A DNA stretch of 64,000 bases. Origin: Candidatus Komeilibacteria bacterium CG11_big_fil_rev_8_21_14_0_20_36_20 (GTDB lineage Bacteria; Patescibacteriota; Patescibacteriia; UBA1558; GWA2-36-10). This document shows positions 1 to 64,000 of the stretch, piece after piece. How positions within the stretch are numbered: the stretch's first letter is position 1; every line of letters begins with the position of its first letter. The stretch covers positions 31,296-95,295 of the forward strand of contig PCWQ01000007.1 of assembly GCA_002787405.1 (NCBI GenBank). Reading direction: 5' to 3'. The notes beneath the pieces are model-generated. The model was not told the origin of the DNA. It searched no databases and saw nothing but the letters and a program-made list of their open reading frames with translations. The position numbers were made by a program, and so were the translations under genes.

Positions 1-942
1 TACAGCCATCTCTGTTATTTTCTTCCAATCAATCCCTCGACCATTATCAGAAACCTCCACTTGGATCTGATCATTTTGCAAAGAAGCTTCAATTATAATG
101 CGTCCATCTTTCTGTTGAGAGCTAATGCCGTGCACCACTGCATTGGTTAATAATTGAATGACAATCTCCACTAATTCATCAATAATCGCCTTATCTAGAG
201 ACAGGTCATTATCTCTAATCACCAATTCCACATTTTTGCCTTCCTTATTGGCAATATCCCTCACCAAATAAGGCAAAGAAGAAAATATCTGCGATAAAGA
301 TACTATTCTCATTTTCTCCAACTCTCGCTTTAAATTGATAACAATCCTATCAATCTCCATATATGAACTCAAAATTTTGGTATCACCAATTTCTTTAGCT
401 AAGCCCTTAGCTCCCATAATATTGATTAATAAATCATCTAATAAGTTATGCAGGGTATTCAAATTATAGGTGGATAATGTGATTTCAGTTGGTGTATACC
501 AGCTATAAGACATGCTGGATTTTTTGGAACCAGCACCTTGGCGGGACCCTTTAGATTTTTTTTCTACCTGTTTCAAAAACCTATTTAAAAAACTGCTATA
601 TTTAGTTAAATTAATCTCTTGGCCTTTATTTTTTATAGACTTAAAATTAGACTGCAAAACCTCTAAATAATCAAAAAAAGTATCCATGATTTTCTGATTA
701 ACCGATAATTCTTGACGATAAGCGGCGCTGAACACATCTTCAATAGAATGAAGCAAAATTACTGTCTTTTTATAACCCATCGTAGCAGAAGCTCCTTTCA
801 TAGAATGGATCAAACGCAAAATGTCTTCAATTATATCTCTATTTTGCGTCTCTTTTTCCAAGGAAATAAATAAGTCAGCCAGCTTCTTTAATTGCTTACT
901 CGCTGTCGCTACGTAAAAATCTTTATACTTCTCACTAATCAT
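1..942 (-). CDS. cheA: CheA-like chemotaxis histidine kinase (partial; C-terminus runs off the window edge)
   Basis: Minus-strand translation starts MISEKYKDFYVATASKQL and has an HPt motif (HSMKGASATMGY). The HATPase_c N-box and G1 motifs (LTNAVVHG, DNGRGID) lie near position 1. It overlaps the 3' end of cheW by 8 nt. Confidence 0.8.
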   Translation of the reverse strand, partial: MISEKYKDFYVATASKQLKKLADLFISLEKETQNRDIIEDILRLIHSMKGASATMGYKKTVILLHSIEDVFSAAYRQELSVNQKIMDTFFDYLEVLQSNFKSIKNKGQEINLTKYSSFLNRFLKQVEKKSKGSRQGAGSKKSSMSYSWYTPTEITLSTYNLNTLHNLLDDLLINIMGAKGLAKEIGDTKILSSYMEIDRIVINLKRELEKMRIVSLSQIFSSLPYLVRDIANKEGKNVELVIRDNDLSLDKAIIDELVEIVIQLLTNAVVHGISSQQKDGRIIIEASLQNDQIQVEVSDNGRGIDWKKITEMAV

Positions 943-1369
943 AAATATCAACTATTTTCCAGATTTCTTCTGGATATAAAATATAAACTTTATTTTGCCC
1001 TACTTTAATATACTTCTTGAAATATACCTGAGATTTATCAGTTAAAACTCCCTTAACAGTCACTGTTTCACCTCCTTTTGTAGCCAATAAAGCATAAGTA
1101 TCATTTTGAAAGTCAAAGAGTAGACATTGCTTATCTTCCTGACTCTCTTTGATTTTATTTTTGGGAAAGACTTTCTGTAATATTTTAAATGTATTCAAGA
1201 CCGTCACTATTCTACCTTTATTATAAATCAAGCCAACAATATTAATATTAACCTTTGGTATTGGAGTAATATTGCCACCGTCGATAAATTGAGTACCTGG
1301 CAAAAGCGGCAAAGCCCATAGCTTTTGCTCGATCATGAATAAAACAAATTTTTCTGATTTAACAGCCAT
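935..1369 (-). CDS. cheW: CheW-like coupling protein
   Basis: A 144-aa ORF with a CheW-domain-like sequence and size, positioned between the MCP and CheA genes. Confidence 0.75.
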   Translation of the reverse strand: MAVKSEKFVLFMIEQKLWALPLLPGTQFIDGGNITPIPKVNINIVGLIYNKGRIVTVLNTFKILQKVFPKNKIKESQEDKQCLLFDFQNDTYALLATKGGETVTVKGVLTDKSQVYFKKYIKVGQNKVYILYPEEIWKIVDIYD

Positions 1370-1370
1370 T

Positions 1371-2519
1371 TTAAGTTTTGCCGACTAAACTATTTAAAGT
1401 GCCAGTTACTTTATTCAAAGATCTTGATGATCTGTTCAGGTTTCTAGTAACGGCTGATTGTTGATCAATAATCTTAGTGATATCATTTGTCTGTTTAACC
1501 AGAGATTTAGCTTCATTGTTTAAATCGCCGATCATGGAATTAATTTTACTAGCTTCATTGTCGGTCTCCTCTGTTTCTTTACTAATTACTTTAATGCTCT
1601 GCGATATGCTACTGACATTATTAATTATACGACCTAAAAATTTAATTGCTTGAGTGATAATATTAATACTTTTACTTGTCTCTTCCTGTTCAAAAATAAC
1701 TGTTTGCTTAGACTGCTGGATTTGCCTCTGCATATCTTTAGCTAGTGTCTGAATGCTGGTCGCTGCCTGTTCCGTATTAATATTCAACTCTCTAATCTGT
1801 AAAACTAAATCCGAAAATGCTTCGCTAAAAGAAGTTTTATTGGCCTCAATAGAAACATTAAGACTTAAAAAATTAGCTGTTTCAGTCAGAGCTTCCGCTC
1901 GTTTGGCAATATTTTGCACTTGCGTGGCATATTCACCTAAAGCCTGGGTTAATTTCTGGTTTTCAGTGGCTAAATGCTTCAGAACCACCAAACTATCTAG
2001 AGACAACTTAGCTTGATCTCCGCCTTGGCTAGCTAATTTGTCAATTCTAACAGCATCTTGGGCAGATGCTTTTGTCTTTTGAGTAATTTGATTAAGGGAT
2101 TGCACCATCTCTTCTACTGCCTGATTGCCAGACTTTAATCCTTTTTGCTGTTGACGACTACTAGCCAACAGAAATTGGGCTACTTGACTATTATCTTTAC
2201 TAATTTCTAATAAATCCTGAATCGATTTAGATAAAGACTTAACTACTCTGGATAACTCTTGCACCGAAATATGAATAGGTTTGGTAATCAGCCCAGCTAA
2301 ATATTTAGTGGCTATCAGCGACAAAATTAAAACAAAGGCCAATGATATAAAGATGCCCAACAAAACCGCTCTTTGCAATCCTGAAGTATCAATGGTATTC
2401 ATTTCCGGTTTAAAAGCGTAAAAAATAATAAATAAAATGGCGATTGGTAAGAATGAAACGCCAATAAACCAAAAAATAAACTGCAGATAAATTTTTGTTT
2501 CGGCTAACTTCACTGCCAA
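1371..2519 (-). CDS. methyl-accepting chemotaxis protein (two N-terminal TM helices, then HAMP and MCP signalling domains)
   Basis: 382 aa with an N-terminal hydrophobic pair and a long coiled-coil. An MCP-signal-like segment reads LSLNVSIEANKTSFSEAF. It forms an operon with cheW and cheA. Confidence 0.7.
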   Translation of the reverse strand: MAVKLAETKIYLQFIFWFIGVSFLPIAILFIIFYAFKPEMNTIDTSGLQRAVLLGIFISLAFVLILSLIATKYLAGLITKPIHISVQELSRVVKSLSKSIQDLLEISKDNSQVAQFLLASSRQQQKGLKSGNQAVEEMVQSLNQITQKTKASAQDAVRIDKLASQGGDQAKLSLDSLVVLKHLATENQKLTQALGEYATQVQNIAKRAEALTETANFLSLNVSIEANKTSFSEAFSDLVLQIRELNINTEQAATSIQTLAKDMQRQIQQSKQTVIFEQEETSKSINIITQAIKFLGRIINNVSSISQSIKVISKETEETDNEASKINSMIGDLNNEAKSLVKQTNDITKIIDQQSAVTRNLNRSSRSLNKVTGTLNSLVGKT

Positions 2520-2624
2520 AATTATAACTTTTTATCTCCTAAATTATAACATATTCTAGCCCTAAAAACAAAATCGTCTAGCCAAAATAGACTAGAACGA
2601 CTGGACGAGATAATTAGAATAAAA

Positions 2625-4739
2625 CTATCTTATAAAACTATTAATCATCTCCGCCAAAGCAGACTGATTATTCTCCTCTAATTGCCTGGCAAATTGTTGG
2701 AGATGTTGATACTCATCATCCGTCAAGGCCTGCTTTCTTTCTGAAAAATTAATTTCCCTAATCTTATTTAGATTCTCCTCCATACCTGACAAATCGCCAC
2801 TAATCAAATAAACCTGGAACAGATTCCAATAGACCGGTTTAGCCCAAGGAGCTAGATTTTTTAATTCTATAGCGTTCTCCTCAGCCGCCTGAATATCACC
2901 GAAGATTAAATAGGTTCTAGTTAATTGTAAATAAATATCCGGCCTCTGGGGAGCTTGATTTTTTAATTTATTTAATAAATCAAGATTTTTTAAAATAAAC
3001 TCCTGATCAATTGTCGCAAAATCACTATAAAAACTGGACAGCATCATGTTTAACCTAACGTCGTAGGGATGCCTTTTACTCTCCTCTTCTAGATAACCCT
3101 CCACCAAGACAAACAACTTAGTTTTACTTTGATCATCAAGATAAGGATTAGTGGATACGTTTAGCATCATTTGCAATAAAACCTCCACTTTCTCTTTCTC
3201 GCCTAAACTACTTAAAGTAAAGGACCGCTGCCACTCCTCCAGGGCTTGATCAAAACTTTGCTGATCCCGAGCTAAGCTAATATTTCTAAATGATTTAGTT
3301 AATAATAAATTGCTTCCCAGTGGATTCCAGAAAAAAGTTAAAGAAAAACTAATGATAATCATTAAACTCAGTAAAGCATGAACTCCGTGTCCTCTTTTAA
3401 AAGGAATATGATCTCTCTTTTGTTGCTTAACACCGACCATAAATAAAAAAGAAAGGATCAGATACAAGATAAGGTTAGTATTTAAATTATCAAAAATAAA
3501 AAAATCATGAAACAGAAAACTTATCAGGAAAGCGATCCAAAAAAAACTAAAAAACCAATCATTATCCTGTTTATATTTTTGATATAAATAAAATATCAAG
3601 AAAACAAACACTGACAGATACAAAAAAAATCCGACAATACCCCCTTGCACCAAATGCTGAACTAAAATATTATGAGGCCGATCAAACCATAATTCCGAAC
3701 TTTCATCACGAAAAATTTCTATGGGAAAATAACCATTAAAAACATAATGAAAATTTTCTTCACCCCAACCCAATAAAGGCCTCTCCTGAACACCTCGCCA
3801 GCTATTACGCCAGATAGTTAAACGGGATTGAGTGGTAATATCATTTAAAGAAATGTGGGTTAATTTATAAGCCAGATGAATTCTGTCTACCCAGGCGCTA
3901 TCTTTTTGTTGCCATAATAATCCCAACAGTAAAAAGCTAGCCAACAAAATCCCTAGAGCAAAATAATACCCTGCCTTTCTTTCCCTTCTTTTAAACCAAA
4001 GATAGAATATTATTAATAAGAATATAAAAAATGCTAGACCTAAAAATGCCCCTCTAGTTTGAGTGACTATTAAAATAAAAATAAATAAACCGACGCTTAG
4101 AATATACCAAAAATTCAAAAAAGACCAACCTTTTAACCTTAATCTATTAAATAAGAGATAAACTGCCACTACTGTCTGAAGGAACATATATGACCCAACA
4201 TAAGCCGCATTACCTAAAGTGGAAGTTAATCTGCCTCCACCATATGATGGTAAAATAAAATTTAAATTAAATTGCTGCCCTAAAGCAACTAAAGCGACCA
4301 GCCAGGCGGCAATCAGAGAAATATTGAGAAGCTGCCGCCAAGATTTAGTGCTATTAACAACTCCCAACAAAACAAAAATATACATTAACAAATGATACCA
4401 ATTCACCAATCCATCCATTCTTTCAAAATTGCTCCAGAAACTAAAAGAAAAATTCATTCCCAGAAGACTGGAAACTGTTAACCCGATGACAAATAAAAAT
4501 ATAAAAATAAAAGCTTTATTAAATTTTGGACGAAAACTTTTGTTAGTTAGAATTAAATAAAAATAAAGACCAAAAATAATATCTATAATTAAACGAAAAA
4601 ATAAATTTCTTGGAACGATGAAAGGAAAATAAAAACCATCAATCACCACTAAAGGCAAAAATAGAACCAATAACAGCCCGATTTTAATTAATAATAATAG
4701 GCAATTATCCAGTCTGTTTAATTGAGATAAAACACGCAT
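2625..4739 (-). CDS. O-antigen ligase-like (Wzy_C domain) polytopic membrane protein with C-terminal TPR repeats; candidate O-oligosaccharyltransferase or polymerase
   Basis: 704 aa with more than 10 TM helices and a Wzy_C-like core (QTRGAFLGLAFFIF). The C-terminal third is soluble, TPR-like and helical. It is a paralog of 47034..49307. Confidence 0.65.
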   Translation of the reverse strand: MRVLSQLNRLDNCLLLLIKIGLLLVLFLPLVVIDGFYFPFIVPRNLFFRLIIDIIFGLYFYLILTNKSFRPKFNKAFIFIFLFVIGLTVSSLLGMNFSFSFWSNFERMDGLVNWYHLLMYIFVLLGVVNSTKSWRQLLNISLIAAWLVALVALGQQFNLNFILPSYGGGRLTSTLGNAAYVGSYMFLQTVVAVYLLFNRLRLKGWSFLNFWYILSVGLFIFILIVTQTRGAFLGLAFFIFLLIIFYLWFKRRERKAGYYFALGILLASFLLLGLLWQQKDSAWVDRIHLAYKLTHISLNDITTQSRLTIWRNSWRGVQERPLLGWGEENFHYVFNGYFPIEIFRDESSELWFDRPHNILVQHLVQGGIVGFFLYLSVFVFLIFYLYQKYKQDNDWFFSFFWIAFLISFLFHDFFIFDNLNTNLILYLILSFLFMVGVKQQKRDHIPFKRGHGVHALLSLMIIISFSLTFFWNPLGSNLLLTKSFRNISLARDQQSFDQALEEWQRSFTLSSLGEKEKVEVLLQMMLNVSTNPYLDDQSKTKLFVLVEGYLEEESKRHPYDVRLNMMLSSFYSDFATIDQEFILKNLDLLNKLKNQAPQRPDIYLQLTRTYLIFGDIQAAEENAIELKNLAPWAKPVYWNLFQVYLISGDLSGMEENLNKIREINFSERKQALTDDEYQHLQQFARQLEENNQSALAEMINSFIR

Positions 4740-4854
4740 TGTTAATAAATAAAGGCAATAAAAAGATAATCCATAAATAAACTAAATAAATAATAAAAAT
4801 TTGACAGTTAAGGTTATTTATATTATAATATAAAATACTATTTAATTCAAGCAA

Positions 4855-6219
4855 ATGAAAAAAATTACCCTATTTATCATTGACATTGTTTTACTCTATG
4901 CGAGTTTAGCTCTAACTTTATGGCTGCGCTATGGCCAGATCAACAAAGATTTATGGATGAGACATTTCTGGCCTTTTTCTATAATCTTTGCTCTTTGGAT
5001 TGTTGTTTTTTTTATTAATGGCTTATATGAAATACGTAAAGTTAGAAATGATTTTAAATTTTATGGAAATTTAATTCAAAATTTGCTAATCAATGCTCTG
5101 CTAGCCGTCTTAGTTTTTTATGTAATCTTAGGTAACTTCACCACCTTAAAACCGCAAACAGTTTTAGTTGTCCTGTTAATTATTTTTACAATACTTTTCC
5201 TTGTCTGGCGCAGATTATTTTACGAACTTATTTCCAGCGCTACCCTCAGAGACAATCTAGCTATTATCGGGATTAATGAAGGGTCACTACTCTTAGCTGA
5301 AGAAATCATTACTAAACCGCACCTGGGTTATAATTTAAAACTAATCATCAATCCCGATTATTCTTTGATCCCTGAAAAATTTCACATTATCTCTATTAGT
5401 AAAGATATCTCTGATTTAAAAAATCAACTAGTCACCCACAAAATTAACACTGTGGTCAGCGTTAATAACCCGAAATACAGTCCCGAAGTGGCTCGGTATT
5501 TATTTGAAACTATTGATTTAAAAATACAATATCTGAACCTCACCGACTTTTATGAAAAAGTTACTGGAAAAATACTGGTTACTGCTTTGGAGCGCAACTG
5601 GTTTCTAGAAAATATCACCAGAAAAAATAATGAATTATTTAAAGCTACTAAAAGAACCATCGATATAGTTTGCTCTGTTATTTTTGGCTTAATATCATTA
5701 ATTATTATGCCTATCCTCGCTCTATTAATTAAATCAGAATCAAAGGGTCCTTTAATTTATAAACAGGAACGAGTAGGGTTAAACGGCAAAAAAATCACGG
5801 TCTATAAATTTCGTTCTATGGTTCACAATGCAGAAACTACTCAAGAAATCTGGGCCCAAAAAAACGATAATCGGATCACCCGCATAGGCAAATTTATTCG
5901 TAAAACTCGGCTGGATGAAATACCCCAATTTTGGAATATCTTCAGAGGCAATATGAGTTTTGTCGGGCCAAGACCGGAAAGGCCTAAATTTGTAGAGCAA
6001 CTCAAAAAAAAGGTGCCTTTTTATAACGAAAGGCATCTGGTCAAACCTGGCTTAACCGGCTGGGCGCAAATCAATTTCCCCTATGGATCTTCAATTGAAG
6101 ATGCCCATGAAAAACTGCAATATGATCTGTTCTATATAAAAAATCAGTCAATCTCCTTAGATATTTCCATTATTTTAAAAACTATTAACGCTATTTTTAG
6201 TATTAATCTAGGCAGATAA
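4855..6219 (+). CDS. polyprenyl-phosphate hexose-1-phosphate transferase (WbaP/WcaJ-like initiating sugar transferase, Bac_transf domain)
   Basis: 454 aa with N-terminal TM helices. The C-terminal region reads IDIVCSVIFGLISLIIMPILALLIKSESKGPLIYKQERVGLNGKKITVYKFRSM...PRPERP, which is typical of this family. Confidence 0.85.
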   Translation: MKKITLFIIDIVLLYASLALTLWLRYGQINKDLWMRHFWPFSIIFALWIVVFFINGLYEIRKVRNDFKFYGNLIQNLLINALLAVLVFYVILGNFTTLKPQTVLVVLLIIFTILFLVWRRLFYELISSATLRDNLAIIGINEGSLLLAEEIITKPHLGYNLKLIINPDYSLIPEKFHIISISKDISDLKNQLVTHKINTVVSVNNPKYSPEVARYLFETIDLKIQYLNLTDFYEKVTGKILVTALERNWFLENITRKNNELFKATKRTIDIVCSVIFGLISLIIMPILALLIKSESKGPLIYKQERVGLNGKKITVYKFRSMVHNAETTQEIWAQKNDNRITRIGKFIRKTRLDEIPQFWNIFRGNMSFVGPRPERPKFVEQLKKKVPFYNERHLVKPGLTGWAQINFPYGSSIEDAHEKLQYDLFYIKNQSISLDISIILKTINAIFSINLGR

Positions 6220-6232
6220 AACTTTTAACCCT

Positions 6233-7216
6233 ATGAAAAATAAAAAATCAAACCTAAAAAATAAGACTATTCTTGTAACCGGCAGCGCCGGTTTCATTGG
6301 TTTTCATTTATCTAAGAGACTTTTAGAAGAAGGTGTCAAAATAATCGGACTAGACAATTTCAATAATTATTATGATCCCCAACTGAAAGAATCTCGAAAT
6401 AAAATCCTGGAAAAGTTTGATAACTTTAAGTTATATAGAGGCGACCTAACTGATTTAAATTTTGTCAAGAAAATTTTTCAAGAAAATAAAATTGATAAGG
6501 TTTGCCATCTAGCCGCTCAAGCTGGGGTAAGATACAGCTTAATTAACCCCTACGCCTATATTCAATCCAACTTAGTCGGCTTTCATCATATTATTGACGA
6601 AGCTAAAAATGCCGGCATCAAAGACTTCATCTATGCTTCCAGTAGTTCTGTTTACGGTAATAATAAAAAGGTTCCTTTTTCTGTAGATGATAGGATTGAT
6701 CATCCAATATCATTATACGCAGCCACTAAAAAATCTAATGAACTCCTAGCTCATACTTACCATCATCTTTATGACATGAATTGCACCGGTCTACGATTTT
6801 TTACAGTCTATGGCCCTTATGGCCGTCCAGATATGGCTTTATTTCTATTTACCAAAGCTATTCTAGAGAATCAACCAATTAAAGTATTTAACTTCGGCAA
6901 AATGGAAAGAGACTTTACTTATATTGATGATATTATTGATGGGGTTGTTTCCAGCTTAGAATATTCTTATCCCTATGAAATATTCAATCTAGGCAATAAT
7001 CAACCGGTCAAACTTGAAGATTTCATCCAACACATTGAAAATGAATTAAACCAAAAAGCCCAAAAAGAATATTTACCGATCCAACCCGGTGACGTGCCTA
7101 AAACTTTTGCGGATATAACCAGCAGCAAAGAAAAACTTAACTATCAACCCACTACACCTATAAAAAAAGGAATTAATAAATTTATGAATTGGTATAAAGA
7201 CTATTATAAAATATAA
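6233..7216 (+). CDS. NAD-dependent nucleotide-sugar epimerase (UDP-glucuronate 4-epimerase / WbpP-like, SDR family)
   Basis: The Rossmann motif reads TGSAGFIGFHLSKRL. A YASSSSVYG serine and a YAATKKSNE YxxxK motif are present. The N-terminal sequence matches UDP-glucuronate 4-epimerases. Confidence 0.8.
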   Translation: MKNKKSNLKNKTILVTGSAGFIGFHLSKRLLEEGVKIIGLDNFNNYYDPQLKESRNKILEKFDNFKLYRGDLTDLNFVKKIFQENKIDKVCHLAAQAGVRYSLINPYAYIQSNLVGFHHIIDEAKNAGIKDFIYASSSSVYGNNKKVPFSVDDRIDHPISLYAATKKSNELLAHTYHHLYDMNCTGLRFFTVYGPYGRPDMALFLFTKAILENQPIKVFNFGKMERDFTYIDDIIDGVVSSLEYSYPYEIFNLGNNQPVKLEDFIQHIENELNQKAQKEYLPIQPGDVPKTFADITSSKEKLNYQPTTPIKKGINKFMNWYKDYYKI

Positions 7217-7291
7217 TGTTTCAAAATTTAAGGCATAAGAGTTATTTTAATTGCAAATAAGCTTATAACTCCCAATAATTGGCCTATATAA

Positions 7292-8047
7292 CTATACAAT
7301 TATTTTGATAATAATACCTTTACCAAATAATTTAGGGAATATTTTATTTAAAATCGGAAGCCCTTCGTAAATTATAATCTTGTCCAATTTTAAATTTAAA
7401 GCCTTGCTCCACCATCTAACATCCTCTGCTGTCCAAAAACGCAAATGCTCTCCAGGATGAGCCATCCACTGCACAGGAAAACGGCCGCATAACAACCTCA
7501 AACGATGAATATAGTAACCTGTGTTGGGTATAGAGAAAATCAGTGCTTTCCTAGCTTTACTTTTTATATTTAAAACGAATTCCTCTGAGTTAGACATGTG
7601 TTCAATAATCTCTAACCCCAATATATAATCCACCTCCGGCAAATTCTTTAAATTATCAAAATTATTGATATCCATAGTTATTGTTTTGATACCTTCCTGT
7701 TTAGCTTTAACTAAAATTTCACTACTAATATCAACACCAATTCCATTTATACTCATCTTCTCCTTTAAATATTTTAAGATTCCACCATCTCCACAACCTA
7801 TATCTAGAACTTCTGAATTTGGCTCTAACATATCTAAAATATATTTTAGCCTTTGTTTTTGCCAACCAGACAAAACAGAAACCGACCCTTTTCTTTTTAA
7901 TTTCCAATATTTATTATAATCAACGGCTGTGCCGTTATTTAAATCACACCTTGGATAATTAAATAATGACGAAAAATCCCGTTTAATTTTGTATAAAAAA
8001 ATTTTAAACATATTATTAGACATATATATTAGTTTTATATAACTCAA
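7292..8047 (-). CDS. class I SAM-dependent methyltransferase (MetW-like)
   Basis: A SAM-binding motif reads LDIGCGDGGILKYL. The C-terminal segment PNTGYYIHRLRLLCGRFPVQWMAHPGEHLRFWT resembles the MetW family. Confidence 0.6.
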   Translation of the reverse strand: MSYIKLIYMSNNMFKIFLYKIKRDFSSLFNYPRCDLNNGTAVDYNKYWKLKRKGSVSVLSGWQKQRLKYILDMLEPNSEVLDIGCGDGGILKYLKEKMSINGIGVDISSEILVKAKQEGIKTITMDINNFDNLKNLPEVDYILGLEIIEHMSNSEEFVLNIKSKARKALIFSIPNTGYYIHRLRLLCGRFPVQWMAHPGEHLRFWTAEDVRWWSKALNLKLDKIIIYEGLPILNKIFPKLFGKGIIIKIIV

Positions 8048-8093
8048 TAATGTCTTTTGCTATATTTTCACTTAATTAATCAACCTATGATTA

Positions 8094-9407
8094 TTAAGAC
8101 AATCTCTCGAAACTAGAATGCACCACTGGCCCTTCTAATAAATCATAAAGTTTATGTGATACAACCGCTTGCTCTAATAAATTACAAACCTTTTCTGCTG
8201 CCTTCACATATAATTTGGCATAATCTTCTGTGAGGCTATAACTAACATATATAGTAGCCGAAGCCAAAACGCCTCTTTTAAGCATTTCTTGAGTAAATAA
8301 GGTACGAATAGCTTGACTATCTTTACCATAATCAAAAAAAAGATGAATCAATGGCGGTAATCCACTAATCTTAAGTTTCAAACCGCTATTTTCAGCTGAT
8401 GTCTTTAATCCTTTTATTATTAAGCGTCCAATTTTATCAAGCTGTTTAGGGACATCTTTGTCTATCATCTTCTTAATGGTCGTTATAGCCGCCATTGGGC
8501 CAACCCTCTCTGTCCAATAAGAACTGCTAATAAATGAAGTTTGAGCCGCTTGCATAACATTCCTATTGCCAATAATAGCCGCCATTGGGAAACCATTGCT
8601 CATTCCCTTAGCAAAAACAGCTATGTCAGGATTTACGTCGTATTTTAGATGAGCACCCCCAACATTAAGACGCCAAGCAATGGTTACTTCATCAAAAATG
8701 AGAACCGCTCCAATTTTATCAGCCAGATTTCTTATTTTTTTTAAAAAATCATCCTCTGGCTCATCATTCCTTAAAGGCTCCATAACAATTGCGCCAATAT
8801 CATTGTTTTTTAAAACAATATCCTCTAACTCCTTTATTTTATTATAGTGAAAAGGGATCGCTGTGCCAGCCAGCCCTCTTGGCACGCCCCTTGGCTCTAA
8901 TCCTGCTAATAAATGCCCATCCAGATGTTTATCGTTAAATAAATTAGCAGCTAAATACCAATCATGCCAACCATGATAGCCACAAAAAGCAATCTTATCT
9001 TTCCCTGAATATGCCCGAGCGATTCTGACAGCTACTGCCATTGCTTCTCCGCCACCTCTGGTATATCTAACCATCTCGGCCCAAGGATGCAATTTACATA
9101 GCAACTTCGCCAATTCTACATCTTCAGGAGAATTGAGTGTACAGATAGAACCTGATCTAATTACTTTTTCTACTGCTTCATTGACATCTGGATCGGCATA
9201 ACCCAATATACAAGCACCGACGCTAGCATAAGTATCAATATATTCATTGCCATCTAAATCCCAAACTTTAACGCCTTCCGCTTTTTTAAAATAAGAAGGC
9301 CAATGTTCTGGCAAAAACATCTCTGAACGTTTTGATAGTAATTGTGTTCCACCTGGAATAATTTTCTTTGCTTCGTTCCATAATAGAACACCTTTTGTTG
9401 ACTTCAT
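8094..9407 (-). CDS. class III aminotransferase (glutamate-1-semialdehyde aminomutase-like)
   Basis: 437 aa. The N-terminus (IIPGGTQLLSKR...KAEGVKVWDLDGNEYIDTYASVGACILGY) matches HemL-type PLP-dependent enzymes. Confidence 0.8.
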   Translation of the reverse strand: MKSTKGVLLWNEAKKIIPGGTQLLSKRSEMFLPEHWPSYFKKAEGVKVWDLDGNEYIDTYASVGACILGYADPDVNEAVEKVIRSGSICTLNSPEDVELAKLLCKLHPWAEMVRYTRGGGEAMAVAVRIARAYSGKDKIAFCGYHGWHDWYLAANLFNDKHLDGHLLAGLEPRGVPRGLAGTAIPFHYNKIKELEDIVLKNNDIGAIVMEPLRNDEPEDDFLKKIRNLADKIGAVLIFDEVTIAWRLNVGGAHLKYDVNPDIAVFAKGMSNGFPMAAIIGNRNVMQAAQTSFISSSYWTERVGPMAAITTIKKMIDKDVPKQLDKIGRLIIKGLKTSAENSGLKLKISGLPPLIHLFFDYGKDSQAIRTLFTQEMLKRGVLASATIYVSYSLTEDYAKLYVKAAEKVCNLLEQAVVSHKLYDLLEGPVVHSSFERLS

Positions 9408-10254
9408 AGCTGTTTGTTTTAAGTATAAAATAATTTTCTAAAAATAAAGCATCTAGCTCAGTATTGTTAAAAAGATTTAATGCCTGCTCAGGATTCTCCA
9501 CAATAGGTTCTCCCCTACCATTCATTGATGTATTCATAACAAGAGGGATCCCTGTAATTTTGTAAAATTCTTTTATTAAATTGTAATATGATTCATTAAC
9601 ATCTTTTTTTACAACTTGTGGTCGCGTTGAATTATCAACATGTAAAGCCGCCGGAATTTTATCTTGCATATTATTTTGTATATATCTAGCAATAATCATA
9701 AAATCGGCACAATTGGGAATATAGCCCTGGAGATATTTATGTTTATATTCATCTAAAATTGATACAGCAAGTGGCCGCCACTGTTCTCTATATTTTATTG
9801 TATTCATTCTTTCTTTGTTTTTCTTTTTTGTTGGGTTTGATAAGATACTTCTGTTCCCTAAAGCTCTTGCACCAGCTTCCATTTTGCCATTAAACCAACC
9901 AATAACTTTATCCTCAGCGATTAACTTTGCTGCTTGCTTATATGGTTCTTTAAGATATTCAAATCTTAGACCCTTAGATTTTAGCATTTTTTCTATATAA
10001 CTATTACTATATTTAGTGCCATAATATAGATGGCGCATCTCTTCAAAATCATTCCTCCCAGTTTTTTCAACATATTTCAACATTGCTGAACCAATCATAC
10101 TACCATTATCTCCAGCTAAAGGCTGGATAAAAATATCTTGAATCAACCCTGACTCTAAGATTTTACTATTCATAACGCAGTTCATCGCCACGCCACCAGC
10201 TAGACATAAATTATTACTTTTAAATTTCCTTTTCCCTATTTTTATTAGAATCAA
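9286..10254 (-). CDS. carbamoyltransferase (NodU/CmcH family), C-terminal part of a gene split by a frameshift
   Basis: Contains NLCLAGGVAMNCVMN, typical of O-carbamoyltransferases. Reading on in the +1 frame from the upstream ORF across the T8 run at 10323..10330 gives an uninterrupted sequence. Confidence 0.75.
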   Translation of the reverse strand: MILIKIGKRKFKSNNLCLAGGVAMNCVMNSKILESGLIQDIFIQPLAGDNGSMIGSAMLKYVEKTGRNDFEEMRHLYYGTKYSNSYIEKMLKSKGLRFEYLKEPYKQAAKLIAEDKVIGWFNGKMEAGARALGNRSILSNPTKKKNKERMNTIKYREQWRPLAVSILDEYKHKYLQGYIPNCADFMIIARYIQNNMQDKIPAALHVDNSTRPQVVKKDVNESYYNLIKEFYKITGIPLVMNTSMNGRGEPIVENPEQALNLFNNTELDALFLENYFILKTNSYEVNKRCSIMERSKENYSRWNTITIKTFRDVFARTLAFLF

Positions 10255-10268
10255 TAATACTTCTTCAA

Positions 10269-11090
10269 CTAAATCCTGGACCGCATAAGCAAGATCAACA
10301 TATTTCTTATCAAAATTTTCTCTTTTTTTTCTTCTAAAATATCAATTGCAAATGTAGCTTTAATATAATTGAATCTATCTTTCCAAGACGATGCTAATTT
10401 CTTGTGTCTTATTTGATAACCACTTCTTCTAAGTTTCATTATTTTTTTATCAAATAACTTTTTTATTTTTTTATCATAATTTCCATAAGCAGATAGTCCC
10501 ATAGTTTGACCTTCACCACTTATTGGTTTAAAACCTAGGAATCCTGTTATATCGGTATATATTTCTCCAATCGAATTAGGCCAATCAAATACTTTAATTT
10601 CTTTGAGCTTACCCTCCACTCCTTTAAAAATAACGGAAGATTCTTTTTCGCCAGCTCCATCTACTGTAATAACCAATGATTCATCAAACCCACTCAAATA
10701 GTAAGCTGATGCGGCGTGTGATAAGTGATGATTATAAAATGTAATTGGTGGCATTTTTAAATTACCAAATTTTAATTTAAGTTGATCATATATAATATCT
10801 TTTGCCTCTAATATCACCTCGCTATGTTTTAATCCTTTTTGTTTTACAAAAGGCCATTGTGTGGGTTCAAAAGGAATGGTGATATAATCTATATCAGATA
10901 AAGTTAAATTATTCATATTAAGTGTTATACTAATAGCATTAATAGGAAATTGTCCTTCTGCGTGCTTAACCCTAGTAAATCTTTCCTCTTCTAAAATTGA
11001 TATAATTTTGTTATCTTCCAATAAAATTACCGCCCCATCGTGAGTTCCAAAATAAGGTGGTATGCTTGGTTTAAAAGATAAAATTTTCAT
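10269..11090 (-). CDS. carbamoyltransferase (NodU/CmcH family), N-terminal part of a gene split by a frameshift
   Basis: The N-terminus reads MKILSFKPSIPPYFGTHDGAVILLEDNKIISILEEERFTRVKH, as in the carbamoyltransferase N-terminal domain. With 9286..10254 the total is about 595 aa, a normal size for the family. Confidence 0.75.
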   Translation of the reverse strand: MKILSFKPSIPPYFGTHDGAVILLEDNKIISILEEERFTRVKHAEGQFPINAISITLNMNNLTLSDIDYITIPFEPTQWPFVKQKGLKHSEVILEAKDIIYDQLKLKFGNLKMPPITFYNHHLSHAASAYYLSGFDESLVITVDGAGEKESSVIFKGVEGKLKEIKVFDWPNSIGEIYTDITGFLGFKPISGEGQTMGLSAYGNYDKKIKKLFDKKIMKLRRSGYQIRHKKLASSWKDRFNYIKATFAIDILEEKKEKILIRNMLILLMRSRI

Positions 11091-11106
11091 AATGTTATTT
11101 TAAATT

Positions 11107-11948
11107 ATTAAAATTTATTATATATTTTTTTCTTTCTGCAATAACCATAAAAGTATAGCTTTTTGTATATGTAATCTATTTTCAGATTGATTAAAAATAA
11201 TAGAATTATCGTGATTAATTGCATCACGAGAAATTTCATATCCTATTAACTTTACCATCAGTAAAAAATTCCATATTCATCCAAGTATCTGTATGTATAT
11301 AATTAACATCTTTTAATGCCTCTTGTAAATCTAGTGTTCTAATAACTAACCCAGTTGATTCAGCTTGTTTATTAAGCTTTGCATCAATGCTGCTTTTATC
11401 TGCTTTAGGGGAAACAATTATAAATTGAATGCCTAATTTTACACAGGCTAACATTAAAGTATTTGATACATTATTTTCAATCCCTAACCAAGCTACTCTT
11501 TTAATTTTATCTACCCCTTGGAATGCTCTGCCATAGTTAATATATCACTCAAGGCTTGGGAAGGATGATATTTTTCACTACATCCATCAATAACTGGAAT
11601 TTGATTATGCTTAGCAGCACTCAAGATATCATCTGTATTCACGGCACGAAACATTAAAATATCGCCAAAATTCATCATTGATTTTATTTCATCATTGAAA
11701 TCTGTTATAGAAAACTGAGTTGTTCGTATATCTATAAAAATAGCGTGACCACCTAGTTCGGTCATGGCTGTCTCATAAGACAATCGAGTTCTTGTAGATG
11801 TTTTTTGAAATAACATGAGTAAGGTTTGATTATGTAAATAATCTGGCAAATAATTTTTCTTTCTTTGCTTTTTTAATTTTTGTGCTAAAGTTAATATAGA
11901 TAAAATATCTTCCTTGCTTTGCTCTTTAAGAGAAATTAAATGTCTCAT
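11107..11948 (-). pseudogene. ornithine/aspartate carbamoyltransferase-like gene disrupted by at least two frameshifts
   Basis: STRTR and HPSQ motifs are found in ORF 11511..11948. The polypeptide continues in other frames (KIKRVAWLGIENNVSNT...VSP, then ISRDAINHDNSIIFNQSENRLHIQKAILLWLL). The HCLP active-site motif is replaced by EFFT. Confidence 0.65.
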
Positions 11949-11980
11949 AATCCTTTAAAGTTATTAAAATTGTTGATTGA

Positions 11981-12976
11981 TTATCGTGCCCCTTTTATAG
12001 CAATCACCACCATATGAGATGATAAACCATTATCTGCTAACCACTTCTGAAAAGAATCTGAGTATTTTTCCCATTCATCAATTAAGACCCGCTTGAAAAA
12101 TGCTTGTTTATCAAGTGAAATAACCCCCTCTCTTACTTTGTTTCTAACTAACTCAGCATCTAATTTACCAGGAGTTTTAATCTCCAAAACTTCAAAACCG
12201 TTGGTTTCTAATAATAAAGAAATGGATTCTGGATGAAAATAATTCAAATGATCTGGAGCAGTTGTATTATCAGAATGCTCTCCTAAAACTAATAAATCAA
12301 AACCTTTAATATTTGGGGTTGTTAAAAATAATAATCCACCGTCATTTAATTTATCTGATATGCTCTTAAGATACTCAATTGGATTAAACACATGCTCTAT
12401 GGACTCAATACTTGTCGCCACATTAACTTTATTAATATTCACATTTTCAATAAAACCCTCTACGACCTGCAAACCTTTCTGACGACAAGACTCTGCTGGA
12501 CTTGGGTCTGGCTCAACAGCAATTACTTGTTTAAATTTTCCTGTCTTTTTTATCTGCTCACAAAAAGTGCCACAACCAGCCCCAACATCCATGAATGATT
12601 CAGTAGGAATTTTATATTTTTCACAAAATTTAATAATTTCCTTCACCCGTGGCATAATAATATGCTTTATTCTAGCTGCCTCTGATTGAGGATAAACGTT
12701 TTCGTTCCAAAATTTTTCAGCTAAAGAAGTTTTATAATGTTCAAAGACTATTTGCTGCGTCGGTCGAGGATTTACAAAAACTGTTTCGCAAATATTACAT
12801 TGTACAAAAATAAAGCCGTCTCTTTTATAAAAAAAATTGTACTCTTTCTTGCCACAGGCAGGACAATTTATCTCTACAAATTGATCTTTCTTTGACAATA
12901 CCCTATCCTGATCTAATTTGTATAATCTCCTACCCTCGGCACGAAAATTATCCGCCCTGATATCATTTTCCTTCAT
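11981..12976 (-). CDS. SAM-dependent methyltransferase with an N-terminal Cys4 zinc ribbon (sugar C- or O-methyltransferase-like)
   Basis: A zinc-ribbon-like CPACG...CNIC is followed by the MTase motif DVGAGCGTFCEQI. 331 aa. Confidence 0.65.
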   Translation of the reverse strand: MKENDIRADNFRAEGRRLYKLDQDRVLSKKDQFVEINCPACGKKEYNFFYKRDGFIFVQCNICETVFVNPRPTQQIVFEHYKTSLAEKFWNENVYPQSEAARIKHIIMPRVKEIIKFCEKYKIPTESFMDVGAGCGTFCEQIKKTGKFKQVIAVEPDPSPAESCRQKGLQVVEGFIENVNINKVNVATSIESIEHVFNPIEYLKSISDKLNDGGLLFLTTPNIKGFDLLVLGEHSDNTTAPDHLNYFHPESISLLLETNGFEVLEIKTPGKLDAELVRNKVREGVISLDKQAFFKRVLIDEWEKYSDSFQKWLADNGLSSHMVVIAIKGAR

Positions 12977-13001
12977 TACTAATAAATTAATATTTATCGA
13001 G

Positions 13002-14105
13002 CTATTTGATTGGATCTTTCAATATCCACTCCCCTATTTTATTCTTTTTCCACATTGGTCCCCTAAATTTTTCAGCTACATTCCAGAATTTATCTAAAGT
13101 GATACCGATATAATCACAAAACTGTTTGATAAATTTCACGCCACATTTACCATCATATTCCCTAACGAGTTTGACGCCCTCTTCTCTGGTTATTCTACCA
13201 GCCCAGATATCAGCGCAAGCTTCATCGGTGGCAAAACCATAACCAAGTTTCATATGTTTTAACATCTGATTCATAATTCCCGTATCATCATCAAGGGCGT
13301 GATATTTTGTATAACGTCCCAACTCCAAAGCATCATCGGTTCTAATATGTAGACCTCTATTAATGGCAAACATTGCATGCTCATGTGGCGACCATCTCTT
13401 ATAATAGCCAAGATATATCATTTTGACTCCTGATTGTCTTATCTCCTCTTGAGATGGATAATGATAAGGGATTAGATCTTTAGCTGTCACACCATCACAA
13501 AGAAGATGGGATGAGTCACCCGAAAAACCTAAAGTATTTTGTTCATTAATTCTTGATGCATCACCACCATTTTTGTCTTCAGTGTCATCATCTAAAGTCG
13601 TAGTTTCAATATCAAAAATAACTAAGGGAACTTTATACATAATAGCTGCTCTCACCGGCGTTGCATATAAAGCATATTCCGAAGGCTTAACAGGGTTCCC
13701 CCAAGTATAAAAAGCCATTTTAGCCACTTTTTGACAGACCTTAGGATTAGGTCTAAACATAAAACAATCAAAGCCCATTTTTTGTAAATTATTGATATTA
13801 TGTCTGCCTATTTCAGTGATACCGTCAGGAACCATGTTGGCCAGCAGAACATTAAGACCAAGTACATCTCTGGCATAAAGCGCCATATAAGTACTGTCTT
13901 TGCCACCACTCACTCCAACCACACAATCATATTGAGCCCCTTTGTTTTTAGCTTCCTGAGCTATGTCTATAAGCTGTTTCCTCCTTCCCTCCCAGTCTAT
14001 CTTATCCAAGGATTCATAATAACGACAAAAGTTACAAACACCCCTGTCATCGAAATTTATACCTGGCCTTGTTTCAGGTACAACACATTTTGTACAATAC
14101 CTCAT
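13002..14105 (-). CDS. N-acetyl sugar amidotransferase (WbpG/PseA-like PP-loop ATP pyrophosphatase)
   Basis: An N-terminal Cys-rich region (MRYCTKCVVPETRPGINFDDRGVCNFC) and the PP-loop VVGVSGGKDSTYMALYA fit the WbpG/PseA family. Confidence 0.75.
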   Translation of the reverse strand: MRYCTKCVVPETRPGINFDDRGVCNFCRYYESLDKIDWEGRRKQLIDIAQEAKNKGAQYDCVVGVSGGKDSTYMALYARDVLGLNVLLANMVPDGITEIGRHNINNLQKMGFDCFMFRPNPKVCQKVAKMAFYTWGNPVKPSEYALYATPVRAAIMYKVPLVIFDIETTTLDDDTEDKNGGDASRINEQNTLGFSGDSSHLLCDGVTAKDLIPYHYPSQEEIRQSGVKMIYLGYYKRWSPHEHAMFAINRGLHIRTDDALELGRYTKYHALDDDTGIMNQMLKHMKLGYGFATDEACADIWAGRITREEGVKLVREYDGKCGVKFIKQFCDYIGITLDKFWNVAEKFRGPMWKKNKIGEWILKDPIK

Positions 14106-14130
14106 AATTTTATTATTAGTTTATTAATAA

Positions 14131-14985
14131 TTATCTTGATGTTAATTTTCTTTTTTTGAAAAATAAAGCTGTTTTTAACCAACTATAATATCTTAAATAT
14201 GTTATTAATATTAAAAATGGAAGAATGGCGATATCTTTAACAAAACCCGAACTTTTAAATGGTGTAATAAAATCGGTCATAAATGGATGACAATAAGATT
14301 TTAATTTTCTACTAATGCTCCAATTCTTAGCGTATTTCTTATAAAATAAACAGTCGCCACGACCATAACGAATCCAACGATCTATAATTGCTCCTATTGA
14401 AGCAAAACCCTTTTCATAACAAATAGCCTCAGAAATGGCAAATTTATGACCATCTTTAGCCATTCTAGTACAAAGATCTGTATCATCACTATTAGTCATA
14501 AAAGTATCATATCTATACTTTTTTAATACCTCTCTTAGAAAGAGAGTTGGCGTGCCAACTACATTCTTATAACCCGGCTTATATTTTTCTCTGTAAATAT
14601 TCTGAGCCCAACCAAGATAAGAATCTGTTTCACTTAACATTGTTATAGCAGAAACTATCGCACACTTATACTTCTCTAGATACTCTATCATCTTTATTAA
14701 AGATCCCTGGGGCATTATATTGTCAGCGCCAACAAAAACGATGTATTTACATTCGGCTGCATCTAATCCTATGTTTCGTGCATTGCCAAGCCCTTTTCGG
14801 CTATCATTAACAATTTTATCTACAAAAGGTCTGGCTATCTCTGTTGTTTTATCAGTTGAACCAGCGTCGACTAAAATTATTTCTTTAGGATTATTTTCTT
14901 TAACCGAGCTTAAGCATCCTTCTATTATCTCCTCACAATTATACGAACAAACAACCACCGATAGATCTAATAATTCATCTTCCAT
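14131..14985 (-). CDS. family 2 glycosyltransferase
   Basis: A GT-A signature reads LSVVVCSYNCEEII...ILVDAGSTDKT. 284 aa. Confidence 0.75.
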   Translation of the reverse strand: MEDELLDLSVVVCSYNCEEIIEGCLSSVKENNPKEIILVDAGSTDKTTEIARPFVDKIVNDSRKGLGNARNIGLDAAECKYIVFVGADNIMPQGSLIKMIEYLEKYKCAIVSAITMLSETDSYLGWAQNIYREKYKPGYKNVVGTPTLFLREVLKKYRYDTFMTNSDDTDLCTRMAKDGHKFAISEAICYEKGFASIGAIIDRWIRYGRGDCLFYKKYAKNWSISRKLKSYCHPFMTDFITPFKSSGFVKDIAILPFLILITYLRYYSWLKTALFFKKRKLTSR

Positions 14986-14986
14986 A

Positions 14987-16417
14987 TTATCTTTTCATGA
15001 CTAATTTTAAATAATGCATAATATAAATAAAGCTATCTTTAGTGTTTTTCACTTCATATTTTAAATTCCTTCTAATAGATGGCACGTCTTTGATTATTAA
15101 AAAAATTCTATTTGGCGGCAATTTAATCAATAAATTTACTAGCCATTTCAAATTCGGGAAACGAATTAAAAGATAACATAATTTATCTAAATTTATTAAT
15201 TGTCTTATATTATCCTGTTTTATAAGCGAATTATTGCTATCGGCGGTTGAACCAGCATTTTTGTAGGTAATTATATCTTTAAGATAATTATTATCAAGGC
15301 AATAATTCCCTATCTGAGTTTTAGGATAAGGTACCAAGACATTAGAGTTAATATCATCTAAATCAAGCTGCCTACATAAATTTATAGTCTCATAAGCATT
15401 ATCCATAGTTTCTCCTGGCCAGCCAAATATAATATCTGCGCCTATTCTAATTTGATATTTTTTTAACAGTTGACAAGCTGCTATTATTTGCTTATTGCTC
15501 ATGTTACGATTTAATAGCTCTTTTCTTAAAGTTTCATTGCCAGTTTGGATACCAATAACAAGCTTATCGCAACCAGCTTTTTTTAAAAGAGCAATATATT
15601 CTTCACTAATATCTTCAACTCTGGCATAAATTATAAATCCTGGCAATTTTTTTTCTATGTACAATTTCAAAAACTCTCTTACTTGTTCTAATTTTACATT
15701 AAAAGTTGCATCTTGAAACCTAGCCCATTTCAAACCATATTTATCTTTAACATATAATAGCTCCGCTATGAGCTTTTGAGGCGAATATAAGCGAAAATGA
15801 GTCCCGCCTCCATCCCTATAAAATTGATTTATCCAATTAGTATAGCAATAGGAACATCGAAAAGGGCAACCTCGTGATAAAATGAACGGTTTTGTCTCTA
15901 ACTTTCTTAATTTCTCATATTTCTTAAAATAAATATCTCTATCAAAAGAAGGTAAATGTTCTATATTATTAACATATGCTATGGCTGTATTTTTTTCCAC
16001 TTGTCCATTTTTCTTAAACCAAATTCCTGGAATATTGAAAAAATTTTCTTTCTTGTCTAGTCGATTTAAAATTTCTAGACAAGCTAACTCGCCGTCACCC
16101 ACACACATTAAATCTATACAATCCTCATTAACTATTTCCGGAAAAACTAAAGTAAATGCCCCGCCAATTAAAGTTAAAATATCTTTATTTATCTTCTTTA
16201 TCTCTCTCAAAATTGCAAGAACATCTTCCTGCTCTCCGATACATAAACTACAAGCAACTATATCGGGCTTAAAATTCATTACTGATTCGTAAAAACTATC
16301 TTCTTCCTCTAAACAAAAAACATCAACTACATGACCATGCTCCTTCAAAACTGAAGATATGGCCATGACGCCTAAATTTTCTAACAAGATATGCTGAAGA
16401 AAAGCAATTCTGGCCAT
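14987..16417 (-). CDS. cobalamin-binding radical SAM enzyme (class B radical SAM)
   Basis: An N-terminal B12-binding-like domain precedes the radical SAM motif CPFRCSYCY. The start codon overlaps the stop of the upstream paralog. Confidence 0.8.
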   Translation of the reverse strand: MARIAFLQHILLENLGVMAISSVLKEHGHVVDVFCLEEEDSFYESVMNFKPDIVACSLCIGEQEDVLAILREIKKINKDILTLIGGAFTLVFPEIVNEDCIDLMCVGDGELACLEILNRLDKKENFFNIPGIWFKKNGQVEKNTAIAYVNNIEHLPSFDRDIYFKKYEKLRKLETKPFILSRGCPFRCSYCYTNWINQFYRDGGGTHFRLYSPQKLIAELLYVKDKYGLKWARFQDATFNVKLEQVREFLKLYIEKKLPGFIIYARVEDISEEYIALLKKAGCDKLVIGIQTGNETLRKELLNRNMSNKQIIAACQLLKKYQIRIGADIIFGWPGETMDNAYETINLCRQLDLDDINSNVLVPYPKTQIGNYCLDNNYLKDIITYKNAGSTADSNNSLIKQDNIRQLINLDKLCYLLIRFPNLKWLVNLLIKLPPNRIFLIIKDVPSIRRNLKYEVKNTKDSFIYIMHYLKLVMKR

Positions 16418-18150
16418 TAAAGAGCCCCCCCTTCCAACAAATTCAATTCCTTGTTTATATCAATTTTAAAATGCTTAAAATAACTTCTAGAAGTCTCACT
16501 TGTCTTTAATATATCTTGAGCTTTATGCCAATTATCTTTAACCTTTAATAAATCCCCTTTGATTTCATACGCTTTGCCGAGAACATAATAAGCAATCGCA
16601 TGATCTGGTGCTAATTCAATCACTCCTTTAAAATCTCTAATTGCCTGATCTACTCTATCAGAATTTAAATTTCTGGAATTTATAAAATTGACCTCGAGAT
16701 TGGCTAAATAATTTTTTTCCAAAATATATTCTTTAGAAAAATTTGGCCAATCTACATTACTTGTAACCAAGGGATACCCATATCTTATACTATCAGCCAC
16801 AATATATCCTTTCTGGAGACACTCTTCAAATATTCTTGACCCAGGAATTGCTTGATAATTCCTAATTAAAGCCCAATCTAGATCTAAAGATCGAGCAAAC
16901 TCCAAAGTTTCTTCAACTTCTTTTTTAGTTTCAAAATGAAAACCCGAAATAAAAAAACCAATAATATAACCCTTGCCTAATTTTCTTATTCTTCTAACAA
17001 CATTTTTTGATATCTCTAAATTTAACACTTTGCCAATTTCTTTAAGTGTTTTCTGGCTGCCAGATTCAAAAGCAAGATTAAAGATAGCTATGCCACTATC
17101 ATACATCTTTTTTATTATTTCTTCATCTAGAAAATTTACACCTAAACCTCCTCCAACTCCCCAGCGAATATTCAAACCTCTTTTGATTATTTCATCCATA
17201 ATAGCCACAGCTTTTTTGGTGCTAACTGTAAAATTATCATCATTAAAAACTATTGCATTAACACCATATTCCTTAATAAGTAATTCTATCTCATCTACCA
17301 CATTTTTGGAATTACGATAACGTATTGATCTACCCCAAATGTGTTTTGCTGAACAAAAAGAACAAGAATATGGACAGCCTCGAGAAGCAGTCATAATGCC
17401 TATTTTAGCATTGTTACGACCTAAAACACGAAAGAGAAAATTTCTGCTTAAATTTCCATATTCTGAAAAATCATTGGGCATAATATAGTCATCCGGCGAT
17501 ATGTTAGTTCTGTCAGGAAAAGGCAACTCGTCTAAATTTTTGATTAAAAATTTATTTTCTTTAAATATAATATTTTTATCATCTCTATAAGCTATTCCAT
17601 GCAAATTTTCTACTCCTTTTTCTTTATTTAAAAAAAGAATTAAATCCATAAAACAAATCTCACCTTCTCCAATTATTGCATAATCTATATTATTATCTTT
17701 TAAAGCATCTGAATAAGAAATTGTAGGATAACTGCCGCCTATGACAGTGATTATGTCTGGTGATATTTTCTTTATAAGTGTACATGTTTGATGAACAATA
17801 TGTGATGTAGAATGAAACAAAGAACTCACTCCTATAATATCTGGGGAAACTTCTTCTATTTTATCTTTTAATAAACCCCAAGCTGCAGACATATCAACCT
17901 TCCCCTTAGAAATAAAATGCTTCATAGCCATTAAATTAGCATCAAAAATTTCAATCTCTACATCATTAATCTTACTTTGCAGATAAGAAGAAATATAACC
18001 AAGACCCAGTGGTGACTCTGCAAACTGACCACCAGATATTACCGTCTCGTAATTATAAGAATTGGTCTCTATAATAAATGGATTTATTAATAAAATTTTC
18101 TTGACTCTAGGCATAATTTTTATATAGTTTTTTTGATTTCCAGACAGCAT
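16417..18150 (-). CDS. cobalamin-binding radical SAM enzyme with a C-terminal TPR-like extension
   Basis: A B12-binding-like N-terminal domain precedes CPYSCSFCS. The C-terminal roughly 100 aa are TPR-like. Confidence 0.8.
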   Translation of the reverse strand: MLSGNQKNYIKIMPRVKKILLINPFIIETNSYNYETVISGGQFAESPLGLGYISSYLQSKINDVEIEIFDANLMAMKHFISKGKVDMSAAWGLLKDKIEEVSPDIIGVSSLFHSTSHIVHQTCTLIKKISPDIITVIGGSYPTISYSDALKDNNIDYAIIGEGEICFMDLILFLNKEKGVENLHGIAYRDDKNIIFKENKFLIKNLDELPFPDRTNISPDDYIMPNDFSEYGNLSRNFLFRVLGRNNAKIGIMTASRGCPYSCSFCSAKHIWGRSIRYRNSKNVVDEIELLIKEYGVNAIVFNDDNFTVSTKKAVAIMDEIIKRGLNIRWGVGGGLGVNFLDEEIIKKMYDSGIAIFNLAFESGSQKTLKEIGKVLNLEISKNVVRRIRKLGKGYIIGFFISGFHFETKKEVEETLEFARSLDLDWALIRNYQAIPGSRIFEECLQKGYIVADSIRYGYPLVTSNVDWPNFSKEYILEKNYLANLEVNFINSRNLNSDRVDQAIRDFKGVIELAPDHAIAYYVLGKAYEIKGDLLKVKDNWHKAQDILKTSETSRSYFKHFKIDINKELNLLEGGAL

Positions 18151-18914
18151 ACAGATAGTTGTTGGGGAATTGAATCAGATGATGTTCCATCATTCCATCC
18201 ATAATTATTATCATAAACAAAAATCTTTTTTTCTTCAATTTTAATATTAGGAAAATCTAACAATTTGTTTAAACGTTTATTGTCATATCGCAGCTCCAAA
18301 GCATACAACCCTAAACTATCTTTTTCAGTAATTATTTTTTCTCCTCCAAAAGGAACTGTTAATAATAGTTTGCCTCCTGGTTTTAAAACTCTAATCATTT
18401 CTTTCATTACCTTAAAATCTTCAGTCCATGTTTCAAGAGATGGAAAAAAATCAGGTAAATCTTTAGAACGATCAAATGAAGACCTCCCTCCCGCTAAATT
18501 AACCTTATCAAAGCCAATATGCTCAATGGTGGATATGCACATAATTTGGTTAAAAAAATTATCCGGATATGGTATATTGCGGGCATCAGCTTTTTGAAAT
18601 TTAATCTTTTCTTTCAACAAATCTGTCTCTACAAAATCTGCAAATCTTTTATAATTGAATGGAATAATATCTATAGAATAAAAATCTTCAGTGGAAAGTA
18701 TGAGTGATTCAAAAAAAACTTTAAAATATTTCCGATCAAAAAATGTTGTACTTAGATCTAATACTTTTTCATGTTTATCTTTTAAAACCCGTAAAATAAC
18801 CCAAGGAATTTCCACGCAACGCATTGATTTTTCCATTAACAAACTACTAAATCCCTGCTCACCGTGGCCAATATCATTTTTTTTATCTTGAAGGAATTTT
18901 TTTATTTCTTCCAT
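18120..18914 (-). CDS. class I SAM-dependent methyltransferase
   Basis: Methyltransf_11-like motifs are present (IPYPDNFFNQIMCISTIEHI and LKPGGKLLLTVPFG). Confidence 0.55.
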   Translation of the reverse strand: MEEIKKFLQDKKNDIGHGEQGFSSLLMEKSMRCVEIPWVILRVLKDKHEKVLDLSTTFFDRKYFKVFFESLILSTEDFYSIDIIPFNYKRFADFVETDLLKEKIKFQKADARNIPYPDNFFNQIMCISTIEHIGFDKVNLAGGRSSFDRSKDLPDFFPSLETWTEDFKVMKEMIRVLKPGGKLLLTVPFGGEKIITEKDSLGLYALELRYDNKRLNKLLDFPNIKIEEKKIFVYDNNYGWNDGTSSDSIPQQLSVCCLEIKKTI

Positions 18915-18915
18915 A

Positions 18916-21084
18916 TTAATGACTTAAATCAATGACTATTTTATTTCTAAATAAAGAATCTGATGAACTCAATAATTTTTCCTCTTTATTAGCTATAACA
19001 ATTATCTCTGAAAATTTGACAAGCTCTTTCAAGTTATCCGTCAATAATGAAGATATATGTGGAATATGATTTATAATATAGTTTTTATTAGCTCCAAATA
19101 TTCTTGCCATATAAATATTTTTATCAAATATTGACACTTCAATCCCTTTGCCTATTAAATGCTCTACTATATCTATCATGGGGCTGTTTCTTAAATCATC
19201 TGTATTTTCTTTAAACGATAAACCAATTATCCCAATTTTCTTTTTATTAAAAGATAAAATAGTCTTTAAAATATTCTTTATATGCATGTTGTTGCTATTT
19301 AAAATATTAAATATCACCGGCAATTCTAAATCTCTCTTTTTAGCTCTGTTAACAAAAGCATTCAAATCTTTAGGAAGACATGAACCACCAAAGGGTTTGC
19401 CTGGCTTTAAATAATACGGTGATAAATTTAATTTTCTATCTTTGCAAAATATCTCCATAACTTTATGAGAATTAACACCAGCTGACTTACAGAATGTATC
19501 AATTTCATTAGCAAATGAAACCTTAAGAGCATGAAAAACATTATCAACATATTTAACAGTCTCTGCTGTTTTAATGTCAGTAACCATTTTCTCGCCAGAA
19601 ACATTATTATACAATAAATCCATCAAAAATTTGCCATCCTTTTCATCTTCTGCTCCAATAATTATTTTAGGGGGATTATAAAAATCAAAAATAGCTGAAC
19701 CCTCTCTTAAAAACTCCGGATTATGACATAATTTAATATTCTTGAATACTTTTTCTCCACATATTTTTAATAACATTGGCTTAATTATTGAATCAATTGT
19801 CCCTGGTAAAATAGTACTCCTAATTATAATAGTATGTTCCGAATTCTTTACCAATAAAGCTTTTGCTATTGTCGTAATAGCTTTTTCAATACTTGTATAA
19901 TCAATGCTGCCATTAGCTAAAGATGGCGTACCCACGCAAATCACGCTAATAGCCGTATTGATTATTGCAAAATCAACATCATCGGTGGCTTTTAATCTTC
20001 CGCACTCGACAGCGCTTTTTATTAAAGGACCTAATTCTGTTTCTATTAATGGGGCAACTCCTTGATTAATGGCTCCGATTTTAATAGGATTAACATCAAC
20101 ACCGATAATTTCAAAATTATTCTTTGCTAAACAGGCAGCGGAAACACAACCAACGTAGCCTAAACCGAAAATGCTGATTTTATTTATTTGATCTACGGAG
20201 GGCAAGCTTATTTTATCAACCGGCTCGCTTACCTTGTGTACACTAGAGAAATCCTGATGCTGCATCAAACTTCTAATTGCTAATTGCTCCTCTTCTTTCA
20301 AGGATTTAAAATAACCATCATCTCTTTTTATGTCACTATTGATTTCTAGCAACTCCGGATAATCTTTTAATAAATTAAGTATATCTTTCATGAAAAAAAT
20401 ATTTCTATCTTTGTATAAATTCTTATACACTTCTCTGACAAATTTTAAATCGCGTTCTTCATCAACTGTCCAACGCATTTGAGAATAATCCTGATCACAA
20501 TCATCTCCCTGAAAAGTATTAATTTTAAAGATTTGAGAATTATTCCAAATATAAGGCGTCACATGTTCTCTCTCGGATTTTAACTTTGCTTCTTTCCATG
20601 CTTTTTCTAAAGAACTAAAATTAAATACTTCCGTGTCTAAACCATCAGGATATGCTGAATCCATTGATTTATTAGTATGAGCTGTGCTAACATAATCAAA
20701 ATTATTTTTTAAGAAATATTCTATTGTTTTATCTATGATATTTGGATCTATCAAAGGACAGTCGCCTGTGATCCTTACAATGATATCAGTTTTATATTTC
20801 TTTGCTGCTTGATAATATCTATCTAAAACATCTGATTCGCTTCCCGTATAAACATCAATGCCTATTTGAGACGCGACTTCAACTAACTTCTGATCTATCA
20901 GCTTGTCACTAGTGGCTAATATTACTTTATCAATTTTACTAGTGCTTTTGACCCTATTTACTACATGCCAAATCATTGGTTTGCCAGCAATATCAGCTAT
21001 TACTTTATTAGGCAACCTTTCCGCACTCATCCTAGCTTGAATAATTGCTACTATCATAATATTTGTGGGGCTAGACCATAACAA
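18916..21084 (-). CDS. bifunctional fusion of an N-terminal PseF/SpsF-like acylneuraminate cytidylyltransferase and a C-terminal UDP-sugar 6-dehydrogenase
   Basis: The N-terminus (IIQARMSAERLPNKV) is characteristic of the CTP_transf_3 family. The C-terminal half carries the NAD-binding motif GLGYVGCVSAACLA and the catalytic-Cys motif FGGSCLPKD of the UDP-glucose/GDP-mannose dehydrogenase family. Confidence 0.75.
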   Translation of the reverse strand: MLWSSPTNIMIVAIIQARMSAERLPNKVIADIAGKPMIWHVVNRVKSTSKIDKVILATSDKLIDQKLVEVASQIGIDVYTGSESDVLDRYYQAAKKYKTDIIVRITGDCPLIDPNIIDKTIEYFLKNNFDYVSTAHTNKSMDSAYPDGLDTEVFNFSSLEKAWKEAKLKSEREHVTPYIWNNSQIFKINTFQGDDCDQDYSQMRWTVDEERDLKFVREVYKNLYKDRNIFFMKDILNLLKDYPELLEINSDIKRDDGYFKSLKEEEQLAIRSLMQHQDFSSVHKVSEPVDKISLPSVDQINKISIFGLGYVGCVSAACLAKNNFEIIGVDVNPIKIGAINQGVAPLIETELGPLIKSAVECGRLKATDDVDFAIINTAISVICVGTPSLANGSIDYTSIEKAITTIAKALLVKNSEHTIIIRSTILPGTIDSIIKPMLLKICGEKVFKNIKLCHNPEFLREGSAIFDFYNPPKIIIGAEDEKDGKFLMDLLYNNVSGEKMVTDIKTAETVKYVDNVFHALKVSFANEIDTFCKSAGVNSHKVMEIFCKDRKLNLSPYYLKPGKPFGGSCLPKDLNAFVNRAKKRDLELPVIFNILNSNNMHIKNILKTILSFNKKKIGIIGLSFKENTDDLRNSPMIDIVEHLIGKGIEVSIFDKNIYMARIFGANKNYIINHIPHISSLLTDNLKELVKFSEIIVIANKEEKLLSSSDSLFRNKIVIDLSH

Positions 21085-21710
21085 GATCTAATAACCAGAT
21101 GGCGATGGATATTAAATCCATTTTTATTAATTTTTTCTGGATCTACATAACGTCCTATATAAACCCTATCACCATTGTGGTCCTTGTCAGAACACCAAAT
21201 AAAATCGTGCGCCCATAAAATCTGACCCTTATTTAATAAATAATAAGAAAAGAAAGTAAAAGCTGCTAAAATGGCTGAAGGGAAACCTTCCTTCATTTTT
21301 AAATCATTGTGTATTGTTTCAGGACTTTTACCACGACTATCTTCTGTAACATTTTTTTTAATTAAATACCATTTAAAATCTAAAACTTGATCATTAGCGA
21401 ATTTCTCATTCAAATACCAGTCCTGACTATAAAAACAGGGCTCTGATTTATCAGGCTGCCAACCAAAAATTGATCGCAGTTTGTTGATTGTTAATTTTTG
21501 TCCATCTGAGCTTTCGGGCATTCCTAGAATCAAAATATAATCATGTTTAATATTAATTTGCTCTAGATAATCCACGCTAAAAGGAACTTTTGGTATTGAT
21601 GATCTAAAGTTAAACGTATTAGATATTTTAAACTCGGAACTTATCGTCTTAAGCTCTTCCGGCCCAATAAAATCCGAGCCCATTATTTTTTTTATTTGTT
21701 GAAAATCCAT
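21054..21710 (-). CDS. hypothetical protein
   Basis: A 218-aa ORF in operon context with no recognisable motif. Confidence 0.4.
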   Translation of the reverse strand: MDFQQIKKIMGSDFIGPEELKTISSEFKISNTFNFRSSIPKVPFSVDYLEQINIKHDYILILGMPESSDGQKLTINKLRSIFGWQPDKSEPCFYSQDWYLNEKFANDQVLDFKWYLIKKNVTEDSRGKSPETIHNDLKMKEGFPSAILAAFTFFSYYLLNKGQILWAHDFIWCSDKDHNGDRVYIGRYVDPEKINKNGFNIHRHLVIRSCYGLAPQIL

Positions 21711-21716
21711 ATTTAA

Positions 21717-22310
21717 CTACTTTTGTTTCTCTTTCCAACTTTGATAATCCACTGCTGCTCTAATACTAACCAGATGGCCCTTTTTTCTATATTGTTTTAT
21801 TTTTGCCAACTCCACCCCTAAAAGTTGCAAGCGAGTTAGATTAGAATAACTAGTTTGTTCAAACCAGGAAAGGTCGCGAGCAGGCGCATTAAATATTTGT
21901 ATTTTTAATCTTGCCTGCTTCATTGCTTGTAAAAATGTAAGAAATGCTCTATCTTGATGAAAATGTGAAGCAACCAAAATTATTTTTTTCCACTTTTTAT
22001 TCCTTACTATCTTCATCACCTCCACCCCCTGATCATAGGTGTTCTGAGAATTATCTTCTATAACAATTTTATTTTTTGGTACACCTGCTTTTAATAATTT
22101 TTTAGCTAATAGACCAGCAGGAATAGTAAACTGCGGTACACTAGTGCACCCGCCTGAGACAACAATATTTTTTGCTAAGCCATCTTGAAATATTTTTAAG
22201 GTCTGTTTGAATCGATTATAACCATCTCCTTCTAACCAAATAACAGCATCTGATTTTTTAACAATGTCATTACTAGTGATGGCTATTAATGCTACCTCGT
22301 TAAATTTCAT
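21717..22310 (-). CDS. hypothetical protein (possibly DUF218/YdcF-like)
   Basis: 197 aa. The IVVSGG stretch is reminiscent of DUF218; the similarity is weak. Confidence 0.35.
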   Translation of the reverse strand: MKFNEVALIAITSNDIVKKSDAVIWLEGDGYNRFKQTLKIFQDGLAKNIVVSGGCTSVPQFTIPAGLLAKKLLKAGVPKNKIVIEDNSQNTYDQGVEVMKIVRNKKWKKIILVASHFHQDRAFLTFLQAMKQARLKIQIFNAPARDLSWFEQTSYSNLTRLQLLGVELAKIKQYRKKGHLVSIRAAVDYQSWKEKQK

Positions 22311-22325
22311 AATTATTTTAATTAT

Positions 22326-23438
22326 CTAATTAAGATCTCCCCAATATATTGCTTCTCTGGCTTTAATATCATTCTTAGCTCTGCGTCCAACTATAGTATC
22401 CTTATGTTTTGGAAGAATACCTACCGCTGGTCTTAATTCAATAATATCATCATCTTTAATAACTTCGCCTTTATTAATGTCTTTCTTGGCGTGCAATGAA
22501 CGACGTTGAACAATTACCGTTTCTGCTTCTTCTTCAACCACATCTTTCACGGTACTGCCAAGGGCTTTCTCTAATAATCTTATTTGCTCAACCATTTTTT
22601 TGAATTTTTGTGCTTCCATTGAATGAGGATGATCTGGTCCATTGTCTTTATTGCTCAAAGTAAAATGTTTTTCAATCACCCTTGCTCCTAAGGCGACTGC
22701 TCCTAAAACCACTAAACTGCCAGGGGAATGATCAGAATAACCAGTCATAACATCAAAAGTGTTTTGATACGTTTTTAATACATTAATATTAGCACTCTCA
22801 ACTTTTGATGGATAATTAGTAATGCACTGCAAAAGCACTAAATCATTATTGCCTGTTGATTTGATAATTTTAACCGCCTCATCTATTTCAGCGAGGGTGC
22901 TATCTCCAGTTGACAGCATTATTGGTTTATTTTTCTTAGCAATGTATTTTAATATTTCATGCCAAGTGATATCTCCTGAACCAATCTTAAAAAAATCAAC
23001 TCCTAACTCATCCAAAAGATCTACAGCTGCAAAATCATAAGGAGCAGAAGTAAACAAGACACCTATTTGCTGACAATAATCAAAAAGTTCTCTATGCCAT
23101 TCTCTTGGAAATTCAGCTTCCTTAAAAACTTCATCAATAGGCTTATCCCATGTTCCATGCACTCCCTTTAACTTCATTTTGGAAAAACTTGGCCCAGAAA
23201 CAATCGTATCAGCCGAAAAAGTCTGAAACTTTACTACATCAGCACCAGATTTTTTAGCAGCCAAGGCTAACTTTTTAGCTTTTTCTAAACTACCATCAAA
23301 ATTTGCTCCAATATCAGCTATAATTAAGGTAGAGTGACCTTCACCAATAAATTTATGAGCAATGGGAATATTTTTAGAAAATTTACTCATACACTTTACT
23401 TTAATAATAATTTCTTTAAATCTTTTGCTGTCATCCAC
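22326..23438 (-). CDS. nonulosonic acid synthase (NeuB/PseI/LegI family, with C-terminal SAF domain)
   Basis: LIIADIGANFDGSLEKAKKLALAAKKSGADVVKFQTF is typical of NeuB-family aldolases. 370 aa. Confidence 0.85.
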   Translation of the reverse strand: MDDSKRFKEIIIKVKCMSKFSKNIPIAHKFIGEGHSTLIIADIGANFDGSLEKAKKLALAAKKSGADVVKFQTFSADTIVSGPSFSKMKLKGVHGTWDKPIDEVFKEAEFPREWHRELFDYCQQIGVLFTSAPYDFAAVDLLDELGVDFFKIGSGDITWHEILKYIAKKNKPIMLSTGDSTLAEIDEAVKIIKSTGNNDLVLLQCITNYPSKVESANINVLKTYQNTFDVMTGYSDHSPGSLVVLGAVALGARVIEKHFTLSNKDNGPDHPHSMEAQKFKKMVEQIRLLEKALGSTVKDVVEEEAETVIVQRRSLHAKKDINKGEVIKDDDIIELRPAVGILPKHKDTIVGRRAKNDIKAREAIYWGDLN

Positions 23439-24367
23439 TCTTTATTTGTGTCGCTAACAAAACCAATGTTAGACTCCATCTTCTTCCCCATATCTAAAAA
23501 CTTTTTAAAATGTTCTTCCTTATTATAAGACTCGGACAAAACAACAAAATATTTATCTAACTCTACTGTATGTCTGGTTTCTTCTTTAGTTACCAGTGTT
23601 TCGTGTAATTTTTCACCAGGCCTGATGCCAATGATTTCCCTAGGGACGTTAGGCGCTAGGGCGTTAACTAAATCAACTAGTTTCATACTCGGAATTTTTG
23701 GTATAAAAATTTCTCCTCCCTGCATATTCTCTAGAGTAAATAACACTAATCTAAAAGCTTGCTCTAAGGTTATCCAAAATCTAGTCATCCTTTCATCAGT
23801 TATATATACCTTTTCAAGACTTGATTTCTTCAAAAGATGTTCCACAATACTTCCCCGACTGCCTATAACGTTGCCGTATCTAACACAACTAAACTTAGTT
23901 TTATCAGTGGCGTAAGAATTACCACTGCTAAATAATTTTTCTGCACAAAGTTTGGTCGACCCGTATAAATTGACCGGCTGAGCAGCTTTATCAGTCGAAA
24001 TTAATACCACTCTCTTAACTTGCTGATCAATAGCGGCATCAATAACGTTCTGGCTGCCTAGAATATTCGTTTTTACTGCCTCAAATGGATTATATTCTAA
24101 TGTTGGAATTTGTTTTAAAGCCGCTGCATGAATAATAATATCAACCCCACGAAAAGCCCGTTGCAATCTCTGTAAATCTCGCACATCACCAAGAAAAAAT
24201 CTTAACCTATCATCAGATATTTCTTTTTTCATTTCTGACTGCTTTAATTCATCACGGCTGAAGACGATTAATTTCTTTAGTTGATAATTATCAAGTAAAA
24301 ATTTTGTAAAGCTTTTGCCAAAAGATCCGGTTCCACCGGTGACTAAAACGGTTTTATTGTCTAACAT
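23396..24367 (-). CDS. UDP-GlcNAc 4,6-dehydratase (PseB/CapD-like SDR)
   Basis: The N-terminus reads MLDNKTVLVTGGTGSFGKSF...IVFSRDELKQSEM, as in PseB/FlaA1. Confidence 0.85.
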   Translation of the reverse strand: MLDNKTVLVTGGTGSFGKSFTKFLLDNYQLKKLIVFSRDELKQSEMKKEISDDRLRFFLGDVRDLQRLQRAFRGVDIIIHAAALKQIPTLEYNPFEAVKTNILGSQNVIDAAIDQQVKRVVLISTDKAAQPVNLYGSTKLCAEKLFSSGNSYATDKTKFSCVRYGNVIGSRGSIVEHLLKKSSLEKVYITDERMTRFWITLEQAFRLVLFTLENMQGGEIFIPKIPSMKLVDLVNALAPNVPREIIGIRPGEKLHETLVTKEETRHTVELDKYFVVLSESYNKEEHFKKFLDMGKKMESNIGFVSDTNKEWMTAKDLKKLLLK

Positions 24368-24414
24368 AAATTTAAAATTATAATTTATTATTATTTTATT
24401 AAAATTTAAGATTA

Positions 24415-25836
24415 CTATTTTAATGCCTCAATTACTCTCTTGGTCATATTAGACATACTCTCTTGTCTACTAATTTTTGTTGGTAAATCAGTGGGATTGA
24501 TAATAAAAGCATCAAAATTAATATTATCGACGCTTTTCAAATAATTAATAATATCCTGCTGATTTATACGAAAACCATTTTTAATTCTATTAAAAGCCAC
24601 CTTACAACTTTCAACATTATTCACTCTAAAAACACCAGGACAATCTCTATACCAGGGAAGTCCGAAGATAAGAGGTGGCTTAGAATTTAATAATGCTTCC
24701 CAGCCAGCTGTCCCAGTAACTGTAGCCACCGCTTGTGCTTTATAGATAAGATCAAAGGTACTAGTCGAAACTGGGATTAAAGACACATTCTTTAATTTTA
24801 AAATCTTTGTATAATAACCTGGATAGCGACCATCTGCATAATTTATTCCATGAAACCACCATTGAGCAGGGTGTTCCTTTGTATATATAACCCAATCATC
24901 AGGCAAGGCGCTACTCAAAACCTCTAACATAAGAATTTGATCAACAAATACATCGCCCATAGGGCTAGTTGTATATTCGGGCTGATATTGCAGTGGTACG
25001 TAAATAAATTTTTTGGATAAATCCGGAACACATTGAAATTTAAGATATTCTTTTTTGGTATTTTGTTTTAATCTCTTATTAAGATGCCCCATGGCCGATT
25101 TCAAAATCTTCCCCCGCTTAATATGCTTACCTGTAATTTTTAATTTAGTTAAAAATAAATTGACCCCAGTATACTGCCTCCTTCCTTCTTTCATATATAT
25201 TGGCGTCGCATCGCGATTCTTATCCACACCTTGAATATAGTGTTCTCGTAAATCATTACTAAGATCTTCGATGGAAAAATGTTTACCTCTATTACTCTCT
25301 ATTTCCTTACATAAGACCTGACTACCCTTACGAAAGTCTTCGTACATGATAGTTTTACCAAACTGCCATGTTGATTCGAACATTAGTGTTTTTATTCTGA
25401 ATAATTTTGCTAAGGAATAAATCACATAATCATGCGATGAATGAGGTGGAAAGGCATAAACAATAGCATCTGGTTTATATTTTTTAAGAACGCCATTCCA
25501 ATATTGTAAAAGGTTGTAATATAAATGTTTGCGTTCATCAACCCTCTGCATGCCATGACACTTTCTATTCATCATGGTTAAAATTAAAGATTCATCATGA
25601 TATAATTTCTCTATTAAATCAACACCCGGCGCTGGAAATTGCGATGTATCAACACCCGGCGCTGGTTTAGCGACCCAAGCATCTGGATGATTATGAAAAA
25701 TAATTTCAGGATATTTCTTTTCTACTCCCCCAGAAAACCCTAGCCAATAAACAACCTTATGAGAATTTCTTTTTAATTCTAATAGTAATTCTTCTATTTC
25801 TGGCCCACATTGTGTCCAACTCAAAAGTATACGCAT
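24415..25836 (-). CDS. capsule-polysaccharide-biosynthesis-like protein (KpsC/KpsS family, Capsule_synth); candidate retaining Kdo or nonulosonic-acid transferase
   Basis: The segment YVPLQYQPEYTTSPMGDVFVDQILMLEVLSSALPDDWVIYTKEHP matches the Capsule_synth core pattern (vLfPLQ...vvKeHP). Confidence 0.5.
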   Translation of the reverse strand: MRILLSWTQCGPEIEELLLELKRNSHKVVYWLGFSGGVEKKYPEIIFHNHPDAWVAKPAPGVDTSQFPAPGVDLIEKLYHDESLILTMMNRKCHGMQRVDERKHLYYNLLQYWNGVLKKYKPDAIVYAFPPHSSHDYVIYSLAKLFRIKTLMFESTWQFGKTIMYEDFRKGSQVLCKEIESNRGKHFSIEDLSNDLREHYIQGVDKNRDATPIYMKEGRRQYTGVNLFLTKLKITGKHIKRGKILKSAMGHLNKRLKQNTKKEYLKFQCVPDLSKKFIYVPLQYQPEYTTSPMGDVFVDQILMLEVLSSALPDDWVIYTKEHPAQWWFHGINYADGRYPGYYTKILKLKNVSLIPVSTSTFDLIYKAQAVATVTGTAGWEALLNSKPPLIFGLPWYRDCPGVFRVNNVESCKVAFNRIKNGFRINQQDIINYLKSVDNINFDAFIINPTDLPTKISRQESMSNMTKRVIEALK

Positions 25837-25841
25837 ACAAA

Positions 25842-27623
25842 CTAATTATTTCTTAAATTATATATTTTAAAAAAATAAGAATTTTTATTTTTTAATAATG
25901 CCTTTGGCCTTCCTTGTTCAATAATTTTACCTCCACTTAAAACAATCAATCTATCCGCATCAGTTATCGTTGATAATCTATGCGCAATCACTAGAACTGT
26001 CATATAACCTTTAAGATGATTAATAACTTCTTGTATTTCTTTTTCCGATTCAACATCCAAAGCGCTCGTTGCTTCATCAAAAATCAATAATTGTGGATTT
26101 TTAACCAAAATACGCGCAATAACAACTCTTTGACGCTGTCCAGCTGAAAGTAAAATACCGCGCTCGCCAATTATAGTATCAAACTTATCAGGATAACCTT
26201 GAATAAAATTATAGATACTAGCCATCTTAGCAGCTTGTTCTACTTCTTGATCACTAATGGAGTTATCATAAAATTTAATATTATTGGCAATTGTATCGTT
26301 TATTAAAAATATATCTTGAGAAACATAACCAATGTTCTTTCGCCAATCATCTAAACTAATGGAATTAATATTTTTTCCGTCCAACAAAATTTGTCCATCC
26401 TTAGGATTAAATAAACGCAAAATCAAATCAATTAACGTGGTCTTTCCAACTCCCGAAGGACCTATAATACCAATCATCTCCCCTTTCTTGACTCCAAAAT
26501 TAATATTAGACAATATTTTTTTATGATGCTCATAATAAAAATTTATATTTTTAAATTCTAAATTTTTATTAAACAAAAAGGGAGCTGATCCCTTATTAAT
26601 TTCTTTGTTAGCGACAGCTTTTTGTTCGTAACTTAATACACTATTCAAATATGGAACAAATTCATTAATAGTATTTAAATTGCTTTGTAATTGCTGAAAA
26701 TATACAAAAATTCTTTCTATTAAATATATTATTGCCGCTAGAGACGCAAAATTAAAATCGGGTGATTTATAGAAAAAAGCAAAGATTAAACAAATAAAAA
26801 TTATACTAACAGGTTGAATAAGAGAATATGAGATGGCCTGCAATAAAAGAATTTTTATTGATATTTTTTTTAACTTATTAAAATAATCTTGCCCCTTTAA
26901 CAATACTTTATTCTCAACAGACATTCCTTTGACTGTTTTAATCCCCATAATATTCTCATTAACATAATGCGCTATCTCCTTATTACTATCTGACATCTTT
27001 CTAGAAGATACTTTAATCTTATAAATTATCGGTTTTAAAAAAAGAAACAGTAACATTCCTATGGCGAAAACCAGTGCAGTAATAGTCATAGAAATGTTTA
27101 TTGCTACTAAAGTATAAATCAATAAACTAGTTATTTGCATTATAGCGGCACTAATTTGTCTTAATAAAACCGCACTGGCACGCACATCTGTCATTATGAC
27201 AGTTTCTAGATAGCCTAACTTTTGCTTTAATAAATATGGCCAGTCGGCCTTAAGAGTTTTATCTAATAATAAGCCCCTGGTTTTTTCTTCATAATCCGAA
27301 GTTATTTTTATCTTAATATAATTAAAAATAACTGTTGCAACTGTTTTTAAAAAAAACAAAATACTAATAAATATTAGTAGCCATATTACACTTGGGGTAA
27401 TATGAATAAACGAGAAAAAATTACCAATAATTCTAGATATCAAATTATCGCCAGATTGATCCTTTAAGATAAAAGAAAATAAAGGAATTAAAGTATTAAT
27501 TCCAATACCTTCCAACAAACTTGCTATAAAGCCCAATATTACTAAAATTATGATTTGTGATTTATATTTTCCAAACGCTTCTTTTGATAATTTTAGAATT
27601 GTAGTTACTCTATTATTTCTCAT
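25842..27623 (-). CDS. ABC exporter, fused permease and ATPase (MsbA/PglK-like)
   Basis: Six N-terminal TM helices are followed by Walker A (GPSGVGKTT), the ABC signature (LSAGQRQRVVIAR) and Walker B (LLIFDEATSALD). Confidence 0.85.
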   Translation of the reverse strand: MRNNRVTTILKLSKEAFGKYKSQIIILVILGFIASLLEGIGINTLIPLFSFILKDQSGDNLISRIIGNFFSFIHITPSVIWLLIFISILFFLKTVATVIFNYIKIKITSDYEEKTRGLLLDKTLKADWPYLLKQKLGYLETVIMTDVRASAVLLRQISAAIMQITSLLIYTLVAINISMTITALVFAIGMLLFLFLKPIIYKIKVSSRKMSDSNKEIAHYVNENIMGIKTVKGMSVENKVLLKGQDYFNKLKKISIKILLLQAISYSLIQPVSIIFICLIFAFFYKSPDFNFASLAAIIYLIERIFVYFQQLQSNLNTINEFVPYLNSVLSYEQKAVANKEINKGSAPFLFNKNLEFKNINFYYEHHKKILSNINFGVKKGEMIGIIGPSGVGKTTLIDLILRLFNPKDGQILLDGKNINSISLDDWRKNIGYVSQDIFLINDTIANNIKFYDNSISDQEVEQAAKMASIYNFIQGYPDKFDTIIGERGILLSAGQRQRVVIARILVKNPQLLIFDEATSALDVESEKEIQEVINHLKGYMTVLVIAHRLSTITDADRLIVLSGGKIIEQGRPKALLKNKNSYFFKIYNLRNN

Positions 27624-27644
27624 TGATAATTATAAAATATTTGA

Positions 27645-27932
27645 TTACCATTTATTAATTTTATTCACTACTTTTTTCTTGGCTGTCAAATAATATTTAG
27701 TCGCCTTTTTTTCTGCTTTAGGGGATATCAAACGTAATATTTCCTTACCCAAAATTCTATATTGTCCGCCAACTTTGTTAGCCCTAATAAGTCCCTTTTT
27801 TAACATGCGCTTAATAGTGCTGTTACTTATTTTTAACAGCTCTTGTGCCTCACTGGTAGTGTAAACAATGTTTGGTCTTATTTCTCTATTATCCATAATA
27901 ATATAATACACTGAAGTATCAAATGGTGTCAA
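27645..27932 (-). CDS. excisionase-family HTH (HTH_17) DNA-binding protein with a Lys-rich tail
   Basis: The sequence TTSEAQELLKISNSTIKRMLKKGLIRANKVGGQYRI has the MerR/excisionase-type HTH pattern. Confidence 0.6.
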   Translation of the reverse strand: MTPFDTSVYYIIMDNREIRPNIVYTTSEAQELLKISNSTIKRMLKKGLIRANKVGGQYRILGKEILRLISPKAEKKATKYYLTAKKKVVNKINKW

Positions 27933-28017
27933 TAAGTGTCAATGTGGATAAAAAATATATCCAACCTTGCTAAATTGAATATATTTTATCATTTTTGGCT
28001 CTAATAATCATATTGAA

Positions 28018-28728
28018 TCATGGACGTTCAATAGATCTTAAATAATTTGAACATTCTTCATTGTCAATGTTATCTAATTTAAGTTTACCGTCCGTTTTTT
28101 CAAAAAGATATTCCTCTACTTCCTTATAATATCTATGCCATTTATCATAAAATTTCTGATCTTTAGGAACCTTTGCTTTATTTTTGTCTCGTGCTTCTTC
28201 AAGAGAAACTACATTAACATTTCTTACTCTAGCATCAGAATAGGCTATTATAAGTTGTTCTAGGGGTATCTCATCAATTGCTTTACTTCGTGCCTCATTA
28301 TCTTCAATATAAATTTCAGGTACTCGACCTGCATATGAAGCAGTTTGTATGAATTGTTCTGAATAACCAGCCTGTTCTAGTAAAATTGTAAGTCGACCCT
28401 CTTTTTTTTCAGTATCGTATCTAACATCCCTTTCTATATCTATCCTTTTACTGACATCATGTAAAATAGCAGCTGACTCAACTAGTTCTGGATCAATGTC
28501 TTGGCCAGCTGTTTTTAATTTTTCTGCTAAAAATCCGGCTAAAGAACTAACCACCATAAGATGTTCTGTAACATTACGCCAATCCTTATTATCTTTTCCT
28601 AAGAGTCCGGCCTTTTTAATAACTCTCATTTCTTTCATATGCCTCTTAGCAAAGCTATCCCAAGTCTTTATTTTTTCTTTTTCCCCACCAGTAAATTGAG
28701 TAGTATCTATATTAAATTTTTCTGGCAT
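28018..28728 (-). CDS. HD-domain phosphohydrolase
   Basis: The segment VTEHLMVVSSLAGFLA...AAILHDVSKR fits an HD motif. Confidence 0.55.
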   Translation of the reverse strand: MPEKFNIDTTQFTGGEKEKIKTWDSFAKRHMKEMRVIKKAGLLGKDNKDWRNVTEHLMVVSSLAGFLAEKLKTAGQDIDPELVESAAILHDVSKRIDIERDVRYDTEKKEGRLTILLEQAGYSEQFIQTASYAGRVPEIYIEDNEARSKAIDEIPLEQLIIAYSDARVRNVNVVSLEEARDKNKAKVPKDQKFYDKWHRYYKEVEEYLFEKTDGKLKLDNIDNEECSNYLRSIERP

Positions 28729-28806
28729 AGATTATTTTGTTTCATGATACATATAATTATATTAGACGGTATCATATTAAAATTGAATTTTTATTCCTTT
28801 TATTAT

Positions 28807-28818
28807 CCCCCCCCCCCC
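28807..28818. repeat. C12 homopolymer tract (G12 on the coding strand) about 80 nt upstream of the HD-domain gene start
   Basis: Twelve consecutive C residues were counted directly in a region that is otherwise about 25% GC. Confidence 0.9.
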
Positions 28819-28864
28819 TCTTATTCCAAATATAGTTTTTTACTTCATCATCATTAAAAAAATT

Positions 28865-29968
28865 TTAATTTTTCTGACTATAGTATTCATAATATTTACT
28901 AACTGTCTTATACCAAGAAAATCTACTGGCAAATTCTTGAGAATGATGTTTCCACTGCTCTTGATCTGATGCTAACACTTTTATAATTTTATCATAGATA
29001 TCATTAGGTTGTCTCTGCTCGGCCAGATATCCGTTATAGCCATTCTGCAAAGCGTCTTCTATCCCACAATTTTTACTGCCAATGACTGGTAAACCAAAAG
29101 TTGCAGCCTCCAAAAAGACCAAGCCGAATCCTTCAAAATAATCACCGTTATTAACTGAAGTCATAATAAAAACATCAGATCTTTGATAAAAAAAAGATAA
29201 AACCTTGTCGCTCGCTTTATTGATGATGATGACATTATCAGAAATTTTATTGTTATGGCAATATTTCTTTATCTTATCAACATATTTTTTGTCAGCATCA
29301 GAACCGATGATAAAGTATCTAAAATCAGGATATTTTGATTTTAATTGCGTTATAGCTTGTAAACTATAATACTGGCCTTTTCTGCTCTTGATGGCGCCGA
29401 CTGTCAAAAATACAGGATAATGGTCTTTCAGCTTGTATTCTATTTTAAATTTACTTACCTCTTCATCAGACAATAAATTTAATCTCGTGGCACCCAACAA
29501 GACAGTTAATAAATTAGATGGTTTTAGCTTTTCTGATATTTTCTTTTTGGTGTAATCACTAATGCAAAAAATTTTTTCTGCCCTGATGAATGCTTTTTTC
29601 ATCAACCATTTTTTGCATTTAAAGTTAAACGGATCCACCGAATAAGTGCCTACACCACTAATAAATAATTTTTTATTCCTCCCTAAGGAGGAAAAGTAAC
29701 CATAAACGGCATAAGGCCAACCATCAAAGGCATGAATAATATCAAAGTCTTTGGCTAGTTTTCTGACTTTGAAAATATTACTTATTAATTTAAAAACGGA
29801 AATAGTGGGAGATAAAATATTCAGTTCATTGCTCTGATTGCTCCCTTTTTCCGTCACTACTTTATAGACCAGACCAAACTTAAGATACTCCTTAAGAATT
29901 GAAGAAGAATATCTGCCCCAACCGGATTTATTATTTATATCATGAGTAATAACTAGAATTTTTATCAT
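28865..29968 (-). CDS. family 4 glycosyltransferase
   Basis: A GT4 C-terminal motif reads EGFGLVFLEAATFGLPVIGS. Confidence 0.8.
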   Translation of the reverse strand: MIKILVITHDINNKSGWGRYSSSILKEYLKFGLVYKVVTEKGSNQSNELNILSPTISVFKLISNIFKVRKLAKDFDIIHAFDGWPYAVYGYFSSLGRNKKLFISGVGTYSVDPFNFKCKKWLMKKAFIRAEKIFCISDYTKKKISEKLKPSNLLTVLLGATRLNLLSDEEVSKFKIEYKLKDHYPVFLTVGAIKSRKGQYYSLQAITQLKSKYPDFRYFIIGSDADKKYVDKIKKYCHNNKISDNVIIINKASDKVLSFFYQRSDVFIMTSVNNGDYFEGFGLVFLEAATFGLPVIGSKNCGIEDALQNGYNGYLAEQRQPNDIYDKIIKVLASDQEQWKHHSQEFASRFSWYKTVSKYYEYYSQKN

Positions 29969-29992
29969 AATCTTTTTATCTATTGTAACTCA

Positions 29993-30254
29993 TCAGGTTA
30001 TAAAATCTATTATCTGTTTGGCTCGCTCCAACCAAGTATACTTTTGAACTTTAGAATAAGCTTTATCAGATAATTTCTCTCTTAAATCAGGATTAGGATT
30101 ATCTAATAGAAATTTAATCTGCTTGGCTAAATCTGCAGGATCATCCGGCTGTCAGAAAACCATTGGCCAATGGTGTCTGGCCTAAATCTAAAATTTTAAC
30201 TAAATCTTTTGAACCACATATTCTACAATCATCCTTATGTATATAATTCCTCAT
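29993..30254 (-). pseudogene. gene remnants: the N-terminal 35 aa of a sugar C-methyltransferase (TylCIII/TcaB9-like zinc ribbon) abutting the C-terminal roughly 50 aa of a GT4
   Basis: Minus-strand translation gives MRNYIHKDDCRICGSKDLVKILDLGQTPLANGFLTAG followed by a stop. The next frame reads DDPADLAKQIKFLLDNPNPDLREKLSDKAYSKVQKYTWLERAKQIIDFIT, homologous to the C-terminus of the GT4 at 31673..32863. Confidence 0.6.
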
Positions 30255-30264
30255 AGTTAATTAT

Positions 30265-31128
30265 CTAGTATCTAAGTAATTTTAAAGTAGGAAGCCACTC
30301 TTCTCTAAGATATTCTTCTAATGCTTTTTGCCAATCTCTGGCTAAATCAAAACGTTTTGAGACCATACTTTCGTTCATACCTCTTTGCGCTGGTAAATTG
30401 AAATAACTTGAATCCACTGGCATTACTTTGACATCTTTCCCCAGCACTTCAATAATTTTCACTACCATATCATAACGTGAACATACGCCTTTATTGCTAA
30501 GATGAAAAATTCCTTTAGCATCTTTTTTTATGAGGTATTTTAAATGATTTATCAAATCTTTACCAAATGTCGGCGAGATAAATGAATCGTTAATCGCTTT
30601 TATCTCCTGACAATCTTTTTTCTTAAGCTGATTAATTATTTTACTGACAAATTTCTGATCTTTCTTGGGGCCACCTCCAAAAACTCCACATACTCGAGCA
30701 ATAATATAATCATCTGAAATGTCCCTCACTACAACTTCTCCGATATATTTTGACCGTCCGTAAAAATACTGTGGATTAGTTTTATCATCCTCACTATAAG
30801 GATCCTTGCTAAATCCGTCAAATACCGCTGAAGTAGAAACATAGACCATCTTTGCTCCTACTTTTTGAGCGGCTACCGCCACATTATAAGTGCCGATTGC
30901 GTTAACAAAATAAGCATACATAGGGTCTCTTTCACATCTATCAACATCTGTCTCAGCCGCTAAATGTATAATTGCTCTTGGTTGGTATTGATCAATAATT
31001 TTCATTGTCTCCATAAGATCAGTCACATCAAGCAAACGTTTATTTACTTTGATACCAAAATCCACATAAGACCCCACCATGCCATTGGCACCGGTAATAA
31101 CAGTTTTATCTAAAATATTATCATCCAT
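30265..31128 (-). CDS. NAD(P)-dependent sugar reductase/epimerase (RmlD-like)
   Basis: An N-terminal Rossmann motif reads VITGANGMVGSYV. 287 aa, SDR fold. Confidence 0.65.
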   Translation of the reverse strand: MDDNILDKTVITGANGMVGSYVDFGIKVNKRLLDVTDLMETMKIIDQYQPRAIIHLAAETDVDRCERDPMYAYFVNAIGTYNVAVAAQKVGAKMVYVSTSAVFDGFSKDPYSEDDKTNPQYFYGRSKYIGEVVVRDISDDYIIARVCGVFGGGPKKDQKFVSKIINQLKKKDCQEIKAINDSFISPTFGKDLINHLKYLIKKDAKGIFHLSNKGVCSRYDMVVKIIEVLGKDVKVMPVDSSYFNLPAQRGMNESMVSKRFDLARDWQKALEEYLREEWLPTLKLLRY

Positions 31129-31142
31129 AATTATTCAATTAA

Positions 31143-31598
31143 TTATCTATTTTTAACCTGCCAATCAAAACCAATCTCCTTAGAATCATAAGGAATACGA
31201 TGTTCATCAGGATTGTCGGCGTCATAACGCTCGGTGGTATGATAAAACAATCCAACTTTCTTATTACCTAAAACACTATAACCATGCGCTACCCCTTTGG
31301 GTATATAGATTAAGACCGGATTGTCTTCTCCAGCGCAAATCACCTGTGTCTCCCCTTTAGTTTTTGATTTATCTCTCAAATCATATAAAACAACCTTGGC
31401 CATGCCTCGAGAAACAAACCAGATATCATCTTGCTTTTTATGATAATGAAAGGCCTTAATAACACCAGGATGCGTCTCGGTATAGGAAGTTTGTTTTATG
31501 ACAGAAAAAAATGGATCATCCGAGGCCAATATTTCAGCAAAAAATCCTCTGTCATCACAATATTTGACTATTTTCTTTATTTGTACGCCATCTATCAT
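31143..31598 (-). CDS. dTDP-4-dehydrorhamnose 3,5-epimerase-like cupin (RmlC family)
   Basis: An RmlC-like pattern is present (DDRGFF...HYHKKQDDIWFVSRG...PKGVAHGYSVL...Y). Confidence 0.7.
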   Translation of the reverse strand: MIDGVQIKKIVKYCDDRGFFAEILASDDPFFSVIKQTSYTETHPGVIKAFHYHKKQDDIWFVSRGMAKVVLYDLRDKSKTKGETQVICAGEDNPVLIYIPKGVAHGYSVLGNKKVGLFYHTTERYDADNPDEHRIPYDSKEIGFDWQVKNR

Positions 31599-31672
31599 AA
31601 TTTATGTTTTAATTTATTTAATTCATATAAACATTAACAATTATAAACCCAAAAGACAAATATGACAACCAA

Positions 31673-32863
31673 TTATGACACAAAATCTACTATCTTGTCC
31701 ACTCTGTTCTGCCAAGTATAATTCTGCACCTTATTATAAGCTTGCTTGGCTATTTTTTCACTTAACATGTCATCATTGAGCACTACTTTAATTTTCTCAG
31801 CCAAATCTTTTGGATTATCCGGTTGGAAGAAAACACAGTTTTCTGAATCCAAAACTTCTCTGGCGCTAGGCAAATCAGAGCTGACAATTGGTCTTTGCAT
31901 CGCCATATATTCAAATAACTTCAAAGGTGAAGTATATAATCTTGAAATATCATTTTTCGCAGAATTAGGCAACACCAAAATATCAGCCGCTCTCAAATAT
32001 AAAGGCACCTCCTCATGGGGCTTGCGTCCAGCTATTAAAATATTTTTATGCTTATTATTTTTTTCCTTAAATTTTATAATATCTTCATCTGTACCTCCAA
32101 GAAAAATAATTAATTCCTTTTCTGACAAAAAACCTGCTGCGTCCGCTAAAATCTGCGCGCCCTTCCAGTCATATAAATGTCCCGAATAAAGAATTACTTT
32201 TTTATCTAGTGGAAATTTTAATAAACTTCTTATTTCTTCTTTACTTTTTTGATCACCTGAAAATAGTTCTAAATCCACTCCATCCGGAGCAACAATTATT
32301 TTATCTCTACTTAATCCTAAATTAATCAATTCACTTTTTAAACCATTACTAATCGTGATAATACCCGCGCACTTCTTCCAGTATTTTAAATAATACTTAT
32401 GATGTTGCGGTAAATCATGACACTCCCAATAAACTTTACTGGAAAATAATTGCAACACCGGCAATAAATATTCATCTCGTGTATAAAATATTTTATCTTT
32501 CTTATTTTTCAAAAAAATAAAATAGAAAAATAATCTTACAATAAAAAATAAGGATTGAAACTTTATATAGGTGCCCGCTGGAAATTTTAAAAGAAAACGC
32601 GGATCAATCGTCCAAAGTTTTCTAATTTTAAAATTTTCTTCAATTTTATAATAATCAAAAATATTCTCTTTACTAAAAGATGGATTTTTTCTTTTTGGCA
32701 AAATTAATGTCAAATCAATATTTCGAACAGCAAAAAGATGGCACATTTTTAATATCTGTAAACCATGCGCCTTCTCTGTGGGAATTCTTGAATTTGCTAT
32801 GTATAATAATTTCACCGCGCTAGAAATTTCACTTTTATTACTTCTTATTTTTTCCATAGTCAA
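31673..32863 (-). CDS. family 4 glycosyltransferase
   Basis: A 396-aa GT4-like protein whose C-terminus ([13 protein letters not shown]) is shared with the remnant at 29993..30157. Confidence 0.75.
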
Positions 32864-32894
32864 TGATGGTTATCCCCGTGATTTCTAACGGGGT

Positions 32895-34742
32895 TCACAT
32901 CTTATACTTTTTATACCAAATCTGAAAATTAATCAAAGACCAAACAGTGTTCAAGGCATATTCCTTTTGGCTAATATGATTATCCAAAATTACTTTTATT
33001 GCCTCAAAATTAAACAATTCTTTTGTTTCTGGATTATAATCCGGTGATAAAACCTCATAGGCCATATTTTTCATGCCCGTCCTTAACCACTTGGCGGTTG
33101 GCGCAAAAAATCCTCTCTTCTTCTGATTATACACAAAATCAGGAATATATTCTTTCAAAGCTTGTTTGAAAATTAATTTACCTTGTTCGGCACTATTTAT
33201 TTTATATTTACTGGCAATCTTCATAGATAATTCAACTACCTCTTTATCTAAAATAGGCACTCTTTGTTCCACTCCCCAAGCCATACTCATTTTATCTGAT
33301 TGAGCTAAAGACTCGTCAATCAGCCAAGTGTCTATATCTGCTTTCATTAATTTTTTCAAAAAATCATCTGGTTTACCTTTGAAATTATGATCAGCAATAT
33401 ATTCTTTATTGGCTGTTAAATTACTAACTTGAGGATTAAGAAACCGGCTAACCATTTTTTCTTTTTGAGCTCGCCAAGACCAAAAGACATCAAGTGGCGC
33501 AGTTAAATTCAGTTTATTATAATTCTTTTGTTTGCCTGATAAAGCAAAAATTTTTTCAATTAAACCATTCTGGCGCAGAACTTTTGGCATCCTCTGCCAG
33601 CGACGAATTAAATTATAATAATAATAACGATCATAACCACCAAATAATTCATCACCTCCATCACCACCAAGCACAACCTTGATGCCCTCTTGTTTAGTAA
33701 ACTTAGATAAAAGAAAAATTGAAATTTGGGTAGGGTTGGCTACCAAATCATCCATATGCCAAATGACCTCCTCTAAATTATCCAAAACATCCTGCGACTT
33801 AATAATCAGCTCATGATGCTCCGTCTGATAATGTTTAGCCGTCTGACGGGCCAAAAGATAATCACTATTAAATTTATCCTGTTCCACGTCTATATCAAAG
33901 CCAACGGAAAAGGTCTGAATTGGCTGATCAGTAAATTCCGACATCAAACCCAAAACTACTGTTGAGTCAATGCCACCTGATAAAAACATGCCAACCGGCA
34001 CATCGGCAATCATTTGTCGTTTAACTGCGGCTTTTAGCGTCTCTCTAATTTTATCAATTGACTCCTCTCTATTAAAACTATCTTCGTAATCCTCTATTTG
34101 CCAATATTTTTGAATATTAATTTTATTATTTTTTAAGACTAAATAACTAGCCGGTGGTAATTTATAAATATTCTGCCAAATTGTTTCCGGACCATTAATA
34201 TACAAAAACCTGAAATATAAATTTAGGGCATTAATATTGAGATCTCTTTTAACATCATGTTTTAAAACCGCTTTAATCTCTGAGGAAAAAATAAATTTGG
34301 AACCGTCAAAATAATAGAAAACTGGCTTAACTCCTAAATGATCGCGAGCAATAAACAACTCTTGTTTCTGGTTATCCAAAATAGCTAGAGCAAAAATGCC
34401 ACTAAATTTATTTACACAATCATAGCCCCATTTTCTATAGGCAGCGAGAATAACTTCCGTGTCGCTCTGCGTCTTAAACGGATAAATATCCTTTAATTCT
34501 TTTTTTAATTCACGATAATTATAGATTTCTCCATTAAAAACAATCCCCTGTTTTTTATCAAAACTAAACATTGGTTGGTTTGCTTCTTTTGATAAATCAA
34601 TAATGCTCAAACGATTATGCCCTAAAGAAATATCACTACTAGTAAAAACCCCGGCATCGTCCGGGCCACGATATGAGATTATTTCATTCATATCTAGAAT
34701 TAAGGCCTCATCTTTATAATTAAAACCGTTAATAGAGCACAT
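32895..34742 (-). CDS. asparagine synthetase-like glutamine amidotransferase (AsnB/WbpS-like)
   Basis: The N-terminus MCSINGF provides a Cys2 nucleophile. The PP-loop SGGIDS is present. 615 aa. Confidence 0.85.
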   Translation of the reverse strand: MCSINGFNYKDEALILDMNEIISYRGPDDAGVFTSSDISLGHNRLSIIDLSKEANQPMFSFDKKQGIVFNGEIYNYRELKKELKDIYPFKTQSDTEVILAAYRKWGYDCVNKFSGIFALAILDNQKQELFIARDHLGVKPVFYYFDGSKFIFSSEIKAVLKHDVKRDLNINALNLYFRFLYINGPETIWQNIYKLPPASYLVLKNNKINIQKYWQIEDYEDSFNREESIDKIRETLKAAVKRQMIADVPVGMFLSGGIDSTVVLGLMSEFTDQPIQTFSVGFDIDVEQDKFNSDYLLARQTAKHYQTEHHELIIKSQDVLDNLEEVIWHMDDLVANPTQISIFLLSKFTKQEGIKVVLGGDGGDELFGGYDRYYYYNLIRRWQRMPKVLRQNGLIEKIFALSGKQKNYNKLNLTAPLDVFWSWRAQKEKMVSRFLNPQVSNLTANKEYIADHNFKGKPDDFLKKLMKADIDTWLIDESLAQSDKMSMAWGVEQRVPILDKEVVELSMKIASKYKINSAEQGKLIFKQALKEYIPDFVYNQKKRGFFAPTAKWLRTGMKNMAYEVLSPDYNPETKELFNFEAIKVILDNHISQKEYALNTVWSLINFQIWYKKYKM

Positions 34743-34743
34743 T

Positions 34744-35553
34744 TTACAAAGAATTATACAATTTACTAATTATTTTTTGTGCATCTTCATCTACATTTAG
34801 ATATTTAGTTACAACTATTCGTAAAAATCTGATAGCTACCAAAGTGATATAAATAATAAAAAACCATTTTAAGAAATGACTACTATTAAAGAAATCAACA
34901 ACGTAAACCAGTAAAAACATAAATATCATTAAATCATTTCTAGCGATGATAGTTGAAAATTTAAGAATCTTTAATAGCTTTAATAATGCTCTATTAGCTG
35001 GTGTGATTTTCCTTTCCTGATTATGATATTGCCTAACCCATTCTATCTTCTTGAAAAACAACATAAAATAGATAAAAGTTGAGCTGATAGTATTAAAAAT
35101 AATTAAAACTACAACTAAAAGAGTTAAAAATAGATAAATATTGTCTTGATAAGTAAAAAATAATTTTAGTCCCAGACCAGTTAAAATACTCGGCATAAAA
35201 ACAAAATGGTAAACTTGTTCTAATAATCCCCCCCTTAAGGTGTCTCTTTTTAGATAACGAGCTAATTCCCCATCAACCTTATCCAAAAGAATACTCAGAA
35301 TAATTAAAATGAAAGCTAAAATATTTATACGAAAACTATGGTGGCGCAGCGTTAGGCCTCCAAGTATTATTAATATAATATTCAAGACGGAAATAAAATT
35401 AGGGTTTATTTTTTTATTAGTAATTAACAAAAAAAATTTTGTAATGTAAATAGAAATATCACGATATAATAAATATCCTGCCATACTAAACTTGGGTGGT
35501 TTATTTCTTTTACTAGCTTGGCAAATTTCTTTTAACTCTTTAATTGATTCCAT
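34744..35553 (-). CDS. polytopic membrane protein with a degenerate CDP-alcohol phosphatidyltransferase-like motif
   Basis: LDKVDGELARYLKRDTLRGGLLEQVYH matches D-x2-DG-x2-AR-x8-G-x3-(D>E)-x3-(D>H). Confidence 0.4.
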   Translation of the reverse strand: MESIKELKEICQASKRNKPPKFSMAGYLLYRDISIYITKFFLLITNKKINPNFISVLNIILIILGGLTLRHHSFRINILAFILIILSILLDKVDGELARYLKRDTLRGGLLEQVYHFVFMPSILTGLGLKLFFTYQDNIYLFLTLLVVVLIIFNTISSTFIYFMLFFKKIEWVRQYHNQERKITPANRALLKLLKILKFSTIIARNDLMIFMFLLVYVVDFFNSSHFLKWFFIIYITLVAIRFLRIVVTKYLNVDEDAQKIISKLYNSL

Positions 35554-36875
35554 TACTTTGTATATCTAAAATTAATTATAGGTGTTAAACTAAAAATTTT
35601 CTTCAAAATATTATTTTTCTCCAAAGCGGTCCAGACATATTCAGCTGCTTGACTCTGCTTTAAACTAACTGATTCTTTGTGCCGGAAAATTGAAAAATTA
35701 ATCTCATTCTTTAAAGCTATTTTTCTAACCTGATGATTAGTGTATTGATTTTTATTTTGCAATTCAGTAGTTGAAAAATTACTAGTGGCTTTTCCATAAC
35801 CATGGTCAGACAATTTTAATATCTCATTATTAGGTATTCCTCGGCCAACATAACTTTTCAAATTATATAACCCTGACAAAACCACCGGCTGATCATCCTT
35901 GACTAAATTAGCATTATTGGCATAAAGAAAATAAATACTGTCTTCTTTTTTTATTTCTTTGACAAAATCATGAGTGTGATCCGAAAAATAATTTAGATCA
36001 GTAATTTGATTCAAAACATCCTGCAACAACATAAAAGTAGTCAAACGAGTAGCCAAACCGTAATTTATCAAAACCTTAAGCGTATCTCTAAAAATATTAT
36101 AATATTTATTACCTTGATTAAGGCCGATAAATTCTGACCGATAAACTATTTTATTTAAAATTTCTGAATTAAGCACAGAGCTTGGGCCCCCTTGACCCAT
36201 ATGATAAAGAATAAAAATCTGCCCTTCTTTAACTCCCCATTTGCTGGCCTGTTCTTGGTCAAAAATCTCGTCAGCAACTTGAACTTCAATAAAATGATTA
36301 CCTTGCAGAAAACTCCCAATATTATTCCTTAAATATTGATGGCCATTTTTCCAATCATCATTAAAATAATCAAAAATATCTTTATTGATATTTGCTACTT
36401 GGGGAGAATCTACATTAAATATATTATCAACTGATTGTTTAAATTTACTCTGCAAATATGCCGGCCCTTGCAGACACACTTCATAAAACTCCTTCCGACT
36501 TAAAGAATATTTATTAGGCAAAGGACGTCTTAATTTAGAAAATATTCCTTTAATAAGGCCTTTATTAAAATTTAATAAAGCTTTTTCCAGCTTATCTATG
36601 GTCTCGGTGCTATAACTCAGTTCTGTTTTGATTAAAGACTTTCCGCAATTAATATTAACGGCGCTTAATTGGGGATACAAAATATCTCTACTTAGCGAAC
36701 CAAAACTGGATGGGATATATCCTTTGTACCCCATTCTGGCTCCTTCTTTTTTTAAATGTATATCAGGCAAAACTAAGAGCTCTTCTACGCCAGGCAAACT
36801 CGCTATCTCCTGAATTCTTTGCAAAAGTTTTGTTGATAATTTTTCCTTATCAATGGTAAATTTTATATTTGCCAT
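35553..36875 (-). CDS. divergent RtcB-family protein (RNA 3'-phosphate ligase fold) embedded in the glycan operon
   Basis: RtcB motifs were found in order: LPGVEELLVLPDIH (PDxH), AVNINCGKS (the D/N-I-N-C-G metal site), GNHFIEVQ, and HMGQGG in place of HSGSRG. Confidence 0.6.
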   Translation of the reverse strand: MANIKFTIDKEKLSTKLLQRIQEIASLPGVEELLVLPDIHLKKEGARMGYKGYIPSSFGSLSRDILYPQLSAVNINCGKSLIKTELSYSTETIDKLEKALLNFNKGLIKGIFSKLRRPLPNKYSLSRKEFYEVCLQGPAYLQSKFKQSVDNIFNVDSPQVANINKDIFDYFNDDWKNGHQYLRNNIGSFLQGNHFIEVQVADEIFDQEQASKWGVKEGQIFILYHMGQGGPSSVLNSEILNKIVYRSEFIGLNQGNKYYNIFRDTLKVLINYGLATRLTTFMLLQDVLNQITDLNYFSDHTHDFVKEIKKEDSIYFLYANNANLVKDDQPVVLSGLYNLKSYVGRGIPNNEILKLSDHGYGKATSNFSTTELQNKNQYTNHQVRKIALKNEINFSIFRHKESVSLKQSQAAEYVWTALEKNNILKKIFSLTPIINFRYTK

Positions 36876-36880
36876 AAATC

Positions 36881-37954
36881 TTACTTTTTATATAAATCTA
36901 CAATTTCTTTAGATAATACTTCCAAATTTTGATGATGCTGAATATATTGACTTAAAGACAGTAATAACCCCCCTGAACTTTCATTGATAGCTTTGATCAC
37001 TTTATCCGCCATATCTTTATGGTCGTATATATATAATGAAGGATGCAGAGAGTTTAAAATATCTTCAAAAGCAACATTAGAAGATATTACTAAAGTTCCG
37101 CAACTCATTGCTTCTAGAACATTTTTATCTAAACTGCCGGTCTTGCTAAAATTTAAGAAAATATCTGCCTCCTGATAGAACTTAGGGGTATTAACATTGG
37201 AAACCGAGCCGACAAATTCCACACTGTCCTCTAGATTAAAACTCTTCACGTTTTTCTTTAATTCCTCCAGATAAATTTTATCCCCAGCCAAACTTGGCGC
37301 GCCCACAATTTTTAATAAAACTGGCTTGGACAATTTTTGCCTTAACTCACGAACTAAGTCAATCATCAATTGAATATTTTTAGTTGGTGAAATCCGACTG
37401 ACGGATAATAAAATTAATTTTTCTTTATTAATTGTCTCTTTAAAATAAAAAATGTCACTATCAATACCATGATGCATGACGATTAATTTTTTGCTCGGCA
37501 AACGGAAACTTTCTTTAGATGCTGTAACCATTACATCCGAAAGCATATTTAATAGCCGCAGCTTCCAGTTAACGCCCTTGTGTGTATACCAAGCTATTAA
37601 TTTTTTTCTAAAAATTTTAGCCCAAGGGGCAATCAAAATGCCATACTCCGGATTTTGATGGGCAAAAACGCCATCCACTTTTGGCAATAATCTGACTGCT
37701 AACCGCTGAAACTGCCAAAACTCTTGCCAACGATTTTTACCTTTTTCCTTACCTAAAGAATAAACTCTAATATTATCCGGCAAGCCGCTATCATTGCCTT
37801 TTTCCAAACAAATAACGTAAAGTTTATCCAAGTTAGCGGCTATTTTTTTAATCCAATTATAAGTAAAACCGGCCAAACCGTCATCTTGATCTACTCTTCT
37901 AGTAATCATTAATAATTTCATCTTGGTAATTTTTGCTCTATAATATCTTCCCAA
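36881..37954 (-). CDS. family 4 glycosyltransferase
   Basis: The GT4 C-terminal domain reads NVLEAMSCGTLVISSNV. Confidence 0.8.
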   Translation of the reverse strand: MGRYYRAKITKMKLLMITRRVDQDDGLAGFTYNWIKKIAANLDKLYVICLEKGNDSGLPDNIRVYSLGKEKGKNRWQEFWQFQRLAVRLLPKVDGVFAHQNPEYGILIAPWAKIFRKKLIAWYTHKGVNWKLRLLNMLSDVMVTASKESFRLPSKKLIVMHHGIDSDIFYFKETINKEKLILLSVSRISPTKNIQLMIDLVRELRQKLSKPVLLKIVGAPSLAGDKIYLEELKKNVKSFNLEDSVEFVGSVSNVNTPKFYQEADIFLNFSKTGSLDKNVLEAMSCGTLVISSNVAFEDILNSLHPSLYIYDHKDMADKVIKAINESSGGLLLSLSQYIQHHQNLEVLSKEIVDLYKK

Positions 37955-39057
37955 AATTTAACAATCTGTTCTGTATTATCACTAAATTTTTCCCTCATTA
38001 ACTGACGCCCGTTTTCTCCTAGGCGCTCTGCTTCGGTTGGAGAATTTAATAAATATAAAATTTTATCAGCCATAGCTTGAGCGTCTCCGATCGGCACCAG
38101 CCAGCCGTTATAACCATCTCGCACTATTTCTTTGGCTCCGGTGGTGGCGGTTGCCACAACCGGCTTGCCACAGGCGTTGGCCTCCACTAATACTTTGCCG
38201 AAACTTTCAGAATCTGATGACAAAACAAACAAATCACAATTTCTATATTCTTTCGGTAAATCATCATGATCTTTGGCTCCTAATAATTCTATATAATCTA
38301 AACCAGCTGTTAATTTTTTTATTTTATCTTTTTCAGGCCCCGCACCAGCAATACGAAGTATGATATCCTTTCTTTTCTTATAAACAATCTCTATTGCTTT
38401 TATTAACAAAGGAATATTTTTAACTATTACCAATCGTCCTACCGAAAGAATAATTTTTTTATCTCTACTTTGTTTCTTTTCTACAGGTAAAGAAAACTTC
38501 TGTAAATCAACGGGCGTGGGGATTACTCGAATTTTATTTTCTCTAAGGCCAAAATTAATTAGCTTATCCTTAATGCCTTGACTCATTACCCGAATAGCGT
38601 CCGCTTGCCTAACGACCTTCTGGCCTAAAATCAATAACAAGCGATTATACCAATCTTCTCTCAGCCATAGTTTGTTGTCAAAAAAATCTCCGTGAAAATG
38701 GATTAACAACTGACAATTAAATTTTTTCTTCACCAAAGTGCCAACCAATCCTGTCAAAAAAGGATCCTGCGTCAAAACTAAATCAATTTTATTTTGTAAA
38801 CAAATATTCTTAGCAATCTTCCAGGCATCCCACAAAAAATTTATCTGATTAGCCGAATTAGTCGGATAAACAAAAACATTATGAGATAATTTTTTATTTT
38901 TTAAATTTAAACTTTTCTTAGCATAAGTAATAGAATGAATACTGTTAACATATTTACCATATTCTATATTGCGAATCTGCGCATCACCAAAATCCGGCTG
39001 ATTCATTGCCAAAGTCGGATCCCAGGAAACAGTCAAAATGTTAATTGCTCTAGCCAT
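37918..39057 (-). CDS. family 4 glycosyltransferase
   Basis: The GT4 motif reads FGKVLVEANACGKPVVATATTGAKEIV. Confidence 0.8.
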   Translation of the reverse strand: MARAINILTVSWDPTLAMNQPDFGDAQIRNIEYGKYVNSIHSITYAKKSLNLKNKKLSHNVFVYPTNSANQINFLWDAWKIAKNICLQNKIDLVLTQDPFLTGLVGTLVKKKFNCQLLIHFHGDFFDNKLWLREDWYNRLLLILGQKVVRQADAIRVMSQGIKDKLINFGLRENKIRVIPTPVDLQKFSLPVEKKQSRDKKIILSVGRLVIVKNIPLLIKAIEIVYKKRKDIILRIAGAGPEKDKIKKLTAGLDYIELLGAKDHDDLPKEYRNCDLFVLSSDSESFGKVLVEANACGKPVVATATTGAKEIVRDGYNGWLVPIGDAQAMADKILYLLNSPTEAERLGENGRQLMREKFSDNTEQIVKFWEDIIEQKLPR

Positions 39058-40493
39058 TATGTTTTTCTAATAAGATTATAAATTTTTCTTAAAGCTTTAC
39101 CTAAAACGCCTTTCTGCTCAATGGCGATGCCTGATAAATATTCCACAGCGTAAATATCAAGGGCTAAGCCAAAAAAACGATGACGGATCCTCCACTCAAA
39201 CCAGCTGATCACTGGACCTAATCTCCAATTTAAAAATTTAAAATATTCCCGAATGCGCCAGACCTTTTTAACGTCAGTCCAAGGCGATTCAAAATTCTTG
39301 CGAAAACGATCTATTTTGCCCCAATCCTCGGTTCTGGTTGGCGGCTGAAAACCGCTTTCTATGGCAAAATCATACATTTTTGAACCAGGATAAGGCAAAT
39401 AAGCCCCAAGGGTAAAAACGGCCTGCGGATGAATTTTATAGATTTGATACAATAAATCAATAGTTGACTCAAACTCTTCTTCGGTCTCTGTCGGCAGTCC
39501 AACAATCACCGAATAGCTGGCCGGCAAATCGTATTTTTTTAAGATTTTCACTGCTTCAATTATTTTGTCTGTCGTGAATTTTTTGTCTATTAACTTCAAT
39601 AAACGGTTACTGCCAGATTCAACGCCAATAAGCATATCAAACACCCGATACTCTTTTAATTTCGCCGCTACCTCATCATTAATGGAATCAATCCTAATCT
39701 CCAGATGGGAAGGCAGATTAATGCGTTCTAATATTTCCAGAGCCCGATACTTATTAACAAAAAAATTATCATCATAAAATTTAATGGCGTCAATATTGTA
39801 TTTTTCTTTTAAAAAGTTAATATCCTCAACCACCGCATCAATAGACCAAGTGCGCCATTTATTTTTATTAAAGGCATTATTATAACAAAAAGCACAATTA
39901 AAAGGACAACCGCGGGAACTTTTATAAGCAATCGCCCTTTTATACTTTCCTAAAGGGAAAATAAATTTAGACATGTCAATTAAAGAAAAATCTAAACGGT
40001 ATTGATCAAGATTTTCTATAAAAGGCCGCCAAGGATTAATCACCGGCTGATTATTCTTTTTATAACCAACGCCCAACACTCCTTCCATTTCTTTCTGATC
40101 TACAATCCGCTGGGTAAACTCAACCACACTGATTTCACCCTCGGAAATAATAACATAATCAATATAATCTTCCTGCAGACATTGTTCTGGTAAAAGTGAA
40201 GGATGGATACCGCCCCACAAAACAGGAATGGAACTTTTGGCTTTAATCCTTTGTGATAACTCGGCGCTGTGTTGAGTTTGGATACCGGTCATGATCGACA
40301 AACCAAAATATAACGGCTTTTCTTTAACAATATAATCAGCCGTGTCATTAATTTCTTTTTCAGTAATATTAATCAACTCTACCGTAAAACCTGCTTCTTT
40401 TAGAGCACTGCCCACGCATAAAATCCCCATTGGCAGAATCTTCTCTGAATGATCTTGACTATAATTAATTTGCGCTAAAATAATCTTAGGCAT
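39057..40493 (-). CDS. cobalamin-binding radical SAM enzyme
   Basis: A B12-binding-like N-terminal domain is followed by CPFNCAFCY. Confidence 0.8.
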   Translation of the reverse strand: MPKIILAQINYSQDHSEKILPMGILCVGSALKEAGFTVELINITEKEINDTADYIVKEKPLYFGLSIMTGIQTQHSAELSQRIKAKSSIPVLWGGIHPSLLPEQCLQEDYIDYVIISEGEISVVEFTQRIVDQKEMEGVLGVGYKKNNQPVINPWRPFIENLDQYRLDFSLIDMSKFIFPLGKYKRAIAYKSSRGCPFNCAFCYNNAFNKNKWRTWSIDAVVEDINFLKEKYNIDAIKFYDDNFFVNKYRALEILERINLPSHLEIRIDSINDEVAAKLKEYRVFDMLIGVESGSNRLLKLIDKKFTTDKIIEAVKILKKYDLPASYSVIVGLPTETEEEFESTIDLLYQIYKIHPQAVFTLGAYLPYPGSKMYDFAIESGFQPPTRTEDWGKIDRFRKNFESPWTDVKKVWRIREYFKFLNWRLGPVISWFEWRIRHRFFGLALDIYAVEYLSGIAIEQKGVLGKALRKIYNLIRKT

Positions 40494-40498
40494 ATTCT

Positions 40499-41941
40499 CT
40501 ACTTGGTGACAAATTTCTTAGCTAGTTTAAATTCTAATGGAAAAGCAAAAAACTTTAATTTCCATCTCAACTTGCATAAGAGCACAAAAACTAATTTAAT
40601 CAATTTTTGCGCCTTAATGCTGGAGCCCATCGCGCTACTGATACTATGCGCGCCAAATCTAACATAGGCCTCCATTGATTCCACAAAATCTTTATGCTTG
40701 ACCCAAGGAAAATTTTGGACAGTTAAATAACTTAATTCATTTTCTACTAAGTGCGCCCATGCTTCTGAGTTTTGTGGAGCTTTCCAGCCAGCGGCCAAAC
40801 ATTCCTGATATAATTCTGATCCAGGATATGGCCGAAAAGCTTGTGGGCCTAAAATCTGCACTTTATTATCTAATTTAATCAACTTGTCAATCAAATCCAA
40901 GGTCATTCTCATATCTTTTTTGGATTCACCGGGCAAACCAATCATAAAAGAATATTGCGGGATAATATCATATTTTAAACACATCTTAGCTGAATGTAAA
41001 ATTTCCGCCGGTGTAATATCTTTTTTAATTTTTTTTAAGATAATCGGACTACCTGACTCCGCGCCAAAAGATAATAAATAACAACCTGACCTTTTCAGTT
41101 TTGCCATTAACTGATCATCAATCCTTCCTTCTCTAATATAATTAGCCCTGACTGTTGTTTCCCAAGGAATAGTTAATCCTTTTGCAATCATACCTTCGAT
41201 AATTTTCTTTGATCTTTCAATATCCACAAAAAAATTTTCGTCCCAAAAACGCAATCTCTTACCTTTAAAATAATCTTTCTCCTTAATTATTTTGATATCT
41301 TCCAAAACCTGCCCCACTGTGCGATATCTCCACCTATTCTTCAAAATGGCATTAATACAAAAAGTACATCTGTGTGGACATCCTCTCGAAGTTAAAGAAG
41401 GAATGATATCTAATTTATACAAAATACTCTTAGGCATTAGATCCCATTTAAATAAAGGCATCTTGGCCGGATCATGTAATTCCTGAGGCGGATTAATAAC
41501 AATGCTGCTATCTTTATAGGCAATGCCTTGAATTTTATTTAAATCCTTATGACTGGCGATCTCATACAAAGTATGTTCTCCCTCACCCACACAAACAATA
41601 TCCACTAAGGGATGGTCAATGGTCTGCTCAACAAAAAATGTTGGGTGCGAGCCCCCCCAAATAATCGTGCAGTCTGGCTTAATATCCTTAATAAATTTAC
41701 TAACTTCCAAAGCATTGGAAATTTGAGTGGTCATCACGGAAATGCCAGCATAATCACAGTCAACAATCTTTTCTTTTATTAAATCAAAATAATTCTTTTC
41801 ACGAGCACCATCAACAATCTCCACCGGCATGTCTTTACTATTCAAATAACTAGCTAAACTTAACAAGCCAACCGAAATTGAGCTGTCATAATTTTCTTTG
41901 GCAATATTAAAAGGTGGATTGATTAATAAAACTTTACTCAT
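40499..41941 (-). CDS. cobalamin-binding radical SAM enzyme
   Basis: A B12-binding-like N-terminal domain is followed by CPHRCTFCINA. Confidence 0.8.
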   Translation of the reverse strand: MSKVLLINPPFNIAKENYDSSISVGLLSLASYLNSKDMPVEIVDGAREKNYFDLIKEKIVDCDYAGISVMTTQISNALEVSKFIKDIKPDCTIIWGGSHPTFFVEQTIDHPLVDIVCVGEGEHTLYEIASHKDLNKIQGIAYKDSSIVINPPQELHDPAKMPLFKWDLMPKSILYKLDIIPSLTSRGCPHRCTFCINAILKNRWRYRTVGQVLEDIKIIKEKDYFKGKRLRFWDENFFVDIERSKKIIEGMIAKGLTIPWETTVRANYIREGRIDDQLMAKLKRSGCYLLSFGAESGSPIILKKIKKDITPAEILHSAKMCLKYDIIPQYSFMIGLPGESKKDMRMTLDLIDKLIKLDNKVQILGPQAFRPYPGSELYQECLAAGWKAPQNSEAWAHLVENELSYLTVQNFPWVKHKDFVESMEAYVRFGAHSISSAMGSSIKAQKLIKLVFVLLCKLRWKLKFFAFPLEFKLAKKFVTK

Positions 41942-41942
41942 G

Positions 41943-43097
41943 CTACACTTCTTTTAACAATTTTACTGTTTCATTAATTGTATTTTCCCAATTAAATTTC
42001 TTTAAAGTTAACTTAGCATTATTAACTAAATTATCAGCAAATTGTTCATCACTTAATATTTTGATAGCTGCATTCTTTAATTCTTCAATATTATTATAAC
42101 CAATTAATAAACCATTTCTATGATTCTCAATAACTTCCGGGTTACCTCCAATATTAGTTGTAATGATTGGAACGGCTGCTTTAATAGCTTCTAATAAAGT
42201 ATGTGATAAACCTTCATAATTTGTATTTAAAACAAATAGATCTGCTGCCTTAAAATAATTGATAATTTCATCATGTCTAATTCTGCCCAGAAAATGAACA
42301 CTATCGGCAACGTTGAATTCATTGGCTAGATGCTTTAAATTATCCATTTCCGGACCATCTCCCAAAACAAGAAAATTAACGTTACCTATTTTTTGTTTAA
42401 TCTGTGGTAAGGATTTGATAATCCCATCAACTCCTTTCCAGCGGGTAAGCCGACAGGCGGTAACAATTATCTCTGCATCCTGACCATATTGTTTTTTAAT
42501 TTCTTCAACTTTATCTAGTTGAACAACGTTGTCTTTAATAAAATCTATGGAATTATAAATAACTTTAATTCTATCTTTATCAACACCAATTTTTTCAGCG
42601 ATCATGGCAATAAAATTACTAACGGCAATAATTCTATTGGCATTAACCAAAATTTTCTGCCTTCTCTTTTTTAACCTTTCAATCTGATCATTATAAACCT
42701 TATCCTGAAAATCAACGATGTAATCCTGAGTCCAACCGCTGGCTACGGCCATCTCCCAAGCTCCGTCACCGGCAAAACGCACAATATATTTCTTACCGGT
42801 CATCTTTTTAATTAAGTAAGCAAAATATCCGACGCTATAAGTATCGGTAACATAAATTAAATCTGCCTGGCGTGACAATCTGAACATCTTCCATAAATAC
42901 TGCCAACGGCTAAAAAATTTATTTTTGACAATTCTAAAAACTTCTTCCCTATCATTATTATGTTTTTTAATATTGGAATAAGTAATTATCTGTACACTTA
43001 AACCTTTCTCCTTTAAAGAATAGGAAAGGGCTTCCAAAATTGTTGCTGGTCCTCCAATATCCGGCGGATAAATACCTGTTGCGATTAAAATTTTCAT
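41943..43097 (-). CDS. family 4 glycosyltransferase
   Basis: The GT4 C-terminal domain reads EGLSHTLLEAIKAAVPIITTNIGGNPEVI. Confidence 0.8.
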   Translation of the reverse strand: MKILIATGIYPPDIGGPATILEALSYSLKEKGLSVQIITYSNIKKHNNDREEVFRIVKNKFFSRWQYLWKMFRLSRQADLIYVTDTYSVGYFAYLIKKMTGKKYIVRFAGDGAWEMAVASGWTQDYIVDFQDKVYNDQIERLKKRRQKILVNANRIIAVSNFIAMIAEKIGVDKDRIKVIYNSIDFIKDNVVQLDKVEEIKKQYGQDAEIIVTACRLTRWKGVDGIIKSLPQIKQKIGNVNFLVLGDGPEMDNLKHLANEFNVADSVHFLGRIRHDEIINYFKAADLFVLNTNYEGLSHTLLEAIKAAVPIITTNIGGNPEVIENHRNGLLIGYNNIEELKNAAIKILSDEQFADNLVNNAKLTLKKFNWENTINETVKLLKEV

Positions 43098-43202
43098 AAT
43101 TTCTATTTATAATTTATAGTAGCAACCCTGAGCGACCTCGAGTCTGTGAAGAGGGAGTCGAAGGGTGGCGATTAAAATTTTCATAATTTCTATTTATAAT
43201 TT
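43081..43202. repeat. 35-bp perfect direct repeat (43081..43115 and 43168..43202) flanking a 52-bp GC-rich insert
   Basis: The sequence gcgattaaaattttcataatttctatttataattt occurs twice. It contains the start codon plus 18 nt upstream of the GT4 gene at 41943..43097. The intervening sequence is about 60% GC in a background of about 30% GC. Confidence 0.85.
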
Positions 43203-43923
43203 TCTTAAAAATACACACTAATGCTTGACCATAATTTTTAAACATAGGCAGTTTACAAAAATAATTATCAATAGTATGAATAAACTTATTAGAAAACCAA
43301 AATCTTGGTATCTTTAAATAATGAAGTGGAGGAAACAAAGTGCTGGCTCTGGAATCAACTAAAACGAAGTTTTGCTTCTCCATAATCTCAATCCATTTTC
43401 TTAATTTAAAATCATATTGATGTTGATTAGGGTCCCACCCTTCTTTATAAACCGTCTTGCCTTTTCTTCTAATAATTTTACGCCCGACAAATCGAAATAA
43501 ATTTTCCCATTTATCATGCATGGCCGGAAAAGTAATTAATACTTCTCCATCATCTTTTAATAACCTATAAATCTCACTTACTAACTTATCTGGATTAATA
43601 ACGTGCTCGATAATATCAATAGCAATACATTTATCAAAGGGTTCATCTAAAGGTAAATCTTCTACATTGGCTTCCCTGGCCTCAAAATTATCTATTTCAT
43701 AATATTCCATCAATTTTCGGGCGGTTTCTAAACTCTTAGAATTTATATCAACGCCTACCATTCTCTTAAAATTTCCTTTGTAGGTCAGCGCCTGTACACC
43801 GTCACCACAACCAACATTCAACACGGAATCTTCTTTGTTGATTGGAAAAAATTCTGGATAAATAACCCCCGATGTTAATTTCCCTTTTTTAAATTCAAAG
43901 TCTGGATATTTTCTTTCTCGCAT
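43114..43923 (-). CDS. class I SAM-dependent methyltransferase
   Basis: LNVGCGDGVQALTY and LKDDGEVLITFP are present. The last 17 aa or so are encoded by the GC-rich insert and the second repeat copy. Confidence 0.7.
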   Translation of the reverse strand: MRERKYPDFEFKKGKLTSGVIYPEFFPINKEDSVLNVGCGDGVQALTYKGNFKRMVGVDINSKSLETARKLMEYYEIDNFEAREANVEDLPLDEPFDKCIAIDIIEHVINPDKLVSEIYRLLKDDGEVLITFPAMHDKWENLFRFVGRKIIRRKGKTVYKEGWDPNQHQYDFKLRKWIEIMEKQNFVLVDSRASTLFPPLHYLKIPRFWFSNKFIHTIDNYFCKLPMFKNYGQALVCIFKKIINRNYENFNRHPSTPSSQTRGRSGLLL

Positions 43924-43925
43924 GA

Positions 43926-45068
43926 TTATCTTTTCATATTTTGGAAAATAATCTTCATTTTAGCGGCAACGCTGTCCCAAGAATATTTTTCTAAAACAAG
44001 CTGGCGACCGTTATCAGCAATCCGCTGATATAAATCTTTATCCCTGACATATCTCTCTACGGCCTGGCCAATACTAACTGGATTTCTAACTTTACAAAAA
44101 ACTCCGGTTTCTCCATCTTTTAAAAAATCGGGAATTCCACCTACCTCTGTGCCAATAATCGGCGTGCCAAGCACCATCGCTTCCAAAAAAGAATTACCTA
44201 GTCCCTCTGATAAAGACGGGCGGATAAAAATATCAGACATTTCCACATATTTTGGCAATTGACTGTGCTCCATATAACCTAAGAATAAAACATGGTCGGC
44301 TATACCAAGCTTCTTGGCCAGATTTTTCAATTCCTCTTCATCTGGTCCAGTGCCTAAAATAATCAATTTGGCTTTAATCCCACTTTTAAACAACAAAAAA
44401 TTCATAGATTTAATCAAATCATCTAAACCGTTTTTTAAAGCCAAACGCGAAGTAGTGATGAGTACAGTTTGATCAGGGCTAATGCCTAATTCACTTTTCA
44501 TTTTCTCTTTTTCCTCCACCGACAAAGTGTTTTTAAAAACATTAAAATCAACTCCATTGGGGATTAAGACTATTTCTCCTTTATTACCCTCTTTCCTAGA
44601 ACGTTTGGCTAAAAATTTACTAATCGCCTGGGTAATTTTAGCCCGACGGTAAATTCTCTTATATAAAAAACTCCAAAACCAAGTTCTCTTTCTTAAAAAT
44701 TCATCGCTGTCTCCGCTTTGTAAAGTTAAAAGATAAGAAACTTTGATTCGGTATTTCAAAAACAAAGCAGCCAGGCCAGCATAAAAAGCCATCATACTCC
44801 AAGCAAAATCAAATTTAATTCGTCGATGGAGTTTAACCGCATAGGCAACAGCTCGAAAAGGAAATAGATATTTATCGATTTTTTTGCCTTGGCCCAGACG
44901 ATAAATATAAACCTGGCCGATTTTTTCCTGCTCCGGCCATTGGGCGTCGAATTTATTAGTAATTAAATGATATTCATTTTCCGGCAAACGATCGGTTATT
45001 TCTTTAATCGCTATTTCTGCTCCGCCGACAAAAGGATAATAGGCAATGGAAAATATTAAGATTTTCAT
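43926..45068 (-). CDS. family 4 glycosyltransferase
   Basis: The GT4 C-terminal domain reads EGLGNSFLEAMVLGTPIIGTEVGGIPDFL. Confidence 0.8.
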   Translation of the reverse strand: MKILIFSIAYYPFVGGAEIAIKEITDRLPENEYHLITNKFDAQWPEQEKIGQVYIYRLGQGKKIDKYLFPFRAVAYAVKLHRRIKFDFAWSMMAFYAGLAALFLKYRIKVSYLLTLQSGDSDEFLRKRTWFWSFLYKRIYRRAKITQAISKFLAKRSRKEGNKGEIVLIPNGVDFNVFKNTLSVEEKEKMKSELGISPDQTVLITTSRLALKNGLDDLIKSMNFLLFKSGIKAKLIILGTGPDEEELKNLAKKLGIADHVLFLGYMEHSQLPKYVEMSDIFIRPSLSEGLGNSFLEAMVLGTPIIGTEVGGIPDFLKDGETGVFCKVRNPVSIGQAVERYVRDKDLYQRIADNGRQLVLEKYSWDSVAAKMKIIFQNMKR

Positions 45069-45142
45069 AAAACAAGACTTGCTTTACCTTATTAAATACT
45101 ATAAAATTATACCAGTATTTACGAAATAAATCAATTGATAAA

Positions 45143-46342
45143 ATGCCTAATCTTAGCAAAAAAGATAAATTAAAAAACCAAAAAATCCTCTTCTTAATCA
45201 CCCAAACTAAGTGGGGTGGAGCCCAGAAGTATGTTTTAGAATTGGCTGAATACTTTAGCCAAAACAATGAAATTCACCTGACCTATGGAGAAACTGATAA
45301 TATTAACCAGCAGTTTCTAAATTATTGTAAAGAATTAAAAATCAAAACCATACCAATCCCCACTTTACACAGGAAAATAAATTTTACCAAAGATTTCCTA
45401 GCCATAGTCGATACGCTCAAAATTTTGAATAAAGAAAATTATAATTTAATTCACCTCAATAGTTCTAAAGCTAGTTTTGTCGGCAGCGTGGCTGCTAAAA
45501 TGTACAGCTATAACCCAGCCAACACAAAAACGCGGGTTGTTTACACGGCTCATGGCTTTGTCTTCAATGAACCATTGTCTAAAATAAGAAAAAAGGCATA
45601 TATCTTTTCAGAAAAAATAGCGGCTGCTTTTCAATATTTAATCATTGCTGTTTCTGAAACCGACCGGCAAAGTGCTATTGACCAGCAAATATGTAATCCT
45701 AATAAAATTTTCACCGTGCACAACGGCTTGAATTTTGATAAATATAATTTTTATAGTAAAGAAGAAGCCAGAAATAAATTAAATTTATCAGCAGATAAAA
45801 AATATTTTGGCACGATTGCCAGCTTTTATGAAACTAAGGGCTATGAATATTTAGTAGAAGCCATTAAAATACTGCGAAATAAACAGTCTCAAATCTTAAA
45901 AAATTATCAGTGGGTCTTAATTGGTGAAGGACCAAATCTAGAAAAAATAAAAAAACAAGTCGCAGACAATAATTTGTCTCCCTACATTAAATTTATTCCT
46001 GCTCAAGATAATGACTGGAAATTTTTAAAAGCTTTTGACTGTTTTATTTTGCCTTCAATCAAAGAAGGCCTGCCTTATACTATTCTGGAAGCTGGCTTAG
46101 CTCAAATTCCGATCATTGCCACCAAAGTTGGCGGTCTTCCTGAAATCATTACCAATGAAAAAACCGGCTTATTGATAACGCCGGCTAATCCTCTCTCTTT
46201 AGCGCAAGCTATGGAAAAAATGTCTCAAGATCATGATCTCTCTGAAAAATTTGCAGAAAGCAACTATCAAAATATTAAAAATAATTTTAATCTCCAAAAT
46301 ACTTTAGATAAGACTGAAGAACTATATTTAAAATTATTTTAA
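45143..46342 (+). CDS. family 4 glycosyltransferase
   Basis: EGLPYTILEAGLAQIPIIATKVGGLPEII. This is the only plus-strand gene in the right half of the cluster, divergent from 43926..45068. Confidence 0.8.
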   Translation: MPNLSKKDKLKNQKILFLITQTKWGGAQKYVLELAEYFSQNNEIHLTYGETDNINQQFLNYCKELKIKTIPIPTLHRKINFTKDFLAIVDTLKILNKENYNLIHLNSSKASFVGSVAAKMYSYNPANTKTRVVYTAHGFVFNEPLSKIRKKAYIFSEKIAAAFQYLIIAVSETDRQSAIDQQICNPNKIFTVHNGLNFDKYNFYSKEEARNKLNLSADKKYFGTIASFYETKGYEYLVEAIKILRNKQSQILKNYQWVLIGEGPNLEKIKKQVADNNLSPYIKFIPAQDNDWKFLKAFDCFILPSIKEGLPYTILEAGLAQIPIIATKVGGLPEIITNEKTGLLITPANPLSLAQAMEKMSQDHDLSEKFAESNYQNIKNNFNLQNTLDKTEELYLKLF

Positions 46343-46908
46343 CCTTCGAGGTCGATTTCAACTAATCTTCTGATATAAACATCTAAATTCTTAGTATACT
46401 CTTGAAAGTCAACTAGATAATCCTGGTTGACTAATTTAAATTTTGCTCGATGAATATAATCATAATGGGAGCTGTAGAGCCAATCATTAATATTCTTTGT
46501 TAACTTATGTTTAAGCGGATTTAGATTAATATAACTAATGACAGTCTCAAGATAATTATCATCTTCGACAAGTTTAGACTTAAATGAACCCGCAAAAATT
46601 CTCCCTGAATGCTCTTTATGTATATTAAAATATTTACTATAAGAATTAGATAAAAGTGAAATAAAACGAGATATAGCTGATGATTCGACCTTCGAGGTCA
46701 AATCCGGCTCTTGCAATAGAAAATGCCAATGGTTGGGCATTACGCAATAAGCTAGAATTTTAACATGCGTTTTTTCTTTATAAAATAAAGCTTTTTCAAG
46801 AAAATAAGTATAATCTTGCTCCGTATAAAAAATAGTCCTTTTTTCCACCGCACGATTATAAATATGGTGGATAGTATTGGGGAAAAAATTTCTTGGTTTA
46901 TTAGGCAT
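46339..46908 (-). CDS. IS200/IS605-family Y1 (HUH) transposase-like protein, probably a REP-associated tyrosine transposase (RAYT)
   Basis: The HUH motif reads CVMPNHWHFLLQ. A C-terminal WLYSSHYDY (W-x-SS...Y) is present. 189 aa. The gene is flanked by palindromic repeats. Confidence 0.75.
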   Translation of the reverse strand: MPNKPRNFFPNTIHHIYNRAVEKRTIFYTEQDYTYFLEKALFYKEKTHVKILAYCVMPNHWHFLLQEPDLTSKVESSAISRFISLLSNSYSKYFNIHKEHSGRIFAGSFKSKLVEDDNYLETVISYINLNPLKHKLTKNINDWLYSSHYDYIHRAKFKLVNQDYLVDFQEYTKNLDVYIRRLVEIDLEG

Positions 46909-46919
46909 AAAACAAAATC

Positions 46920-46950
46920 AACCTCGAAGGTTGTTTCAACCTTCGAGGTT
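46920..46950. repeat. REP-like hairpin: 13-bp perfect stem (aacctcgaaggtt / aaccttcgaggtt) with a 5-nt loop, immediately 5' of the RAYT gene
   Basis: Inverted repeat verified by eye. Related copies of aaccttcgaggtc lie at 46341..46355, 46686..46700 and 47023..47036. Confidence 0.8.
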
Positions 46951-47033
46951 ATAAATCAAAAATAAAAAAACCGCTTTTCTTCATATGTAAAATAATATCC
47001 AAATCTTACAATATTGTCAACCAACCTTCGAGG

Positions 47034-49307
47034 TCAAGACGGCTGAAACTCGCCGTTTTTAATTCTCTCGATAAAATCTTCGGATTGAGTCAAATATGGC
47101 TCGCCGAATTTTTTAACTTCTTCAGCAATAGCAATGGCCTGATCATTCATCCCCAAACTAGCGTAGGATAAAGCTAAACTAATATAATACTGGGGATTCT
47201 CTGAATACTGCTGCCTCAAAATATCGTAAAAATAAGCCGACCAAGTAAAATCTTGGGCGTTGACTGCTGCACTGGCCATGCGGTTCAAGGGTTCCTCTTG
47301 TTTATAATTCAAATTCATTGAATCCATGGTTTCAAGATATGGCTGCACTTTATCCGGCTGATGACTGGCCAATAAAACCATAACCATATTAATATAAGAT
47401 TCTAAAACATCGTCATTCAAATCTATGGCTTTTTGAAAATTAACCACCAAATCGCTCTGATACTTAGCGGCTTCTTCTGGTTTGCCCTGATCTGTCAGCC
47501 ATAAATAAAGATACAAATCAGCATAGCCCATTTCCTCATAAATTTGCAGTCTAGTAGGACTATATTTTAAAGCCGTTTCTCCCAACGGAAAAACTTTATA
47601 CAATCTATTTGGATCTAAAACATAAGTATAGTTATAATGACGCATAAATAACAAATAATTAGCTACGTCAGCTGGATTTTCTGCAATGCGTTTTTCCAAT
47701 TCCTGATCTATATGTGTGACATACTGTGTGGCATTATAGGGCGTAATTAACTGATGAACAATTAAACCATCAACAAATTCAACAACTCTTCTCCTAAATT
47801 CATTGGTGCCGGAAGTACGGTAATCAATTGCCTGAAAATAAGTATTAACCGCCTGAGGAACATCAACATTTTCCAAATGCAAGGCATCAATCACAGTCAA
47901 ATTGGCTTTAGCTTCTTTAAGATTAACCCAATACATAATTGGACCCAAGGCAATAAGGTAAACCACCAAAATAGCCGCCATAACTTTACGTCCAGTGAAC
48001 TCAAATTTAGGTTTGGTATATTTTTGAGCTATCAAAACTATAATCAAAAACAAAGGTAGATAAGTAACCATGGCCTCAAAAACAAAAATTCCTTGAACAA
48101 TAAAAGCTATAATGGCTAGAGCCAAAATTTGATTGCCAAAATCAATATTTTTTGATTCCTCTTTTCTCCCAGCCGTTGCTTTCTTTAAAACTATATAAAG
48201 CGGCCATAATATTAAAAGACTATACAAAAGCAAACCAATAATGCCCCCCGTAACTAAATGATCAAGAAAAATATTATGAGCTCGGTCAAACCAAACTTGT
48301 GAACCGGCGTGTGAATATATTTCCGGATTAAAATACTTGTTAAAAACAACAGAAAAATTTTCCTGACCATAACCCAAAATCGGCTTTTCTTTAAATCCCT
48401 GCCAAGCGGAATTCCAGGTCATTAAACGGGTCTGGGCGGTTCTTTCTGATAAAGAAATACTGGTCATTCTCCTTAGAGCTTCATTATTCTGAATAAAATC
48501 GCTTGAGCGATTGACATAGATAACGGCGCCCAGCACACACAAAATCAACCCCAGAGCAATTAATGAATATTTGATTTTTTTATGGCTTATTCGAAAAATA
48601 TTGTAGATAACAAAAATCAAGGCACTAGCTAAAATTGCCACAAAAGCACCACGAGTACCGGTCTGAACCATGACAAACAAATCAATCAAAATGGCCACAA
48701 TATAATAAATACTTAAATACTTATTGTGACGTTTAATCATCAAATAAAGACCAAAAAAGACCGCCAACAAAGAATAACCAGCCAGATAAGCAGCATTACC
48801 AATAGTCGAAGCGACCCGACCATCAGTCACTCCTGTTCTATTAATAAAATCAACATTAAAATACTGCAACAAGCCGATTAAGACCACTATTTGAGCGGCA
48901 ACGAAAAATACTTCCCATAAAAATAGCCACTCTTTTCGGTTGGAGATAAAATTACGCAGGATAAAAAATAAAATAAACATGTGAGACCAGAGCAAAAGGC
49001 CTTCTGATCTCTCAATATTACTCCAGAAGCTAAAATAAAAATTATCACCCAGTAAAGAGGAAAGAAACATAGAAACCAATAAGATAAAAAAGACAATCGT
49101 CAGCCAATCAATTTTAACCTTAATTTCTTTCTTCACTAGAACGTAAATGAGCCACAATAAGAGCAAGACTTCCACTAAAATTCTAAAAGCCAGGGCTTTA
49201 CTGTAAATATAGGGAAAGAAAAAATTACTATTAATATAAATAGGGGTCAGCATAATTAGAATCAAAGCTGACCAAATAAGCTTGGAAAATATTTTATCTG
49301 CTTTCAT
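47034..49307 (-). CDS. O-antigen ligase-like (Wzy_C) polytopic membrane protein with C-terminal TPR repeats; paralog of 2625..4739
   Basis: 757 aa. Shared blocks with 2625..4739 include FSFWSNIERSEGLLLW and QTGTRGAFVAILAS. The C-terminal half is TPR-like and soluble. Confidence 0.65.
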   Translation of the reverse strand: MKADKIFSKLIWSALILIMLTPIYINSNFFFPYIYSKALAFRILVEVLLLLWLIYVLVKKEIKVKIDWLTIVFFILLVSMFLSSLLGDNFYFSFWSNIERSEGLLLWSHMFILFFILRNFISNRKEWLFLWEVFFVAAQIVVLIGLLQYFNVDFINRTGVTDGRVASTIGNAAYLAGYSLLAVFFGLYLMIKRHNKYLSIYYIVAILIDLFVMVQTGTRGAFVAILASALIFVIYNIFRISHKKIKYSLIALGLILCVLGAVIYVNRSSDFIQNNEALRRMTSISLSERTAQTRLMTWNSAWQGFKEKPILGYGQENFSVVFNKYFNPEIYSHAGSQVWFDRAHNIFLDHLVTGGIIGLLLYSLLILWPLYIVLKKATAGRKEESKNIDFGNQILALAIIAFIVQGIFVFEAMVTYLPLFLIIVLIAQKYTKPKFEFTGRKVMAAILVVYLIALGPIMYWVNLKEAKANLTVIDALHLENVDVPQAVNTYFQAIDYRTSGTNEFRRRVVEFVDGLIVHQLITPYNATQYVTHIDQELEKRIAENPADVANYLLFMRHYNYTYVLDPNRLYKVFPLGETALKYSPTRLQIYEEMGYADLYLYLWLTDQGKPEEAAKYQSDLVVNFQKAIDLNDDVLESYINMVMVLLASHQPDKVQPYLETMDSMNLNYKQEEPLNRMASAAVNAQDFTWSAYFYDILRQQYSENPQYYISLALSYASLGMNDQAIAIAEEVKKFGEPYLTQSEDFIERIKNGEFQPS

Positions 49308-49314
49308 ATTTAAT

Positions 49315-50019
49315 TTAAAAAGTATGCTCCGGGTCTAATTCTAAAATTTTGTTTTTATAATACTCGGCCTTATTGGCGTCTAGTTGTTTATCTTTAAAGA
49401 AATAATACAAATACTGGTAAAAATTAACATCCGACTGTCCGGCCGGCTTACTCATTCCATCCAACATAATAGTCTCTACTCTATAGGACTCTGCCGGTAA
49501 ATAAGTTTCGTATAAATCAGCATAAGAAACATAATAGTGATAATAGCCAATATTATCTTTGTTAATGGATAAATCAAAATAATAAGCAGCCTGATCATAA
49601 TCTCGGGCAAATGACTTGTAATAGTTGCCTAAATTGGAAAAAGCTAAAGGATTGATGGGATTTAAAACAGTGTCATATTTCCAGGCCTCTACCGCCCCCT
49701 CGAAATCCATCAAGCCAAGCTTAAGATTGCCGATTTCTATCCATAAATCATAAACATCATAGTCATCCGCCTGATGTAAATATCCATAATCATTATTCAG
49801 CCGGTCCACTAAGTTCTGGGTAGACTCTTCATCCATATCCGTATCAGGAAAATCACTAAGCTGATAAACATAATCAATCGGTGGTTGATTATTATTATTT
49901 TGACCTTGGTTGTTATTAGAACCAAAAATCAACCAAATAGCTAGGGCGATAACCGCCAAAATTAAAATAATAAAAAGATTTTTTTTATTCACCCTGTTAG
50001 AAATTTTAAGATTATTCAT
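49315..50019 (-). CDS. hypothetical membrane-anchored protein (N-terminal TM; Asn/Gln-rich linker; Tyr-rich TPR-like C-terminus)
   Basis: A 234-aa ORF with a single N-terminal hydrophobic helix. Confidence 0.4.
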   Translation of the reverse strand: MNNLKISNRVNKKNLFIILILAVIALAIWLIFGSNNNQGQNNNNQPPIDYVYQLSDFPDTDMDEESTQNLVDRLNNDYGYLHQADDYDVYDLWIEIGNLKLGLMDFEGAVEAWKYDTVLNPINPLAFSNLGNYYKSFARDYDQAAYYFDLSINKDNIGYYHYYVSYADLYETYLPAESYRVETIMLDGMSKPAGQSDVNFYQYLYYFFKDKQLDANKAEYYKNKILELDPEHTF

Positions 50020-50117
50020 AAAATAAAACTTAATAATATGACCTCGCTAGATTTTGTGAATTTCTAACGGGGTTCATAATACTTGTCTATTGTATTATAT
50101 CTGCTTATATTTGACAA

Positions 50118-50147
50118 CACCCTTCCCCCTTTACAGGGGGAAGGGTG
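50118..50147 (-). terminator. candidate intrinsic terminator hairpin downstream of the surface-protein gene
   Basis: A 12-bp GC-rich stem (cacccttccccc / gggggaagggtg) with a 6-nt loop lies about 45-70 nt 3' of the stop at 50191. On the minus strand it is followed by a T-rich stretch. Confidence 0.5.
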
Positions 50148-50190
50148 AATTGTCTATCTCTAATTACTTATTGCAAGTAAAAAGATTTTC

Positions 50191-53100
50191 TTAACCTGAC
50201 CAGCTAATAGTATAACTTGGAGTTGACGTAGTGACAGCTCCTAAGCCGGATACGAGGTATCCATTATACCATTGTCCGTATTCTGTAGCGGTAGCTCCTG
50301 TTGTGTCTATACCTCTACCTTTATAGTTGTCTGACCAGACAAAGTTACCTTGATTTAAGGCGCCCCAAGCATCAGCATAGTTAGTATTAATATCTGTGGT
50401 TGGATTACCATAACCATCAGATGACGTCGAAGAAGCAGTATCACCTAACATAGCTACACTAACATTCTCTCCTGTTCCAGCAAGAGCAATAGTACAATTA
50501 TAGTAATAAGTCTCGCTAGAGCCGGCTGAAATTTGTAAAGGCTCTAATTCATCACTATGTGAAATAAGAGGATTATCAAAGGTGTAAGTATTATAGCCAC
50601 CATAGCCGTCACCTCCATCTAAATCGGTTGGATCAGCAGCAGTGCCGACAACATTACCGTCGCTATCTCTTAGATAACAACTGGTAACATTAATAGTACC
50701 ACCAGTAGCCACAGTAAGAGTAGCGCGATATAGCAACACTTCATTGCCCGAAGCATCAGCCGCCACATTAAAGGCATAAAGATCAATTGCGCCGTTAGTC
50801 AAAGATGTAGCTGCGCCTAAAGGAGCGCTGGCAGTTGAATGAGTAACAGTTGGCAAAGCTTTGTGAAGCACCATACCAGTAGTGGTTGAACCATTATAAG
50901 TCTCGGAAGTAACCACATCGTTAGAATCAACACCTGTGGTTTTAACACCATCTGTGCCGCCTAGACCAAATCTGACATCAGCGCCTGGAGTACCAGGAGC
51001 ATTATCAGCACTTGAACTAATAGTTCCTAGGTCAGCTTTAACAGTAATGGTTTTTGAACCGTCTTGAGGAATGGTTAAAGTGTTATTAGGAAAGTTGAAA
51101 GTATAGTATCCAGTTGATGGAATGGCAGCACTACCTAATAAAGTAGAACCGTCATATAAATACACTTTTGAGACATCCTGATAATTACCGGTAGCTGTAC
51201 CAGTAATATTACCGTCAGCCACAAAAACTTTCAATTGATCAAGATCAAGATTTTCATTAAACGCTTCCAGTCGAATATTACCAAAGGTTACTCCAGTAGC
51301 GCCGGCTCTAACAATTGCGGCGCTAGGATTGTTGTAAGTGCTAATGGTCAAAGTGCCGGCTGTGGCTACAGTCATGGTAGCACCCATGTCAGCGGTCAAA
51401 GTAACTATCCCTCTGTTTCCACTAGTAACACCATAAGCAATGACTGAAGCATTAGCTGTGGTGCTTACATCAACTAAACCAAAGATACCTACTTGTTCAG
51501 CAACAGCTCCGGTATTGACATCGGCAATCAACTGAATGGTCTTTGAAGTTCCTTTAGTAAGCACAATTGGATCATCAAAGGCAAAAGTTGAAGAAGCTGA
51601 ATCATAGCCATCGTTGTCTGCTGGGGCATCATTGACTGGACTCTTGGCTACACCACCGCTGCCAAAGACACCGTCATAAATAGTCAAGTTGGTGAAATTG
51701 GTGGAAGAGGCATGAACAACTATTGAAGTTATTCTAATATCTTCACCTGAATTTGTACCGTCAAAGTTCCAAGAACCCACTAAAACATCTTGAGCGCCGG
51801 CAATTACTGTAGCGTTGGCTGGCAAGGTGTTTCTAGTGACAGTCAAATTAGCGGCCTTAACTGTCTGGGTGTTGGTATCAACATTAGCTGCTGGGCTAGC
51901 GGTAATTGAATTACCGGTTACCTGACCAGTAGCAGTAATAGCGCTAGCTGCAGTTGCAAGTCTAGCATAAATAGTATCGTCAGTAGCCCATCCGCCGCTG
52001 ATATTCAAATTACCCATAATTGTATATTCACTCTCGCCAACTGGCAAAGTAAATGTATCCGTGAAAGCTACGGTTAAAGCATCATTGGTAATATCAGTTG
52101 GACCGGCCACAGTTACGCCATTGCTATCAACTATTTTAACTCCTTCCAAAGCATCTTCAATCTGAGCGCCAGAAGAAGAAACAATGGTTAAGGTCAATTC
52201 AGTGACGTCAATTGGTTCACCTTTAACCGTAAATTTAAAGGCGCCTAGAGTTTGGTCGCTTCCAACTGTAACATTGTCAGCACCAACACTGGATCCTCTT
52301 TCCACAGTCATATTACCATTAGCAATTTGAAATTCATTAGCGCTTAAGACTGGCTTAGTAGCAGCAGAACCAGTACCGCTATAGGTTGGGGTAATATTAT
52401 AACCATAAGTATTACCTTTTACTAATAGGTCTGTAGTTCTGTAGATACCTAAATCAACTGTTCGGGCTGAACCGCTCTCAACATCGGCTTGCACCTGATA
52501 TTGATAGGTCTGGCCTTTAGGAATAGTGGTGGCAGCAATACTAAAGTTAATATACTTACCATCAACCACACCGTCGGCGATCTTGGTACCGTCTTTTAAC
52601 AAGGCATATCCAGAAAGATCTTCACTTAAGCTGGCTGTACCTTCTTGGTAAACAGAAACCTGATTAAAGGTCACATCTTCAACTGAACCTGCTTGGATTT
52701 GGAAAGCAAAGAAAGTATAGTCCTGTTTGCCTACTTCAATGGTAGTAGAACTAGCATTGTTATAGGAACCTCTTTGAACAGTAGCTGTACCAATTGTAAT
52801 GGTATGGTTTAAAGTCTGGGTATTACCATAGGCAGGCAATGAGCCAATAACTGAACCACTACCTTTCAAAGTAATAGAAGCTAAACCAAGGGCTGGATTT
52901 TCACCAGCATAGCTGTCTAAAGAAGCAGCCATATTACCGGCTAAATAAATATATTGAGTGGTGTTGGCTGGGATGACAACATCCTTGGTAAAGGTAGCTT
53001 GGTGATTGGAGTTGAAAGTCTTTGAGTTTTGATCAAAAGGAATCATGGTGCTGCCGTCCAAAACATCAATGGTTGAAAAAGCAGCATCCTGCCCGATTCC

Positions 53101-53994
53101 ACCTCTTTGAACAACCATTGTGTCAATGGTTACTCCTTCGCTACCGGTGGTTAATTTAAGTTTGGTGAAAGGATATCTAGCGGCACCTTCAACTACAATG
53201 CCGGAAGCTGGCGTATCGCTAGCCAATGACACTGTTAGGTCGCCACCAGAAACTGGTCCACCGCCTTCACCCGGCATATAACCTGCCAGTTCTGTTTCTT
53301 CACCGGTGATTGATTCGCCGGTTGAATAACCATCTACGTTAGCCACGTCAATAACATAGTCATAACTAAAGTTATTGGCTTCAAAGGCATCAGAAGTAGC
53401 AAATGGTCGGACTGTATCGCCTTCACCGACATAATACAAATCCTCGCCCACCTGCAGCAATGTACCTTCTGGATACATAGTGCTTAAATCAGAACCAGTG
53501 GTATAGCTGGATGAAAAATAACCTGGGATAACATCTAGAACTCTAGATCCCCAATCGGCACCATACAAATCTTCAGCCACGTCTCCTGTAGGAATCCAGT
53601 GGAGTGTTCCACCCGGACCAACAGCATAAATTTTGGCTGTATTCATATGGGTAACCAATTTGGTTCCCGGTCGATAAGTCACGGCGCCGCCGTCTGCATA
53701 CAAATCCAGTTCAGCTACGTTAACTCTGACCACATTGTCAAAGTTATCATACCAAGTATTATATGTTTTTCCATCTGGGAAAACATATTTCATACCATCT
53801 GAACCAATGTAATAAACAGCTGCACCAGATTGACCTTCTAAGGCAAGCAAAGAGCCTGCTCCGTAATTACCAGCGGCTTTGGCTACTGGCGCAAAAGATA
53901 CGCCAACTGACCAAAGGGCAGTGGTAATCACCAAAGAAAATACAGCAAATTTCTTTAATAAGTGCATGTTTCTTTTTTTTAAAAAAGTCCCCAA
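50191..53994 (-). CDS. large secreted Thr/Ser/Gly/Ala/Val-rich surface protein (S-layer or adhesin-like, repeated beta-sandwich-like modules)
   Basis: 1267 aa. The signal-peptide-like N-terminus reads MGTFLKKRNMHLLKKFAVFSLVITTALWSVGVSFAPVAKAAG. Two related modules of about 90 aa are followed by more than 1000 aa of low-complexity T/S/G-rich repeats. GC content is about 45% against about 30% elsewhere. Confidence 0.7.
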   Translation of the reverse strand: MGTFLKKRNMHLLKKFAVFSLVITTALWSVGVSFAPVAKAAGNYGAGSLLALEGQSGAAVYYIGSDGMKYVFPDGKTYNTWYDNFDNVVRVNVAELDLYADGGAVTYRPGTKLVTHMNTAKIYAVGPGGTLHWIPTGDVAEDLYGADWGSRVLDVIPGYFSSSYTTGSDLSTMYPEGTLLQVGEDLYYVGEGDTVRPFATSDAFEANNFSYDYVIDVANVDGYSTGESITGEETELAGYMPGEGGGPVSGGDLTVSLASDTPASGIVVEGAARYPFTKLKLTTGSEGVTIDTMVVQRGGIGQDAAFSTIDVLDGSTMIPFDQNSKTFNSNHQATFTKDVVIPANTTQYIYLAGNMAASLDSYAGENPALGLASITLKGSGSVIGSLPAYGNTQTLNHTITIGTATVQRGSYNNASSTTIEVGKQDYTFFAFQIQAGSVEDVTFNQVSVYQEGTASLSEDLSGYALLKDGTKIADGVVDGKYINFSIAATTIPKGQTYQYQVQADVESGSARTVDLGIYRTTDLLVKGNTYGYNITPTYSGTGSAATKPVLSANEFQIANGNMTVERGSSVGADNVTVGSDQTLGAFKFTVKGEPIDVTELTLTIVSSSGAQIEDALEGVKIVDSNGVTVAGPTDITNDALTVAFTDTFTLPVGESEYTIMGNLNISGGWATDDTIYARLATAASAITATGQVTGNSITASPAANVDTNTQTVKAANLTVTRNTLPANATVIAGAQDVLVGSWNFDGTNSGEDIRITSIVVHASSTNFTNLTIYDGVFGSGGVAKSPVNDAPADNDGYDSASSTFAFDDPIVLTKGTSKTIQLIADVNTGAVAEQVGIFGLVDVSTTANASVIAYGVTSGNRGIVTLTADMGATMTVATAGTLTISTYNNPSAAIVRAGATGVTFGNIRLEAFNENLDLDQLKVFVADGNITGTATGNYQDVSKVYLYDGSTLLGSAAIPSTGYYTFNFPNNTLTIPQDGSKTITVKADLGTISSSADNAPGTPGADVRFGLGGTDGVKTTGVDSNDVVTSETYNGSTTTGMVLHKALPTVTHSTASAPLGAATSLTNGAIDLYAFNVAADASGNEVLLYRATLTVATGGTINVTSCYLRDSDGNVVGTAADPTDLDGGDGYGGYNTYTFDNPLISHSDELEPLQISAGSSETYYYNCTIALAGTGENVSVAMLGDTASSTSSDGYGNPTTDINTNYADAWGALNQGNFVWSDNYKGRGIDTTGATATEYGQWYNGYLVSGLGAVTTSTPSYTISWSG

Positions 53995-54371
53995 ACATTA
54001 TTTAATCATCTAAAATATAAGCGCTTCTGTTTGTTTTCTAAACAGAAACCAAACCATTATCTTGAGTGCCCCCAGCATACGCCGGACCGACCTTTCAGAC
54101 AACACTAAGCCAATGGGCTTATAAGTTAGTTTGATAAAAATTTTGTTTAGGAACGACTAATTAGAGCCCGAAATTGATTTCTCAACTTCAGGACTTACCA
54201 CATACCAATAAGTATATGGTCAAATCCCTAATCGCGCGCGATTTAGCGATAAGTTAGGGATAATAGCTTTCAAACTTTTTGAAAGCTAAATACCCTCAAC
54301 CTATCTGCCAACTCGACAAGCTGGATAATCGCGCTTTAAGGATTTTTTATAATTAATTATTAAACGACAAA

Positions 54372-55712
54372 TTAATTATTAATTTCCGTAACTGCAGAAT
54401 CATCGACTACTGGTTCTTCTAATTCTACTTCTTTTAATTCTACTTCATCAATCCCAACTGCAGAGGCCTCTACTGTTTCTGACTCTTCTTTTAAATTACC
54501 GTCCATATCAGCAGGAGTCGTGCTGGCTGTCTGTCCACTATCAATAGAATCCTTATTTTCTGCCTGCTTATTGTTGGATATCTGTTCTAAAACTGTTTCT
54601 GCCTCACTATTGATCTCTTTACTTTCAGAAACTTTATTAAGTGCATCTTTCAAGGCACCTTCTCCCAATAAAACCTTGGCTTCATCCAGAACAACCTCCG
54701 CTGCTCCCGGTTTTGACTTAATGCTATTAATGTTTGTTAAATCCTCTTGCTGGCCAACTGATGCATCTGTATTATTTTCTTGTTCTTCACCAGCAACATC
54801 CACCTTTTCTTTAGTGTTTTTAATTTCTGAAGACAAATCGTCAATTTCAGAGGCAATAATTTCAGTCACTAAATTTTTAATTGTTTGAGCATCCCTTTCT
54901 TCAATATAAGTTTGCGGAGTAGTACTATTAGTGGAAATCTCTTGGTCAATTACTGATTTTTTCATAGCTGATTCTACTTCTTCATGAACTTCTACCGCTA
55001 AATTGACCGCTGATTCTTTAGCTTCTTCATTAAATTTTTTAACATCATTCAACGCTTCTTTAAAAACTGCATTTTTACTCTTATTGGCTTCTTCCAATGA
55101 GCTCACTTTATTCTTAGTTTCCTTAGTAGCATCTTTAACTTTTTTAGCTAAAGAGACTGCTTCTACTGGTTTCTTCTCCTCTTTAACTATCTTCAAAGAA
55201 GTGTCAACTGCTGTGACGTCCTGTTCTAAATGGCCGACTGCCTTTTTTATTGCTTTTTCACTTTTGACAGTTTGTCCGGGTTGATCGGTTTTATTTAAAT
55301 CTTTCACAATTTTATCAATTTCTGCCAATCTTTTATTGACATGCTTAATATGAACTTCTGTCTCTCTAACCGGACTAAGAGTAACCGTTAATTCCGCTTT
55401 TTCTATTGATCTCTTAATCGGCCAAAGAACTTCACCAGGCACTGAAGCTTGAGCGGCAAAACCGACTCCTGAACCCATCATGATAATCAAAAATCCAGCA
55501 ATAACTTTACTAACCGAAGGAACAGTGCGGCGCATTACCCGACTAACAAATAAATCAACCTTTTCTGAATTGGTTAATTTTTGCGCTTTCATTAATCTGT
55601 TCTGAGCAGAGATTTCAGAAAGTAAATCATATTTAGTTGTGTCTTCCCATTTTTTATTCGGCTGTAATTCAGCTAAATTCTTTAGTTGGGAAATTTTTTT
55701 AGTTAAACTCAT
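54372..55712 (-). CDS. anti-sigma-factor-like protein (single TM; coiled-coil, acidic extracytoplasmic region)
   Basis: It lies immediately downstream of the ECF sigma gene. A short N-terminal cytoplasmic segment is followed by a TM helix (VIAGFLIIMMGSGVGFAA) and a long helical, Glu/Lys-rich C-terminus. Confidence 0.55.
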   Translation of the reverse strand: MSLTKKISQLKNLAELQPNKKWEDTTKYDLLSEISAQNRLMKAQKLTNSEKVDLFVSRVMRRTVPSVSKVIAGFLIIMMGSGVGFAAQASVPGEVLWPIKRSIEKAELTVTLSPVRETEVHIKHVNKRLAEIDKIVKDLNKTDQPGQTVKSEKAIKKAVGHLEQDVTAVDTSLKIVKEEKKPVEAVSLAKKVKDATKETKNKVSSLEEANKSKNAVFKEALNDVKKFNEEAKESAVNLAVEVHEEVESAMKKSVIDQEISTNSTTPQTYIEERDAQTIKNLVTEIIASEIDDLSSEIKNTKEKVDVAGEEQENNTDASVGQQEDLTNINSIKSKPGAAEVVLDEAKVLLGEGALKDALNKVSESKEINSEAETVLEQISNNKQAENKDSIDSGQTASTTPADMDGNLKEESETVEASAVGIDEVELKEVELEEPVVDDSAVTEINN

Positions 55713-55734
55713 ATATTTGAGATTATTTTATATA

Positions 55735-56286
55735 TTATTTTTCCGTAATTTCTTTTAATTTATTTAAAGCCCTATGTAAAATAACTCGAACATTATTTTT
55801 ATCTTTTTCTATAATTTGGGAAATGTCCTCAATTGATAAATCTTCCACATAACGCAAGAGTAGGATTTCTTGATATTCTGGCTTAAGTTGAGATAACTGC
55901 CGCAATAAATTATCTGCATCTAATGACTTATCTAAATTGGTTATAGTTTTATCAGTCAAATAATTATTTGTTTCGAAGATATAATCCAAAGGTAACTCCT
56001 GTCGATTGGATCTCCGATAATGATCAATCACGGCGTTGCGAGCTATGCGGAAAATAAATGCCTGGAAATTTTTAATATGCCTCTTATCAACTAAATGCTG
56101 CCAAATTTTTAAAAAAATATCTTGAGTTAAGTCTTCTGCTATTTGCTTGTTTGATACCTTGATCATAACAAAGCGGTAGATACGAGATACATATTTGTCA
56201 TAAAAAAAGGCAAAAGCGTCAGAATCCCCGGCTTTTAATTTTAAAAAAGCTATTCTTTCTTGTAAATTGTCTTTAAAACTTTTCAT
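55735..56286 (-). CDS. RNA polymerase ECF-type sigma-70 factor
   Basis: Region 2 (EDLTQDIFLKIWQHL...ARNAVIDHYR) and a region 4 HTH (LSIEDISQIIEKDKNNVRVILHRALNKLKE) are present. 183 aa. Confidence 0.8.
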   Translation of the reverse strand: MKSFKDNLQERIAFLKLKAGDSDAFAFFYDKYVSRIYRFVMIKVSNKQIAEDLTQDIFLKIWQHLVDKRHIKNFQAFIFRIARNAVIDHYRRSNRQELPLDYIFETNNYLTDKTITNLDKSLDADNLLRQLSQLKPEYQEILLLRYVEDLSIEDISQIIEKDKNNVRVILHRALNKLKEITEK

Positions 56287-56339
56287 ATATATAGACGTAA
56301 CAACCCTAAAAATATTACATTTTTAATAATTATAAATTT

Positions 56340-56353
56340 AGCTAATATTAGCT
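56340..56353. promoter_or_regulatory. 14-bp perfect palindrome agctaatattagct in the divergent promoter between the ECF sigma gene and the HTH gene; candidate operator
   Basis: Self-complementary 14-mer verified by eye. A second 10-bp inverted repeat (catctaaaat / attttagatg, 20-nt spacer) lies at 56395..56434. Confidence 0.35.
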
Positions 56354-56619
56354 AAAAAAATAAATAAATCTTAATAATTTTTCTCTAATATAGTCATCTA
56401 AAATAAAGTGGAGCTAATTATAGCATTTTAGATGTTTTTTGTAAATGTAAATTCCCCACAAAATTTGAACTGATGATACCAAATATTAACATATTTTAGA
56501 TTATTTGTCTTATAAAAAGAGCCCTATATTTTATAAAGTTATCCACAGATATTGATAAAAAGTATAGAATATTCTATACTTAATTATATAAAATAATCAA
56601 AATATTAACTGTATATTAT

Positions 56620-56901
56620 ATGGAAAATATTATTCGTTTATCAGTATCTGAAGCAGCTAAATTGTTTGGGGTATCCACTAAAACTATTCGGCAAGCCATT
56701 AAAAAAGAGGAAATAAGATATATTGTGGTCAACGGTCGTTATAAAATAAACTTCGCTTCTTTAATGGAGTGGTCGCAACTTTCTACCCGCCGCGCTAATT
56801 TACTCAAACAACAGGGAGTTGGTCAGTATATTGATCGGTGGAAAATAAGGAATAAAAAATTCAGCCCCAGTGAAAAATTAATAAACAAAAAAACTTTCTG
56901 A
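56620..56901 (+). CDS. excisionase-family HTH (HTH_17) DNA-binding protein
   Basis: LSVSEAAKLFGVSTKTIRQAIKKEEIRYIVVNGRYKI resembles 27645..27932. Confidence 0.6.
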   Translation: MENIIRLSVSEAAKLFGVSTKTIRQAIKKEEIRYIVVNGRYKINFASLMEWSQLSTRRANLLKQQGVGQYIDRWKIRNKKFSPSEKLINKKTF

Positions 56902-56935
56902 ACAGCAGAAAGTTTTTCGAAAATGATTTATATAG

Positions 56936-58030
56936 TTATAGTTTGACTTCTAAATCCTGCTCTACACCCTCTCTAGAAACTTTAATAATAACAATGTCTC
57001 CGGGACGATAATTTTGAATAATTGAAGTTAGGGTTTTATTATTTGAGATGGCTGTATTGTTGACTGCGACAATTTGATCCCCGGCCTGTAAACCAGCTTG
57101 ATAGGCTGGAGAGTTGAAACTAACTGCTCTTAAAGTAGGGTGGAAGATAAAATTGCCTAATTCAGTAAAACCGCTATTATTCTCCTTGTCCACATACCAA
57201 ATACCTAAACTAGGCCTTTCTGTATTATTTAATAAATGTTTAACTGCTTGTTTTAAATATTCAGCCGGTAAAAGAACTTCGCTATCATTAACTTTATAAG
57301 CAAGTCCTAATAAATCCCCTTCCATATTAAAATACGGGGCGGCTAAAAAATTATCATTTGATAAATCATCAGACACCTGCAAATAGTAATCAATCCTATC
57401 ACTTGATAAGTACTGCCCTACACTATAATGAATATTAGATAAAAATGTTGCATAAAAAGTATGATAAAAACTATGCGGTAAATCAATATTAGTAAACAAT
57501 CTTTCTCCTGCTTTCAAACTATCAGTTAATTGAAAATCAACTGGTTGCAAAGACTGGCCATCTACCTTAATAAATACAGCTCCTGTAAATTCATCTATTT
57601 TAATGTCTTCTATAATATATAAATCATCATTAAGAGCCACCACACCCTGCTGATCAGTAATCACTTGATCAGTTGTCATCAACCAGCCATCAGAAGTCAC
57701 TACGACCGCTGAACCTAAAAATTGATCTTCATTAAACAATGGCTGCCCCACTGTCGCAATGGTCTTAACAGGCCGATAGACGCCGGCTACGCTATTTTGA
57801 TATTTATCAGCCACATTAGTCAATGGCTGCTCTATATTAATCTTGATGTCCCGCTGATTATTGATCAAATCTAAATAATTGACATCCGTCATTGGTTTAA
57901 AAGTCTTGGCCATTAGATATCCCCCAAAACCAGCCGCCGCTCCAAATAAAACCGCCAAAAGCGTCAAATTAAACAATGAAGGTGGCCTAGTGGTTGTTGG
58001 CCTCTCAAAATGAGTTTTTCTTTCTTCCAT
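56936..58030 (-). CDS. membrane-anchored HtrA-like trypsin-fold protein with a C-terminal PDZ domain; probably catalytically inactive
   Basis: GSAVVVTSDGWLMTTDQVI aligns to GSGFII..G.ILTNNHVV with His replaced by Gln. FNMEGDLLGL aligns to GNSGGPL with Ser replaced by Glu. The PDZ-like C-terminus reads GDQIVAVNNTAIS...GDIVIIKVSREG. Confidence 0.5.
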   Translation of the reverse strand: MEERKTHFERPTTTRPPSLFNLTLLAVLFGAAAGFGGYLMAKTFKPMTDVNYLDLINNQRDIKINIEQPLTNVADKYQNSVAGVYRPVKTIATVGQPLFNEDQFLGSAVVVTSDGWLMTTDQVITDQQGVVALNDDLYIIEDIKIDEFTGAVFIKVDGQSLQPVDFQLTDSLKAGERLFTNIDLPHSFYHTFYATFLSNIHYSVGQYLSSDRIDYYLQVSDDLSNDNFLAAPYFNMEGDLLGLAYKVNDSEVLLPAEYLKQAVKHLLNNTERPSLGIWYVDKENNSGFTELGNFIFHPTLRAVSFNSPAYQAGLQAGDQIVAVNNTAISNNKTLTSIIQNYRPGDIVIIKVSREGVEQDLEVKL

Positions 58031-58043
58031 ATTTTTAAAATAA

Positions 58044-58775
58044 TTAAGTAATAATTGAAGTGCCCAATAAAAGAAAAATGCTTAATAAAAATAATCCTAA
58101 ATATAGCTGAAAATACTTTAACTGACTAACGATATTGTCTATTATAAAGAAAAACCATAAAGTTGCAATAGTGCCGGCTATATAAAAGCTAACTGGCAAA
58201 AAATATAAAGCCGCCAAGGCCTGGGCTAATAAAAACATAGCAAACCAAACGTAGTATTTATTAATATTCTCTGCAGATTTAAATATATCTTGCATCCATA
58301 AAAAAGTAGCTAGCAACATCAAGAATAGACAAGACAGAGCTGATAAATTCAAAAAAATAATCAGAGAATACAAACTAGACGACAAAAACCAAAAACCAAG
58401 ATAATAAAAAAATCTGCTAAAGGCCAAATAATCCTTATTGCCCGTATCTTTATCTTTAATAACCTGAAAATATTTTTTAAGTAAAATCCACAACACCAAC
58501 CAAGCCAGCACTAAAATAAAAGAACTAAGATATCTAACTGTTTCTGAAGTTAATAATAATAAAAATAATAATTCCGCTATATAAACAACCATTAAATTAA
58601 ACCAAAGTAATTTAAATTTCCAAAAATAGCGTTGAGATAATATTCTGCCAGTCAAAAGAATAGCCAGTAATGAAAGTACAACCAGCCAAACAAGACCGGA
58701 TTGATAATAAAAAAATAGCCAAAAACCAACAAGTAAAATTAAAGGATTGAAAAATAGAACAAGATACTTATACAT
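58044..58775 (-). CDS. polytopic membrane protein of unknown function
   Basis: 243 aa, about 7 hydrophobic helices. Confidence 0.4.
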   Translation of the reverse strand: MYKYLVLFFNPLILLVGFWLFFYYQSGLVWLVVLSLLAILLTGRILSQRYFWKFKLLWFNLMVVYIAELLFLLLLTSETVRYLSSFILVLAWLVLWILLKKYFQVIKDKDTGNKDYLAFSRFFYYLGFWFLSSSLYSLIIFLNLSALSCLFLMLLATFLWMQDIFKSAENINKYYVWFAMFLLAQALAALYFLPVSFYIAGTIATLWFFFIIDNIVSQLKYFQLYLGLFLLSIFLLLGTSIIT

Positions 58776-58778
58776 AAG

Positions 58779-59096
58779 TTAAAATAAAGAATCAGCGTCT
58801 ACCTTCTGCCAATCATCCTTGTCTTCCGACCAAATAAAAATTTCCAGATAAGAAACATTTTCATCTTCGGAATAAATATAATCAACTTTAACATCTGAAC
58901 CAGCCCGATTAGAATAGGTAGTCTTCTTATCTAACACTTTCGGCTTAGTGACAAACCTCATCTGCGTCTTCCCCTGTGGGCCAACAAATTCAACAACTTC
59001 AACTGCGCCGGGAGATAACTCCTCCGAATATTCATTCTCAATACTAAAACTTTCTTTTATTTGATGTTTTATTTCTCGCCAACGTTCTTCGGTCAT
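58779..59096 (-). CDS. hypothetical protein
   Basis: A 105-aa ORF in operon context. Confidence 0.35.
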   Translation of the reverse strand: MTEERWREIKHQIKESFSIENEYSEELSPGAVEVVEFVGPQGKTQMRFVTKPKVLDKKTTYSNRAGSDVKVDYIYSEDENVSYLEIFIWSEDKDDWQKVDADSLF

Positions 59097-59113
59097 ATAT
59101 TTAAAATAATAAA

Positions 59114-59602
59114 TTAAGAACTATAATACTGTATCTTAACTTCATCGCCTACTTTAATATCAAATTTTTCAATACTACCACTAGAAAATTCAAGAACTTT
59201 ATTAACTGGTGATGGTGAAATATATCTTGGTAAATTACTGTCGCTCAGACCTGTTTCTGGAGGAAGCATATTATGTTCAAAACCAACAATTTGATTATTA
59301 TTGATCCATAATAGATCAATCGCAAAATTCATGTCTTTCATCCAAAAAGATCTTAAATCAGCTTCTGGAAAAACAAATAACATTCCTTGATTATCTCTTA
59401 TCTCTAATCGACCTGATAATCCTCTAATCAGCTCTTCACTACTTGCAGCTATTTCAGCATTAATTAAATTATTATTAATAAATACAGAGGCTCCTTCTAC
59501 TTCGATTAACGGACCAATTTCTTTTGGCTGAGACCAAACAAAATAAATAATAGCTGCTAAAATTATCAATAATATCAAAATAATAACTTTAACCTTCTTC
59601 AT
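59114..59602 (-). CDS. DUF192 (COG1430) family protein
   Basis: GMLFVFPEADLRSFWMKDMNFAIDLLWI matches the DUF192 core. An N-terminal TM or signal sequence is present. Confidence 0.6.
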   Translation of the reverse strand: MKKVKVIILILLIILAAIIYFVWSQPKEIGPLIEVEGASVFINNNLINAEIAASSEELIRGLSGRLEIRDNQGMLFVFPEADLRSFWMKDMNFAIDLLWINNNQIVGFEHNMLPPETGLSDSNLPRYISPSPVNKVLEFSSGSIEKFDIKVGDEVKIQYYSS

Positions 59603-60674
59603 TGATTCTTCTTAAGCGATAATTCAGCCAAATGCTTAATAAAAACATAAAAACTAATAAAATTATCAAGGCGCTAATTTTTGCTTTAGTAGTAAAAAAT
59701 ATTGAAACTAAACCAAAACACAGACTGATTAAACTCAAAAATACAACAATCTGCCGTTGCGATAGACCTAATGATAATAACCTAAAATGCAAATGTTGTC
59801 TATCTCCCTTGAAGATATTCTGACCTTTTTTTAAGCGCCAAAATATTACCCAAATAACGTCTAAAAAGGGCAAGCCCATGACTAATAAAGCAGTCGCTAT
59901 TTTGCTGCCGGAAATAATAGCCAAAACACCCAAAGAAAAACCAATAAAGGTGCTGCCTCCTTCTCCTAAAAATATTTTAGCTGGATGCCAATTCCAAATT
60001 AAGAAACCTAACAAAATACCTGCTAAGCTCAAAGATAATAAAGATGTAGTAGAGCCAACTACATCCCAAGACAAACTAACTATAAAAATCACCAAGCTCG
60101 CTATCAGACCAACGCTAGTAGTTAAACCATCAATACCATCTAATAATTTAGTGGTGTAAGTAATGCTCATCAACCAGATAAAAGTAATTATAGCTGTCAG
60201 CCAAGAAAAACTATATTCTAATCCACCCCATTGGAACAACCAAGTAAACAAATTATCTAAATATAACACTCCTCCGTCCGGATGGGTAATATAAGTGATT
60301 TTCAACCCCCCTATGATGATAAGTATAGAAGCAATTATCGGCCCCCAAATAGTGATATGAGCCGGCCAAGAAAATTTATCATCAAGAAAACCGTTAATAA
60401 TCAAAATCAGCCCCGCTAATAAAAACCAGCAAATAATCGACCAACTAATCCGTTCATCCAAAAGTTGGTGACTTTGCCATAATATAAAAACCGCTATTAT
60501 AAAAGAAAAGAAAATAGCCACTCCGCCTAAGAGAGGCATGGGTTGCTGATGAATCTTCCGTTGATCTTTCGGATAATCCAAAATAGCTGTCCTCTTGGCT
60601 AAAACCATCACGAATTTAGTGATGACAAAAGACAAAGCCAGAGAAATGAGAAAGACAAAAATATAATTATTCAT
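59589..60674 (-). CDS. MraY/WecA-family polyprenyl-phosphate N-acetylhexosamine-1-phosphate transferase
   Basis: 361 aa, 10-11 TM helices. LDGIDGLTTSVGLIAS matches the N-x-x-D-G-(I/L)-D-G-L motif. Confidence 0.7.
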   Translation of the reverse strand: MNNYIFVFLISLALSFVITKFVMVLAKRTAILDYPKDQRKIHQQPMPLLGGVAIFFSFIIAVFILWQSHQLLDERISWSIICWFLLAGLILIINGFLDDKFSWPAHITIWGPIIASILIIIGGLKITYITHPDGGVLYLDNLFTWLFQWGGLEYSFSWLTAIITFIWLMSITYTTKLLDGIDGLTTSVGLIASLVIFIVSLSWDVVGSTTSLLSLSLAGILLGFLIWNWHPAKIFLGEGGSTFIGFSLGVLAIISGSKIATALLVMGLPFLDVIWVIFWRLKKGQNIFKGDRQHLHFRLLSLGLSQRQIVVFLSLISLCFGLVSIFFTTKAKISALIILLVFMFLLSIWLNYRLRRINEEG

Positions 60675-61074
60675 TGGTTTGAGATAAAAAAGTATCCAAA
60701 ATAGCTGTAGCGGCGTGTTTATCTATCTCCTGACTAACTCCCATTTTATAAAATAATTTAGAGGTTAATTGTTCATCAACTGTCTTGACTGGTATATTTT
60801 GAGCTAATAAATATTTACTTAGTAATTTAATAAAATTCTCCGTTATTTTTAATCTCTCATTATCATAGCCGGTTAAACTATGCGGCAATCCAACTACCAC
60901 TATACTGATATTTTCTTCTTTAATGATTTTGTCTAAATCATCTATTAATGTCTCTAAATTTTTATTAAACAAGATTTTATAAGGAACAGCAATACTACCA
61001 ACTTCCGCCATAGCCAAACCAACTCTCCGATCGCCATAATCAATACCTAATACTTTTTTTCTTTGATTGCTCAT
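60667..61074 (-). CDS. ruvX: Holliday-junction resolvase-like / pre-16S rRNA nuclease RuvX (YqgF)
   Basis: The N-terminus KKVLGIDYGDRRVGLAMAE is present. 135 aa. Confidence 0.85.
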   Translation of the reverse strand: MSNQRKKVLGIDYGDRRVGLAMAEVGSIAVPYKILFNKNLETLIDDLDKIIKEENISIVVVGLPHSLTGYDNERLKITENFIKLLSKYLLAQNIPVKTVDEQLTSKLFYKMGVSQEIDKHAATAILDTFLSQTNE

Positions 61075-61075
61075 T

Positions 61076-61822
61076 CTACTCTGTCAAAATTAAATAACCG
61101 GTTTCTGTGACTGCTACTGAATGCTCAAAATGAGCCGTTAAGCTACTATCCTGTGAATTGATGCTCCAACCGTCATTACCGATTATTACTTTATGATTAC
61201 CTCCCATAATAATCATGGGCTCAATAGCAATAACCAGACCGGGAAACATTTTATCCAGTTTTTTACCAGAATCATAATTAGGAACCATTGGGTCTTCGTG
61301 AATATCTCGCCCCACCCCATGACCAGCTAAATCACGCACAATACCATAGCCCAAAGGGCTAATATAGGCCTCTATGGCCCTTCCAATATCTCCAATGTAA
61401 CCATCGGGGCTTACTTGAGAAATTCCCACAAATAAGGACTCTCTAGTGGCCTTTAAGAGCTGTTTAACTTCCTCCCTAATCTGACCAATAGCCACAGTAG
61501 AAGCAATATCAGTATAAAATCCCTTGTATTTCATACCCATATCCAAGCCAACTAAATCGCCCTCCTTAAACGGTAGATTATTAGGAATGCCGTGCACTAC
61601 TGTTTCATTAACAGAAACACAAAGGGCACAAGGAAACCCCTGATAATTTTTAAAAGCAGGTGCACCTCCGGCTTCTTTAATCAAATCTTCCGTGATTTTA
61701 TTTAACTCGTGACCAGTTATTCCCAACTTTGCTCTGCTCTCCACTGTACTTAAAATTTGACTTAATATCTTACCGCCTTCCCTTAAGATATTAATTTCTT
61801 CTGATGTTTTTTTGTTTAACAT
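61076..61822 (-). CDS. map: type I methionine aminopeptidase
   Basis: 248 aa with MetAP metal-binding motifs (D...D...H...E...E; GHGVGRDIHEDP). Confidence 0.9.
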   Translation of the reverse strand: MLNKKTSEEINILREGGKILSQILSTVESRAKLGITGHELNKITEDLIKEAGGAPAFKNYQGFPCALCVSVNETVVHGIPNNLPFKEGDLVGLDMGMKYKGFYTDIASTVAIGQIREEVKQLLKATRESLFVGISQVSPDGYIGDIGRAIEAYISPLGYGIVRDLAGHGVGRDIHEDPMVPNYDSGKKLDKMFPGLVIAIEPMIIMGGNHKVIIGNDGWSINSQDSSLTAHFEHSVAVTETGYLILTE

Positions 61823-62450
61823 TTCTTTGTAAATATTCTAAAATCTTTTTATTAACTGTAATGATAGAGCCGTGCCCATCAAAAATAACTAATTTTTGCT
61901 GTTGCATATAATAATCTAACAACTTGCTTGTGTTTTGATGATAGATGATTAATCTTTGGACCACCGCTTCCTCTTGATCATCTATTCTATGATATAAGGG
62001 CTGACGACAAATATCACACTGGTGATCTTTCATTGGCTGACGATAATCATTATGAAAAATATGCCCTTGCGGACAGATTAATCGACCTTGTATCCGCCTA
62101 ATGGCCTCATCATCTGAAATTTCAATATTAAAAACTTTATCAATAAAATAGTGTTTATCTAAAATTCTAGCTTGCCTAATATTGCGAGGAAAGCCATCCA
62201 ACAAAAATCCTTGCTGATATTCTGAATTATCTAATCTGCCAAATATCAATTCTATAATATCTTGATCTGGAATTAAAGCTCCTTTATTAACTAAACGGCC
62301 TATTCTTTTACCTAGGTCGGTTTTCCCCTCAATGGATCGTCTAATAATATCCCCCGATGATAAAATTTTTACTCCTAGAAAATCAGCTATTATTTTGCCT
62401 TGAGTGCTCTTGCCCGATCCTTGGGGACCCAAAATAATTACTCTGTTCAT
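61791..62450 (-). CDS. adk: adenylate kinase (Zn-lid type)
   Basis: The P-loop reads GPQGSGKSTQ. The zinc lid reads CPQGHIFH...CDICRQPL. Confidence 0.9.
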   Translation of the reverse strand: MNRVIILGPQGSGKSTQGKIIADFLGVKILSSGDIIRRSIEGKTDLGKRIGRLVNKGALIPDQDIIELIFGRLDNSEYQQGFLLDGFPRNIRQARILDKHYFIDKVFNIEISDDEAIRRIQGRLICPQGHIFHNDYRQPMKDHQCDICRQPLYHRIDDQEEAVVQRLIIYHQNTSKLLDYYMQQQKLVIFDGHGSIITVNKKILEYLQRNVKQKNIRRN

Positions 62451-62568
62451 TATTGAAAATTAGTCCTACTGATTAAAAGTATAACAAAATCTGGCGATTT
62501 ACTCAATTTCTGACAAAACAAAAAACCTGGCGATTTTAAATAATTAGCCGGGTTTTATAAATCAGATT

Positions 62569-63849
62569 TTAAAATCCTTCGTAATCCCTCATAACTAACT
62601 GCGCATCTATTTGCTTCACTGTCTCAATAACTACTGCTACAACGATCAATAAACTAGTGCCGCCAATAGTCATTGTAGCGAGTCCAGTTAAAGGACCCAC
62701 CACCAAAGGTAAAACAGCTATCAGACCTAGAAATAATGCTCCGGTTAAAATAATACGATTCATTACTGTATTTAAATAATCAGCCGTATGCCGACCGGGT
62801 CTGATACCAGGTATAAACCCGCCCTGTTTTTGTAAATTTTCTGCAATTTGCTGTGGATGGAAAATGACGGCTGTATAAAAATAAGTAAAAATAACCACCA
62901 TTAAAAAATAGAATATAGCATAAAATCTTCTGTTTTGGAAAAAGTCTATAATCCATTGAGAGGAAGCAGCAATCCAAGATACATCTGAATGCAGAAAAAA
63001 CTGAGCAATCATCGGTGGAATAATAATTACGGAAATAGCAAAGATGATTGGAATTACTCCGGCCTGATTAACTCTTAAAGGTAAATGCGTGTTGACTCCC
63101 CCCACACTTTTTTGGCCAACCATATGCCGAGCATAGGAGATAGGAATATTCCTTTGCCCTTCAGTAATAAATACAATAGTGACAATAGTTACTAAAGCAA
63201 TTAAGATAAAAATAACTAAACTTAAAACCATAGTACTATCAAAGGCAACTAAAGTGTTTCTAATAGACTGCGGTAAACCAGCCACAATACCGGCAAAAAT
63301 AATCAAAGAAACACCATTGCCAATATGTTTTTCTGATATTAACTCACCGAGCCACATTAAGAAGATTGTGCCAGCAGTGACAATAATAATAGTGGATAAG
63401 AGCTGAAACCCGGTTATATCAGCTAATAAACGTCCTTGAGTCTGATTAGATAATAATTTAATAAAACTATAAGTCTGGACAGTGGCTAAAGGAATAGTTA
63501 ATAATCTGGTATATTGATTAATCTTCTGCTGACCATAGTCCCCTTCTTTTGACAAAGCTTCCAATTTAGGAACAATCATAACCAACAACTGAAAAATGAT
63601 GGAAGCGGTAATATAAGGTCCGACGCCCAGCATCACTACAGAAAAATTTTCCATTGCTCCGCCAGAGAATAGATTTAAAAATCCCAAAACCTGGTTGCCT
63701 TGAAAAAATTCCTTCAAATCACCAACATTAACTCCAGGAATAGGCACATGGGCGGCAATTCTAAAAACAACCAACAAAGCCAAAACAAACAAAATATTTT
63801 TGCGGATATCTTTAGCTTTCCATAATTGTTTTAATTTATCACTAATCAT
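62569..63849 (-). CDS. secY: preprotein translocase subunit SecY
   Basis: 426 aa with 10 TM helices. The SecY pattern is present (GVNVGDLKEF...GGAMENFSVVMLGVGPYITASII). Confidence 0.9.
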   Translation of the reverse strand: MISDKLKQLWKAKDIRKNILFVLALLVVFRIAAHVPIPGVNVGDLKEFFQGNQVLGFLNLFSGGAMENFSVVMLGVGPYITASIIFQLLVMIVPKLEALSKEGDYGQQKINQYTRLLTIPLATVQTYSFIKLLSNQTQGRLLADITGFQLLSTIIIVTAGTIFLMWLGELISEKHIGNGVSLIIFAGIVAGLPQSIRNTLVAFDSTMVLSLVIFILIALVTIVTIVFITEGQRNIPISYARHMVGQKSVGGVNTHLPLRVNQAGVIPIIFAISVIIIPPMIAQFFLHSDVSWIAASSQWIIDFFQNRRFYAIFYFLMVVIFTYFYTAVIFHPQQIAENLQKQGGFIPGIRPGRHTADYLNTVMNRIILTGALFLGLIAVLPLVVGPLTGLATMTIGGTSLLIVVAVVIETVKQIDAQLVMRDYEGF

Positions 63850-63857
63850 CTTAAAAA

Positions 63858-64000
63858 TTATTCGCTTTTATTTTTTTTCTCTTCACTAGCTGAGAACTGA
63901 CCAACCACTACGGTTTGACCACCGGCTTTCTCAATTTTGGCTTTAGCCGTAACGGAAAAAGCATCGGCCTCCACTGTGAATTTTTTGCTTAATTTTCCTT
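63858..64000 (-). CDS. rplO: 50S ribosomal protein L15, 3' end (partial; continues beyond the window)
   Basis: Minus-strand translation gives GKLSKKFTVEADAFSVTAKAKIEKAGGQTVVVGQFSASEEKKNKSE followed by a stop. This is the L15 C-terminus in the conserved rplO-secY arrangement. Confidence 0.8.
   Translation of the reverse strand, partial: GKLSKKFTVEADAFSVTAKAKIEKAGGQTVVVGQFSASEEKKNKSE

Follow-up and report, generated by a model that had tools for sequence, protein, structure and literature searches.

A Capsule_synth protein of a Patescibacteria glycan cassette is a predicted retaining CMP-nonulosonate transferase of KpsS1-like lineage

Few transferases of nonulosonic acids have been characterised, namely KpsS1 (GT118), Maf proteins and the Tannerella forsythia enzymes. 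KpsS1 of Acinetobacter baumannii is described as a retaining Pse5Ac7Ac transferase that founds GT118 (Walklett 2024, as cited in PMC12887879). Capsule_synth (PF05159) proteins beside Pse, Leg or Aci modules had been reported before, among them KpsS1, KpsS2, Gtr59 and proteins from E. coli O108/O165, Photobacterium, Bacteroides and Sphingobium (Kenyon et al. 2015, PMC4487303). An earlier, sequence-only reading of the DNA analysed here called this pairing poorly documented, a view overturned by the 2015 report and the later characterisation of KpsS1. Gtr59, a predicted Aci/Leg transferase of A. baumannii KL12/KL63, is likened to our protein by description: it belongs to PF05159, is encoded beside a nonulosonate module and is predicted to be retaining. 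In 2015 it was described as a novel family outside CAZy. T. forsythia Tanf_01245/BFO_1060 are genetically supported transferases of Pse/Leg derivatives that carry an HP motif and are encoded near the biosynthesis genes of their sugar. The protein studied here scores 13.8 bits against the BFO_1060 model NF046086 (cutoff 200) and is therefore not a member of that family.

The same superfamily includes the GT107 enzymes KpsC and KpsS, which act in group 2 capsules as retaining beta-Kdo transferases. Residue roles have been assigned in KpsC (PMC10148158) and conserved elements described across the clan (PMC12887879), including the QXXXD motif (PMC10148158, PMC12887879). Surface glycans of Patescibacteria are barely known, although the lifestyle of these bacteria depends on cell-surface contact with hosts. 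Our search for literature linking Patescibacteria/CPR with nonulosonic acids found no paper.

The gene of interest is an ATG-to-stop open reading frame in a 64,000-nucleotide stretch of a Candidatus Komeilibacteria contig, here called the window. It encodes 473 residues (~54 kDa).

24415–25836, minus strand: target gene, a 473-residue soluble GT-B-like protein, predicted retaining CMP-nonulosonate glycosyltransferase of the Capsule_synth superfamily, KpsS1/GT118-like lineage, 'PH/QPE' subclade
24601–25029, minus strand: Capsule_synth-matched region, the C-terminal Rossmann-like, CMP-sugar-binding domain, which also aligns to KpsC-N, KpsC-C and KpsS

The proposal that the core of the protein matches Capsule_synth is borne out by a PF05159 search (E 2.9e-9, 37.3 bits against a gathering score of 20), though for the C-terminal domain only, the match being restricted to residues 270–412 (profile positions 140–281 of 310). 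The peptides FIYVPLQYQPE and VIYTKEHP occupy residues 277–287 and 316–323, respectively. The first ~108 residues resemble no characterised protein, and the target has no membrane-anchoring segment. Conservation of the reading frame is far beyond chance. The family comprises 559 clusters at 90% identity and 156 species-representative genomes, with 2,770 representatives at 50% identity (E ≤ 1e-30), and a search of a phage collection returned no match. PF05159 is present in the precomputed Pfam annotation of nearly all homologues among the matches listed. The family is large and almost wholly without annotation, and a functional assignment would improve the description of thousands of 'hypothetical' proteins.

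To place the protein, GT99, GT107 and GT118 were represented by solved structures and by reference genes from E. coli, and AKK22_RS16675 of E. coli O165, a relative of KpsS1, served as the proxy for that enzyme. A Pse derivative is a chemically established constituent of the O165 O-antigen (Senchenkova 2016, as cited in PMC7685785). Profile alignment (hhalign) of the target family to the O165 protein covers 341 columns (99.1%, E 8e-19), and to the Mariluticola Pse-cluster protein 344 columns (99.8%). Direct BLASTP against the O165 protein gives 24% identity over 191 residues, with the first ~108 residues unaligned. Similarity to KpsC/KpsS is confined to residues ~274–422, spanning 63–125 residues by phmmer/hmmsearch and 80–112 columns by hhalign, and does not extend over the whole catalytic module; the alignment to KpsC-N reached 96.5% over 108 columns. 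Family-HMM scores follow the same order, with 253 bits for the Rhizobium protein, 134 for Mariluticola, 93 for Klebsiella, 85.7 for O165, 43 for KpsC and 15 for KpsS. By sequence comparison, the closest annotated relatives are thus 'hypothetical' proteins in proteobacterial pseudaminic-acid clusters, not KpsC/KpsS, and GT118, rather than GT107 as first supposed, appears to be the nearer characterised lineage. WbbB (GT99; E 1.4) and KrkA (GT140), both retaining Kdo transferases, show no significant sequence similarity to the target.

Homologues of the target lie inside proteobacterial pseBCFGI or neuB/neuC clusters. Rhizobium sp. WL3 FVA81_RS03360 and Mariluticola L1P08_RS16205 share the PH, QPE and KEHP signature with the target. 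They adjoin NeuB-family synthases, cytidylyltransferases and WbuX/WbuZ/HisH, and in Rhizobium an ABC transporter as well. They differ in having canonical NeuC/PseG/PseC alongside; both are uncharacterised and at most 28% identical to the target.

The fold of the protein is a modified GT-B with a helical insertion between the domains, and it comes closest to KpsC/WbbB. Because the best Foldseek E-values fall on 2-epimerases and NeuC, we took seriously the possibility that the protein is no transferase but supplies the missing PseG/NeuC-like step, as nucleotide-sugar hydrolase/2-epimerase, in a non-canonical nonulosonate pathway. Foldseek TM-scores are only 0.2–0.3 for the epimerases, against 0.46 for KpsC, and in a sequence search of the PDB the only significant matches were KpsC modules, with none to PseG, NeuC or a 2-epimerase. 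Moreover, canonical pseG stands beside the Klebsiella, Mariluticola and E. coli O165 members and neuC beside the Rhizobium member. This co-occurrence in four proteobacterial clusters led us to reject a hydrolase role, which we regard as very improbable; the adjacency and fusion to ABC transporters described below also suit glycan assembly more than sugar synthesis.

Four elements are assigned to the putative active site.

24976–24990, minus strand: Q283-Y-Q285-P286-E287, with E287 aligned to the nucleophilic Asp of QXXXD in KpsC/KpsS
24868–24879, minus strand: K320-E321-H322-P323, the 'HP' CMP-phosphate-binding/general-acid motif, 35 residues after E287
25441–25446, minus strand: P131-H132, a near-invariant N-domain motif, 3–4 residues after the YE position of KpsS1-like proteins
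25591–25593, minus strand: E82, invariant in close members (50/50) and present in 122/150 of the wider family

In an ungapped MAFFT block, E287 falls on D160 of KpsC-N, D488 of KpsC-C and D237 of KpsS. We adopted this L-INS-i register, which is fixed by the V-P shared in the strand and by the distance to HP, and dropped the alternative from hhalign to KpsC-C, which places Q285 on the motif Gln and Thr289 on the Asp. Q285-P286-E287 is invariant, in all 50 close members and 149 of 150 diverse ones. The GT107 pattern of a nucleophilic Asp with a carboxylate-binding Gln is not retained, since the Asp is replaced by Glu and position 283 varies among His, Asn and Gln, the latter in only 6/50 close members. 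A 'QxxxKE' motif, which had been expected, is absent; the sequence reads Q283-Y-Q-P-E287. In the Pse-cluster branch of the clan, the nucleophile position is as a rule Glu rather than Asp.

The anticipated HP motif was found as H322-P323, aligned with KpsC/KpsS. Its spacing of 35 residues compares with 34–38 in those proteins, and KEHP aligns with their KVHP, KPHP and KHHP. Across the wider family the K-E pair is near-invariant (146/150), while the HP His occurs in 109/150 members and is Asn in 27/150. Further aligned blocks place GWEA on GFEA and FGxPWY on FGxPWY.

The O165 proxy and the target both have Glu at the nucleophile position (HPE and QPE, respectively), K-[DE]-H, GxEA and the helical insert. 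They part at the YE motif, which carries the putative general base of KpsS1, Glu132 (PMC12887879). Y127-E128 of the O165 proxy is Y127-A128 in the target, where the invariant P131-H132 comes a few residues later. H132 is a candidate catalytic base, and E82 an alternative one.

The surroundings of the gene agree with the earlier placement between nonulosonate genes and an ABC exporter, with PseB and a NeuB-family synthase downstream and the ABC half-transporter upstream.

27645–27932, minus strand: small DNA-binding protein of the HTH_17 type, heading the cassette (PF12728, E 2.3e-12), in the same place in related loci L001–L003
25842–27623, minus strand: MsbA/PglK/HepA-like ABC half-transporter, 593 aa (NCBIfam matches, all below equivalog cutoffs), ending 5 nt before the target
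23396–24367, minus strand: PseB, inverting UDP-GlcNAc 4,6-dehydratase, step 1 of a Pse-type pathway (TIGR03589, 462 bits against a cutoff of 407.75)
22326–23438, minus strand: NeuB-family nonulosonate synthase, scoring under the equivalog cutoffs of both NeuB and PseI
21717–22310, minus strand: DUF218 protein (PF02698), conserved cassette member, in the same place in L001 and L002
21054–21710, minus strand: conserved 218-aa cassette protein, with orthologues in L001, L002, L008, L016, L017 and L047
18916–21084, minus strand: CTP_transf_3 cytidylyltransferase (aa 12–219) fused to an NDP-sugar dehydrogenase, presumed CMP-nonulosonate synthetase
13002–14105, minus strand: WbuX-type N-acetyl sugar amidotransferase (TIGR03573, 318 bits against a cutoff of 203), also in the Rhizobium cluster
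8094–9407, minus strand: class-III aminotransferase, recurrent in the cassette (21/37 loci)
4855–6219, plus strand: Bac_transf initiating phosphoglycosyltransferase for a polyprenyl-phosphate-linked primer (PF02397, E 1.3e-68)
47034–49307, minus strand: Wzy_C (O-antigen ligase/PglL-like) membrane protein, candidate for glycan transfer to the final acceptor
2625–4739: second Wzy_C copy
34744–35553: CDP-alcohol phosphatidyltransferase

Searches of Pfam, NCBIfam and the PDB with the 218-aa cassette protein gave no match, even at E ≤ 10. PseB, the NeuB-like synthase and the cytidylyltransferase lie directly downstream of the target, so that the gene adjoins a Pse-type module as in KpsS1 and the O165 protein, with which it also shares the PF05159 superfamily. 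By analogy with KpsS1, retaining transfer from a CMP-nonulosonate is predicted. The target differs from KpsS1 in its Patescibacteria host, in its non-canonical pathway and in its link to an ABC exporter instead of Wzx/Wzy. No homologues of PseC, PseG or PseH were found among the window ORFs scanned, and together with a synthase below both the NeuB and PseI cutoffs this makes the identity of the donor sugar uncertain. Because the PseB is of the inverting type, the sugar would be expected to be Pse-type, with its C5 substituent axial, and such sugars have been argued to suit this enzyme clan (PMC12887879). The WbuX-type enzyme likely adds an acetamidino modification to the sugar.

The earlier suggestion was a transferase of a CMP-activated eight- or nine-carbon ulosonic acid acting on a lipid-linked glycan. 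Its nonulosonate part holds. The Kdo option, a retaining beta-Kdo transferase like KpsC/KpsS that builds a Kdo-containing linker, is unlikely given the NeuB-type synthase, the lack of any match to the KdsA (Kdo-8-phosphate synthase) family in the scans of window ORFs, and nearest relatives that are Pse-cluster proteins. PseB in the window, the Asp-to-Glu change in QXXXD, and similarity to KpsC/KpsS over ~63–125 C-terminal residues as against ~340 columns for the Pse-cluster proteins likewise argue against it. The same observations led us to reject GT107 membership. Patescibacteria are not known to have an LPS/Kdo pathway, and altogether we consider a Kdo transferase improbable. KpsC/KpsS are, moreover, dual-module proteins, whereas the target has a single module and lacks a membrane anchor; its donor is probably a nine-carbon Pse-type sugar rather than Kdo.

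The remaining glycosyltransferases in the window are all of the GT4, GT2, Bac_transf or MraY/WecA types, families that use nucleotide-diphosphate sugar donors. The target is therefore the only candidate CMP-sugar user. We put at roughly 0.7 the probability that it is a cytoplasmic, retaining CMP-nonulosonate transferase that acts on a lipid-linked glycan before ABC export. Most likely, the target is an as yet uncharacterised relative, from Patescibacteria, of enzymes of a type known from Acinetobacter and E. coli. Its conceptual novelty is modest, since Proteobacteria already provide established cases of this gene pairing and this chemistry.

According to the proposed pathway, the adjacent PseB, NeuB-like synthase and cytidylyltransferase would supply a modified, nine-carbon sugar of the pseudaminic-acid type as donor, while the Bac_transf, GT4 and GT2 enzymes of the cluster would build the acceptor glycan. 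The target would then add the CMP-activated nonulosonic acid to this lipid-linked glycan. The completed glycan would be carried across the membrane by the ABC half-transporter, a putative flippase or exporter. Catalysis may proceed by double displacement, by analogy with KpsC, WbbB and KpsS1. H322 of KEHP would protonate the CMP phosphate, and E287 of QPE would attack C2 to give a covalent sugar–enzyme adduct. A base of the N-terminal domain, H132 of PH or E82, would activate the acceptor hydroxyl after adduct formation, so that the anomeric configuration would be retained. Homology, fold, motif positions and gene context are what the analysis itself shows, while the donor, the acceptor, the roles of the residues and the stereochemistry are inferred. 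The protein is a soluble candidate in which E287, H322, H132 and E82 can be mutated.

Gene context was counted in 37 Patescibacteria loci flanked by 9 kb or more on each side, taking neighbours within 10 kb. An ABC exporter gene is adjacent to the family gene, on the same strand, in 29 of the 37, and the target family gene comes directly after the exporter. PseB-like genes are present in 32/37 loci, NeuB in 26/37 and the cytidylyltransferase in 22/37, with at least one of the latter two in 31/37. Neither NeuB nor the cytidylyltransferase lies within range in the other six. One of these, L027, instead carries TagD-like and TagF-like genes, which adjoin the family gene, and a second Capsule_synth paralogue. 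This neighbourhood would suit a phosphotransferase of the TagB/TagF type, using CDP-glycerol or CDP-ribitol and releasing CMP, as would the weak match to the NCBIfam BFO_1060 model, whose members are reported with a TagB-superfamily domain. The CDP-glycerol-type alternative had been raised at the outset and was checked: the target gave no PF04464 (Glyphos_transf) match, and of the explanations weighed here we give this one the least credence.

Coupling of the family to ABC export is supported by the relative P0252, in which an ABC ATPase domain is fused to the target family (a Rosetta-stone fusion). The fusion and the tight adjacency in 29/37 loci could also be read as a sign of the same chemistry on another acceptor. 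The enzyme would then, like KpsS, put the first ulosonic acid on a phosphatidylglycerol-type membrane lipid or a protein, starting or capping a glycoconjugate for the adjacent exporter rather than decorating a polyprenyl-linked oligosaccharide. KpsS/KpsC do work on a lipid anchor in ABC-dependent capsule synthesis, and the CDP-alcohol phosphatidyltransferase lies within the window. However, the exporter is an MsbA/PglK-type half-transporter, not of the KpsMT or Wzm-Wzt type, and the Bac_transf primer enzyme, many GT4s and two Wzy_C proteins are typical of polyprenyl-linked assembly. The nearest relatives act in Wzx/Wzy O-antigen units (O165), and the target has no segment to anchor it in the membrane. 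We judge another acceptor to be unlikely and favour transfer to the lipid-linked glycan.

A broader reading takes the PH/QPE proteins as a large subclade that merits its own CAZy family, with a His base, a non-canonical pathway and an ABC partnership; taken jointly, these points are possible but doubtful. The subclade would have thousands of representatives, mostly in Patescibacteria and also in Alphaproteobacteria, and would use a Glu nucleophile with a His base (H132) in place of the KpsS1-type Glu of YE. Its role in CPR bacteria would be to cap a lipid-linked glycan, the cap being a Pse-like sugar heavily tailored by amidino, carbamoyl and B12-radical-SAM methyl modifications. DUF218, the 218-aa orphan protein and the class-III aminotransferase would replace PseC/G/H, and the transferase would be a physical partner of the PglK/MsbA-type ABC exporter, fused to it in some organisms. 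The cassette is compact and conserved, combining regulator, ABC exporter, transferase and sugar pathway, and its reconstitution could show that CPR bacteria display Pse-like sugars. Its order is common to divergent genomes (L001–L003), and the WbuX-type amidotransferase recurs in 13 of the 37 loci.

The predicted CMP-nonulosonate transferase is encoded at 24415-25836 on the minus strand. The sequence-only reading had placed the gene at these exact coordinates, and a check of the window ORFs confirmed an ATG-to-stop frame of 473 aa containing both strings it had quoted, within FIYVPLQYQPE at residues 277-287 and VIYTKEHP at 316-323. Its assignment to Capsule_synth also held, as PF05159 is the sole Pfam family on the protein and scores 37.3 bits (E 2.9e-9) against a gathering score of 20 bits. 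This match is confined to residues 270-412, corresponding to profile positions 140-281 of 310. An NCBIfam scan gave nothing but a sub-threshold match to BFO_1060 (13.8 bits, cutoff 200), and a search of the protein for a hydrophobic segment of membrane-spanning length found none. The gene is the single copy of its family in the window and has a GC content of 34%, compared with 33% for the window.

Among PDB sequences, the KpsC modules alone matched significantly (E 3e-5 with the single sequence, 3.6e-7 with a profile), while WbbB stayed at noise level in the same searches. With KpsC and KpsS of E. coli CFT073 as references, hhalign of the family alignment gave probabilities of 96.5% for KpsC-N over 108 columns, 70.7% for KpsC-C over 112 and 58.7% for KpsS over 80, all in the C-terminal domain. 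Searching annotated plasmids by tblastn revealed much better relatives. One, a 'hypothetical' of Rhizobium sp. WL3, covers 92% of the query at 28.5% identity; its cluster also encodes a NeuB-family synthase, neuC, two acylneuraminate cytidylyltransferases, WbuX/WbuZ/HisH and an ABC permease/ATPase pair. A Mariluticola relative is positioned after pseB, pseC, pseF, pseG and a NeuB-family gene, and one in Klebsiella pneumoniae lies two genes past a complete pseBCFGI operon. Through the Klebsiella gene we reached the O-antigen cluster of E. coli O165, which consists of galF, pseBCFGI, wzx, a hypothetical of 477 aa, wzy, two GT2 genes and gnd. An O165 protein adjoining a Pse module has been listed as KpsS1-like (Kenyon et al. 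2015, PMC4487303), and by elimination this is the 477-aa hypothetical; the O165 antigen contains a Pse derivative, according to a title cited in PMC7685785.

Alignment by hhalign reached a probability of 99.1% over 341 columns for the O165 protein and 99.8% over 344 for that of Mariluticola. Family-HMM scores were 253 bits for Rhizobium, 134 for Mariluticola, 93 for Klebsiella and 86 for O165, compared with 43 for KpsC and 15 for KpsS. KpsS1 is described in PMC12887879, citing Walklett 2024, as a characterised retaining Pse5Ac7Ac transferase and the founder of GT118. Because the O165 and Pse-cluster proteins are superior by both measures and KpsS1 is characterised, the closest characterised lineage, judged by sequence, is probably KpsS1/GT118-like and not GT107. 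The limited similarity to KpsC/KpsS, the closer relatives in Pse clusters and the NeuB/PseB surroundings make a Kdo transferase very unlikely. Capsule_synth proteins encoded alongside a Pse/Leg pathway, a combination earlier called poorly documented, have in fact been reported across several phyla (Kenyon et al. 2015, PMC4487303), and KpsS1 has been characterised biochemically.

In KpsC, WbbB and KrkA, the C-terminal domain carries an HP motif and a QXXXD motif, in which Asp is the nucleophile and Gln binds the carboxylate, and the N-terminal domain contributes a Glu base (PMC10148158, PMC12887879). An ungapped L-INS-i block aligns FIYVPLQYQPE with IVLVVDQTFND of KpsC-N, IILVPGQVEDD of KpsC-C and YYLAVLQVYND of KpsS, which puts Glu287 at the nucleophilic Asp position. 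The same alignment sets KEHP on K-x-HP, GWEA on GFEA and FGLPWY on FGQPWY, and the spacing from Glu287 to the histidine is 35 residues, compared with 34–38 in the references. The expected HP motif is therefore present as KEHP, whereas the 'QxxxKE' sought with it is absent, the motif described for these enzymes being QXXXD; that site reads Q-Y-Q-P-E.

Gln285-Pro286-Glu287 is invariant in all 50 close members and in 147–149 of 150 diverse representatives. Position 283, the motif-Gln site, is His, Asn or Gln in the family, and Lys320-Glu321 is near-invariant. His322 is His in 109 and Asn in 27 of the 150 wider family members. The O165 and Klebsiella proteins have HPE and K-D-H at these sites, indicating that the KpsS1-like lineage also has Glu at the nucleophile site and that the CPR proteins do not stand alone in this. 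In the O165 protein, YE at 127-128 fits the reported Glu132 of KpsS1 (PMC12887879). The target, Rhizobium and Mariluticola proteins lack YE and have a near-invariant Pro131-His132 a few residues later. Glu82 is invariant among close members, and His132 and Glu82 are the candidate N-domain bases.

The gene is part of a minus-strand glycan cluster of ~40 kb. It starts 5 nt past the stop of the ABC transporter gene and ends 47 nt from PseB.

Gene content of the cluster (window positions; upstream and downstream relative to the putative transferase gene)
27645-27932, directly upstream: HTH_17 protein, 95 aa
25842-27623, directly upstream: MsbA/PglK/HepA-like ABC half-transporter, 593 aa
Downstream: PseB (TIGR03589, 462 bits, cutoff 408)
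Downstream: NeuB-family synthase, under the equivalog cutoffs of NeuB and of PseI
Downstream: DUF218 protein
Downstream: 218-aa protein without Pfam, NCBIfam or PDB match
18916-21084, minus strand, downstream: fusion of CTP_transf_3 cytidylyltransferase (aa 12-219) and complete NDP-sugar dehydrogenase (aa 302-720)
Downstream: methyltransferases and two B12-binding radical SAM enzymes
Downstream: GT2
Downstream: WbuX-type N-acetyl-sugar amidotransferase
Downstream: carbamoyltransferase pieces and class-III aminotransferase
Farther out: seven GT4 genes and two more B12-radical SAM genes
Farther out: Bac_transf initiating transferase, two Wzy_C proteins and MraY/WecA-type transferase

The location between the nonulosonate genes (PseB and NeuB-family side) and the ABC transporter gene is thus as first described. 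From this gene content, no protein of the cluster other than this one would plausibly use a CMP-activated sugar. Scans of the window ORFs found no PseC/DegT, PseG/NeuC or PseH homologue in the cluster, which makes the sugar pathway non-canonical. That the protein is itself the missing PseG/NeuC-type hydrolase would account for this absence and agrees with its 2-epimerase fold matches. It is nonetheless highly improbable, as four clusters contain both a relative and a canonical pseG or neuC, and the protein has no sequence similarity to PseG/NeuC enzymes.

A word-indexed search found 559 clusters of relatives, 'hypothetical' proteins of Patescibacteria MAGs that are almost all ~475 aa long and share 43–54% identity from end to end; relatives are encoded in 156 species-representative genomes. 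The wider family is large: an exhaustive profile search of 1.84 billion representatives gave 9,685 matches at E<=1e-3, of which 2,770 reached E<=1e-30. Three divergent members lie in a similar cassette. Two of these loci, L001 and L002, share the order HTH_17, ABC, family gene, PseB-like, NeuB, DUF218, ~218-aa unknown, cytidylyltransferase and class-III aminotransferase; the third, L003, has these genes rearranged and lacks the ~218-aa unknown. We compared the window proteins with 79 loci by tblastn and counted neighbours in the 37 whose two flanks each extended for 9 kb or more. The ABC gene is adjacent on the same strand in 29 of these, and within 10 kb there is a PseB-like gene in 32, NeuB in 26 and a cytidylyltransferase in 22, with one or other of the last two in 31. 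Of two exceptions inspected, L009 has early Pse/Leg-type genes as far as the fetched flank reaches. The other, L027 from a Magasanikbacteria genome (12501-14042 and 16245-17884), has no NeuB within 10 kb of the family gene; after the family gene come another Capsule_synth paralogue of 513 aa, which is more divergent, a Glyphos_transf of TagF type and a cytidylyltransferase resembling TagD. This locus may use a different donor or make a teichoic-acid-like polymer. Together with the sub-threshold NCBIfam match, it is all that favours a CDP-alcohol phosphotransferase, which we consider extremely improbable.

Homology, fold, motif register and synteny lead us to infer, with a probability of about 0.72, a cytoplasmic retaining CMP-nonulosonate transferase. 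The function proposed earlier is supported. The donor would be a CMP-activated Pse-type nonulosonic acid from the neighbouring genes, probably amidino- and methyl-tailored. The inverting PseB implies that C5 of the sugar bears an axial substituent, and sugars of this kind have been argued to be what this enzyme clan handles (PMC12887879). By analogy, the chemistry would be a double displacement in which His322 aids CMP departure, Glu287 forms the covalent adduct and His132 or Glu82 activates the acceptor. This acceptor is predicted to be a glycan carried on a polyprenyl lipid and assembled by the Bac_transf, GT4 and GT2 enzymes. Flipping or export of the product would fall to the adjacent PglK/MsbA-type transporter, and one of the Wzy_C proteins may pass it to a final acceptor. 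The distant metagenomic relative P0252 (821 aa) joins an ABC ATPase domain (aa 76-207), to which JGI gives the name polysaccharide/polyol-phosphate transport ATPase, to a full family copy (aa 317-814) in one natural fusion. A KpsS-like variant, with unchanged chemistry but a lipid or protein as acceptor, would also fit the ABC adjacency and fusion; the type of exporter, the presence of Bac_transf, GT4 and Wzy_C proteins and the O-units in which relatives occur make it unlikely.

The protein is an uncharacterised representative of a known enzyme kind, in a phylum from which no such glycan has been described; our literature search for nonulosonic acids in Patescibacteria/CPR found no paper. Its subclade is distinct in its signature, Pro131-His132 with Gln285-Pro286-Glu287, and the pathway and export setting of the protein are unusual. 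The assignment will not surprise a specialist, and its value is in annotation and in providing a small cassette with which the surface glycobiology of CPR can be tested.

Several other features were observed. In place of PseC/G/H, the window keeps DUF218, the orphan 218-aa protein and the class-III aminotransferase (21054-22310 and 8094-9407, minus strand), a trio also found in Patescibacteria loci L001, L002, L008, L016, L017 and L047 that may serve to make a Pse-like sugar in a non-canonical way. The cytidylyltransferase, fused in the window, is stand-alone (~253 aa) in related loci. The four B12-binding radical SAM enzymes form two tandem pairs (14987-18150 and 39057-41941, minus strand) beside several SAM methyltransferases, suggesting sugar C-methylation or other unusual tailoring. 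The carbamoyltransferase appears split over two ORFs (9286-11090, minus strand), a 273-aa N part and 322 aa with the remaining N domain and the C domain; as the L002 homologue is one 596-aa protein, this may be a frameshift or sequencing error. Adjoining it, 11511-11948 (minus strand) encodes 145 aa with only the N-terminal carbamoyl-phosphate-binding domain of aspartate/ornithine carbamoyltransferase.

On the Klebsiella plasmid, a 'hypothetical' upstream of the KpsS1-like gene and a DUF6418 protein downstream occupy the O165 wzx/wzy positions (comparison loci L086, 5936-7198 and 8571-9896, and L087, 10376-14386). This plasmid seems to encode a module for a Pse-containing O-unit like that of O165, and its transferase shares 42% identity with that of O165. 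In the window, mid-cluster, 34744-36875 (minus strand) holds a CDP-alcohol phosphatidyltransferase-like gene, weakly matching archaetidylinositol-phosphate synthase, and an RtcB-family RNA-ligase-like gene, an odd site for RtcB. Membrane proteins of 704 and 757 aa with Wzy_C/O-antigen-ligase domains lie on both cluster flanks (2625-4739 and 47034-49307, minus strand) and could be PglL-like oligosaccharyltransferases or polymerases. An IS200-like Y1 transposase is located inside the cluster (46339-46908, minus strand), and just outside it is a 1,267-aa ORF without Pfam match (50191-53994, minus strand).

Follow-up and report, generated by a model that had tools for sequence, protein, structure and literature searches.

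The 296-bp gap between an RmlD-like reductase gene and the next GT4 glycosyltransferase gene in the genome of Candidatus Komeilibacteria bacterium CG11_big_fil_rev_8_21_14_0_20_36_20 probably holds a non-functional chimeric gene remnant created by one illegitimate recombination event. In its simplest form, this event would have deleted at least about 2.1 kb from within the locus, a minimum which assumes that the genes of a 409-aa methyltransferase and of a GT4 of about 375-395 aa were once adjacent. The missing domains and the frame offset between the two pieces suggest that the remnant has no functional product. All coordinates below refer to the window, which is the whole 64,000-nucleotide stretch analyzed here.

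Two gene fragments in the gap

The gap extends from the stop codon of the RmlD-like gene (30265) to the start codon of the GT4 gene (29968), and it contains, read on the minus strand, the 5' piece of a methyltransferase gene and the 3' piece of a GT4 gene. The genes around it are intact and lie on the minus strand as well. The upstream neighbor of the scar encodes the RmlD-like reductase of 287 aa (30265..31128; PF04321, E=5e-62) and is the second gene of a conserved three-gene module. The first gene of the module encodes an RmlC-like cupin epimerase of 151 aa (31143..31598; PF00908, E=6e-21), which is 77-78% identical to the proteins of the relatives described below. A 396-aa GT4 is encoded at 31673..32863, and the downstream neighbor of the scar encodes a 367-aa GT4 (28865..29968; PF00534, E=3e-35). 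The genes flanking the 296-bp scar may still be co-transcribed across it.

A minus-strand ORF of 37 codons (30141..30254) encodes MRNYIHKDDCRICGSKDLVKILDLGQTPLANGFLTAG, followed by a stop codon. Its codons 1-35 (30150..30254) are the 5' remnant of a sugar C-methyltransferase gene, retaining the original ATG located 10 nt past the RmlD-like stop codon, and the homology to the syntenic 409-aa proteins extends through residue 35. The ORF ends because the methyltransferase frame continues into DNA of GT4 origin (30141..30149), where it reads Ala-Gly-stop out of frame. The zinc-binding N-terminal domain of sugar C-methyltransferases is described by PF08421 (Methyltransf_13), which the 37-aa ORF matched in Pfam with 38 bits (E=1.8e-9) over profile positions 1-27 of 62, above the gathering score of 31.3. 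This match, together with 80-91% identity to the first 35 residues of the methyltransferases in syntenic loci of six relatives, bears out the original prediction, which had placed a 35-aa methyltransferase N-terminus on this strand. Its description as a zinc-ribbon N-terminus holds for the start of a zinc-binding domain, but only half of the ribbon is there. The fragment keeps one of the two CxxC pairs, the first (C10 and C13), and the second (C53 and C56 in the relatives) lies beyond the junction, leaving the four-cysteine zinc site incomplete in the window. No SAM-binding Rossmann domain and no C-terminal Methyltransf_14 domain were detected in the gap by Pfam or by tblastn over the whole window, where a relative's 409-aa methyltransferase found a single matching spot with its residues 1-35 (E=8e-15). 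Judged by this domain content, the fragment is a remnant of 35 out of about 409 residues and no longer an enzyme.

The other piece (29993..30151, minus strand) comprises the last 52 codons and the TGA stop of a GT4 glycosyltransferase gene. Positions 30151..29996 encode QPDDPADLAKQIKFLLDNPNPDLREKLSDKAYSKVQKYTWLERAKQIIDFIT in the +1 frame, with the TGA at 29993-29995, and the downstream GT4 gene begins 24 nt past this stop. No start codon in the tail frame yields an ORF of at least 25 aa. The closest homologue of the tail within the window is the C-terminus (31676..31825) of the 396-aa GT4, with 25 of 52 residues identical (48%), 39 of 52 positive, and E=9e-14. The alignment runs end to end and both sequences stop at the stop codon, so that they are co-terminal. 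Their DNA identity of 66% over 159 bp points to an old paralogy and rules out a recent duplication.

Outside the window, the tail matched positions 100-144 of 144 of PF13524 with E=3.6e-4 and 20.9 bits, which is below the gathering score of 25 bits. Pfam found no PF00534 match in it; the catalytic Rossmann and N-terminal domains are gone. A filter-free phmmer search of the tail against 1.84 billion representative proteins gave 41 matches at E<=1e-3, all of them at or near the C-terminal end of the matched protein and many in proteins about 340-410 aa long. The tail shares 45-61% identity with the last ~50 residues of many such GT4s, and the best match (E=2.1e-8, 61% identity) is its closest homologue anywhere searched. 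All ten matches that we scanned were GT4 proteins (PF00534, PF13692 or PF13524). The predicted GT4 C-terminal tail of about 50 aa in another frame is thus found with a length of 52 aa, and at the family level both assignments were upheld, Methyltransf_13 above its cut-off and the tail by its matches to GT4 C-termini. By these scores, the homologies of both fragments are real and well beyond chance.

DNA alignments with the relatives and with the 3' end of the paralogous GT4 gene (31673..32863) locate the junction at 30149..30152 (minus strand). The methyltransferase sequence ends there with ACA (30152..30150), two nucleotides of which also belong to CAG (30151..30149), the codon that opens the tail. 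The break is thus sharp and can be placed to within about 2 nt of 30150. Compared with the methyltransferase frame, that of the tail is shifted by +1, and a TGA at 30154..30152 closes it upstream. In the alignment with three relatives, similarity is kept through the codon of Thr35 and gone right after it, the window reading ANGFLT followed by AG and a stop, and the relatives ANGFLT followed by KDEL. In the alignment with the paralogue, similarity begins at the junction, where the paralogue has GTTTTCTTCCAACCGGAT and the scar has GTTTTCTGACAGCCGGAT. If the lost parent GT4 was like its paralogue at this point, it may have shared with the methyltransferase an imperfect patch at the break, matching in 9 of 11 nt, which illegitimate recombination would lead one to expect. 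Over their 87 codons (35 + 52), the two fragments have accumulated no stop codon and no frameshift. The search for Rfam families, promoters, and terminators across 28700..31700 returned nothing beyond chance, including one terminator-like hairpin inside the methyltransferase fragment, compared with 1.2 expected.

Methyltransferase genes at the same position in relatives

The RmlD-like proteins nearest to that of the window in a collection of 5.8 billion proteins are 73-78% identical, with nothing between these and 100%. We fetched the genomic context of six distinct relatives (L019, L022, L025, L041, L044, and L045), all of which have an RmlC-like gene, an RmlD-like gene, and a gene for a 409-aa methyltransferase (PF08421 + PF13489 + PF08484) in this order, the methyltransferase gene being the immediate neighbor of the RmlD-like gene. 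The loci L019-L021, L022-L024, L025, and L044 share the arrangement rSAM-SPASM, RmlC-like (151 aa), RmlD-like, methyltransferase, and a 347-aa GT4. Past the 347-aa GT4, the loci L019/L020, L022-L024, and L025 continue with another GT4 and a B12-radical-SAM gene, in this order; the contigs L021 and L044 stop within or at the 347-aa GT4 gene. Convergent genes come after the three genes in L041 and L045. The RmlD-like gene is also followed by a 409-aa methyltransferase gene in a 63% relative (L042), and there is no methyltransferase after it in a 60% relative (L043).

The methyltransferase fragment is as conserved as the neighboring RmlC-like (77-78% identity) and RmlD-like (75-77%) proteins. The alignments of the full-length L019 methyltransferase with the solved structures of MtmC (4RV9, E=2e-78), KijD1 (5T64, E=2e-72), and TcaB9 (3NDI, E=1e-71) span the proteins from one end to the other, in agreement with the predicted TylCIII/TcaB9-type assignment; TylCIII is the namesake of the sugar 3-C-methyltransferase family. 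The intact-length genes of the six relatives make an ancestral methyltransferase at the position of the scar well supported, and with it the proposal that this locus once coded for a branched-sugar step after the RmlC-like and RmlD-like genes. Known enzymes of the TcaB9/TylCIII and RmlC/RmlD types indicate that an epimerase, a 4-ketoreductase, and a 3-C-methyltransferase convert an NDP-4-keto-6-deoxyhexose to a C-methyl-branched 6-deoxy-L-hexose. The product of the three-gene module is presumably such a C-methyl-branched deoxysugar.

The original prediction had envisaged an intact pair of methyltransferase and GT4 in syntenic loci, for which the relatives supply the methyltransferase but not the parent of the tail. 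The tail matches the C-termini of both GT4s located after the relatives' methyltransferase with nothing better than E of about 1, by which measure the GT4 following the methyltransferase in four relatives is not its parent. A parent gene was found in no relative, either in the syntenic loci, in the contexts of homologues, or by protein searches. Similarly, no relative was found with the presumed order before the event, namely methyltransferase, tail-parent GT4, and 367-aa GT4. With an identity of only about 25%, the 367-aa GT4 is no orthologue of the second GT4 (GTb) found in the relatives. Its nearest homologues are 57-63% identical and lie after a dehydratase/epimerase in unrelated clusters, where no GT4 bearing this tail stands beside them.

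Two further searches were uninformative. The RmlD-like protein retrieved homologues of 30-37% identity from unrelated phyla in a genome collection and missed the source genome itself, so the search does not bear on synteny. A metagenome scan with the concatenated fragment and tail, which had relatives of 33-58% identity among the matches listed, missed the known scar-bearing JGI contigs and is thus uninformative on intact alleles.

The three-gene module recurs in groundwater contigs with flanks that vary from contig to contig, and its host glycan clusters are unusually rich in radical-SAM, B12-radical-SAM, and SPASM genes. In L045, whose RmlD-like protein is 73% identical to that of the window, the methyltransferase gene (L045:1316..2544) has full length but was called as two genes, since a T7 run around residue 152 contains one frameshift. 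This frameshift could mark an inactivation that arose independently or a homopolymer error in the sequence of a single contig.

Origin of the junction

We propose that an ancestor of this Candidatus Komeilibacteria lineage would have carried genes for an RmlC-like epimerase, an RmlD-like 4-ketoreductase, and a 409-aa sugar 3-C-methyltransferase, and farther downstream a gene for a GT4 paralogous to the one at 31673..32863. A break past codon 35 of the methyltransferase would have been fused to the GT4 gene 52 codons ahead of its stop, the two frames being offset by +1. This joining would have removed the second half of the methyltransferase zinc site, the SAM-binding and C-terminal domains, and the entire catalytic core of the GT4, leaving over a 37-aa junk ORF and an untranslatable tail. 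We infer the single event, as well as the size of the deletion. A single deletion is the most economical reading since only one junction is needed. Because the parent of the tail was found in none of the relatives, one deletion of two adjacent genes stands as the most parsimonious account and is unproven; a larger deletion or a junction from recombinational replacement fits equally well. The predicted past deletion that removed most of two genes therefore holds insofar as most of both genes has been lost, whereas the single deletion is favored by parsimony only.

A replacement junction without any deletion in situ is rather unlikely in our estimate, even though it is the strongest of the other readings. 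A segment ending inside the 5' end of a methyltransferase gene could have recombined into a resident cluster, with the right crossover inside a resident GT4, or everything past codon 35 could have been exchanged for a foreign cassette starting inside a GT4. The lineage may then never have had a working methyltransferase beside this GT4. The distribution of similarity speaks for such an exchange: only RmlC, RmlD, and methyltransferase codons 1-35 closely resemble the relatives (77-91% identity), and the other genes of the window are at most 48% identical or absent. The junction thus coincides with the end of synteny, as it would at a cassette-replacement breakpoint. Two observations point in the same direction: the flanks of the three-gene module differ among the relatives, and the closest homologues of the 367-aa GT4 occur in unrelated contexts. 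However, replacement requires two illegitimate junctions, and nothing is seen of the left one in the 74 bp that precede RmlC. Furthermore, we found no compositional discontinuity across the junction in GC or GC3, also by comparison with the relatives (GC of 31-37% on both sides), and no mobile-element remnant at it.

It is highly improbable that the 37-aa ORF persists as a functional micro-protein, or that a +1 frameshift produces an 86-aa fusion of the methyltransferase N-terminus with the GT4 C-terminus. The retained start codon, the 35 + 52 codons free of stops, and the public record, where the ORF is called as the gene COV55_01000 for a "hypothetical protein", are compatible with a product. 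Yet the ORF covers only 27 of the 62 domain-profile positions with one of two zinc-site CxxC pairs, borrows its last two codons and stop from out-of-frame GT4 DNA, and is followed by a tail lacking a start codon; neither a slippery motif nor an RNA structure was found in 28700..31700. A word-indexed search with the 37-aa ORF, padded to 40 aa, against 5.8 billion proteins returned only itself. This search is insensitive at such a length and missed full-length relatives sharing long identical stretches, so it is no evidence of absence. COV55_01000 would accordingly be better annotated as a pseudogene remnant, next to a GT4 tail that is unannotated publicly.

The junction is reproducible across assemblies. 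Nine loci were fetched by way of the exact RmlD-like protein encoded on each contig, and all nine match the window in each of the 311 bases leading from the RmlD-like stop codon to the GT4 start codon. They come from NCBI, Logan, JGI, and ENA assemblies of at least eight samples, made with several assemblers. All nine contigs run unbroken from the RmlD-like gene into the GT4 gene at 29968..28865, several of them extending further on one or both sides, with a full-length identity to the window of at least 99.93%. Since the nine assemblies represent one strain, they attest to reproducibility and to fixation in that population, and leave the age of the scar unproven. The RmlD-like protein has not accelerated relative to an outgroup (59.5% mean identity vs 57-59.6% for the relatives), consistent with a fairly recent event, retained function, or both.

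Assemblies do break nearby, at a 12-nt homopolymer (28807..28818, G12 on the minus strand) between the GT4 gene at 28865..29968 and an HD-domain gene. Three independent contigs end at precisely this tract, in place of which the stored NCBI copy shows a run of Ns; the tract could vary in length. Although the source is a metagenome-assembled genome and this homopolymer breaks several assemblies, an assembly or binning artefact, whether from two contigs joined into a chimera or from a collapsed region, has next to no probability given nine independent contigs with an identical junction.

The surrounding glycan cluster and comparison with known systems

The scar is part of a glycan supercluster spanning roughly 2.6-49 kb of the window, in which other genes, all on the minus strand, are decayed or unusual. 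With an intact 313-aa homologue from L026 as the reference, an ornithine/aspartate carbamoyltransferase gene (11133..11948) proves to be broken: one frame holds residues 1-145 and again 276-313, another holds 145-234, about 41 codons are missing, and only the 145-aa N-terminal ORF (11511..11948, PF02729) is open. A second carbamoyltransferase gene (9286..11090), whose counterpart in L026 encodes about 595 aa, is present as two ORFs that do not share a frame: 10269..11090 covers the N-domain, and 9286..10254 covers the end of the N-domain as well as the C-domain. Either a frameshift pseudogene or a sequencing error could account for the split. An IS200-like Y1 transposase ORF (46339..46908; PF01797, E=9e-10) lies between a GT4 gene and a Wzy_C-domain gene. 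The two carbamoyltransferase genes and the transposase fit an eroding, mosaic cluster. The claim that the cluster is actively being remodelled was overstated with regard to the scar, which is invariant in every assembly, but the other decayed genes are signs of ongoing erosion.

Four B12-binding radical-SAM genes in two tandem pairs (14987..18150 and 39057..41941) among the glycosyltransferases suggest unusual radical modifications, possibly methylations, of the glycan. Two adjacent minus-strand ORFs, of 1267 aa (50191..53994) and 234 aa (49315..50019), have no Pfam match; an ECF-type sigma factor gene lies upstream of them, and a gene for a Wzy_C-domain protein of 757 aa lies beside them. The 144-aa ORF at 935..1369 and a few others also gave no Pfam match, and none of the checked ORFs of at least 110 aa contained an RmlA-type nucleotidyltransferase domain (PF00483) in Pfam.

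The remnant indicates that this Komeilibacteria lineage descends from a maker of a C-methyl-branched 6-deoxyhexose. Its glycan would then have lost the branched sugar and one glycosidic linkage, and the RmlC-like and RmlD-like pair perhaps now makes an unbranched 6-deoxyhexose. Elsewhere, branched-chain sugars have been described chiefly in antibiotics of actinomycetes and in a small number of lipopolysaccharides. More tentatively, and with considerable doubt, the scar could record a recent population-wide switch of the surface glycan in a CPR episymbiont, with the trio of RmlC-like, RmlD-like, and C-methyltransferase genes acting as a portable cassette that has been repeatedly gained, moved, and inactivated. 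If so, Patescibacteria would decorate their glycans by means of this trio, and the frameshifted methyltransferase of L045 would be a second inactivated case. In itself, the scar is an ordinary pseudogene scar of a known type, implying no new mechanism or family; it offers an example, dated by synteny, of the erosion of a glycan cluster in a streamlined CPR genome.

Compared with the enzymes TcaB9, KijD1, and MtmC, the scar has the same zinc-domain start of the family but lacks the SAM-binding and C-terminal domains and half of the zinc ligands. Likewise, its tail is co-terminal with GT4 proteins of the GT-B fold (Glycos_transf_1 / Glyco_trans_1_2) but has neither their catalytic Rossmann domains nor a start codon. 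In the phase variation of Coxiella burnetii, a chromosomal deletion leads to the loss of an O-antigen with branched sugars (virenose and dihydrohydroxystreptose genes). The two cases are alike in that a deletion inside a glycan cluster removes the capacity for a C-branched deoxysugar; the deletion in Coxiella is much larger and has a demonstrated phenotype, whereas the phenotype of the scar is only inferred.

Gene remnants at recombination or deletion junctions are also well known from polysaccharide clusters, both O-antigen and capsule. In Salmonella, remnants of wzy lie between wbaV and wbaU in groups B1 and D1, and the intact wzy is found in groups B2 and D3 (PMC3715488). In E. coli, 9 of 178 O-antigen clusters contain gene remnants, which have been read as signs of relatively recent events (PMC7685785). 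Unlike these remnants, the scar belongs to an uncultivated groundwater CPR/Patescibacteria bacterium, and its two unrelated fragments, one of them from a parent gene found in no relative, abut directly with no IS or H-repeat remnant. Like them, it is a short, presumably non-functional piece of glycan-pathway sequence in a gap between intact flanking genes, and its methyltransferase fragment has intact counterparts at the corresponding place in related clusters.

Follow-up and report, generated by a model that had tools for sequence, protein, structure and literature searches.

To our knowledge, the known RtcB enzymes all ligate RNA or DNA ends, acting in the splicing of tRNA, in the unfolded-protein response, or in the repair of RNA or ribosomes; the canonical RNA ligases depend on GTP and Mn to join a 3'-phosphate to a 5'-OH. 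Their metal M1 is held by Cys98, His234 and His329 and M2 by Asp95, Cys98 and His203, and guanine is specifically contacted by Glu206 and, at O6, by Lys480 (PMC9745838). Site M2 overlaps the site for the terminal phosphate of the substrate (PMC3458531). Arg238 (Eco Arg189) binds the 5'-OH strand at its first two phosphodiesters, and its loss makes sealing 200-fold slower, with only a 3-fold effect on RNAppG formation (PMC8051266). Canonical rtcB genes are found in the company of rtcA, rtcR, archease or prfH. In the RtcB2-PrfH ribosome-repair module, an RtcB paralogue is locked to a dedicated partner gene, which encodes a release-factor homologue.

A second group of described enzymes is relevant to the locus. 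DIPP, AIP, PIP and PGP synthases make products that retain a terminal phosphate, and PIP synthases bind the phosphorylated acceptor through arginines in TM4-6. The eight residues of the CDP-alcohol phosphotransferase signature D1xxD2GxxAR...GxxxD3xxxD4 have been described as absolutely conserved, D4 being the catalytic base (PMC4634129). The motif P(D/N)xx(T/S) hydrogen-bonds the cytosine amine, and GxxAR...G lines the pyrimidine pocket (PMC4634129). The bifunctional inositol-1-phosphate cytidylyltransferase/CDP-inositol phosphotransferase (IPCT-DIPPS) carries, coupled to its membrane domain, a soluble module for nucleotidyl transfer.

An RtcB-fold protein with an altered RNA-binding surface

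The locus lies on the minus strand of the window, by which we mean the whole stretch of 64,000 nucleotides analysed. The gene order on this strand is GT4, RtcB-like gene, CDP-alcohol phosphotransferase and AsnB:

36881..37954, minus: GT4 glycosyltransferase, directly upstream of the RtcB-like gene after a 5-nt gap, same operon (ORF, Pfam)
35553..36875, minus: RtcB-like gene, 440 aa, non-canonical clade, subclade S (ORF, Pfam, AF2, Foldseek)
34744..35553, minus: partner gene, 269-aa multi-pass membrane CDP-alcohol phosphotransferase (ORF, Pfam, hydrophobicity)
32895..34742, minus: AsnB-type glutamine amidotransferase, directly downstream of the partner (Pfam)

The RtcB-like ORF is intact, with an ATG start and 440 codons plus a stop, and its position at 35553-36875 had been given exactly in the earlier note. 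The protein scored 93.5 bits against the Pfam RtcB profile PF01139 (cut-off 27; E 2.2e-26) in an almost full-length alignment (protein residues 21-436 on profile positions 2-424 of 426). Its AlphaFold (AF2) model, for which the input was 123 aligned sequences, reached a pLDDT of 93.9 and a pTM of 0.93. Foldseek with this model retrieved RtcB structures only (E 3e-23 to 5e-19, TM 0.63-0.68), the best non-RtcB match having E > 0.2. The solved RtcBs are 16-18% identical to the protein, and both NCBIfam models scored it far below their cut-offs: 93.7 bits for the RtcB equivalog NF007153 (cut-off 407) and, in a partial match, 82.1 bits for TIGR03073 (release_rtcB; cut-off 271.8). The description of the protein as shorter and divergent is borne out by these values as to divergence; shorter is correct only in comparison with archaeal or human RtcB (481-505 aa).

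The residues that could be placed on canonical RtcB are as follows:

36756..36767, minus: PDIH, residues 37-40; D38 and H40 correspond to Pho D65 and H67, and the clade-specific Lys42 follows (motif and alignment)
36642..36656, minus: NINCG, residues 74-78; Cys77 corresponds to the metal-bridging Cys98, with Asn74 in place of the M2 ligand Asp95 (alignment; PMC9745838)
36279..36302, minus: GNHFIEVQ, residues 192-199; N193 and H194 correspond to N202 and H203, and E197 to the guanine-reading E206 (alignment)
36186..36203, minus: HMGQGG, residues 225-230; H225 corresponds to the M1 ligand H234, with Gly229 in place of Arg238 (alignment; PMC8051266)
35970..35972, minus: His302, corresponding to the M1 ligand His329 and invariant in 123/123 aligned sequences (alignment)
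35790..35807, minus: DHGYGK, residues 357-362; His358 corresponds to the GMP-accepting nucleophile His404, Asp357 is clade-specific, and Lys362 stands in place of Arg408 (alignment)
35565..35582, minus: C-terminal PIINFR, residues 432-437; Arg437 occupies the place of Lys480, which contacts guanine O6 (alignment)

The first four of these motifs had been reported in this order by the earlier note, and their occurrence is indeed far beyond chance. Of the metal ligands and the GTP-binding His, whose conservation the note proposed to check, the nucleophile H358 and four of the five ligands (C77, H194, H225, H302) are kept, and Asp95 alone is changed. The M1 set is complete (Cys98, His234 and His329 present as Cys77, His225 and His302), and the M2 set is incomplete, with Cys77 and His194 present and Asn74 at the Asp95 position, where most of the subclade carries Gly. 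The nucleophile position (Pho His404 / Eco His337) is His in 121 of the 123 aligned sequences, the E206 position (E197) is Glu in 120/123, and the position of Lys42 is Lys in 99/123. Pro432 is found in 123/123; five residues further on, the alignment has Lys in 100/123 and Arg in 10/123, the window protein having Arg437 instead of Lys at the Lys480 position. Judged by these residues, the catalytic core of the window protein is not degenerate.

The residues contacting RNA have been replaced. The polynucleotide-binding Arg238, Arg190 and Gln194 and the conserved Arg408 are Gly229, Tyr181, Asn185 and Lys362 in the window protein. These polynucleotide-contact positions vary across the clade, whereas the canonical sequences in the same alignment show no variation there; the Arg238 position, Gly in the window protein, is G, D, I or E across the subclade. 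Canonical RtcB (P. horikoshii PH1602, E. coli RtcB, human RTCB, T. thermophilus TTHA1785) thus has the fold, the Pfam family, the His nucleophile, the bridging Cys, the three His ligands, Asn202 and the Glu206 and Lys480 positions in common with the window protein. It differs from the window clade, in which Asp95 has become Asn or Gly, Arg238 has become Gly or Asp, Arg408 is not conserved, and Lys42 (PDxHxK) and Asp357 (DHGG) are added. By these shared residue changes, the window protein is a member of a large non-canonical RtcB clade. In a tandem clade, one RtcB paralogue is devoid of the nucleophile (His to Pro or Gln) and keeps four metal ligands and the guanine-contacting Glu. Sealing of pre-activated RNAppG by an RtcB lacking the nucleophile was not found in PMC3458531.

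A membrane partner in surface-glycan clusters

The stop codon of the RtcB-like gene overlaps the ATG of the downstream gene by one base (TAATG at 35553). The product of this gene has 5-6 hydrophobic segments and scored 34.1 bits against Pfam CDP-OH_P_transf (PF01066; cut-off 22), in agreement with the coupling to a CDP-alcohol-phosphotransferase-like membrane gene noted earlier. Two of its motifs carry the comparison:

35206..35283, minus: partner signature D91-xx-D94-G-E-x-A-R99 ... G108-xxx-E112-xxx-H116 (alignment of 25 partners)
35389..35403, minus: P51-N-F-I-S55, the P(D/N)xx(T/S) cytosine-binding motif at TM1, retained (alignment)

The signature residues D1, D2, G, A, R and G are present. 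The third Asp, conserved in 24/25 partners, is Glu in the window copy; at the position of the fourth, the catalytic base, every one of the 25 partners compared carries His. The cytosine-binding motif has N or D in 24/25 and S or T in 25/25 partners. Because the CDP-binding signature and this motif are kept, the partner's own donor is probably CDP-linked, not GDP-linked. Among solved proteins, AF2299 (4o6m) and IPCT-DIPPS (4mnd) are closest to the partner; they are likewise small, have some six TM helices and carry a signature of the DGxDGEIAR type. Unlike them, the partner has His at D4 and, in the window copy, Glu at D3. The N-to-C order of the two IPCT-DIPPS modules matches the order from RtcB-like gene to partner, the soluble module being a separate RtcB-fold protein in the window and a fused cytidylyltransferase in IPCT-DIPPS. 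PIP, AIP and PGP synthases agree with the partner at the metal-binding positions D1 to D3 and in the cytosine motif. They are set apart from it by the His at D4 and by the acceptor-phosphate arginines, none of which was seen conserved in TM4-6 in the partner family alignment. The best NCBIfam matches of the partner are partial and far below the cut-offs (AIP synthase, 36 against 180; PIP synthase, 25 against 170). Among these matches and the solved relatives, the ones of known function, DIPP, AIP and PIP synthases, all form products ending in a phosphate.

The partner was found immediately downstream in every assessable close relative of the RtcB-like gene. Relatives were searched with a 10-sequence alignment as query, and the scan of genome contigs for related loci gave 3 loci; the profile hits numbered 1393. 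The two genes are paired in 42/45 assessable AT-rich (CPR-type) unique loci and in 21/39 assessable GC-rich ones, loci that were collected by similarity and are not phylogenetically independent; in the GC-rich contigs, where greedy ORFs are over-long, pairing was called from domain coordinates. The remaining GC-rich relatives, about half of those assessable, have beta-helix/PKD surface proteins downstream instead. The pairing is reciprocal, since 4/4 independently found partner homologues were paired with an RtcB-like gene, and it persists in subclades only 22-43% identical to the window protein. One apparent RtcB-like/CDP-alcohol phosphotransferase fusion (L067) is a frameshift read-through, in which the partner can be seen to begin with its own Met and the C-terminus of RtcB is missing, and it was not counted. 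The earlier note saw neither the membrane enzyme as a conserved partner nor the large clade. Compared with RtcB2-PrfH, another case of an RtcB paralogue tied to a partner gene, the window pair differs by a multi-pass membrane phosphotransferase instead of a release-factor homologue and by the absence of the RNA-contact arginines.

The genes around the module are those of glycan biosynthesis. As previously described, the RtcB-like/partner pair lies between AsnB and GT4 genes, and AsnB stands beside the module in three further loci (L089, L093, L100). Close relatives lie in sugar-modification or glycosyltransferase clusters in every assessable case, and the neighbours of the module are glycosyltransferases, sugar-modifying enzymes, flippases and polymerases. 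Among 145 neighbours in 27 CPR loci, GT4 enzymes dominate (n=47), followed by epimerases, PMT_2, GT2, DegT and deacetylases; the 25 most frequent families of this set include no RNA-repair family. In 32 paired loci, the genes that recur beside the module do not include rtcA, rtcR, archease or prfH, and the recurrent module neighbours listed contain no nucleotidyltransferase family. In one relative, a predicted fusion of a Wzx flippase with the RtcB-like protein is followed by the partner within a complete Wzx/Wzy cluster. The genomic survey of the closest homologues suggested in the earlier note therefore gives a glycan context with the partner, and not the neighbourhood of rtcA or archease.

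Candidate chemistry of the pair

The chemistry of an RNA ligase seems to have been taken over for the construction of surface glycans, because the residues that hold RNA are lost and the pairing with the membrane partner occurs in surface-sugar clusters. This is close to the proposal of the earlier note, a glycan-dedicated RtcB homologue performing nucleotidyl or phospho transfer on a non-RNA substrate, which context and residue patterns make the best-supported reading. No description of an RtcB homologue in a glycan pathway, or paired with a CDP-alcohol phosphotransferase, was found in the open-access and bioRxiv literature; the earlier note, too, had held that no RtcB homologue dedicated to a glycan pathway was on record.

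From these patterns we infer the use of GTP, a phosphomonoester substrate other than RNA, the nature of that substrate and the division of labour between the two enzymes. The reading that we favour, tentatively and at slightly less than an even chance, is that a GTP-dependent RtcB-fold enzyme activates a non-RNA phosphomonoester and, together with its membrane partner, creates a phosphodiester bond on a glycan of the cell surface. This soluble enzyme would have given up its action on RNA, and its gene would form a module of two, within a surface-polysaccharide pathway, with that of the membrane-embedded, His-variant CDP-alcohol phosphotransferase. His358 would accept GMP from GTP at the Cys/His metal site, as in canonical RtcB, and GMP would be moved onto the phosphomonoester of a small molecule or of a lipid-linked glycan intermediate to give X-p-p-G. 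Attack of a hydroxyl on the activated phosphate would then yield the phosphodiester and release GMP. In the preferred split, the partner would use an ordinary CDP-linked donor and leave a product with a terminal phosphate, like the PIP, AIP, DIPP and PGP synthases. On the cytoplasmic side of the membrane, the RtcB-like enzyme would then join this phosphate to a hydroxyl group that belongs to the lipid-linked glycan; the polarity may also be the reverse.

Conserved TM4-6 arginines, which would have lent direct support to the hand-off of a terminal phosphate, are absent from the partner family alignment, and the GC-rich relatives without an adjacent partner count against the favoured reading.

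We at first preferred another division of labour. The RtcB-like enzyme would carry out only the first two RtcB steps, converting alcohol-phosphate and GTP into GDP-alcohol (X-p-p-G), and the partner would move X-phosphate to an acceptor hydroxyl with release of GMP, a reaction chemically equivalent to the third step. The RtcB-like protein would thereby replace the cytidylyltransferase that normally feeds CDP-alcohol phosphotransferases, as does the IPCT domain in IPCT-DIPPS. X-p-p-G is the same type of molecule as a CDP-alcohol, the gene order mirrors that from IPCT to DIPPS, and a nucleotidyltransferase family is missing from the recurrent neighbours. The change of D4 to His in 25/25 partners marks them as a specialised subfamily. 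Moreover, a clade without Arg238/Eco Arg189, which matters 200-fold for sealing and 3-fold for RNAppG, is expected if the third step is delegated. However, the partner keeps the GxxAR...G pyrimidine pocket and P(D/N)xx(T/S), whereas the RtcB-like protein keeps the equivalents of the guanine-specific Glu206 and Lys480; the nucleotide specificities would therefore be mismatched. Because the cytosine-binding motifs are retained, we downgraded this scheme and now regard both the GDP-alcohol route and the replacement of the cytidylyltransferase as unlikely. In addition, the nucleophile-less tandem paralogue, with its four metal ligands and Glu, fits better a catalytic role of the RtcB fold after activation.

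It is improbable that the RtcB-like protein nucleotidylates a protein, for example the partner or a flippase, as a regulatory switch, or that its main part is that of a structural or regulatory component of the membrane enzyme. We know of no RtcB-fold enzyme that modifies proteins. The tandem paralogue with Pro or Gln for the nucleophile indicates that non-covalent roles exist in the clade, the M2 ligand Asp95 is lost, and the tight translational coupling and the flippase fusion suggest physical complexes. Nevertheless, the window protein and its subclade strongly conserve the nucleophile, the M1 site, Asn202 and the guanine contacts, a pattern that favours catalysis of nucleotidyl transfer. 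That an ordinary housekeeping or repair RNA ligase lies by chance in a polysaccharide operon is very improbable: the protein does pass the Pfam RtcB cut-off, with the nucleophile and the majority of the metal ligands in place, but the partner pairing is reciprocal and conserved across the divergent subclades, the polynucleotide contacts are lost, RNA-repair genes do not recur among the most frequent neighbours, one relative has the flippase fusion, and 94 bits are far from the NCBIfam equivalog cut-off of 407.

Meaning for RtcB enzymes and surface glycans

Extended to the whole clade, the proposal is evenly balanced in our judgement: a widespread, unrecognised RtcB-fold clade may have been recruited from RNA ligation to envelope chemistry, where, with a dedicated His-variant partner, it would use GTP and a covalent His-GMP to activate a phosphomonoester and build phosphodiesters in surface glycans or glycolipids, activating and sealing being perhaps split between two RtcB paralogues in some lineages. 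If true, RtcB nucleotidyl-transfer chemistry would extend to glycans or lipids, and there would be a new route to phosphodiester links, independent of the CDP-alcohol, TagF and LicD logic. The His-for-Asp change in a signature called absolutely conserved is of interest in its own right to the membrane enzymology of CDP-alcohol phosphotransferases. The pair would also define an enzyme couple for annotating many genes of candidate phyla and soil bacteria misnamed 'RNA ligase RtcB', and would open the scarcely known chemistry of CPR surface glycans to testing.

Sequence, fold and clade of the RtcB-like protein

The RtcB-like ORF (35553..36875, minus strand) is uninterrupted, starts with ATG and contains 440 codons plus a stop; its product has no hydrophobic segments. 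The hallmark RtcB motifs read from the sequence in the earlier note (PDIH, NINCG, GNHFIEVQ and HMGQGG) were all located in this ORF, in the right order.

Sequence motifs of the RtcB-like protein
LPDIHLKK, residues 36-43
NINCG, residues 74-78
GNHFIEVQ, residues 192-199
HMGQGG, residues 225-230
DHGYGK, residues 357-362

The protein matched the Pfam family RtcB (PF01139) end to end with 93.5 bits (E 2.2e-26; gathering score 27), and its scores against the NCBIfam RtcB equivalogs were far under the cut-offs (93.7 versus 407 and 82.1 versus 271.8). The structure predicted with 123 aligned homologues reached a pLDDT of 93.9 and a pTM of 0.93, and was used in place of a prediction from five sequences (pLDDT 39.5). 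When this model was compared with the PDB by Foldseek, RtcB structures were the sole matches (E 3e-23 to 5e-19, TM 0.63-0.68), among them TTHA1785, P. horikoshii RtcB and human and zebrafish RTCB at 16-18% identity; the first non-RtcB structure followed at E > 0.2. Judged by the profile match, the equivalog scores and the predicted model, the protein thus genuinely belongs to the RtcB fold and superfamily but has diverged strongly from its other members, and the term divergent used for it earlier is well justified.

A word-indexed search retrieved four relatives only (40-43% identity), and when 1.84 billion representatives were searched exhaustively with a profile, 1393 proteins matched at E <= 1e-3, including 63 at E <= 1e-30. 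A non-canonical residue pattern was present in most of the best 150 of these 1393 matches. A rough neighbour-joining tree, built from quick distances, placed this non-canonical clade apart from canonical RtcB and divided it into three groups. The window protein is one of a clade, and not an isolated oddity.

Subclades of the non-canonical clade
S, including the window protein; 409-444 aa; CPR bacteria, including Saccharibacteria
T, two tandem paralogues of about 477 and 464 aa; Ryanbacteria and other CPR bacteria
G, GC-rich soil and sediment metagenomes

Active-site residues kept, lost and added

Residue correspondences come from an alignment of P. horikoshii RtcB with a profile of close relatives, and functional roles were taken from the literature (PMC9745838, PMC8051266).

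Active-site residues of P. horikoshii RtcB (Pho) and their counterparts in the RtcB-like protein
D65 and H67, conserved PDxH motif: D38 and H40, kept
C98, bridges both metals: C77, kept
H234 and H329, M1 ligands: H225 and H302, kept
H203, M2 ligand: H194, kept
N202, contacts the 5'-OH and the GTP alpha-beta bridge: N193, kept
E206, reads guanine N1/N2: E197, kept (Glu in 120/123)
K480, reads guanine O6: R437, five residues past the invariant Pro432 (Lys 100/123, Arg 10/123)
H404, GMP-accepting nucleophile: H358, kept (His in 121/123)
D95, M2 ligand: N74, changed (Gly in most of the subclade)
R238 (E. coli R189), binds the first two phosphodiesters of the 5'-OH strand: G229 (D/I/E in relatives)
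R190 and Q194, contact the 5'-OH strand: Y181 and N185, changed
R408, invariant Arg in aligned canonical RtcBs: K362 (Y/D/N/H/S in relatives)

The metal ligands and the GTP-binding His had been singled out for checking: the nucleophile His, C77, H194, H225 and H302 are kept, and D95 alone is changed. In the canonical RtcBs caught among the lowest-ranked matches of the homologue search, D95, S237-R238, R190, Q194 and R408 are kept without exception. Two residues are the clade's own, a Lys two residues past the PDxH His (99/123 aligned sequences) and an Asp directly ahead of the nucleophile (74/123). Replacement of E. coli Arg189 by Ala slows sealing 200-fold and RNAppG formation just 3-fold (PMC8051266). 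The alignment indicates that the nucleotidyl-transfer core is conserved in the RtcB-like protein and that the nucleic-acid-binding residues are gone. Since the GTP beta/gamma-phosphate pocket and the one that takes the terminal phosphate of the substrate have been argued to overlap (PMC3458531), the remodelling of Asp95 would be expected to alter substrate binding as well.

In the GC-rich soil subclade (loci L030, L033, L041, L048, L068 and others; e.g. L041:9899-11335), Asp occupies the position of Cys98, a residue essential to canonical RtcB, and the motif reads ANDG versus the canonical DINCG. Because this Asp takes the place of the metal-bridging Cys, the sequences imply a different metal centre.

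In the tandem CPR subclade, two RtcB-like paralogues are followed by the partner (L012:9965-14064; also L026, L051, L055, L059, L064, L071, L072, L081, L084 and L097). The downstream paralogue carries Pro or Gln at the nucleophile His and Ala at position 95, and retains Cys98, His203, His234, His329, Asn202 and Glu206. This arrangement points to a possible heteromeric enzyme whose functions are divided; because the paralogue without a nucleophile still has four metal ligands, Asn202 and Glu206, there is a hint that two RtcB folds may share out activation and a subsequent metal-dependent step.

The membrane partner and the glycan neighbourhood

Partner of the RtcB-like gene
34744..35553, minus strand, 269 aa, Pfam CDP-OH_P_transf (34.1 bits versus 22)

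The RtcB-like stop and the partner ATG share one base (AAG-TAATG-GAA), in agreement with the translational coupling to a CDP-alcohol-phosphotransferase-like membrane protein proposed previously. The partner has five to six hydrophobic segments and fits the family in both profile and topology; among solved structures AF2299 and the IPCT-DIPPS enzyme come nearest to it, and its best NCBIfam partial matches, all far under cut-off, are archaetidylinositol-phosphate and phosphatidylinositol-phosphate synthases. The family signature is described as eight absolutely conserved residues, the last of them a fourth Asp that serves as catalytic base; even its exchange for Asn removes nearly all activity (PMC4634129). 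In contrast, the partners have His at this position: DxxDGExAR-x8-G-xxx-[D/E]-xxx-H was found in 25/25 unique sequences. Their pyrimidine-pocket residues are kept, and the P(D/N)xx(T/S) motif, which hydrogen-bonds the cytosine amine, has N/D in 24/25 and S/T in 25/25.

The partner lies directly 3' of the RtcB-like gene in all assessable close relatives (proteins P0002, P0004, P0005 and P0007). Pairing was surveyed for 105 unique RtcB-like sequences from 101 sources, in loci gathered by similarity that include related populations, so that the counts are not independent events. The module included the partner in 42/45 assessable AT-rich, CPR-type loci and in 21/39 assessable GC-rich loci, where genes were called from domain coordinates alone. 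Among the 42 AT-rich cases the partner was directly downstream in 26 and 1.7 kb away in one; the other 15 are upstream copies of tandem pairs, with the partner after the second copy wherever checkable. Reciprocally, an independent protein search for partner homologues retrieved P0156, P0158, P0163 and P0166, and all four had an RtcB-like gene directly upstream. A single reading frame joining the two proteins (L067:1-2478) was rejected as a true fusion: the RtcB-like C-terminus is truncated, and a frameshift or assembly error is most likely.

The module lies, as the earlier note had it, inside a polysaccharide operon; it is part of a long, mostly co-directional glycan tract that extends from about 2.6 to 49.3 kb of the window. 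This super-cluster encodes two Wzy_C proteins, one Bac_transf initiating transferase, nine GT4 and one GT2, together with RmlC/RmlD-like enzymes, NeuB, a CMP-sugar synthetase-dehydrogenase fusion, a Capsule_synth gene, an ABC exporter, methyltransferases, carbamoyltransferase pieces, AsnB and four B12-binding radical SAM genes. The context of the module elsewhere is likewise exclusively glycan/envelope. Across 32 loci, recurrent neighbours were GT4 (19/32), Polysacc_synt_2/Bac_transf (10/32), GT2, PMT_2, polysaccharide deacetylase, Polysacc_synt flippase and B12-radical SAM. The 145 neighbours in 27 CPR loci included 47 GT4, 10 epimerases, 9 PMT_2, 8 GT2, 7 DegT, 6 deacetylases and 6 methyltransferases; their 25 commonest families comprised no RNA-repair and no nucleotidyltransferase family. 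On the question raised earlier about the closest homologues, the neighbourhoods speak for a glycan context. At GC-rich loci without the partner (L018, L020, L025, L029 and L044 among them), the gene that follows is usually one for a large secreted protein of the beta-helix/NosD type carrying PKD or Ig domains.

One predicted polypeptide, P0042 (L100:7001-9991), combines a Wzx-type flippase (Polysacc_synt) and an RtcB-like domain in one chain, and its gene lies in a complete Wzx/Wzy cluster. DegT, Bac_transf-dehydratase, Wzy_C and GT4 lie upstream, and a His-variant partner, a beta-helix protein and AsnB downstream; the contig is strikingly like the window in composition.

Further window genes
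8094..9407, aminotransferase ORF
9286..10254, minus strand, C-terminal carbamoyltransferase ORF, overlapping the aminotransferase ORF
10269..11090, minus strand, N-terminal carbamoyltransferase ORF
11511-11948, minus strand, N-terminal domain alone of ornithine/aspartate carbamoyltransferase, adjoining the split gene
14987-16417, 16417-18150, 39057-40493 and 40499-41941, all minus strand, B12-binding radical SAM genes
18916-21084, minus strand, CMP-sugar-type cytidylyltransferase (CTP_transf_3) fused to UDP-glucose/GDP-mannose dehydrogenase
22326..23438, NeuB-family synthase, near this fusion
32895-34742, AsnB-type glutamine amidotransferase
46339-46908, minus strand, IS200-like Y1 transposase ORF within the glycan cluster, between a GT4 gene of divergent orientation and a Wzy_C gene
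50191-53994, minus strand, 1267-aa ORF, no Pfam match
54372-56286, minus strand, ECF sigma factor gene and DUF5667 protein, directly upstream of the 1267-aa ORF

AsnB also adjoins the module in distantly related loci (L093:1082-2947, L100:12891-14846 and L089) and may be its third, facultative component. Two of the four radical SAM genes are directly upstream of the GT4/RtcB-like block, and a similar gene is near the module in L081; their products may methylate or otherwise modify sugars. The carbamoyltransferase pieces could be frameshifts, pseudogenes or real split genes.

Possible chemistry of the module

We consider it quite likely that the RtcB-like protein acts with its membrane partner in a glycan/envelope pathway rather than in RNA repair. 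Given that it conserves the nucleophile and the M1 site as well as Asn202 and the guanine contacts, it would still form His358-GMP from GTP, and the GMP would be passed to a phosphomonoester other than an RNA end. The scheme that we favour, tentatively, is sequential action: the partner would use a CDP-linked donor to give a product with a terminal phosphate, as do the DIPP, PIP, AIP and PGP synthases, and the RtcB-like enzyme would activate a phosphomonoester and join it to a hydroxyl. A lipid-linked glycan would thereby acquire a phosphodiester on the cytoplasmic side of the membrane.

Alternatively, the RtcB-like protein could make a GDP-alcohol donor for the partner: the GMP-activated phosphomonoester (X-p-p-G) is chemically the same kind of compound as a CDP-alcohol, and Arg238, which is absent, serves specifically in step 3, sealing. 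However, the partner's intact cytosine-binding motifs mismatch the intact guanine contacts of the RtcB-like protein; we therefore regard this scheme as unlikely and prefer sequential action. A regulatory, structural or protein-modifying role is more doubtful still. Compared with the RtcB RNA ligases, the protein lacks one M2 ligand (Asp95) and the polynucleotide-binding arginines, and its gene lacks an RNA-repair context as judged from the commonest neighbour families; an ordinary RNA ligase is highly improbable. What probability remains belongs to some role outside these readings.

Full-text searches of open-access papers and bioRxiv preprints found none in which RtcB-like proteins are connected with either CDP-alcohol phosphotransferases or glycan clusters. 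Both the enzyme pair and the chemistry proposed for it may be new.

What the first reader, a model, noticed from the sequence alone, without database searches (positions are those of the whole stretch)
39057..41941. Second tandem pair of cobalamin-binding radical SAM enzymes, flanked by GT4 genes
These are paralogs of 14987..18150 (CPFNCAFCY and CPHRCTFCINA), again in tandem. They are embedded between glycosyltransferases and a methyltransferase (43114..43923).

The duplication into two pairs suggests sub-functionalised modifications on different sugars of the repeat unit.
Basis: seen in the sequence. Interest (0 to 1): 0.7.

Follow-up and report, generated by a model that had tools for sequence, protein, structure and literature searches.

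The report
Two B12 radical SAM glycan-tailoring genes
Two neighbouring genes for cobalamin-type radical SAM enzymes sit in the middle of a sugar-chain assembly operon that is conserved across the tiny-celled Patescibacteria; they are real and old sister genes whose chemistry is untested, and they are not a copy of the window's other such pair.

Summary
39057..40493 (R1, 478 aa) and 40499..41941 (R2, 480 aa), both on the minus strand, encode B12-binding-domain + radical SAM proteins with intact CX3CX2C and cobalamin-pocket motifs. Their predicted folds match solved class B radical SAM enzymes. GT4 glycosyltransferases flank them, and a class I methyltransferase lies one gene upstream.

The duplication story fails. 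R1 and R2 are each other's nearest relatives (32% identity). The first pair (R3 and R4, 14987..18150) is 24-27% identical to them. Bootstrapped trees give R1R2|R3R4 in 197 of 200 replicates, so no two-gene unit was duplicated.

R1 and R2 each belong to a large, strongly conserved (60-79% identity) and uncharacterised Patescibacteria family. They sit in a syntenic operon: GT4d-[MT]-GT4c-R2-R1-[MT]-GT4a-GTb. R1 is the constant member. R2 is present in 19 of 36 loci. R1-MT and MT-GT4-R1 fusion proteins exist.

The best reading is tailoring enzymes for a membrane-linked surface glycan. C-methylation of a sugar is the most likely reaction, but this is unproven. No curated family cut-off is met. This is an ordinary-to-moderately interesting new member of a known enzyme class.

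The parts
39057..40493 (-). R1: class B (B12-binding domain + radical SAM) enzyme, 478 aa; the constant member of the conserved module
40499..41941 (-). R2: class B radical SAM enzyme, 480 aa; sister paralog of R1 and an accessory member of the module
   Evidence: PF04055 72.6 bits and PF02310 58.8 bits. CPHRCTFC at residue 188. G66xSxM70, W95GG97 and G119EGE122 are conserved in 16 orthologs. AF2 pLDDT 84.5. Foldseek: MgmA 1.7e-20, then OxsB, TsrM, CysS and AprD4. More than 120 ortholog clusters at 68-77% identity. An ortholog is present in 19 of 36 R1 loci.
41943..43097 (-). GT4c: GT4 glycosyltransferase immediately upstream of R2 (1-nt gap)
   Evidence: Glycos_transf_1 144.5 bits plus Glyco_transf_4. 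Syntenic in most loci. Fused between a methyltransferase and R1 in L009.
43114..43923 (-). Class I SAM-dependent methyltransferase
   Evidence: Methyltransf_31/11/23/25. No NCBIfam cut-off is met. Orthologs at 60-81% identity in Patescibacteria. An ortholog directly follows R1 in L011, L018, L023 and L033. It is fused C-terminally to R1 in P0052 and P0074.
43926..45068 (-). GT4d: first gene of the co-directional array; divergent from GT4e (45143..46342, +)
   Evidence: Glycos_transf_1 141.4 bits. Syntenic. Promoter-like site 45134..45106 on the minus strand lies in the divergent intergenic region; this is a consensus match only.
37918..39057 (-). GT4a: GT4 glycosyltransferase whose start overlaps the R1 stop by 1 nt
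   Evidence: Glycos_transf_1 158.5 bits. A GT gene lies directly downstream of R1 in 23 of 30 loci with enough flank.
36881..37954 (-). GTb: glycosyltransferase with only the C-terminal GT1-type domain detected
   Evidence: Glycos_transf_1 85.6 bits. It follows GT4a in most syntenic loci.
31673..36875 (-). Downstream genes of the same tight array: RtcB-like (35553..36875), CDP-alcohol phosphatidyltransferase (34744..35553), AsnB-type amidotransferase (32895..34742), GT4 (31673..32863)
   Evidence: Pfam hits. Gaps or overlaps between successive genes are 31 nt or less (coordinates). AsnB and GT4(31673) homologs recur in syntenic loci.
14987..18150 (-). R3 and R4: the first pair. Same enzyme class but different deep lineages; not the source or the copy of R1/R2
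   Evidence: Domains. 24-27% identity to R1 and R2. Tree and bootstrap. Neighbours are NeuB, a cytidylyltransferase-dehydrogenase fusion, GT2 and methyltransferases.

Best explanation
R1 and R2 are two anciently diverged sister paralogs of the class B (cobalamin-dependent) radical SAM enzymes. They are co-transcribed in the middle of an operon of six or seven GT4 glycosyltransferases. That operon builds a cell-surface glycan on a membrane-bound carrier in a Patescibacteria (Komeilibacteria-like) genome.

Shown here:
- The domain architecture, the Fe-S and cobalamin-pocket motifs and the fold.
- Tight operon packing.
- Conservation of the GT4c-(R2)-R1-GT4a-GTb module across Patescibacteria.
- Fusion proteins joining R1 to the methyltransferase and to GT4c.

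Inferred:
- Each enzyme cleaves SAM reductively to a 5'-deoxyadenosyl radical, abstracts a hydrogen from an unactivated carbon of a sugar residue of the growing lipid-linked glycan, and completes the reaction with cobalamin.
- The most likely reaction is methyl transfer from methylcobalamin, giving a C-methyl-branched sugar, as in GenK, GenD1 and MoeK5.
- R1 performs the core modification. R2 performs a second, dispensable one at another position or on another sugar.
- The class I methyltransferase adds a conventional O- or N-methyl group to the same intermediate.
For: Class membership: Pfam domains, CX3CX2C, invariant GxSxM, WGG and EGE cobalamin-pocket motifs (motif definitions from PMC9204698), and predicted folds nearest to CysS, TsrM, AprD4, MgmA, OxsB and TokK.

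Operon: eleven co-directional genes span 31673..45068 with gaps of 31 nt or less. The R1 stop overlaps the GT4a start.

Conserved glycan context: 36 loci, mostly Patescibacteria, plus Elusimicrobia (52% identity) and Thermoleophilia (42%). The order is GT4d-[MT]-GT4c-R2-R1-[MT]-GT4a-GTb, and a GT lies directly downstream of R1 in 23 of 30 loci.

Physical coupling: R1-MT fusions P0052 and P0074, and an MT-GT4c-R1 triple fusion of 1178 aa in L009.

R1 is core and R2 accessory: R2 orthologs occur in 19 of 36 loci. In several loci GT4c abuts R1 directly.

Membrane-linked glycan: a Bac_transf phosphoglycosyltransferase, two Wzy_C proteins and an ABC exporter are in the window.

Lipid-linked substrates are plausible: the R1 and R2 C-terminal ~100 residues are basic (net +10 and +8) and aromatic-rich. 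The nearest NCBIfam models include enzymes that act on lipid-attached sugars or lipids, namely HpnJ, BchE, the ladderane protein and HpnR.

Precedent: most annotated class B enzymes are methylases, and sugar C-methylases are known (GenK, GenD1, MoeK5) (PMC9204698).
Against: No biochemical or genetic data exist for either family. Literature searches found nothing on them.

No curated equivalog cut-off is approached. The best scores are 138-150 bits against cut-offs of 481-578, so the reaction type cannot be transferred by homology.

The substrate (sugar, lipid carrier or protein) is inferred from gene context only.

Patescibacteria are generally thought unable to make cobalamin (background knowledge, not tested here). 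That leaves open whether cobalamin is really the cofactor.
Confidence: 0.45

Rival explanations
1. R1 and/or R2 use radical chemistry on a lipid-linked sugar without methyl transfer. Candidates are ring contraction or carbocycle formation (HpnJ, Cds or OxsB type), dehydration/deoxygenation (AprD4 type), or epimerisation.
For: HpnJ is R2's best NCBIfam model (150.4 bits, E 7.5e-44, covering residues 58-427). AprD4, which acts on the aminoglycoside sugar paromamine, is among the top structural and sequence neighbours of both proteins. HpnJ and calditol synthase are described as radical SAM enzymes that remodel a sugar head group attached to a lipid (PMC13459092). A separate class I methyltransferase in the operon could supply all the methylation that is needed.
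Against: HpnJ's cut-off is 577.6 bits, so membership fails. No hopanoid genes are in the window. The cobalamin-pocket motifs are strictly conserved. From my own recollection, not checked here, AprD4 does not use cobalamin. Most characterised class B enzymes are methylases (PMC9204698).
Confidence: 0.25
2. The enzymes modify the lipid part rather than the sugar, for example by methylating or cyclising a polyprenyl carrier or a glycolipid anchor. This would be like the lipid-directed class B enzymes HpnP, HpnR, GrsA, GrsB and Gmm.
For: Several of the nearest curated models are lipid-modifying enzymes: the ladderane-lipid protein, HpnR and HpnJ. A CDP-alcohol phosphatidyltransferase lies in the same operon. 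The C-terminal tails are basic and aromatic, as expected for membrane-surface binding. B12-binding-domain radical SAM enzymes that act on membrane lipids are well documented (PMC13459092).
Against: The invariant neighbours are glycosyltransferases. R1 is fused to a GT4 domain in L009, which points to the sugar just added. The CDP-alcohol transferase is not part of the conserved core in the other loci.
Confidence: 0.12
3. One reading: the two tandem pairs arose by duplication of a two-gene unit, followed by sub-functionalisation.
For: All four proteins share the same two-domain architecture and are homologous. Both pairs are tandem and lie near class I methyltransferases.
Against: Cross-pair identities are 24-27%, against 31.8% within pair 2. 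R3-R4 is the weakest pair at 24.7%. The quartet topologies this model requires appear in 3 of 200 and 0 of 200 bootstraps. R1 and R2 orthologs at 60-79% identity are spread across Patescibacteria, usually without any R3 or R4 ortholog nearby.
Confidence: 0.03

Closest known systems
Class B (cobalamin-dependent) radical SAM enzymes with solved structures: CysS (9N1B), TsrM (6WTE), MgmA (9CCB), TokK (7KDX), OxsB (5UL2)
   Different: Sequence identity is only 15-22%. The known substrates are peptides, proteins, carbapenem or nucleotide intermediates, none of them glycans. R1 and R2 are shorter (about 480 aa) and have their own conserved basic, aromatic C-terminal tail.
Sugar-directed class B C-methylases of natural-product pathways: GenK and GenD1 (gentamicin), MoeK5 (moenomycin, a lipid-linked glycan), Fom3
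   Same: They are B12-type radical SAM enzymes encoded beside glycosyltransferases that methylate unactivated carbons. Moenomycin clusters also carry AsnB-like amidotransferases (from my own recollection); this operon has one at 32895..34742. The enzyme list is from PMC9204698.
   Different: No sequence model for these enzymes was available to test membership. The context here is a conserved envelope-glycan operon of Patescibacteria, not an antibiotic cluster. No product is known.
HpnJ (TIGR03471), hopanoid-associated radical SAM protein
   Same: It is R2's best curated hit, at 150 bits across nearly the full length. It is thought to act on a sugar (glucosamine) attached to a lipid (PMC13459092).
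   Different: The score is far below the 577.6-bit cut-off. No hopanoid genes are nearby. HpnJ's own reaction is unproven.
AprD4 (NF033070; PDB 6FD2), radical SAM 1,2-diol dehydratase of apramycin biosynthesis
   Different: The scores are 68 and 45 bits against a cut-off of 500. R1 and R2 keep the cobalamin-pocket motifs.
WsaE-type multidomain methyltransferase-glycosyltransferase enzymes of S-layer glycan synthesis (from my own recollection)
   Same: A methyltransferase domain is fused to glycosyltransferase domains so that methylation is coupled to chain extension or termination. The L009 MT-GT4-R1 fusion has the same logic.
   Different: WsaE has no radical SAM domain. The parallel is architectural only and was not tested by sequence.

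Membership tests
Radical SAM superfamily | CX3CX2C [4Fe-4S] motif and a PF04055 domain above the gathering score | tested here: met
   CPFNCAFC (R1) and CPHRCTFC (R2). PF04055 scores 97.9 and 72.6 bits against a cut-off of 29.5. A GxESGS (GGE-type) motif is conserved.
Class B (cobalamin-dependent) radical SAM | N-terminal B12-binding (PF02310) Rossmann domain preceding the radical SAM barrel | tested here: met
   PF02310 scores 65.7 and 58.8 bits against a cut-off of 32.1, at residues 20-125 and 23-128.
Class B (cobalamin-dependent) radical SAM | Cobalamin-pocket motifs: downstream Gly-X-Ser-X-Leu-type, GG and GE (as defined in PMC9204698) | tested here: met
   R1: G64-L-S-I-M68, W93-G-G95, E118-G-E120. 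R2: G66-I-S-V-M70, W95-G-G97, G119-E-G-E122. These are invariant or nearly so in 15 and 16 orthologs (motif definitions). The fifth residue is Met, not Leu.
Class B (cobalamin-dependent) radical SAM | Three-domain fold superimposable on solved class B enzymes | tested here: met
Class B (cobalamin-dependent) radical SAM | Actual cobalamin binding and cobalamin-dependent turnover | not testable with these tools
   This needs purified protein. AprD4 shows that the fold alone does not guarantee cobalamin use.
HpnJ (TIGR03471) | Score at or above the curated equivalog cut-off (577.6 bits), plus hopanoid gene context | tested here: not met
   R2 scores 150.4 bits and R1 108.9 bits. There are no hopanoid genes among the window's annotated ORFs.
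BchE (TIGR02026) | Score at or above 481.35 bits | tested here: not met
   R1 scores 138.1 bits and R2 110.7 bits. JGI's 'anaerobic Mg-protoporphyrin cyclase' names for homologs are therefore over-annotations.
MgmA / MJ_0865 (TIGR04014), PhpK (TIGR04479), AprD4 (NF033070) | Score at or above the curated cut-offs (360, 600 and 500 bits) | tested here: not met
   R1 scores 114.3, 114.4 and 68.2 bits. R2 scores 90.6, 111.3 and 44.6 bits.
Sugar C-methylases GenK, GenD1 and MoeK5 | Orthology to a characterised sugar C-methylase | not tested
   None of the libraries used holds a model or sequence for these enzymes. The link is by analogy only (PMC9204698).
   Pairwise identities. Bootstrap quartets: 197 of 200 for R1R2|R3R4, 3 of 200 for R1R3|R2R4 and 0 of 200 for R1R4|R2R3.

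The most novel reading that the evidence does not exclude
R1 and R2 define two Patescibacteria-wide enzyme families that install radical-derived modifications on the lipid-linked precursor of the cell-surface glycan. These would be C-methyl branches or rearranged (carbocyclic) sugars. Envelope biogenesis in these reduced-genome, likely cobalamin-auxotrophic bacteria would then depend on corrinoids scavenged from hosts or neighbours. Class B radical SAM chemistry would be acting in primary envelope-glycan assembly rather than in secondary metabolism.
Probability: 0.25. Interest if true: 0.65.

Novelty: new member of a known kind. Interest (0 to 1): 0.4.

Why it matters
Patescibacteria have very small genomes, yet this window spends four genes on B12-type radical SAM enzymes inside surface-glycan clusters. 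Two of them, R1 and R2, are conserved at 60-79% identity across many lineages of the phylum, which suggests strong selection on an unknown sugar modification.

If the chemistry is C-methylation or ring rearrangement of a lipid-linked glycan, it would extend class B radical SAM enzymology from antibiotics and cofactors to cell-envelope assembly. It would also tie the envelope of these episymbiotic or ultra-small bacteria to an external supply of corrinoids.

Practically, homologs are currently named 'anaerobic Mg-protoporphyrin cyclase' or 'YgiQ' in public annotations. The curated cut-offs do not support those names.

Tried and rejected
1. Assignment to a curated family. NCBIfam hits for all four proteins fall three- to ten-fold below the equivalog cut-offs (BchE, HpnJ, PhpK, MgmA, AprD4 and others), so no function was transferred.

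2. Duplication of a two-gene unit. Rejected by pairwise identities and bootstrap quartets.

3. An obligate R1-R2 complex. Unlikely, because R1 occurs without R2 in about half of the loci, with GT4c directly abutting R1.

4. Different C-terminal domains in R1 and R2. BLAST stops at about residue 395, which suggested this. The profile-profile alignment shows homology over essentially the full length (436 columns, 30% identity), so the idea was dropped.

5. An obligatory methyltransferase partner. An ortholog lies within 10 kb in only 6 of 36 loci, and fusions are rare. The link is facultative.

6. Literature. Five full-text searches for B12 radical SAM enzymes in Patescibacteria or in surface glycans found no description of these families.

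7. Transmembrane anchoring. There is no hydrophobic segment long enough; the maximum 19-residue Kyte-Doolittle mean is about 1.5. Only a basic, aromatic tail is present.

8. Promoter and terminator scans. Counts are no higher than in shuffled sequence and were used only descriptively.

9. RiPP maturase reading. Considered because many class B enzymes modify peptides. The genes from GT4d to GT4a are separated by 16 nt or less, leaving no room for a precursor-peptide ORF, and all conserved neighbours are glycosyltransferases.


Full report
**What is there**

R1 is 39057..40493 (minus strand, 478 aa). R2 is 40499..41941 (minus strand, 480 aa). They are 5 nt apart.

Each protein carries a single CX3CX2C motif: CPFNCAFC at residue 196 of R1 and CPHRCTFC at residue 188 of R2. 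Only four ORFs in the whole window carry this motif. The other two are R3 (14987..16417) and R4 (16417..18150).

All four proteins hit Pfam Radical_SAM and B12-binding well above the gathering scores. R4 has an extra weak C-terminal TPR match.

The window is 33% G+C. The methyltransferase at 43114..43923 is 100% identical to an NCBI protein of a Candidatus Komeilibacteria MAG (P0241). The source is therefore a Patescibacteria (CPR) genome.

**Class membership**

The review PMC9204698 defines three cobalamin-pocket motifs for structurally characterised class B enzymes: a Gly-X-Ser-X-Leu-type motif, a GG motif and a GE motif. All three are present.
- R1: G64-L-S-I-M68, W93GG95, E118GE120.
- R2: G66-I-S-V-M70, W95GG97, G119EGE122.

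They are invariant or nearly so in alignments of 15 and 16 orthologs.

AlphaFold models built from those alignments are confident, with pLDDT 83.5 and 84.5. Their best matches are solved class B radical SAM enzymes and AprD4:
- R2 by Foldseek: MgmA 1.7e-20, then OxsB, TsrM, CysS, AprD4 and TokK.

Sequence identity to all of these is 15-22%. PDB entry 9CCB is MgmA, the glutamine C-methylase of methyl-coenzyme M reductase (PMC11796369).

No curated NCBIfam equivalog is approached. The best hits are BchE at 138 bits (cut-off 481) for R1 and HpnJ at 150 bits (cut-off 578) for R2.

The proteins are therefore class B radical SAM enzymes of uncharacterised subfamilies. The 'Mg-protoporphyrin cyclase' and 'YgiQ' names carried by homologs in JGI are not supported.

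**Are the four paralogs, and was a pair duplicated?**

All four are homologous, but distantly. R1-R2 share 31.8% identity (E 1e-53). R1-R3, R1-R4, R2-R3 and R2-R4 share 25-27%. R3-R4 share 24.7%.

I built an NJ tree of 71 B12 radical SAM proteins from the window and 36 related loci. It places the R1 orthologs and the R2 orthologs as sister clades. R3 and R4 sit on separate deep branches.

In 200 bootstraps of a 22-sequence subset, the R1 clade and the R2 clade each recur 200 times. The quartet R1R2|R3R4 appears 197 times. The two topologies required by duplication of a two-gene unit appear 3 times and never.

A profile-profile alignment of the R1 and R2 families covers 436 columns at 30% identity, including the C-terminal domain. 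R1 and R2 thus derive from one ancient tandem duplication. They are not copies of R3 and R4.

R3 and R4 also sit in a different functional neighbourhood. Their neighbours are:
- NeuB.
- A cytidylyltransferase-dehydrogenase fusion.
- A PseB-like dehydratase.
- A Capsule_synth protein.
- An ABC exporter.
- A GT2 glycosyltransferase.
- Methyltransferases.
- An aminotransferase.
- A split carbamoyltransferase.

This is a nonulosonic-acid-type sugar sub-cluster.

**Context in the window**

Eleven co-directional genes span 31673..45068, separated by gaps of 31 nt or less or by short overlaps. In transcription order they are:
1. GT4d
2. MT
3. GT4c
4. R2
5. R1
6. GT4a
7. GTb
8. RtcB-like
9. CDP-alcohol phosphatidyltransferase
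10. AsnB-type amidotransferase
11. GT4

The R1 stop overlaps the GT4a start by one base. Upstream lie a divergent GT4e, an IS200-like transposase, a Wzy_C protein and two conserved hypothetical proteins. A Bac_transf phosphoglycosyltransferase and a second Wzy_C protein are at 2.6-6.2 kb. This is the gene set of a glycan assembled on a membrane carrier.

**Conservation elsewhere**

R1 has more than 120 90%-clusters at 63-79% identity. R2 has more than 120 at 68-77%. Wherever a source names the organism, it is Patescibacteria: Parcubacteria, Paceibacterota, Zambryski-, Falkow-, Portnoy-, Buchanan- or Magasanikbacteria.

A scan of one genome per species returned 36 loci with an R1 ortholog. These include an Elusimicrobia MAG (52% identity) and a Thermoleophilia MAG (42%).

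Gene order is strongly conserved: GT4e(-) | GT4d-[MT]-GT4c-R2-R1-[MT]-GT4a-GTb-...-GT4-(another, distant B12 radical SAM).
- A GT lies directly downstream of R1 in 23 of 30 loci with enough flank.
- An R2 ortholog (at least 50% identity) is present in 19 of 36 loci.
- In L007, L008, L012, L020, L022, L024 and L031, GT4c abuts R1 directly. R2 is truly absent there.
- An ortholog of the methyltransferase (at least 45% identity) lies within 10 kb in 6 loci. It directly follows R1 in L011, L018, L023 and L033.

Three fusion proteins link the genes physically:
- P0052 (721 aa) and P0074 (712 aa) are R1 followed by the MT ortholog at 67% identity.
- L009 encodes an uninterrupted 1178-aa ORF made of a class I methyltransferase, a GT4c-like domain and R1.

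Sixteen of the 36 loci carry additional, more distant B12 radical SAM genes. Multiple class B enzymes are thus a general feature of these glycan clusters.

**Mechanistic reading**

The evidence shows two class B radical SAM enzymes co-expressed with, and sometimes fused to, GT4 glycosyltransferases and a class I methyltransferase. They sit in a conserved envelope-glycan operon. R1 is the core member and R2 an optional one.

I infer that they tailor a sugar of the growing lipid-linked glycan at the cytoplasmic membrane face. Neither protein has a transmembrane segment. Their C-terminal ~100 residues are basic (net +10 and +8) and aromatic-rich (18% and 15% F/W/Y). That fits a membrane-surface or pyrophosphate-bearing substrate.

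The most probable chemistry is methylation of an unactivated sugar carbon through methylcobalamin. Most class B enzymes are methylases, and sugar C-methylases (GenK, GenD1, MoeK5) are known (PMC9204698).

This is not established. AprD4, a sugar diol dehydratase, and HpnJ, a putative ring contraction enzyme acting on a lipid-attached glucosamine (PMC13459092), are equally near. A lipid-directed role cannot be excluded either.

**Novelty and score**

Five full-text searches found no description of these families, or of B12 radical SAM enzymes in Patescibacteria or in surface-glycan assembly.

The enzyme class and the idea of radical SAM sugar tailoring are well known, and public annotation already labels these proteins 'B12-binding domain-containing radical SAM protein'. 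I therefore rate the finding as a new member of a known kind, with moderate interest (0.4). Two points give it that value:
- The unusually strong, phylum-wide conservation in reduced genomes.
- The implied corrinoid dependence of envelope synthesis.

The descriptive part is confirmed.

Noticed in passing
window 46339..46951: An IS200-like Y1 transposase gene (189 aa, PF01797) sits between GT4e and the Wzy_C gene, preceded by a perfect 15-bp-stem hairpin at 46951..46919. In the syntenic loci L001, L004 and L005 those two genes are adjacent without it, so this looks like a lineage-specific insertion.
   Followed up: partly
window 9286..11090: A carbamoyltransferase is split into two ORFs in different frames. 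The N-terminal part is 10269..11090 and the C-terminal part is 9286..10254. This could be a frameshift, a pseudogene or a sequencing error.
   Followed up: no
window 34744..36875: An RtcB-like protein (440 aa; PF01139 93 bits; far below the NCBIfam RtcB cut-offs) and a CDP-alcohol phosphatidyltransferase are embedded in the glycan operon. A weak RtcB-like homolog also occurs in locus L031. An RNA-ligase-fold protein in a glycan cluster is unexplained.
   Followed up: no
window 14987..27623: The first radical SAM pair (R3 and R4) lies in a nonulosonic-acid-type sub-cluster. It contains NeuB (22326..23438), a 722-aa CMP-sugar cytidylyltransferase + UDP-Glc/GDP-Man dehydrogenase fusion (18916..21084), a PseB-like dehydratase, a Capsule_synth protein and an ABC exporter. 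R4 has a C-terminal TPR region.
   Followed up: partly
window 47034..53994 and 2625..4739: There are two Wzy_C (O-antigen ligase/polymerase-like) paralogs of 757 and 704 aa, 28.7% identical. The first follows two proteins with no Pfam hit (234 aa and 1267 aa) that are syntenic in L001, L004, L005 and L016. These may be the acceptor or export part of the system.
   Followed up: no
L009 7892..11428; L017 2103..4430; L014 11422..13614: Related loci contain domain fusions: MT-GT4c-R1 (1178 aa), GT4d-GT4c (775 aa), and a 730-aa protein with two GT4-like regions. GT4c orthologs of about 540 aa in L013, L023, L024 and L036 carry an unassigned N-terminal extension of about 150 aa.
   Followed up: partly
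window 31143..31598: A 151-aa ORF matches both dTDP-sugar isomerase (RmlC-like, 75 bits) and the Polysacc_synt_C domain (44 bits). This is an odd combination for so short a protein.
   Followed up: no
window 43114..43923: The methyltransferase ORF is about 30 residues longer at its C-terminus than its orthologs (269 aa against about 240; query coverage about 87%). The unconserved tail is PSTPSSQTRGRSGLLL.
   Followed up: no
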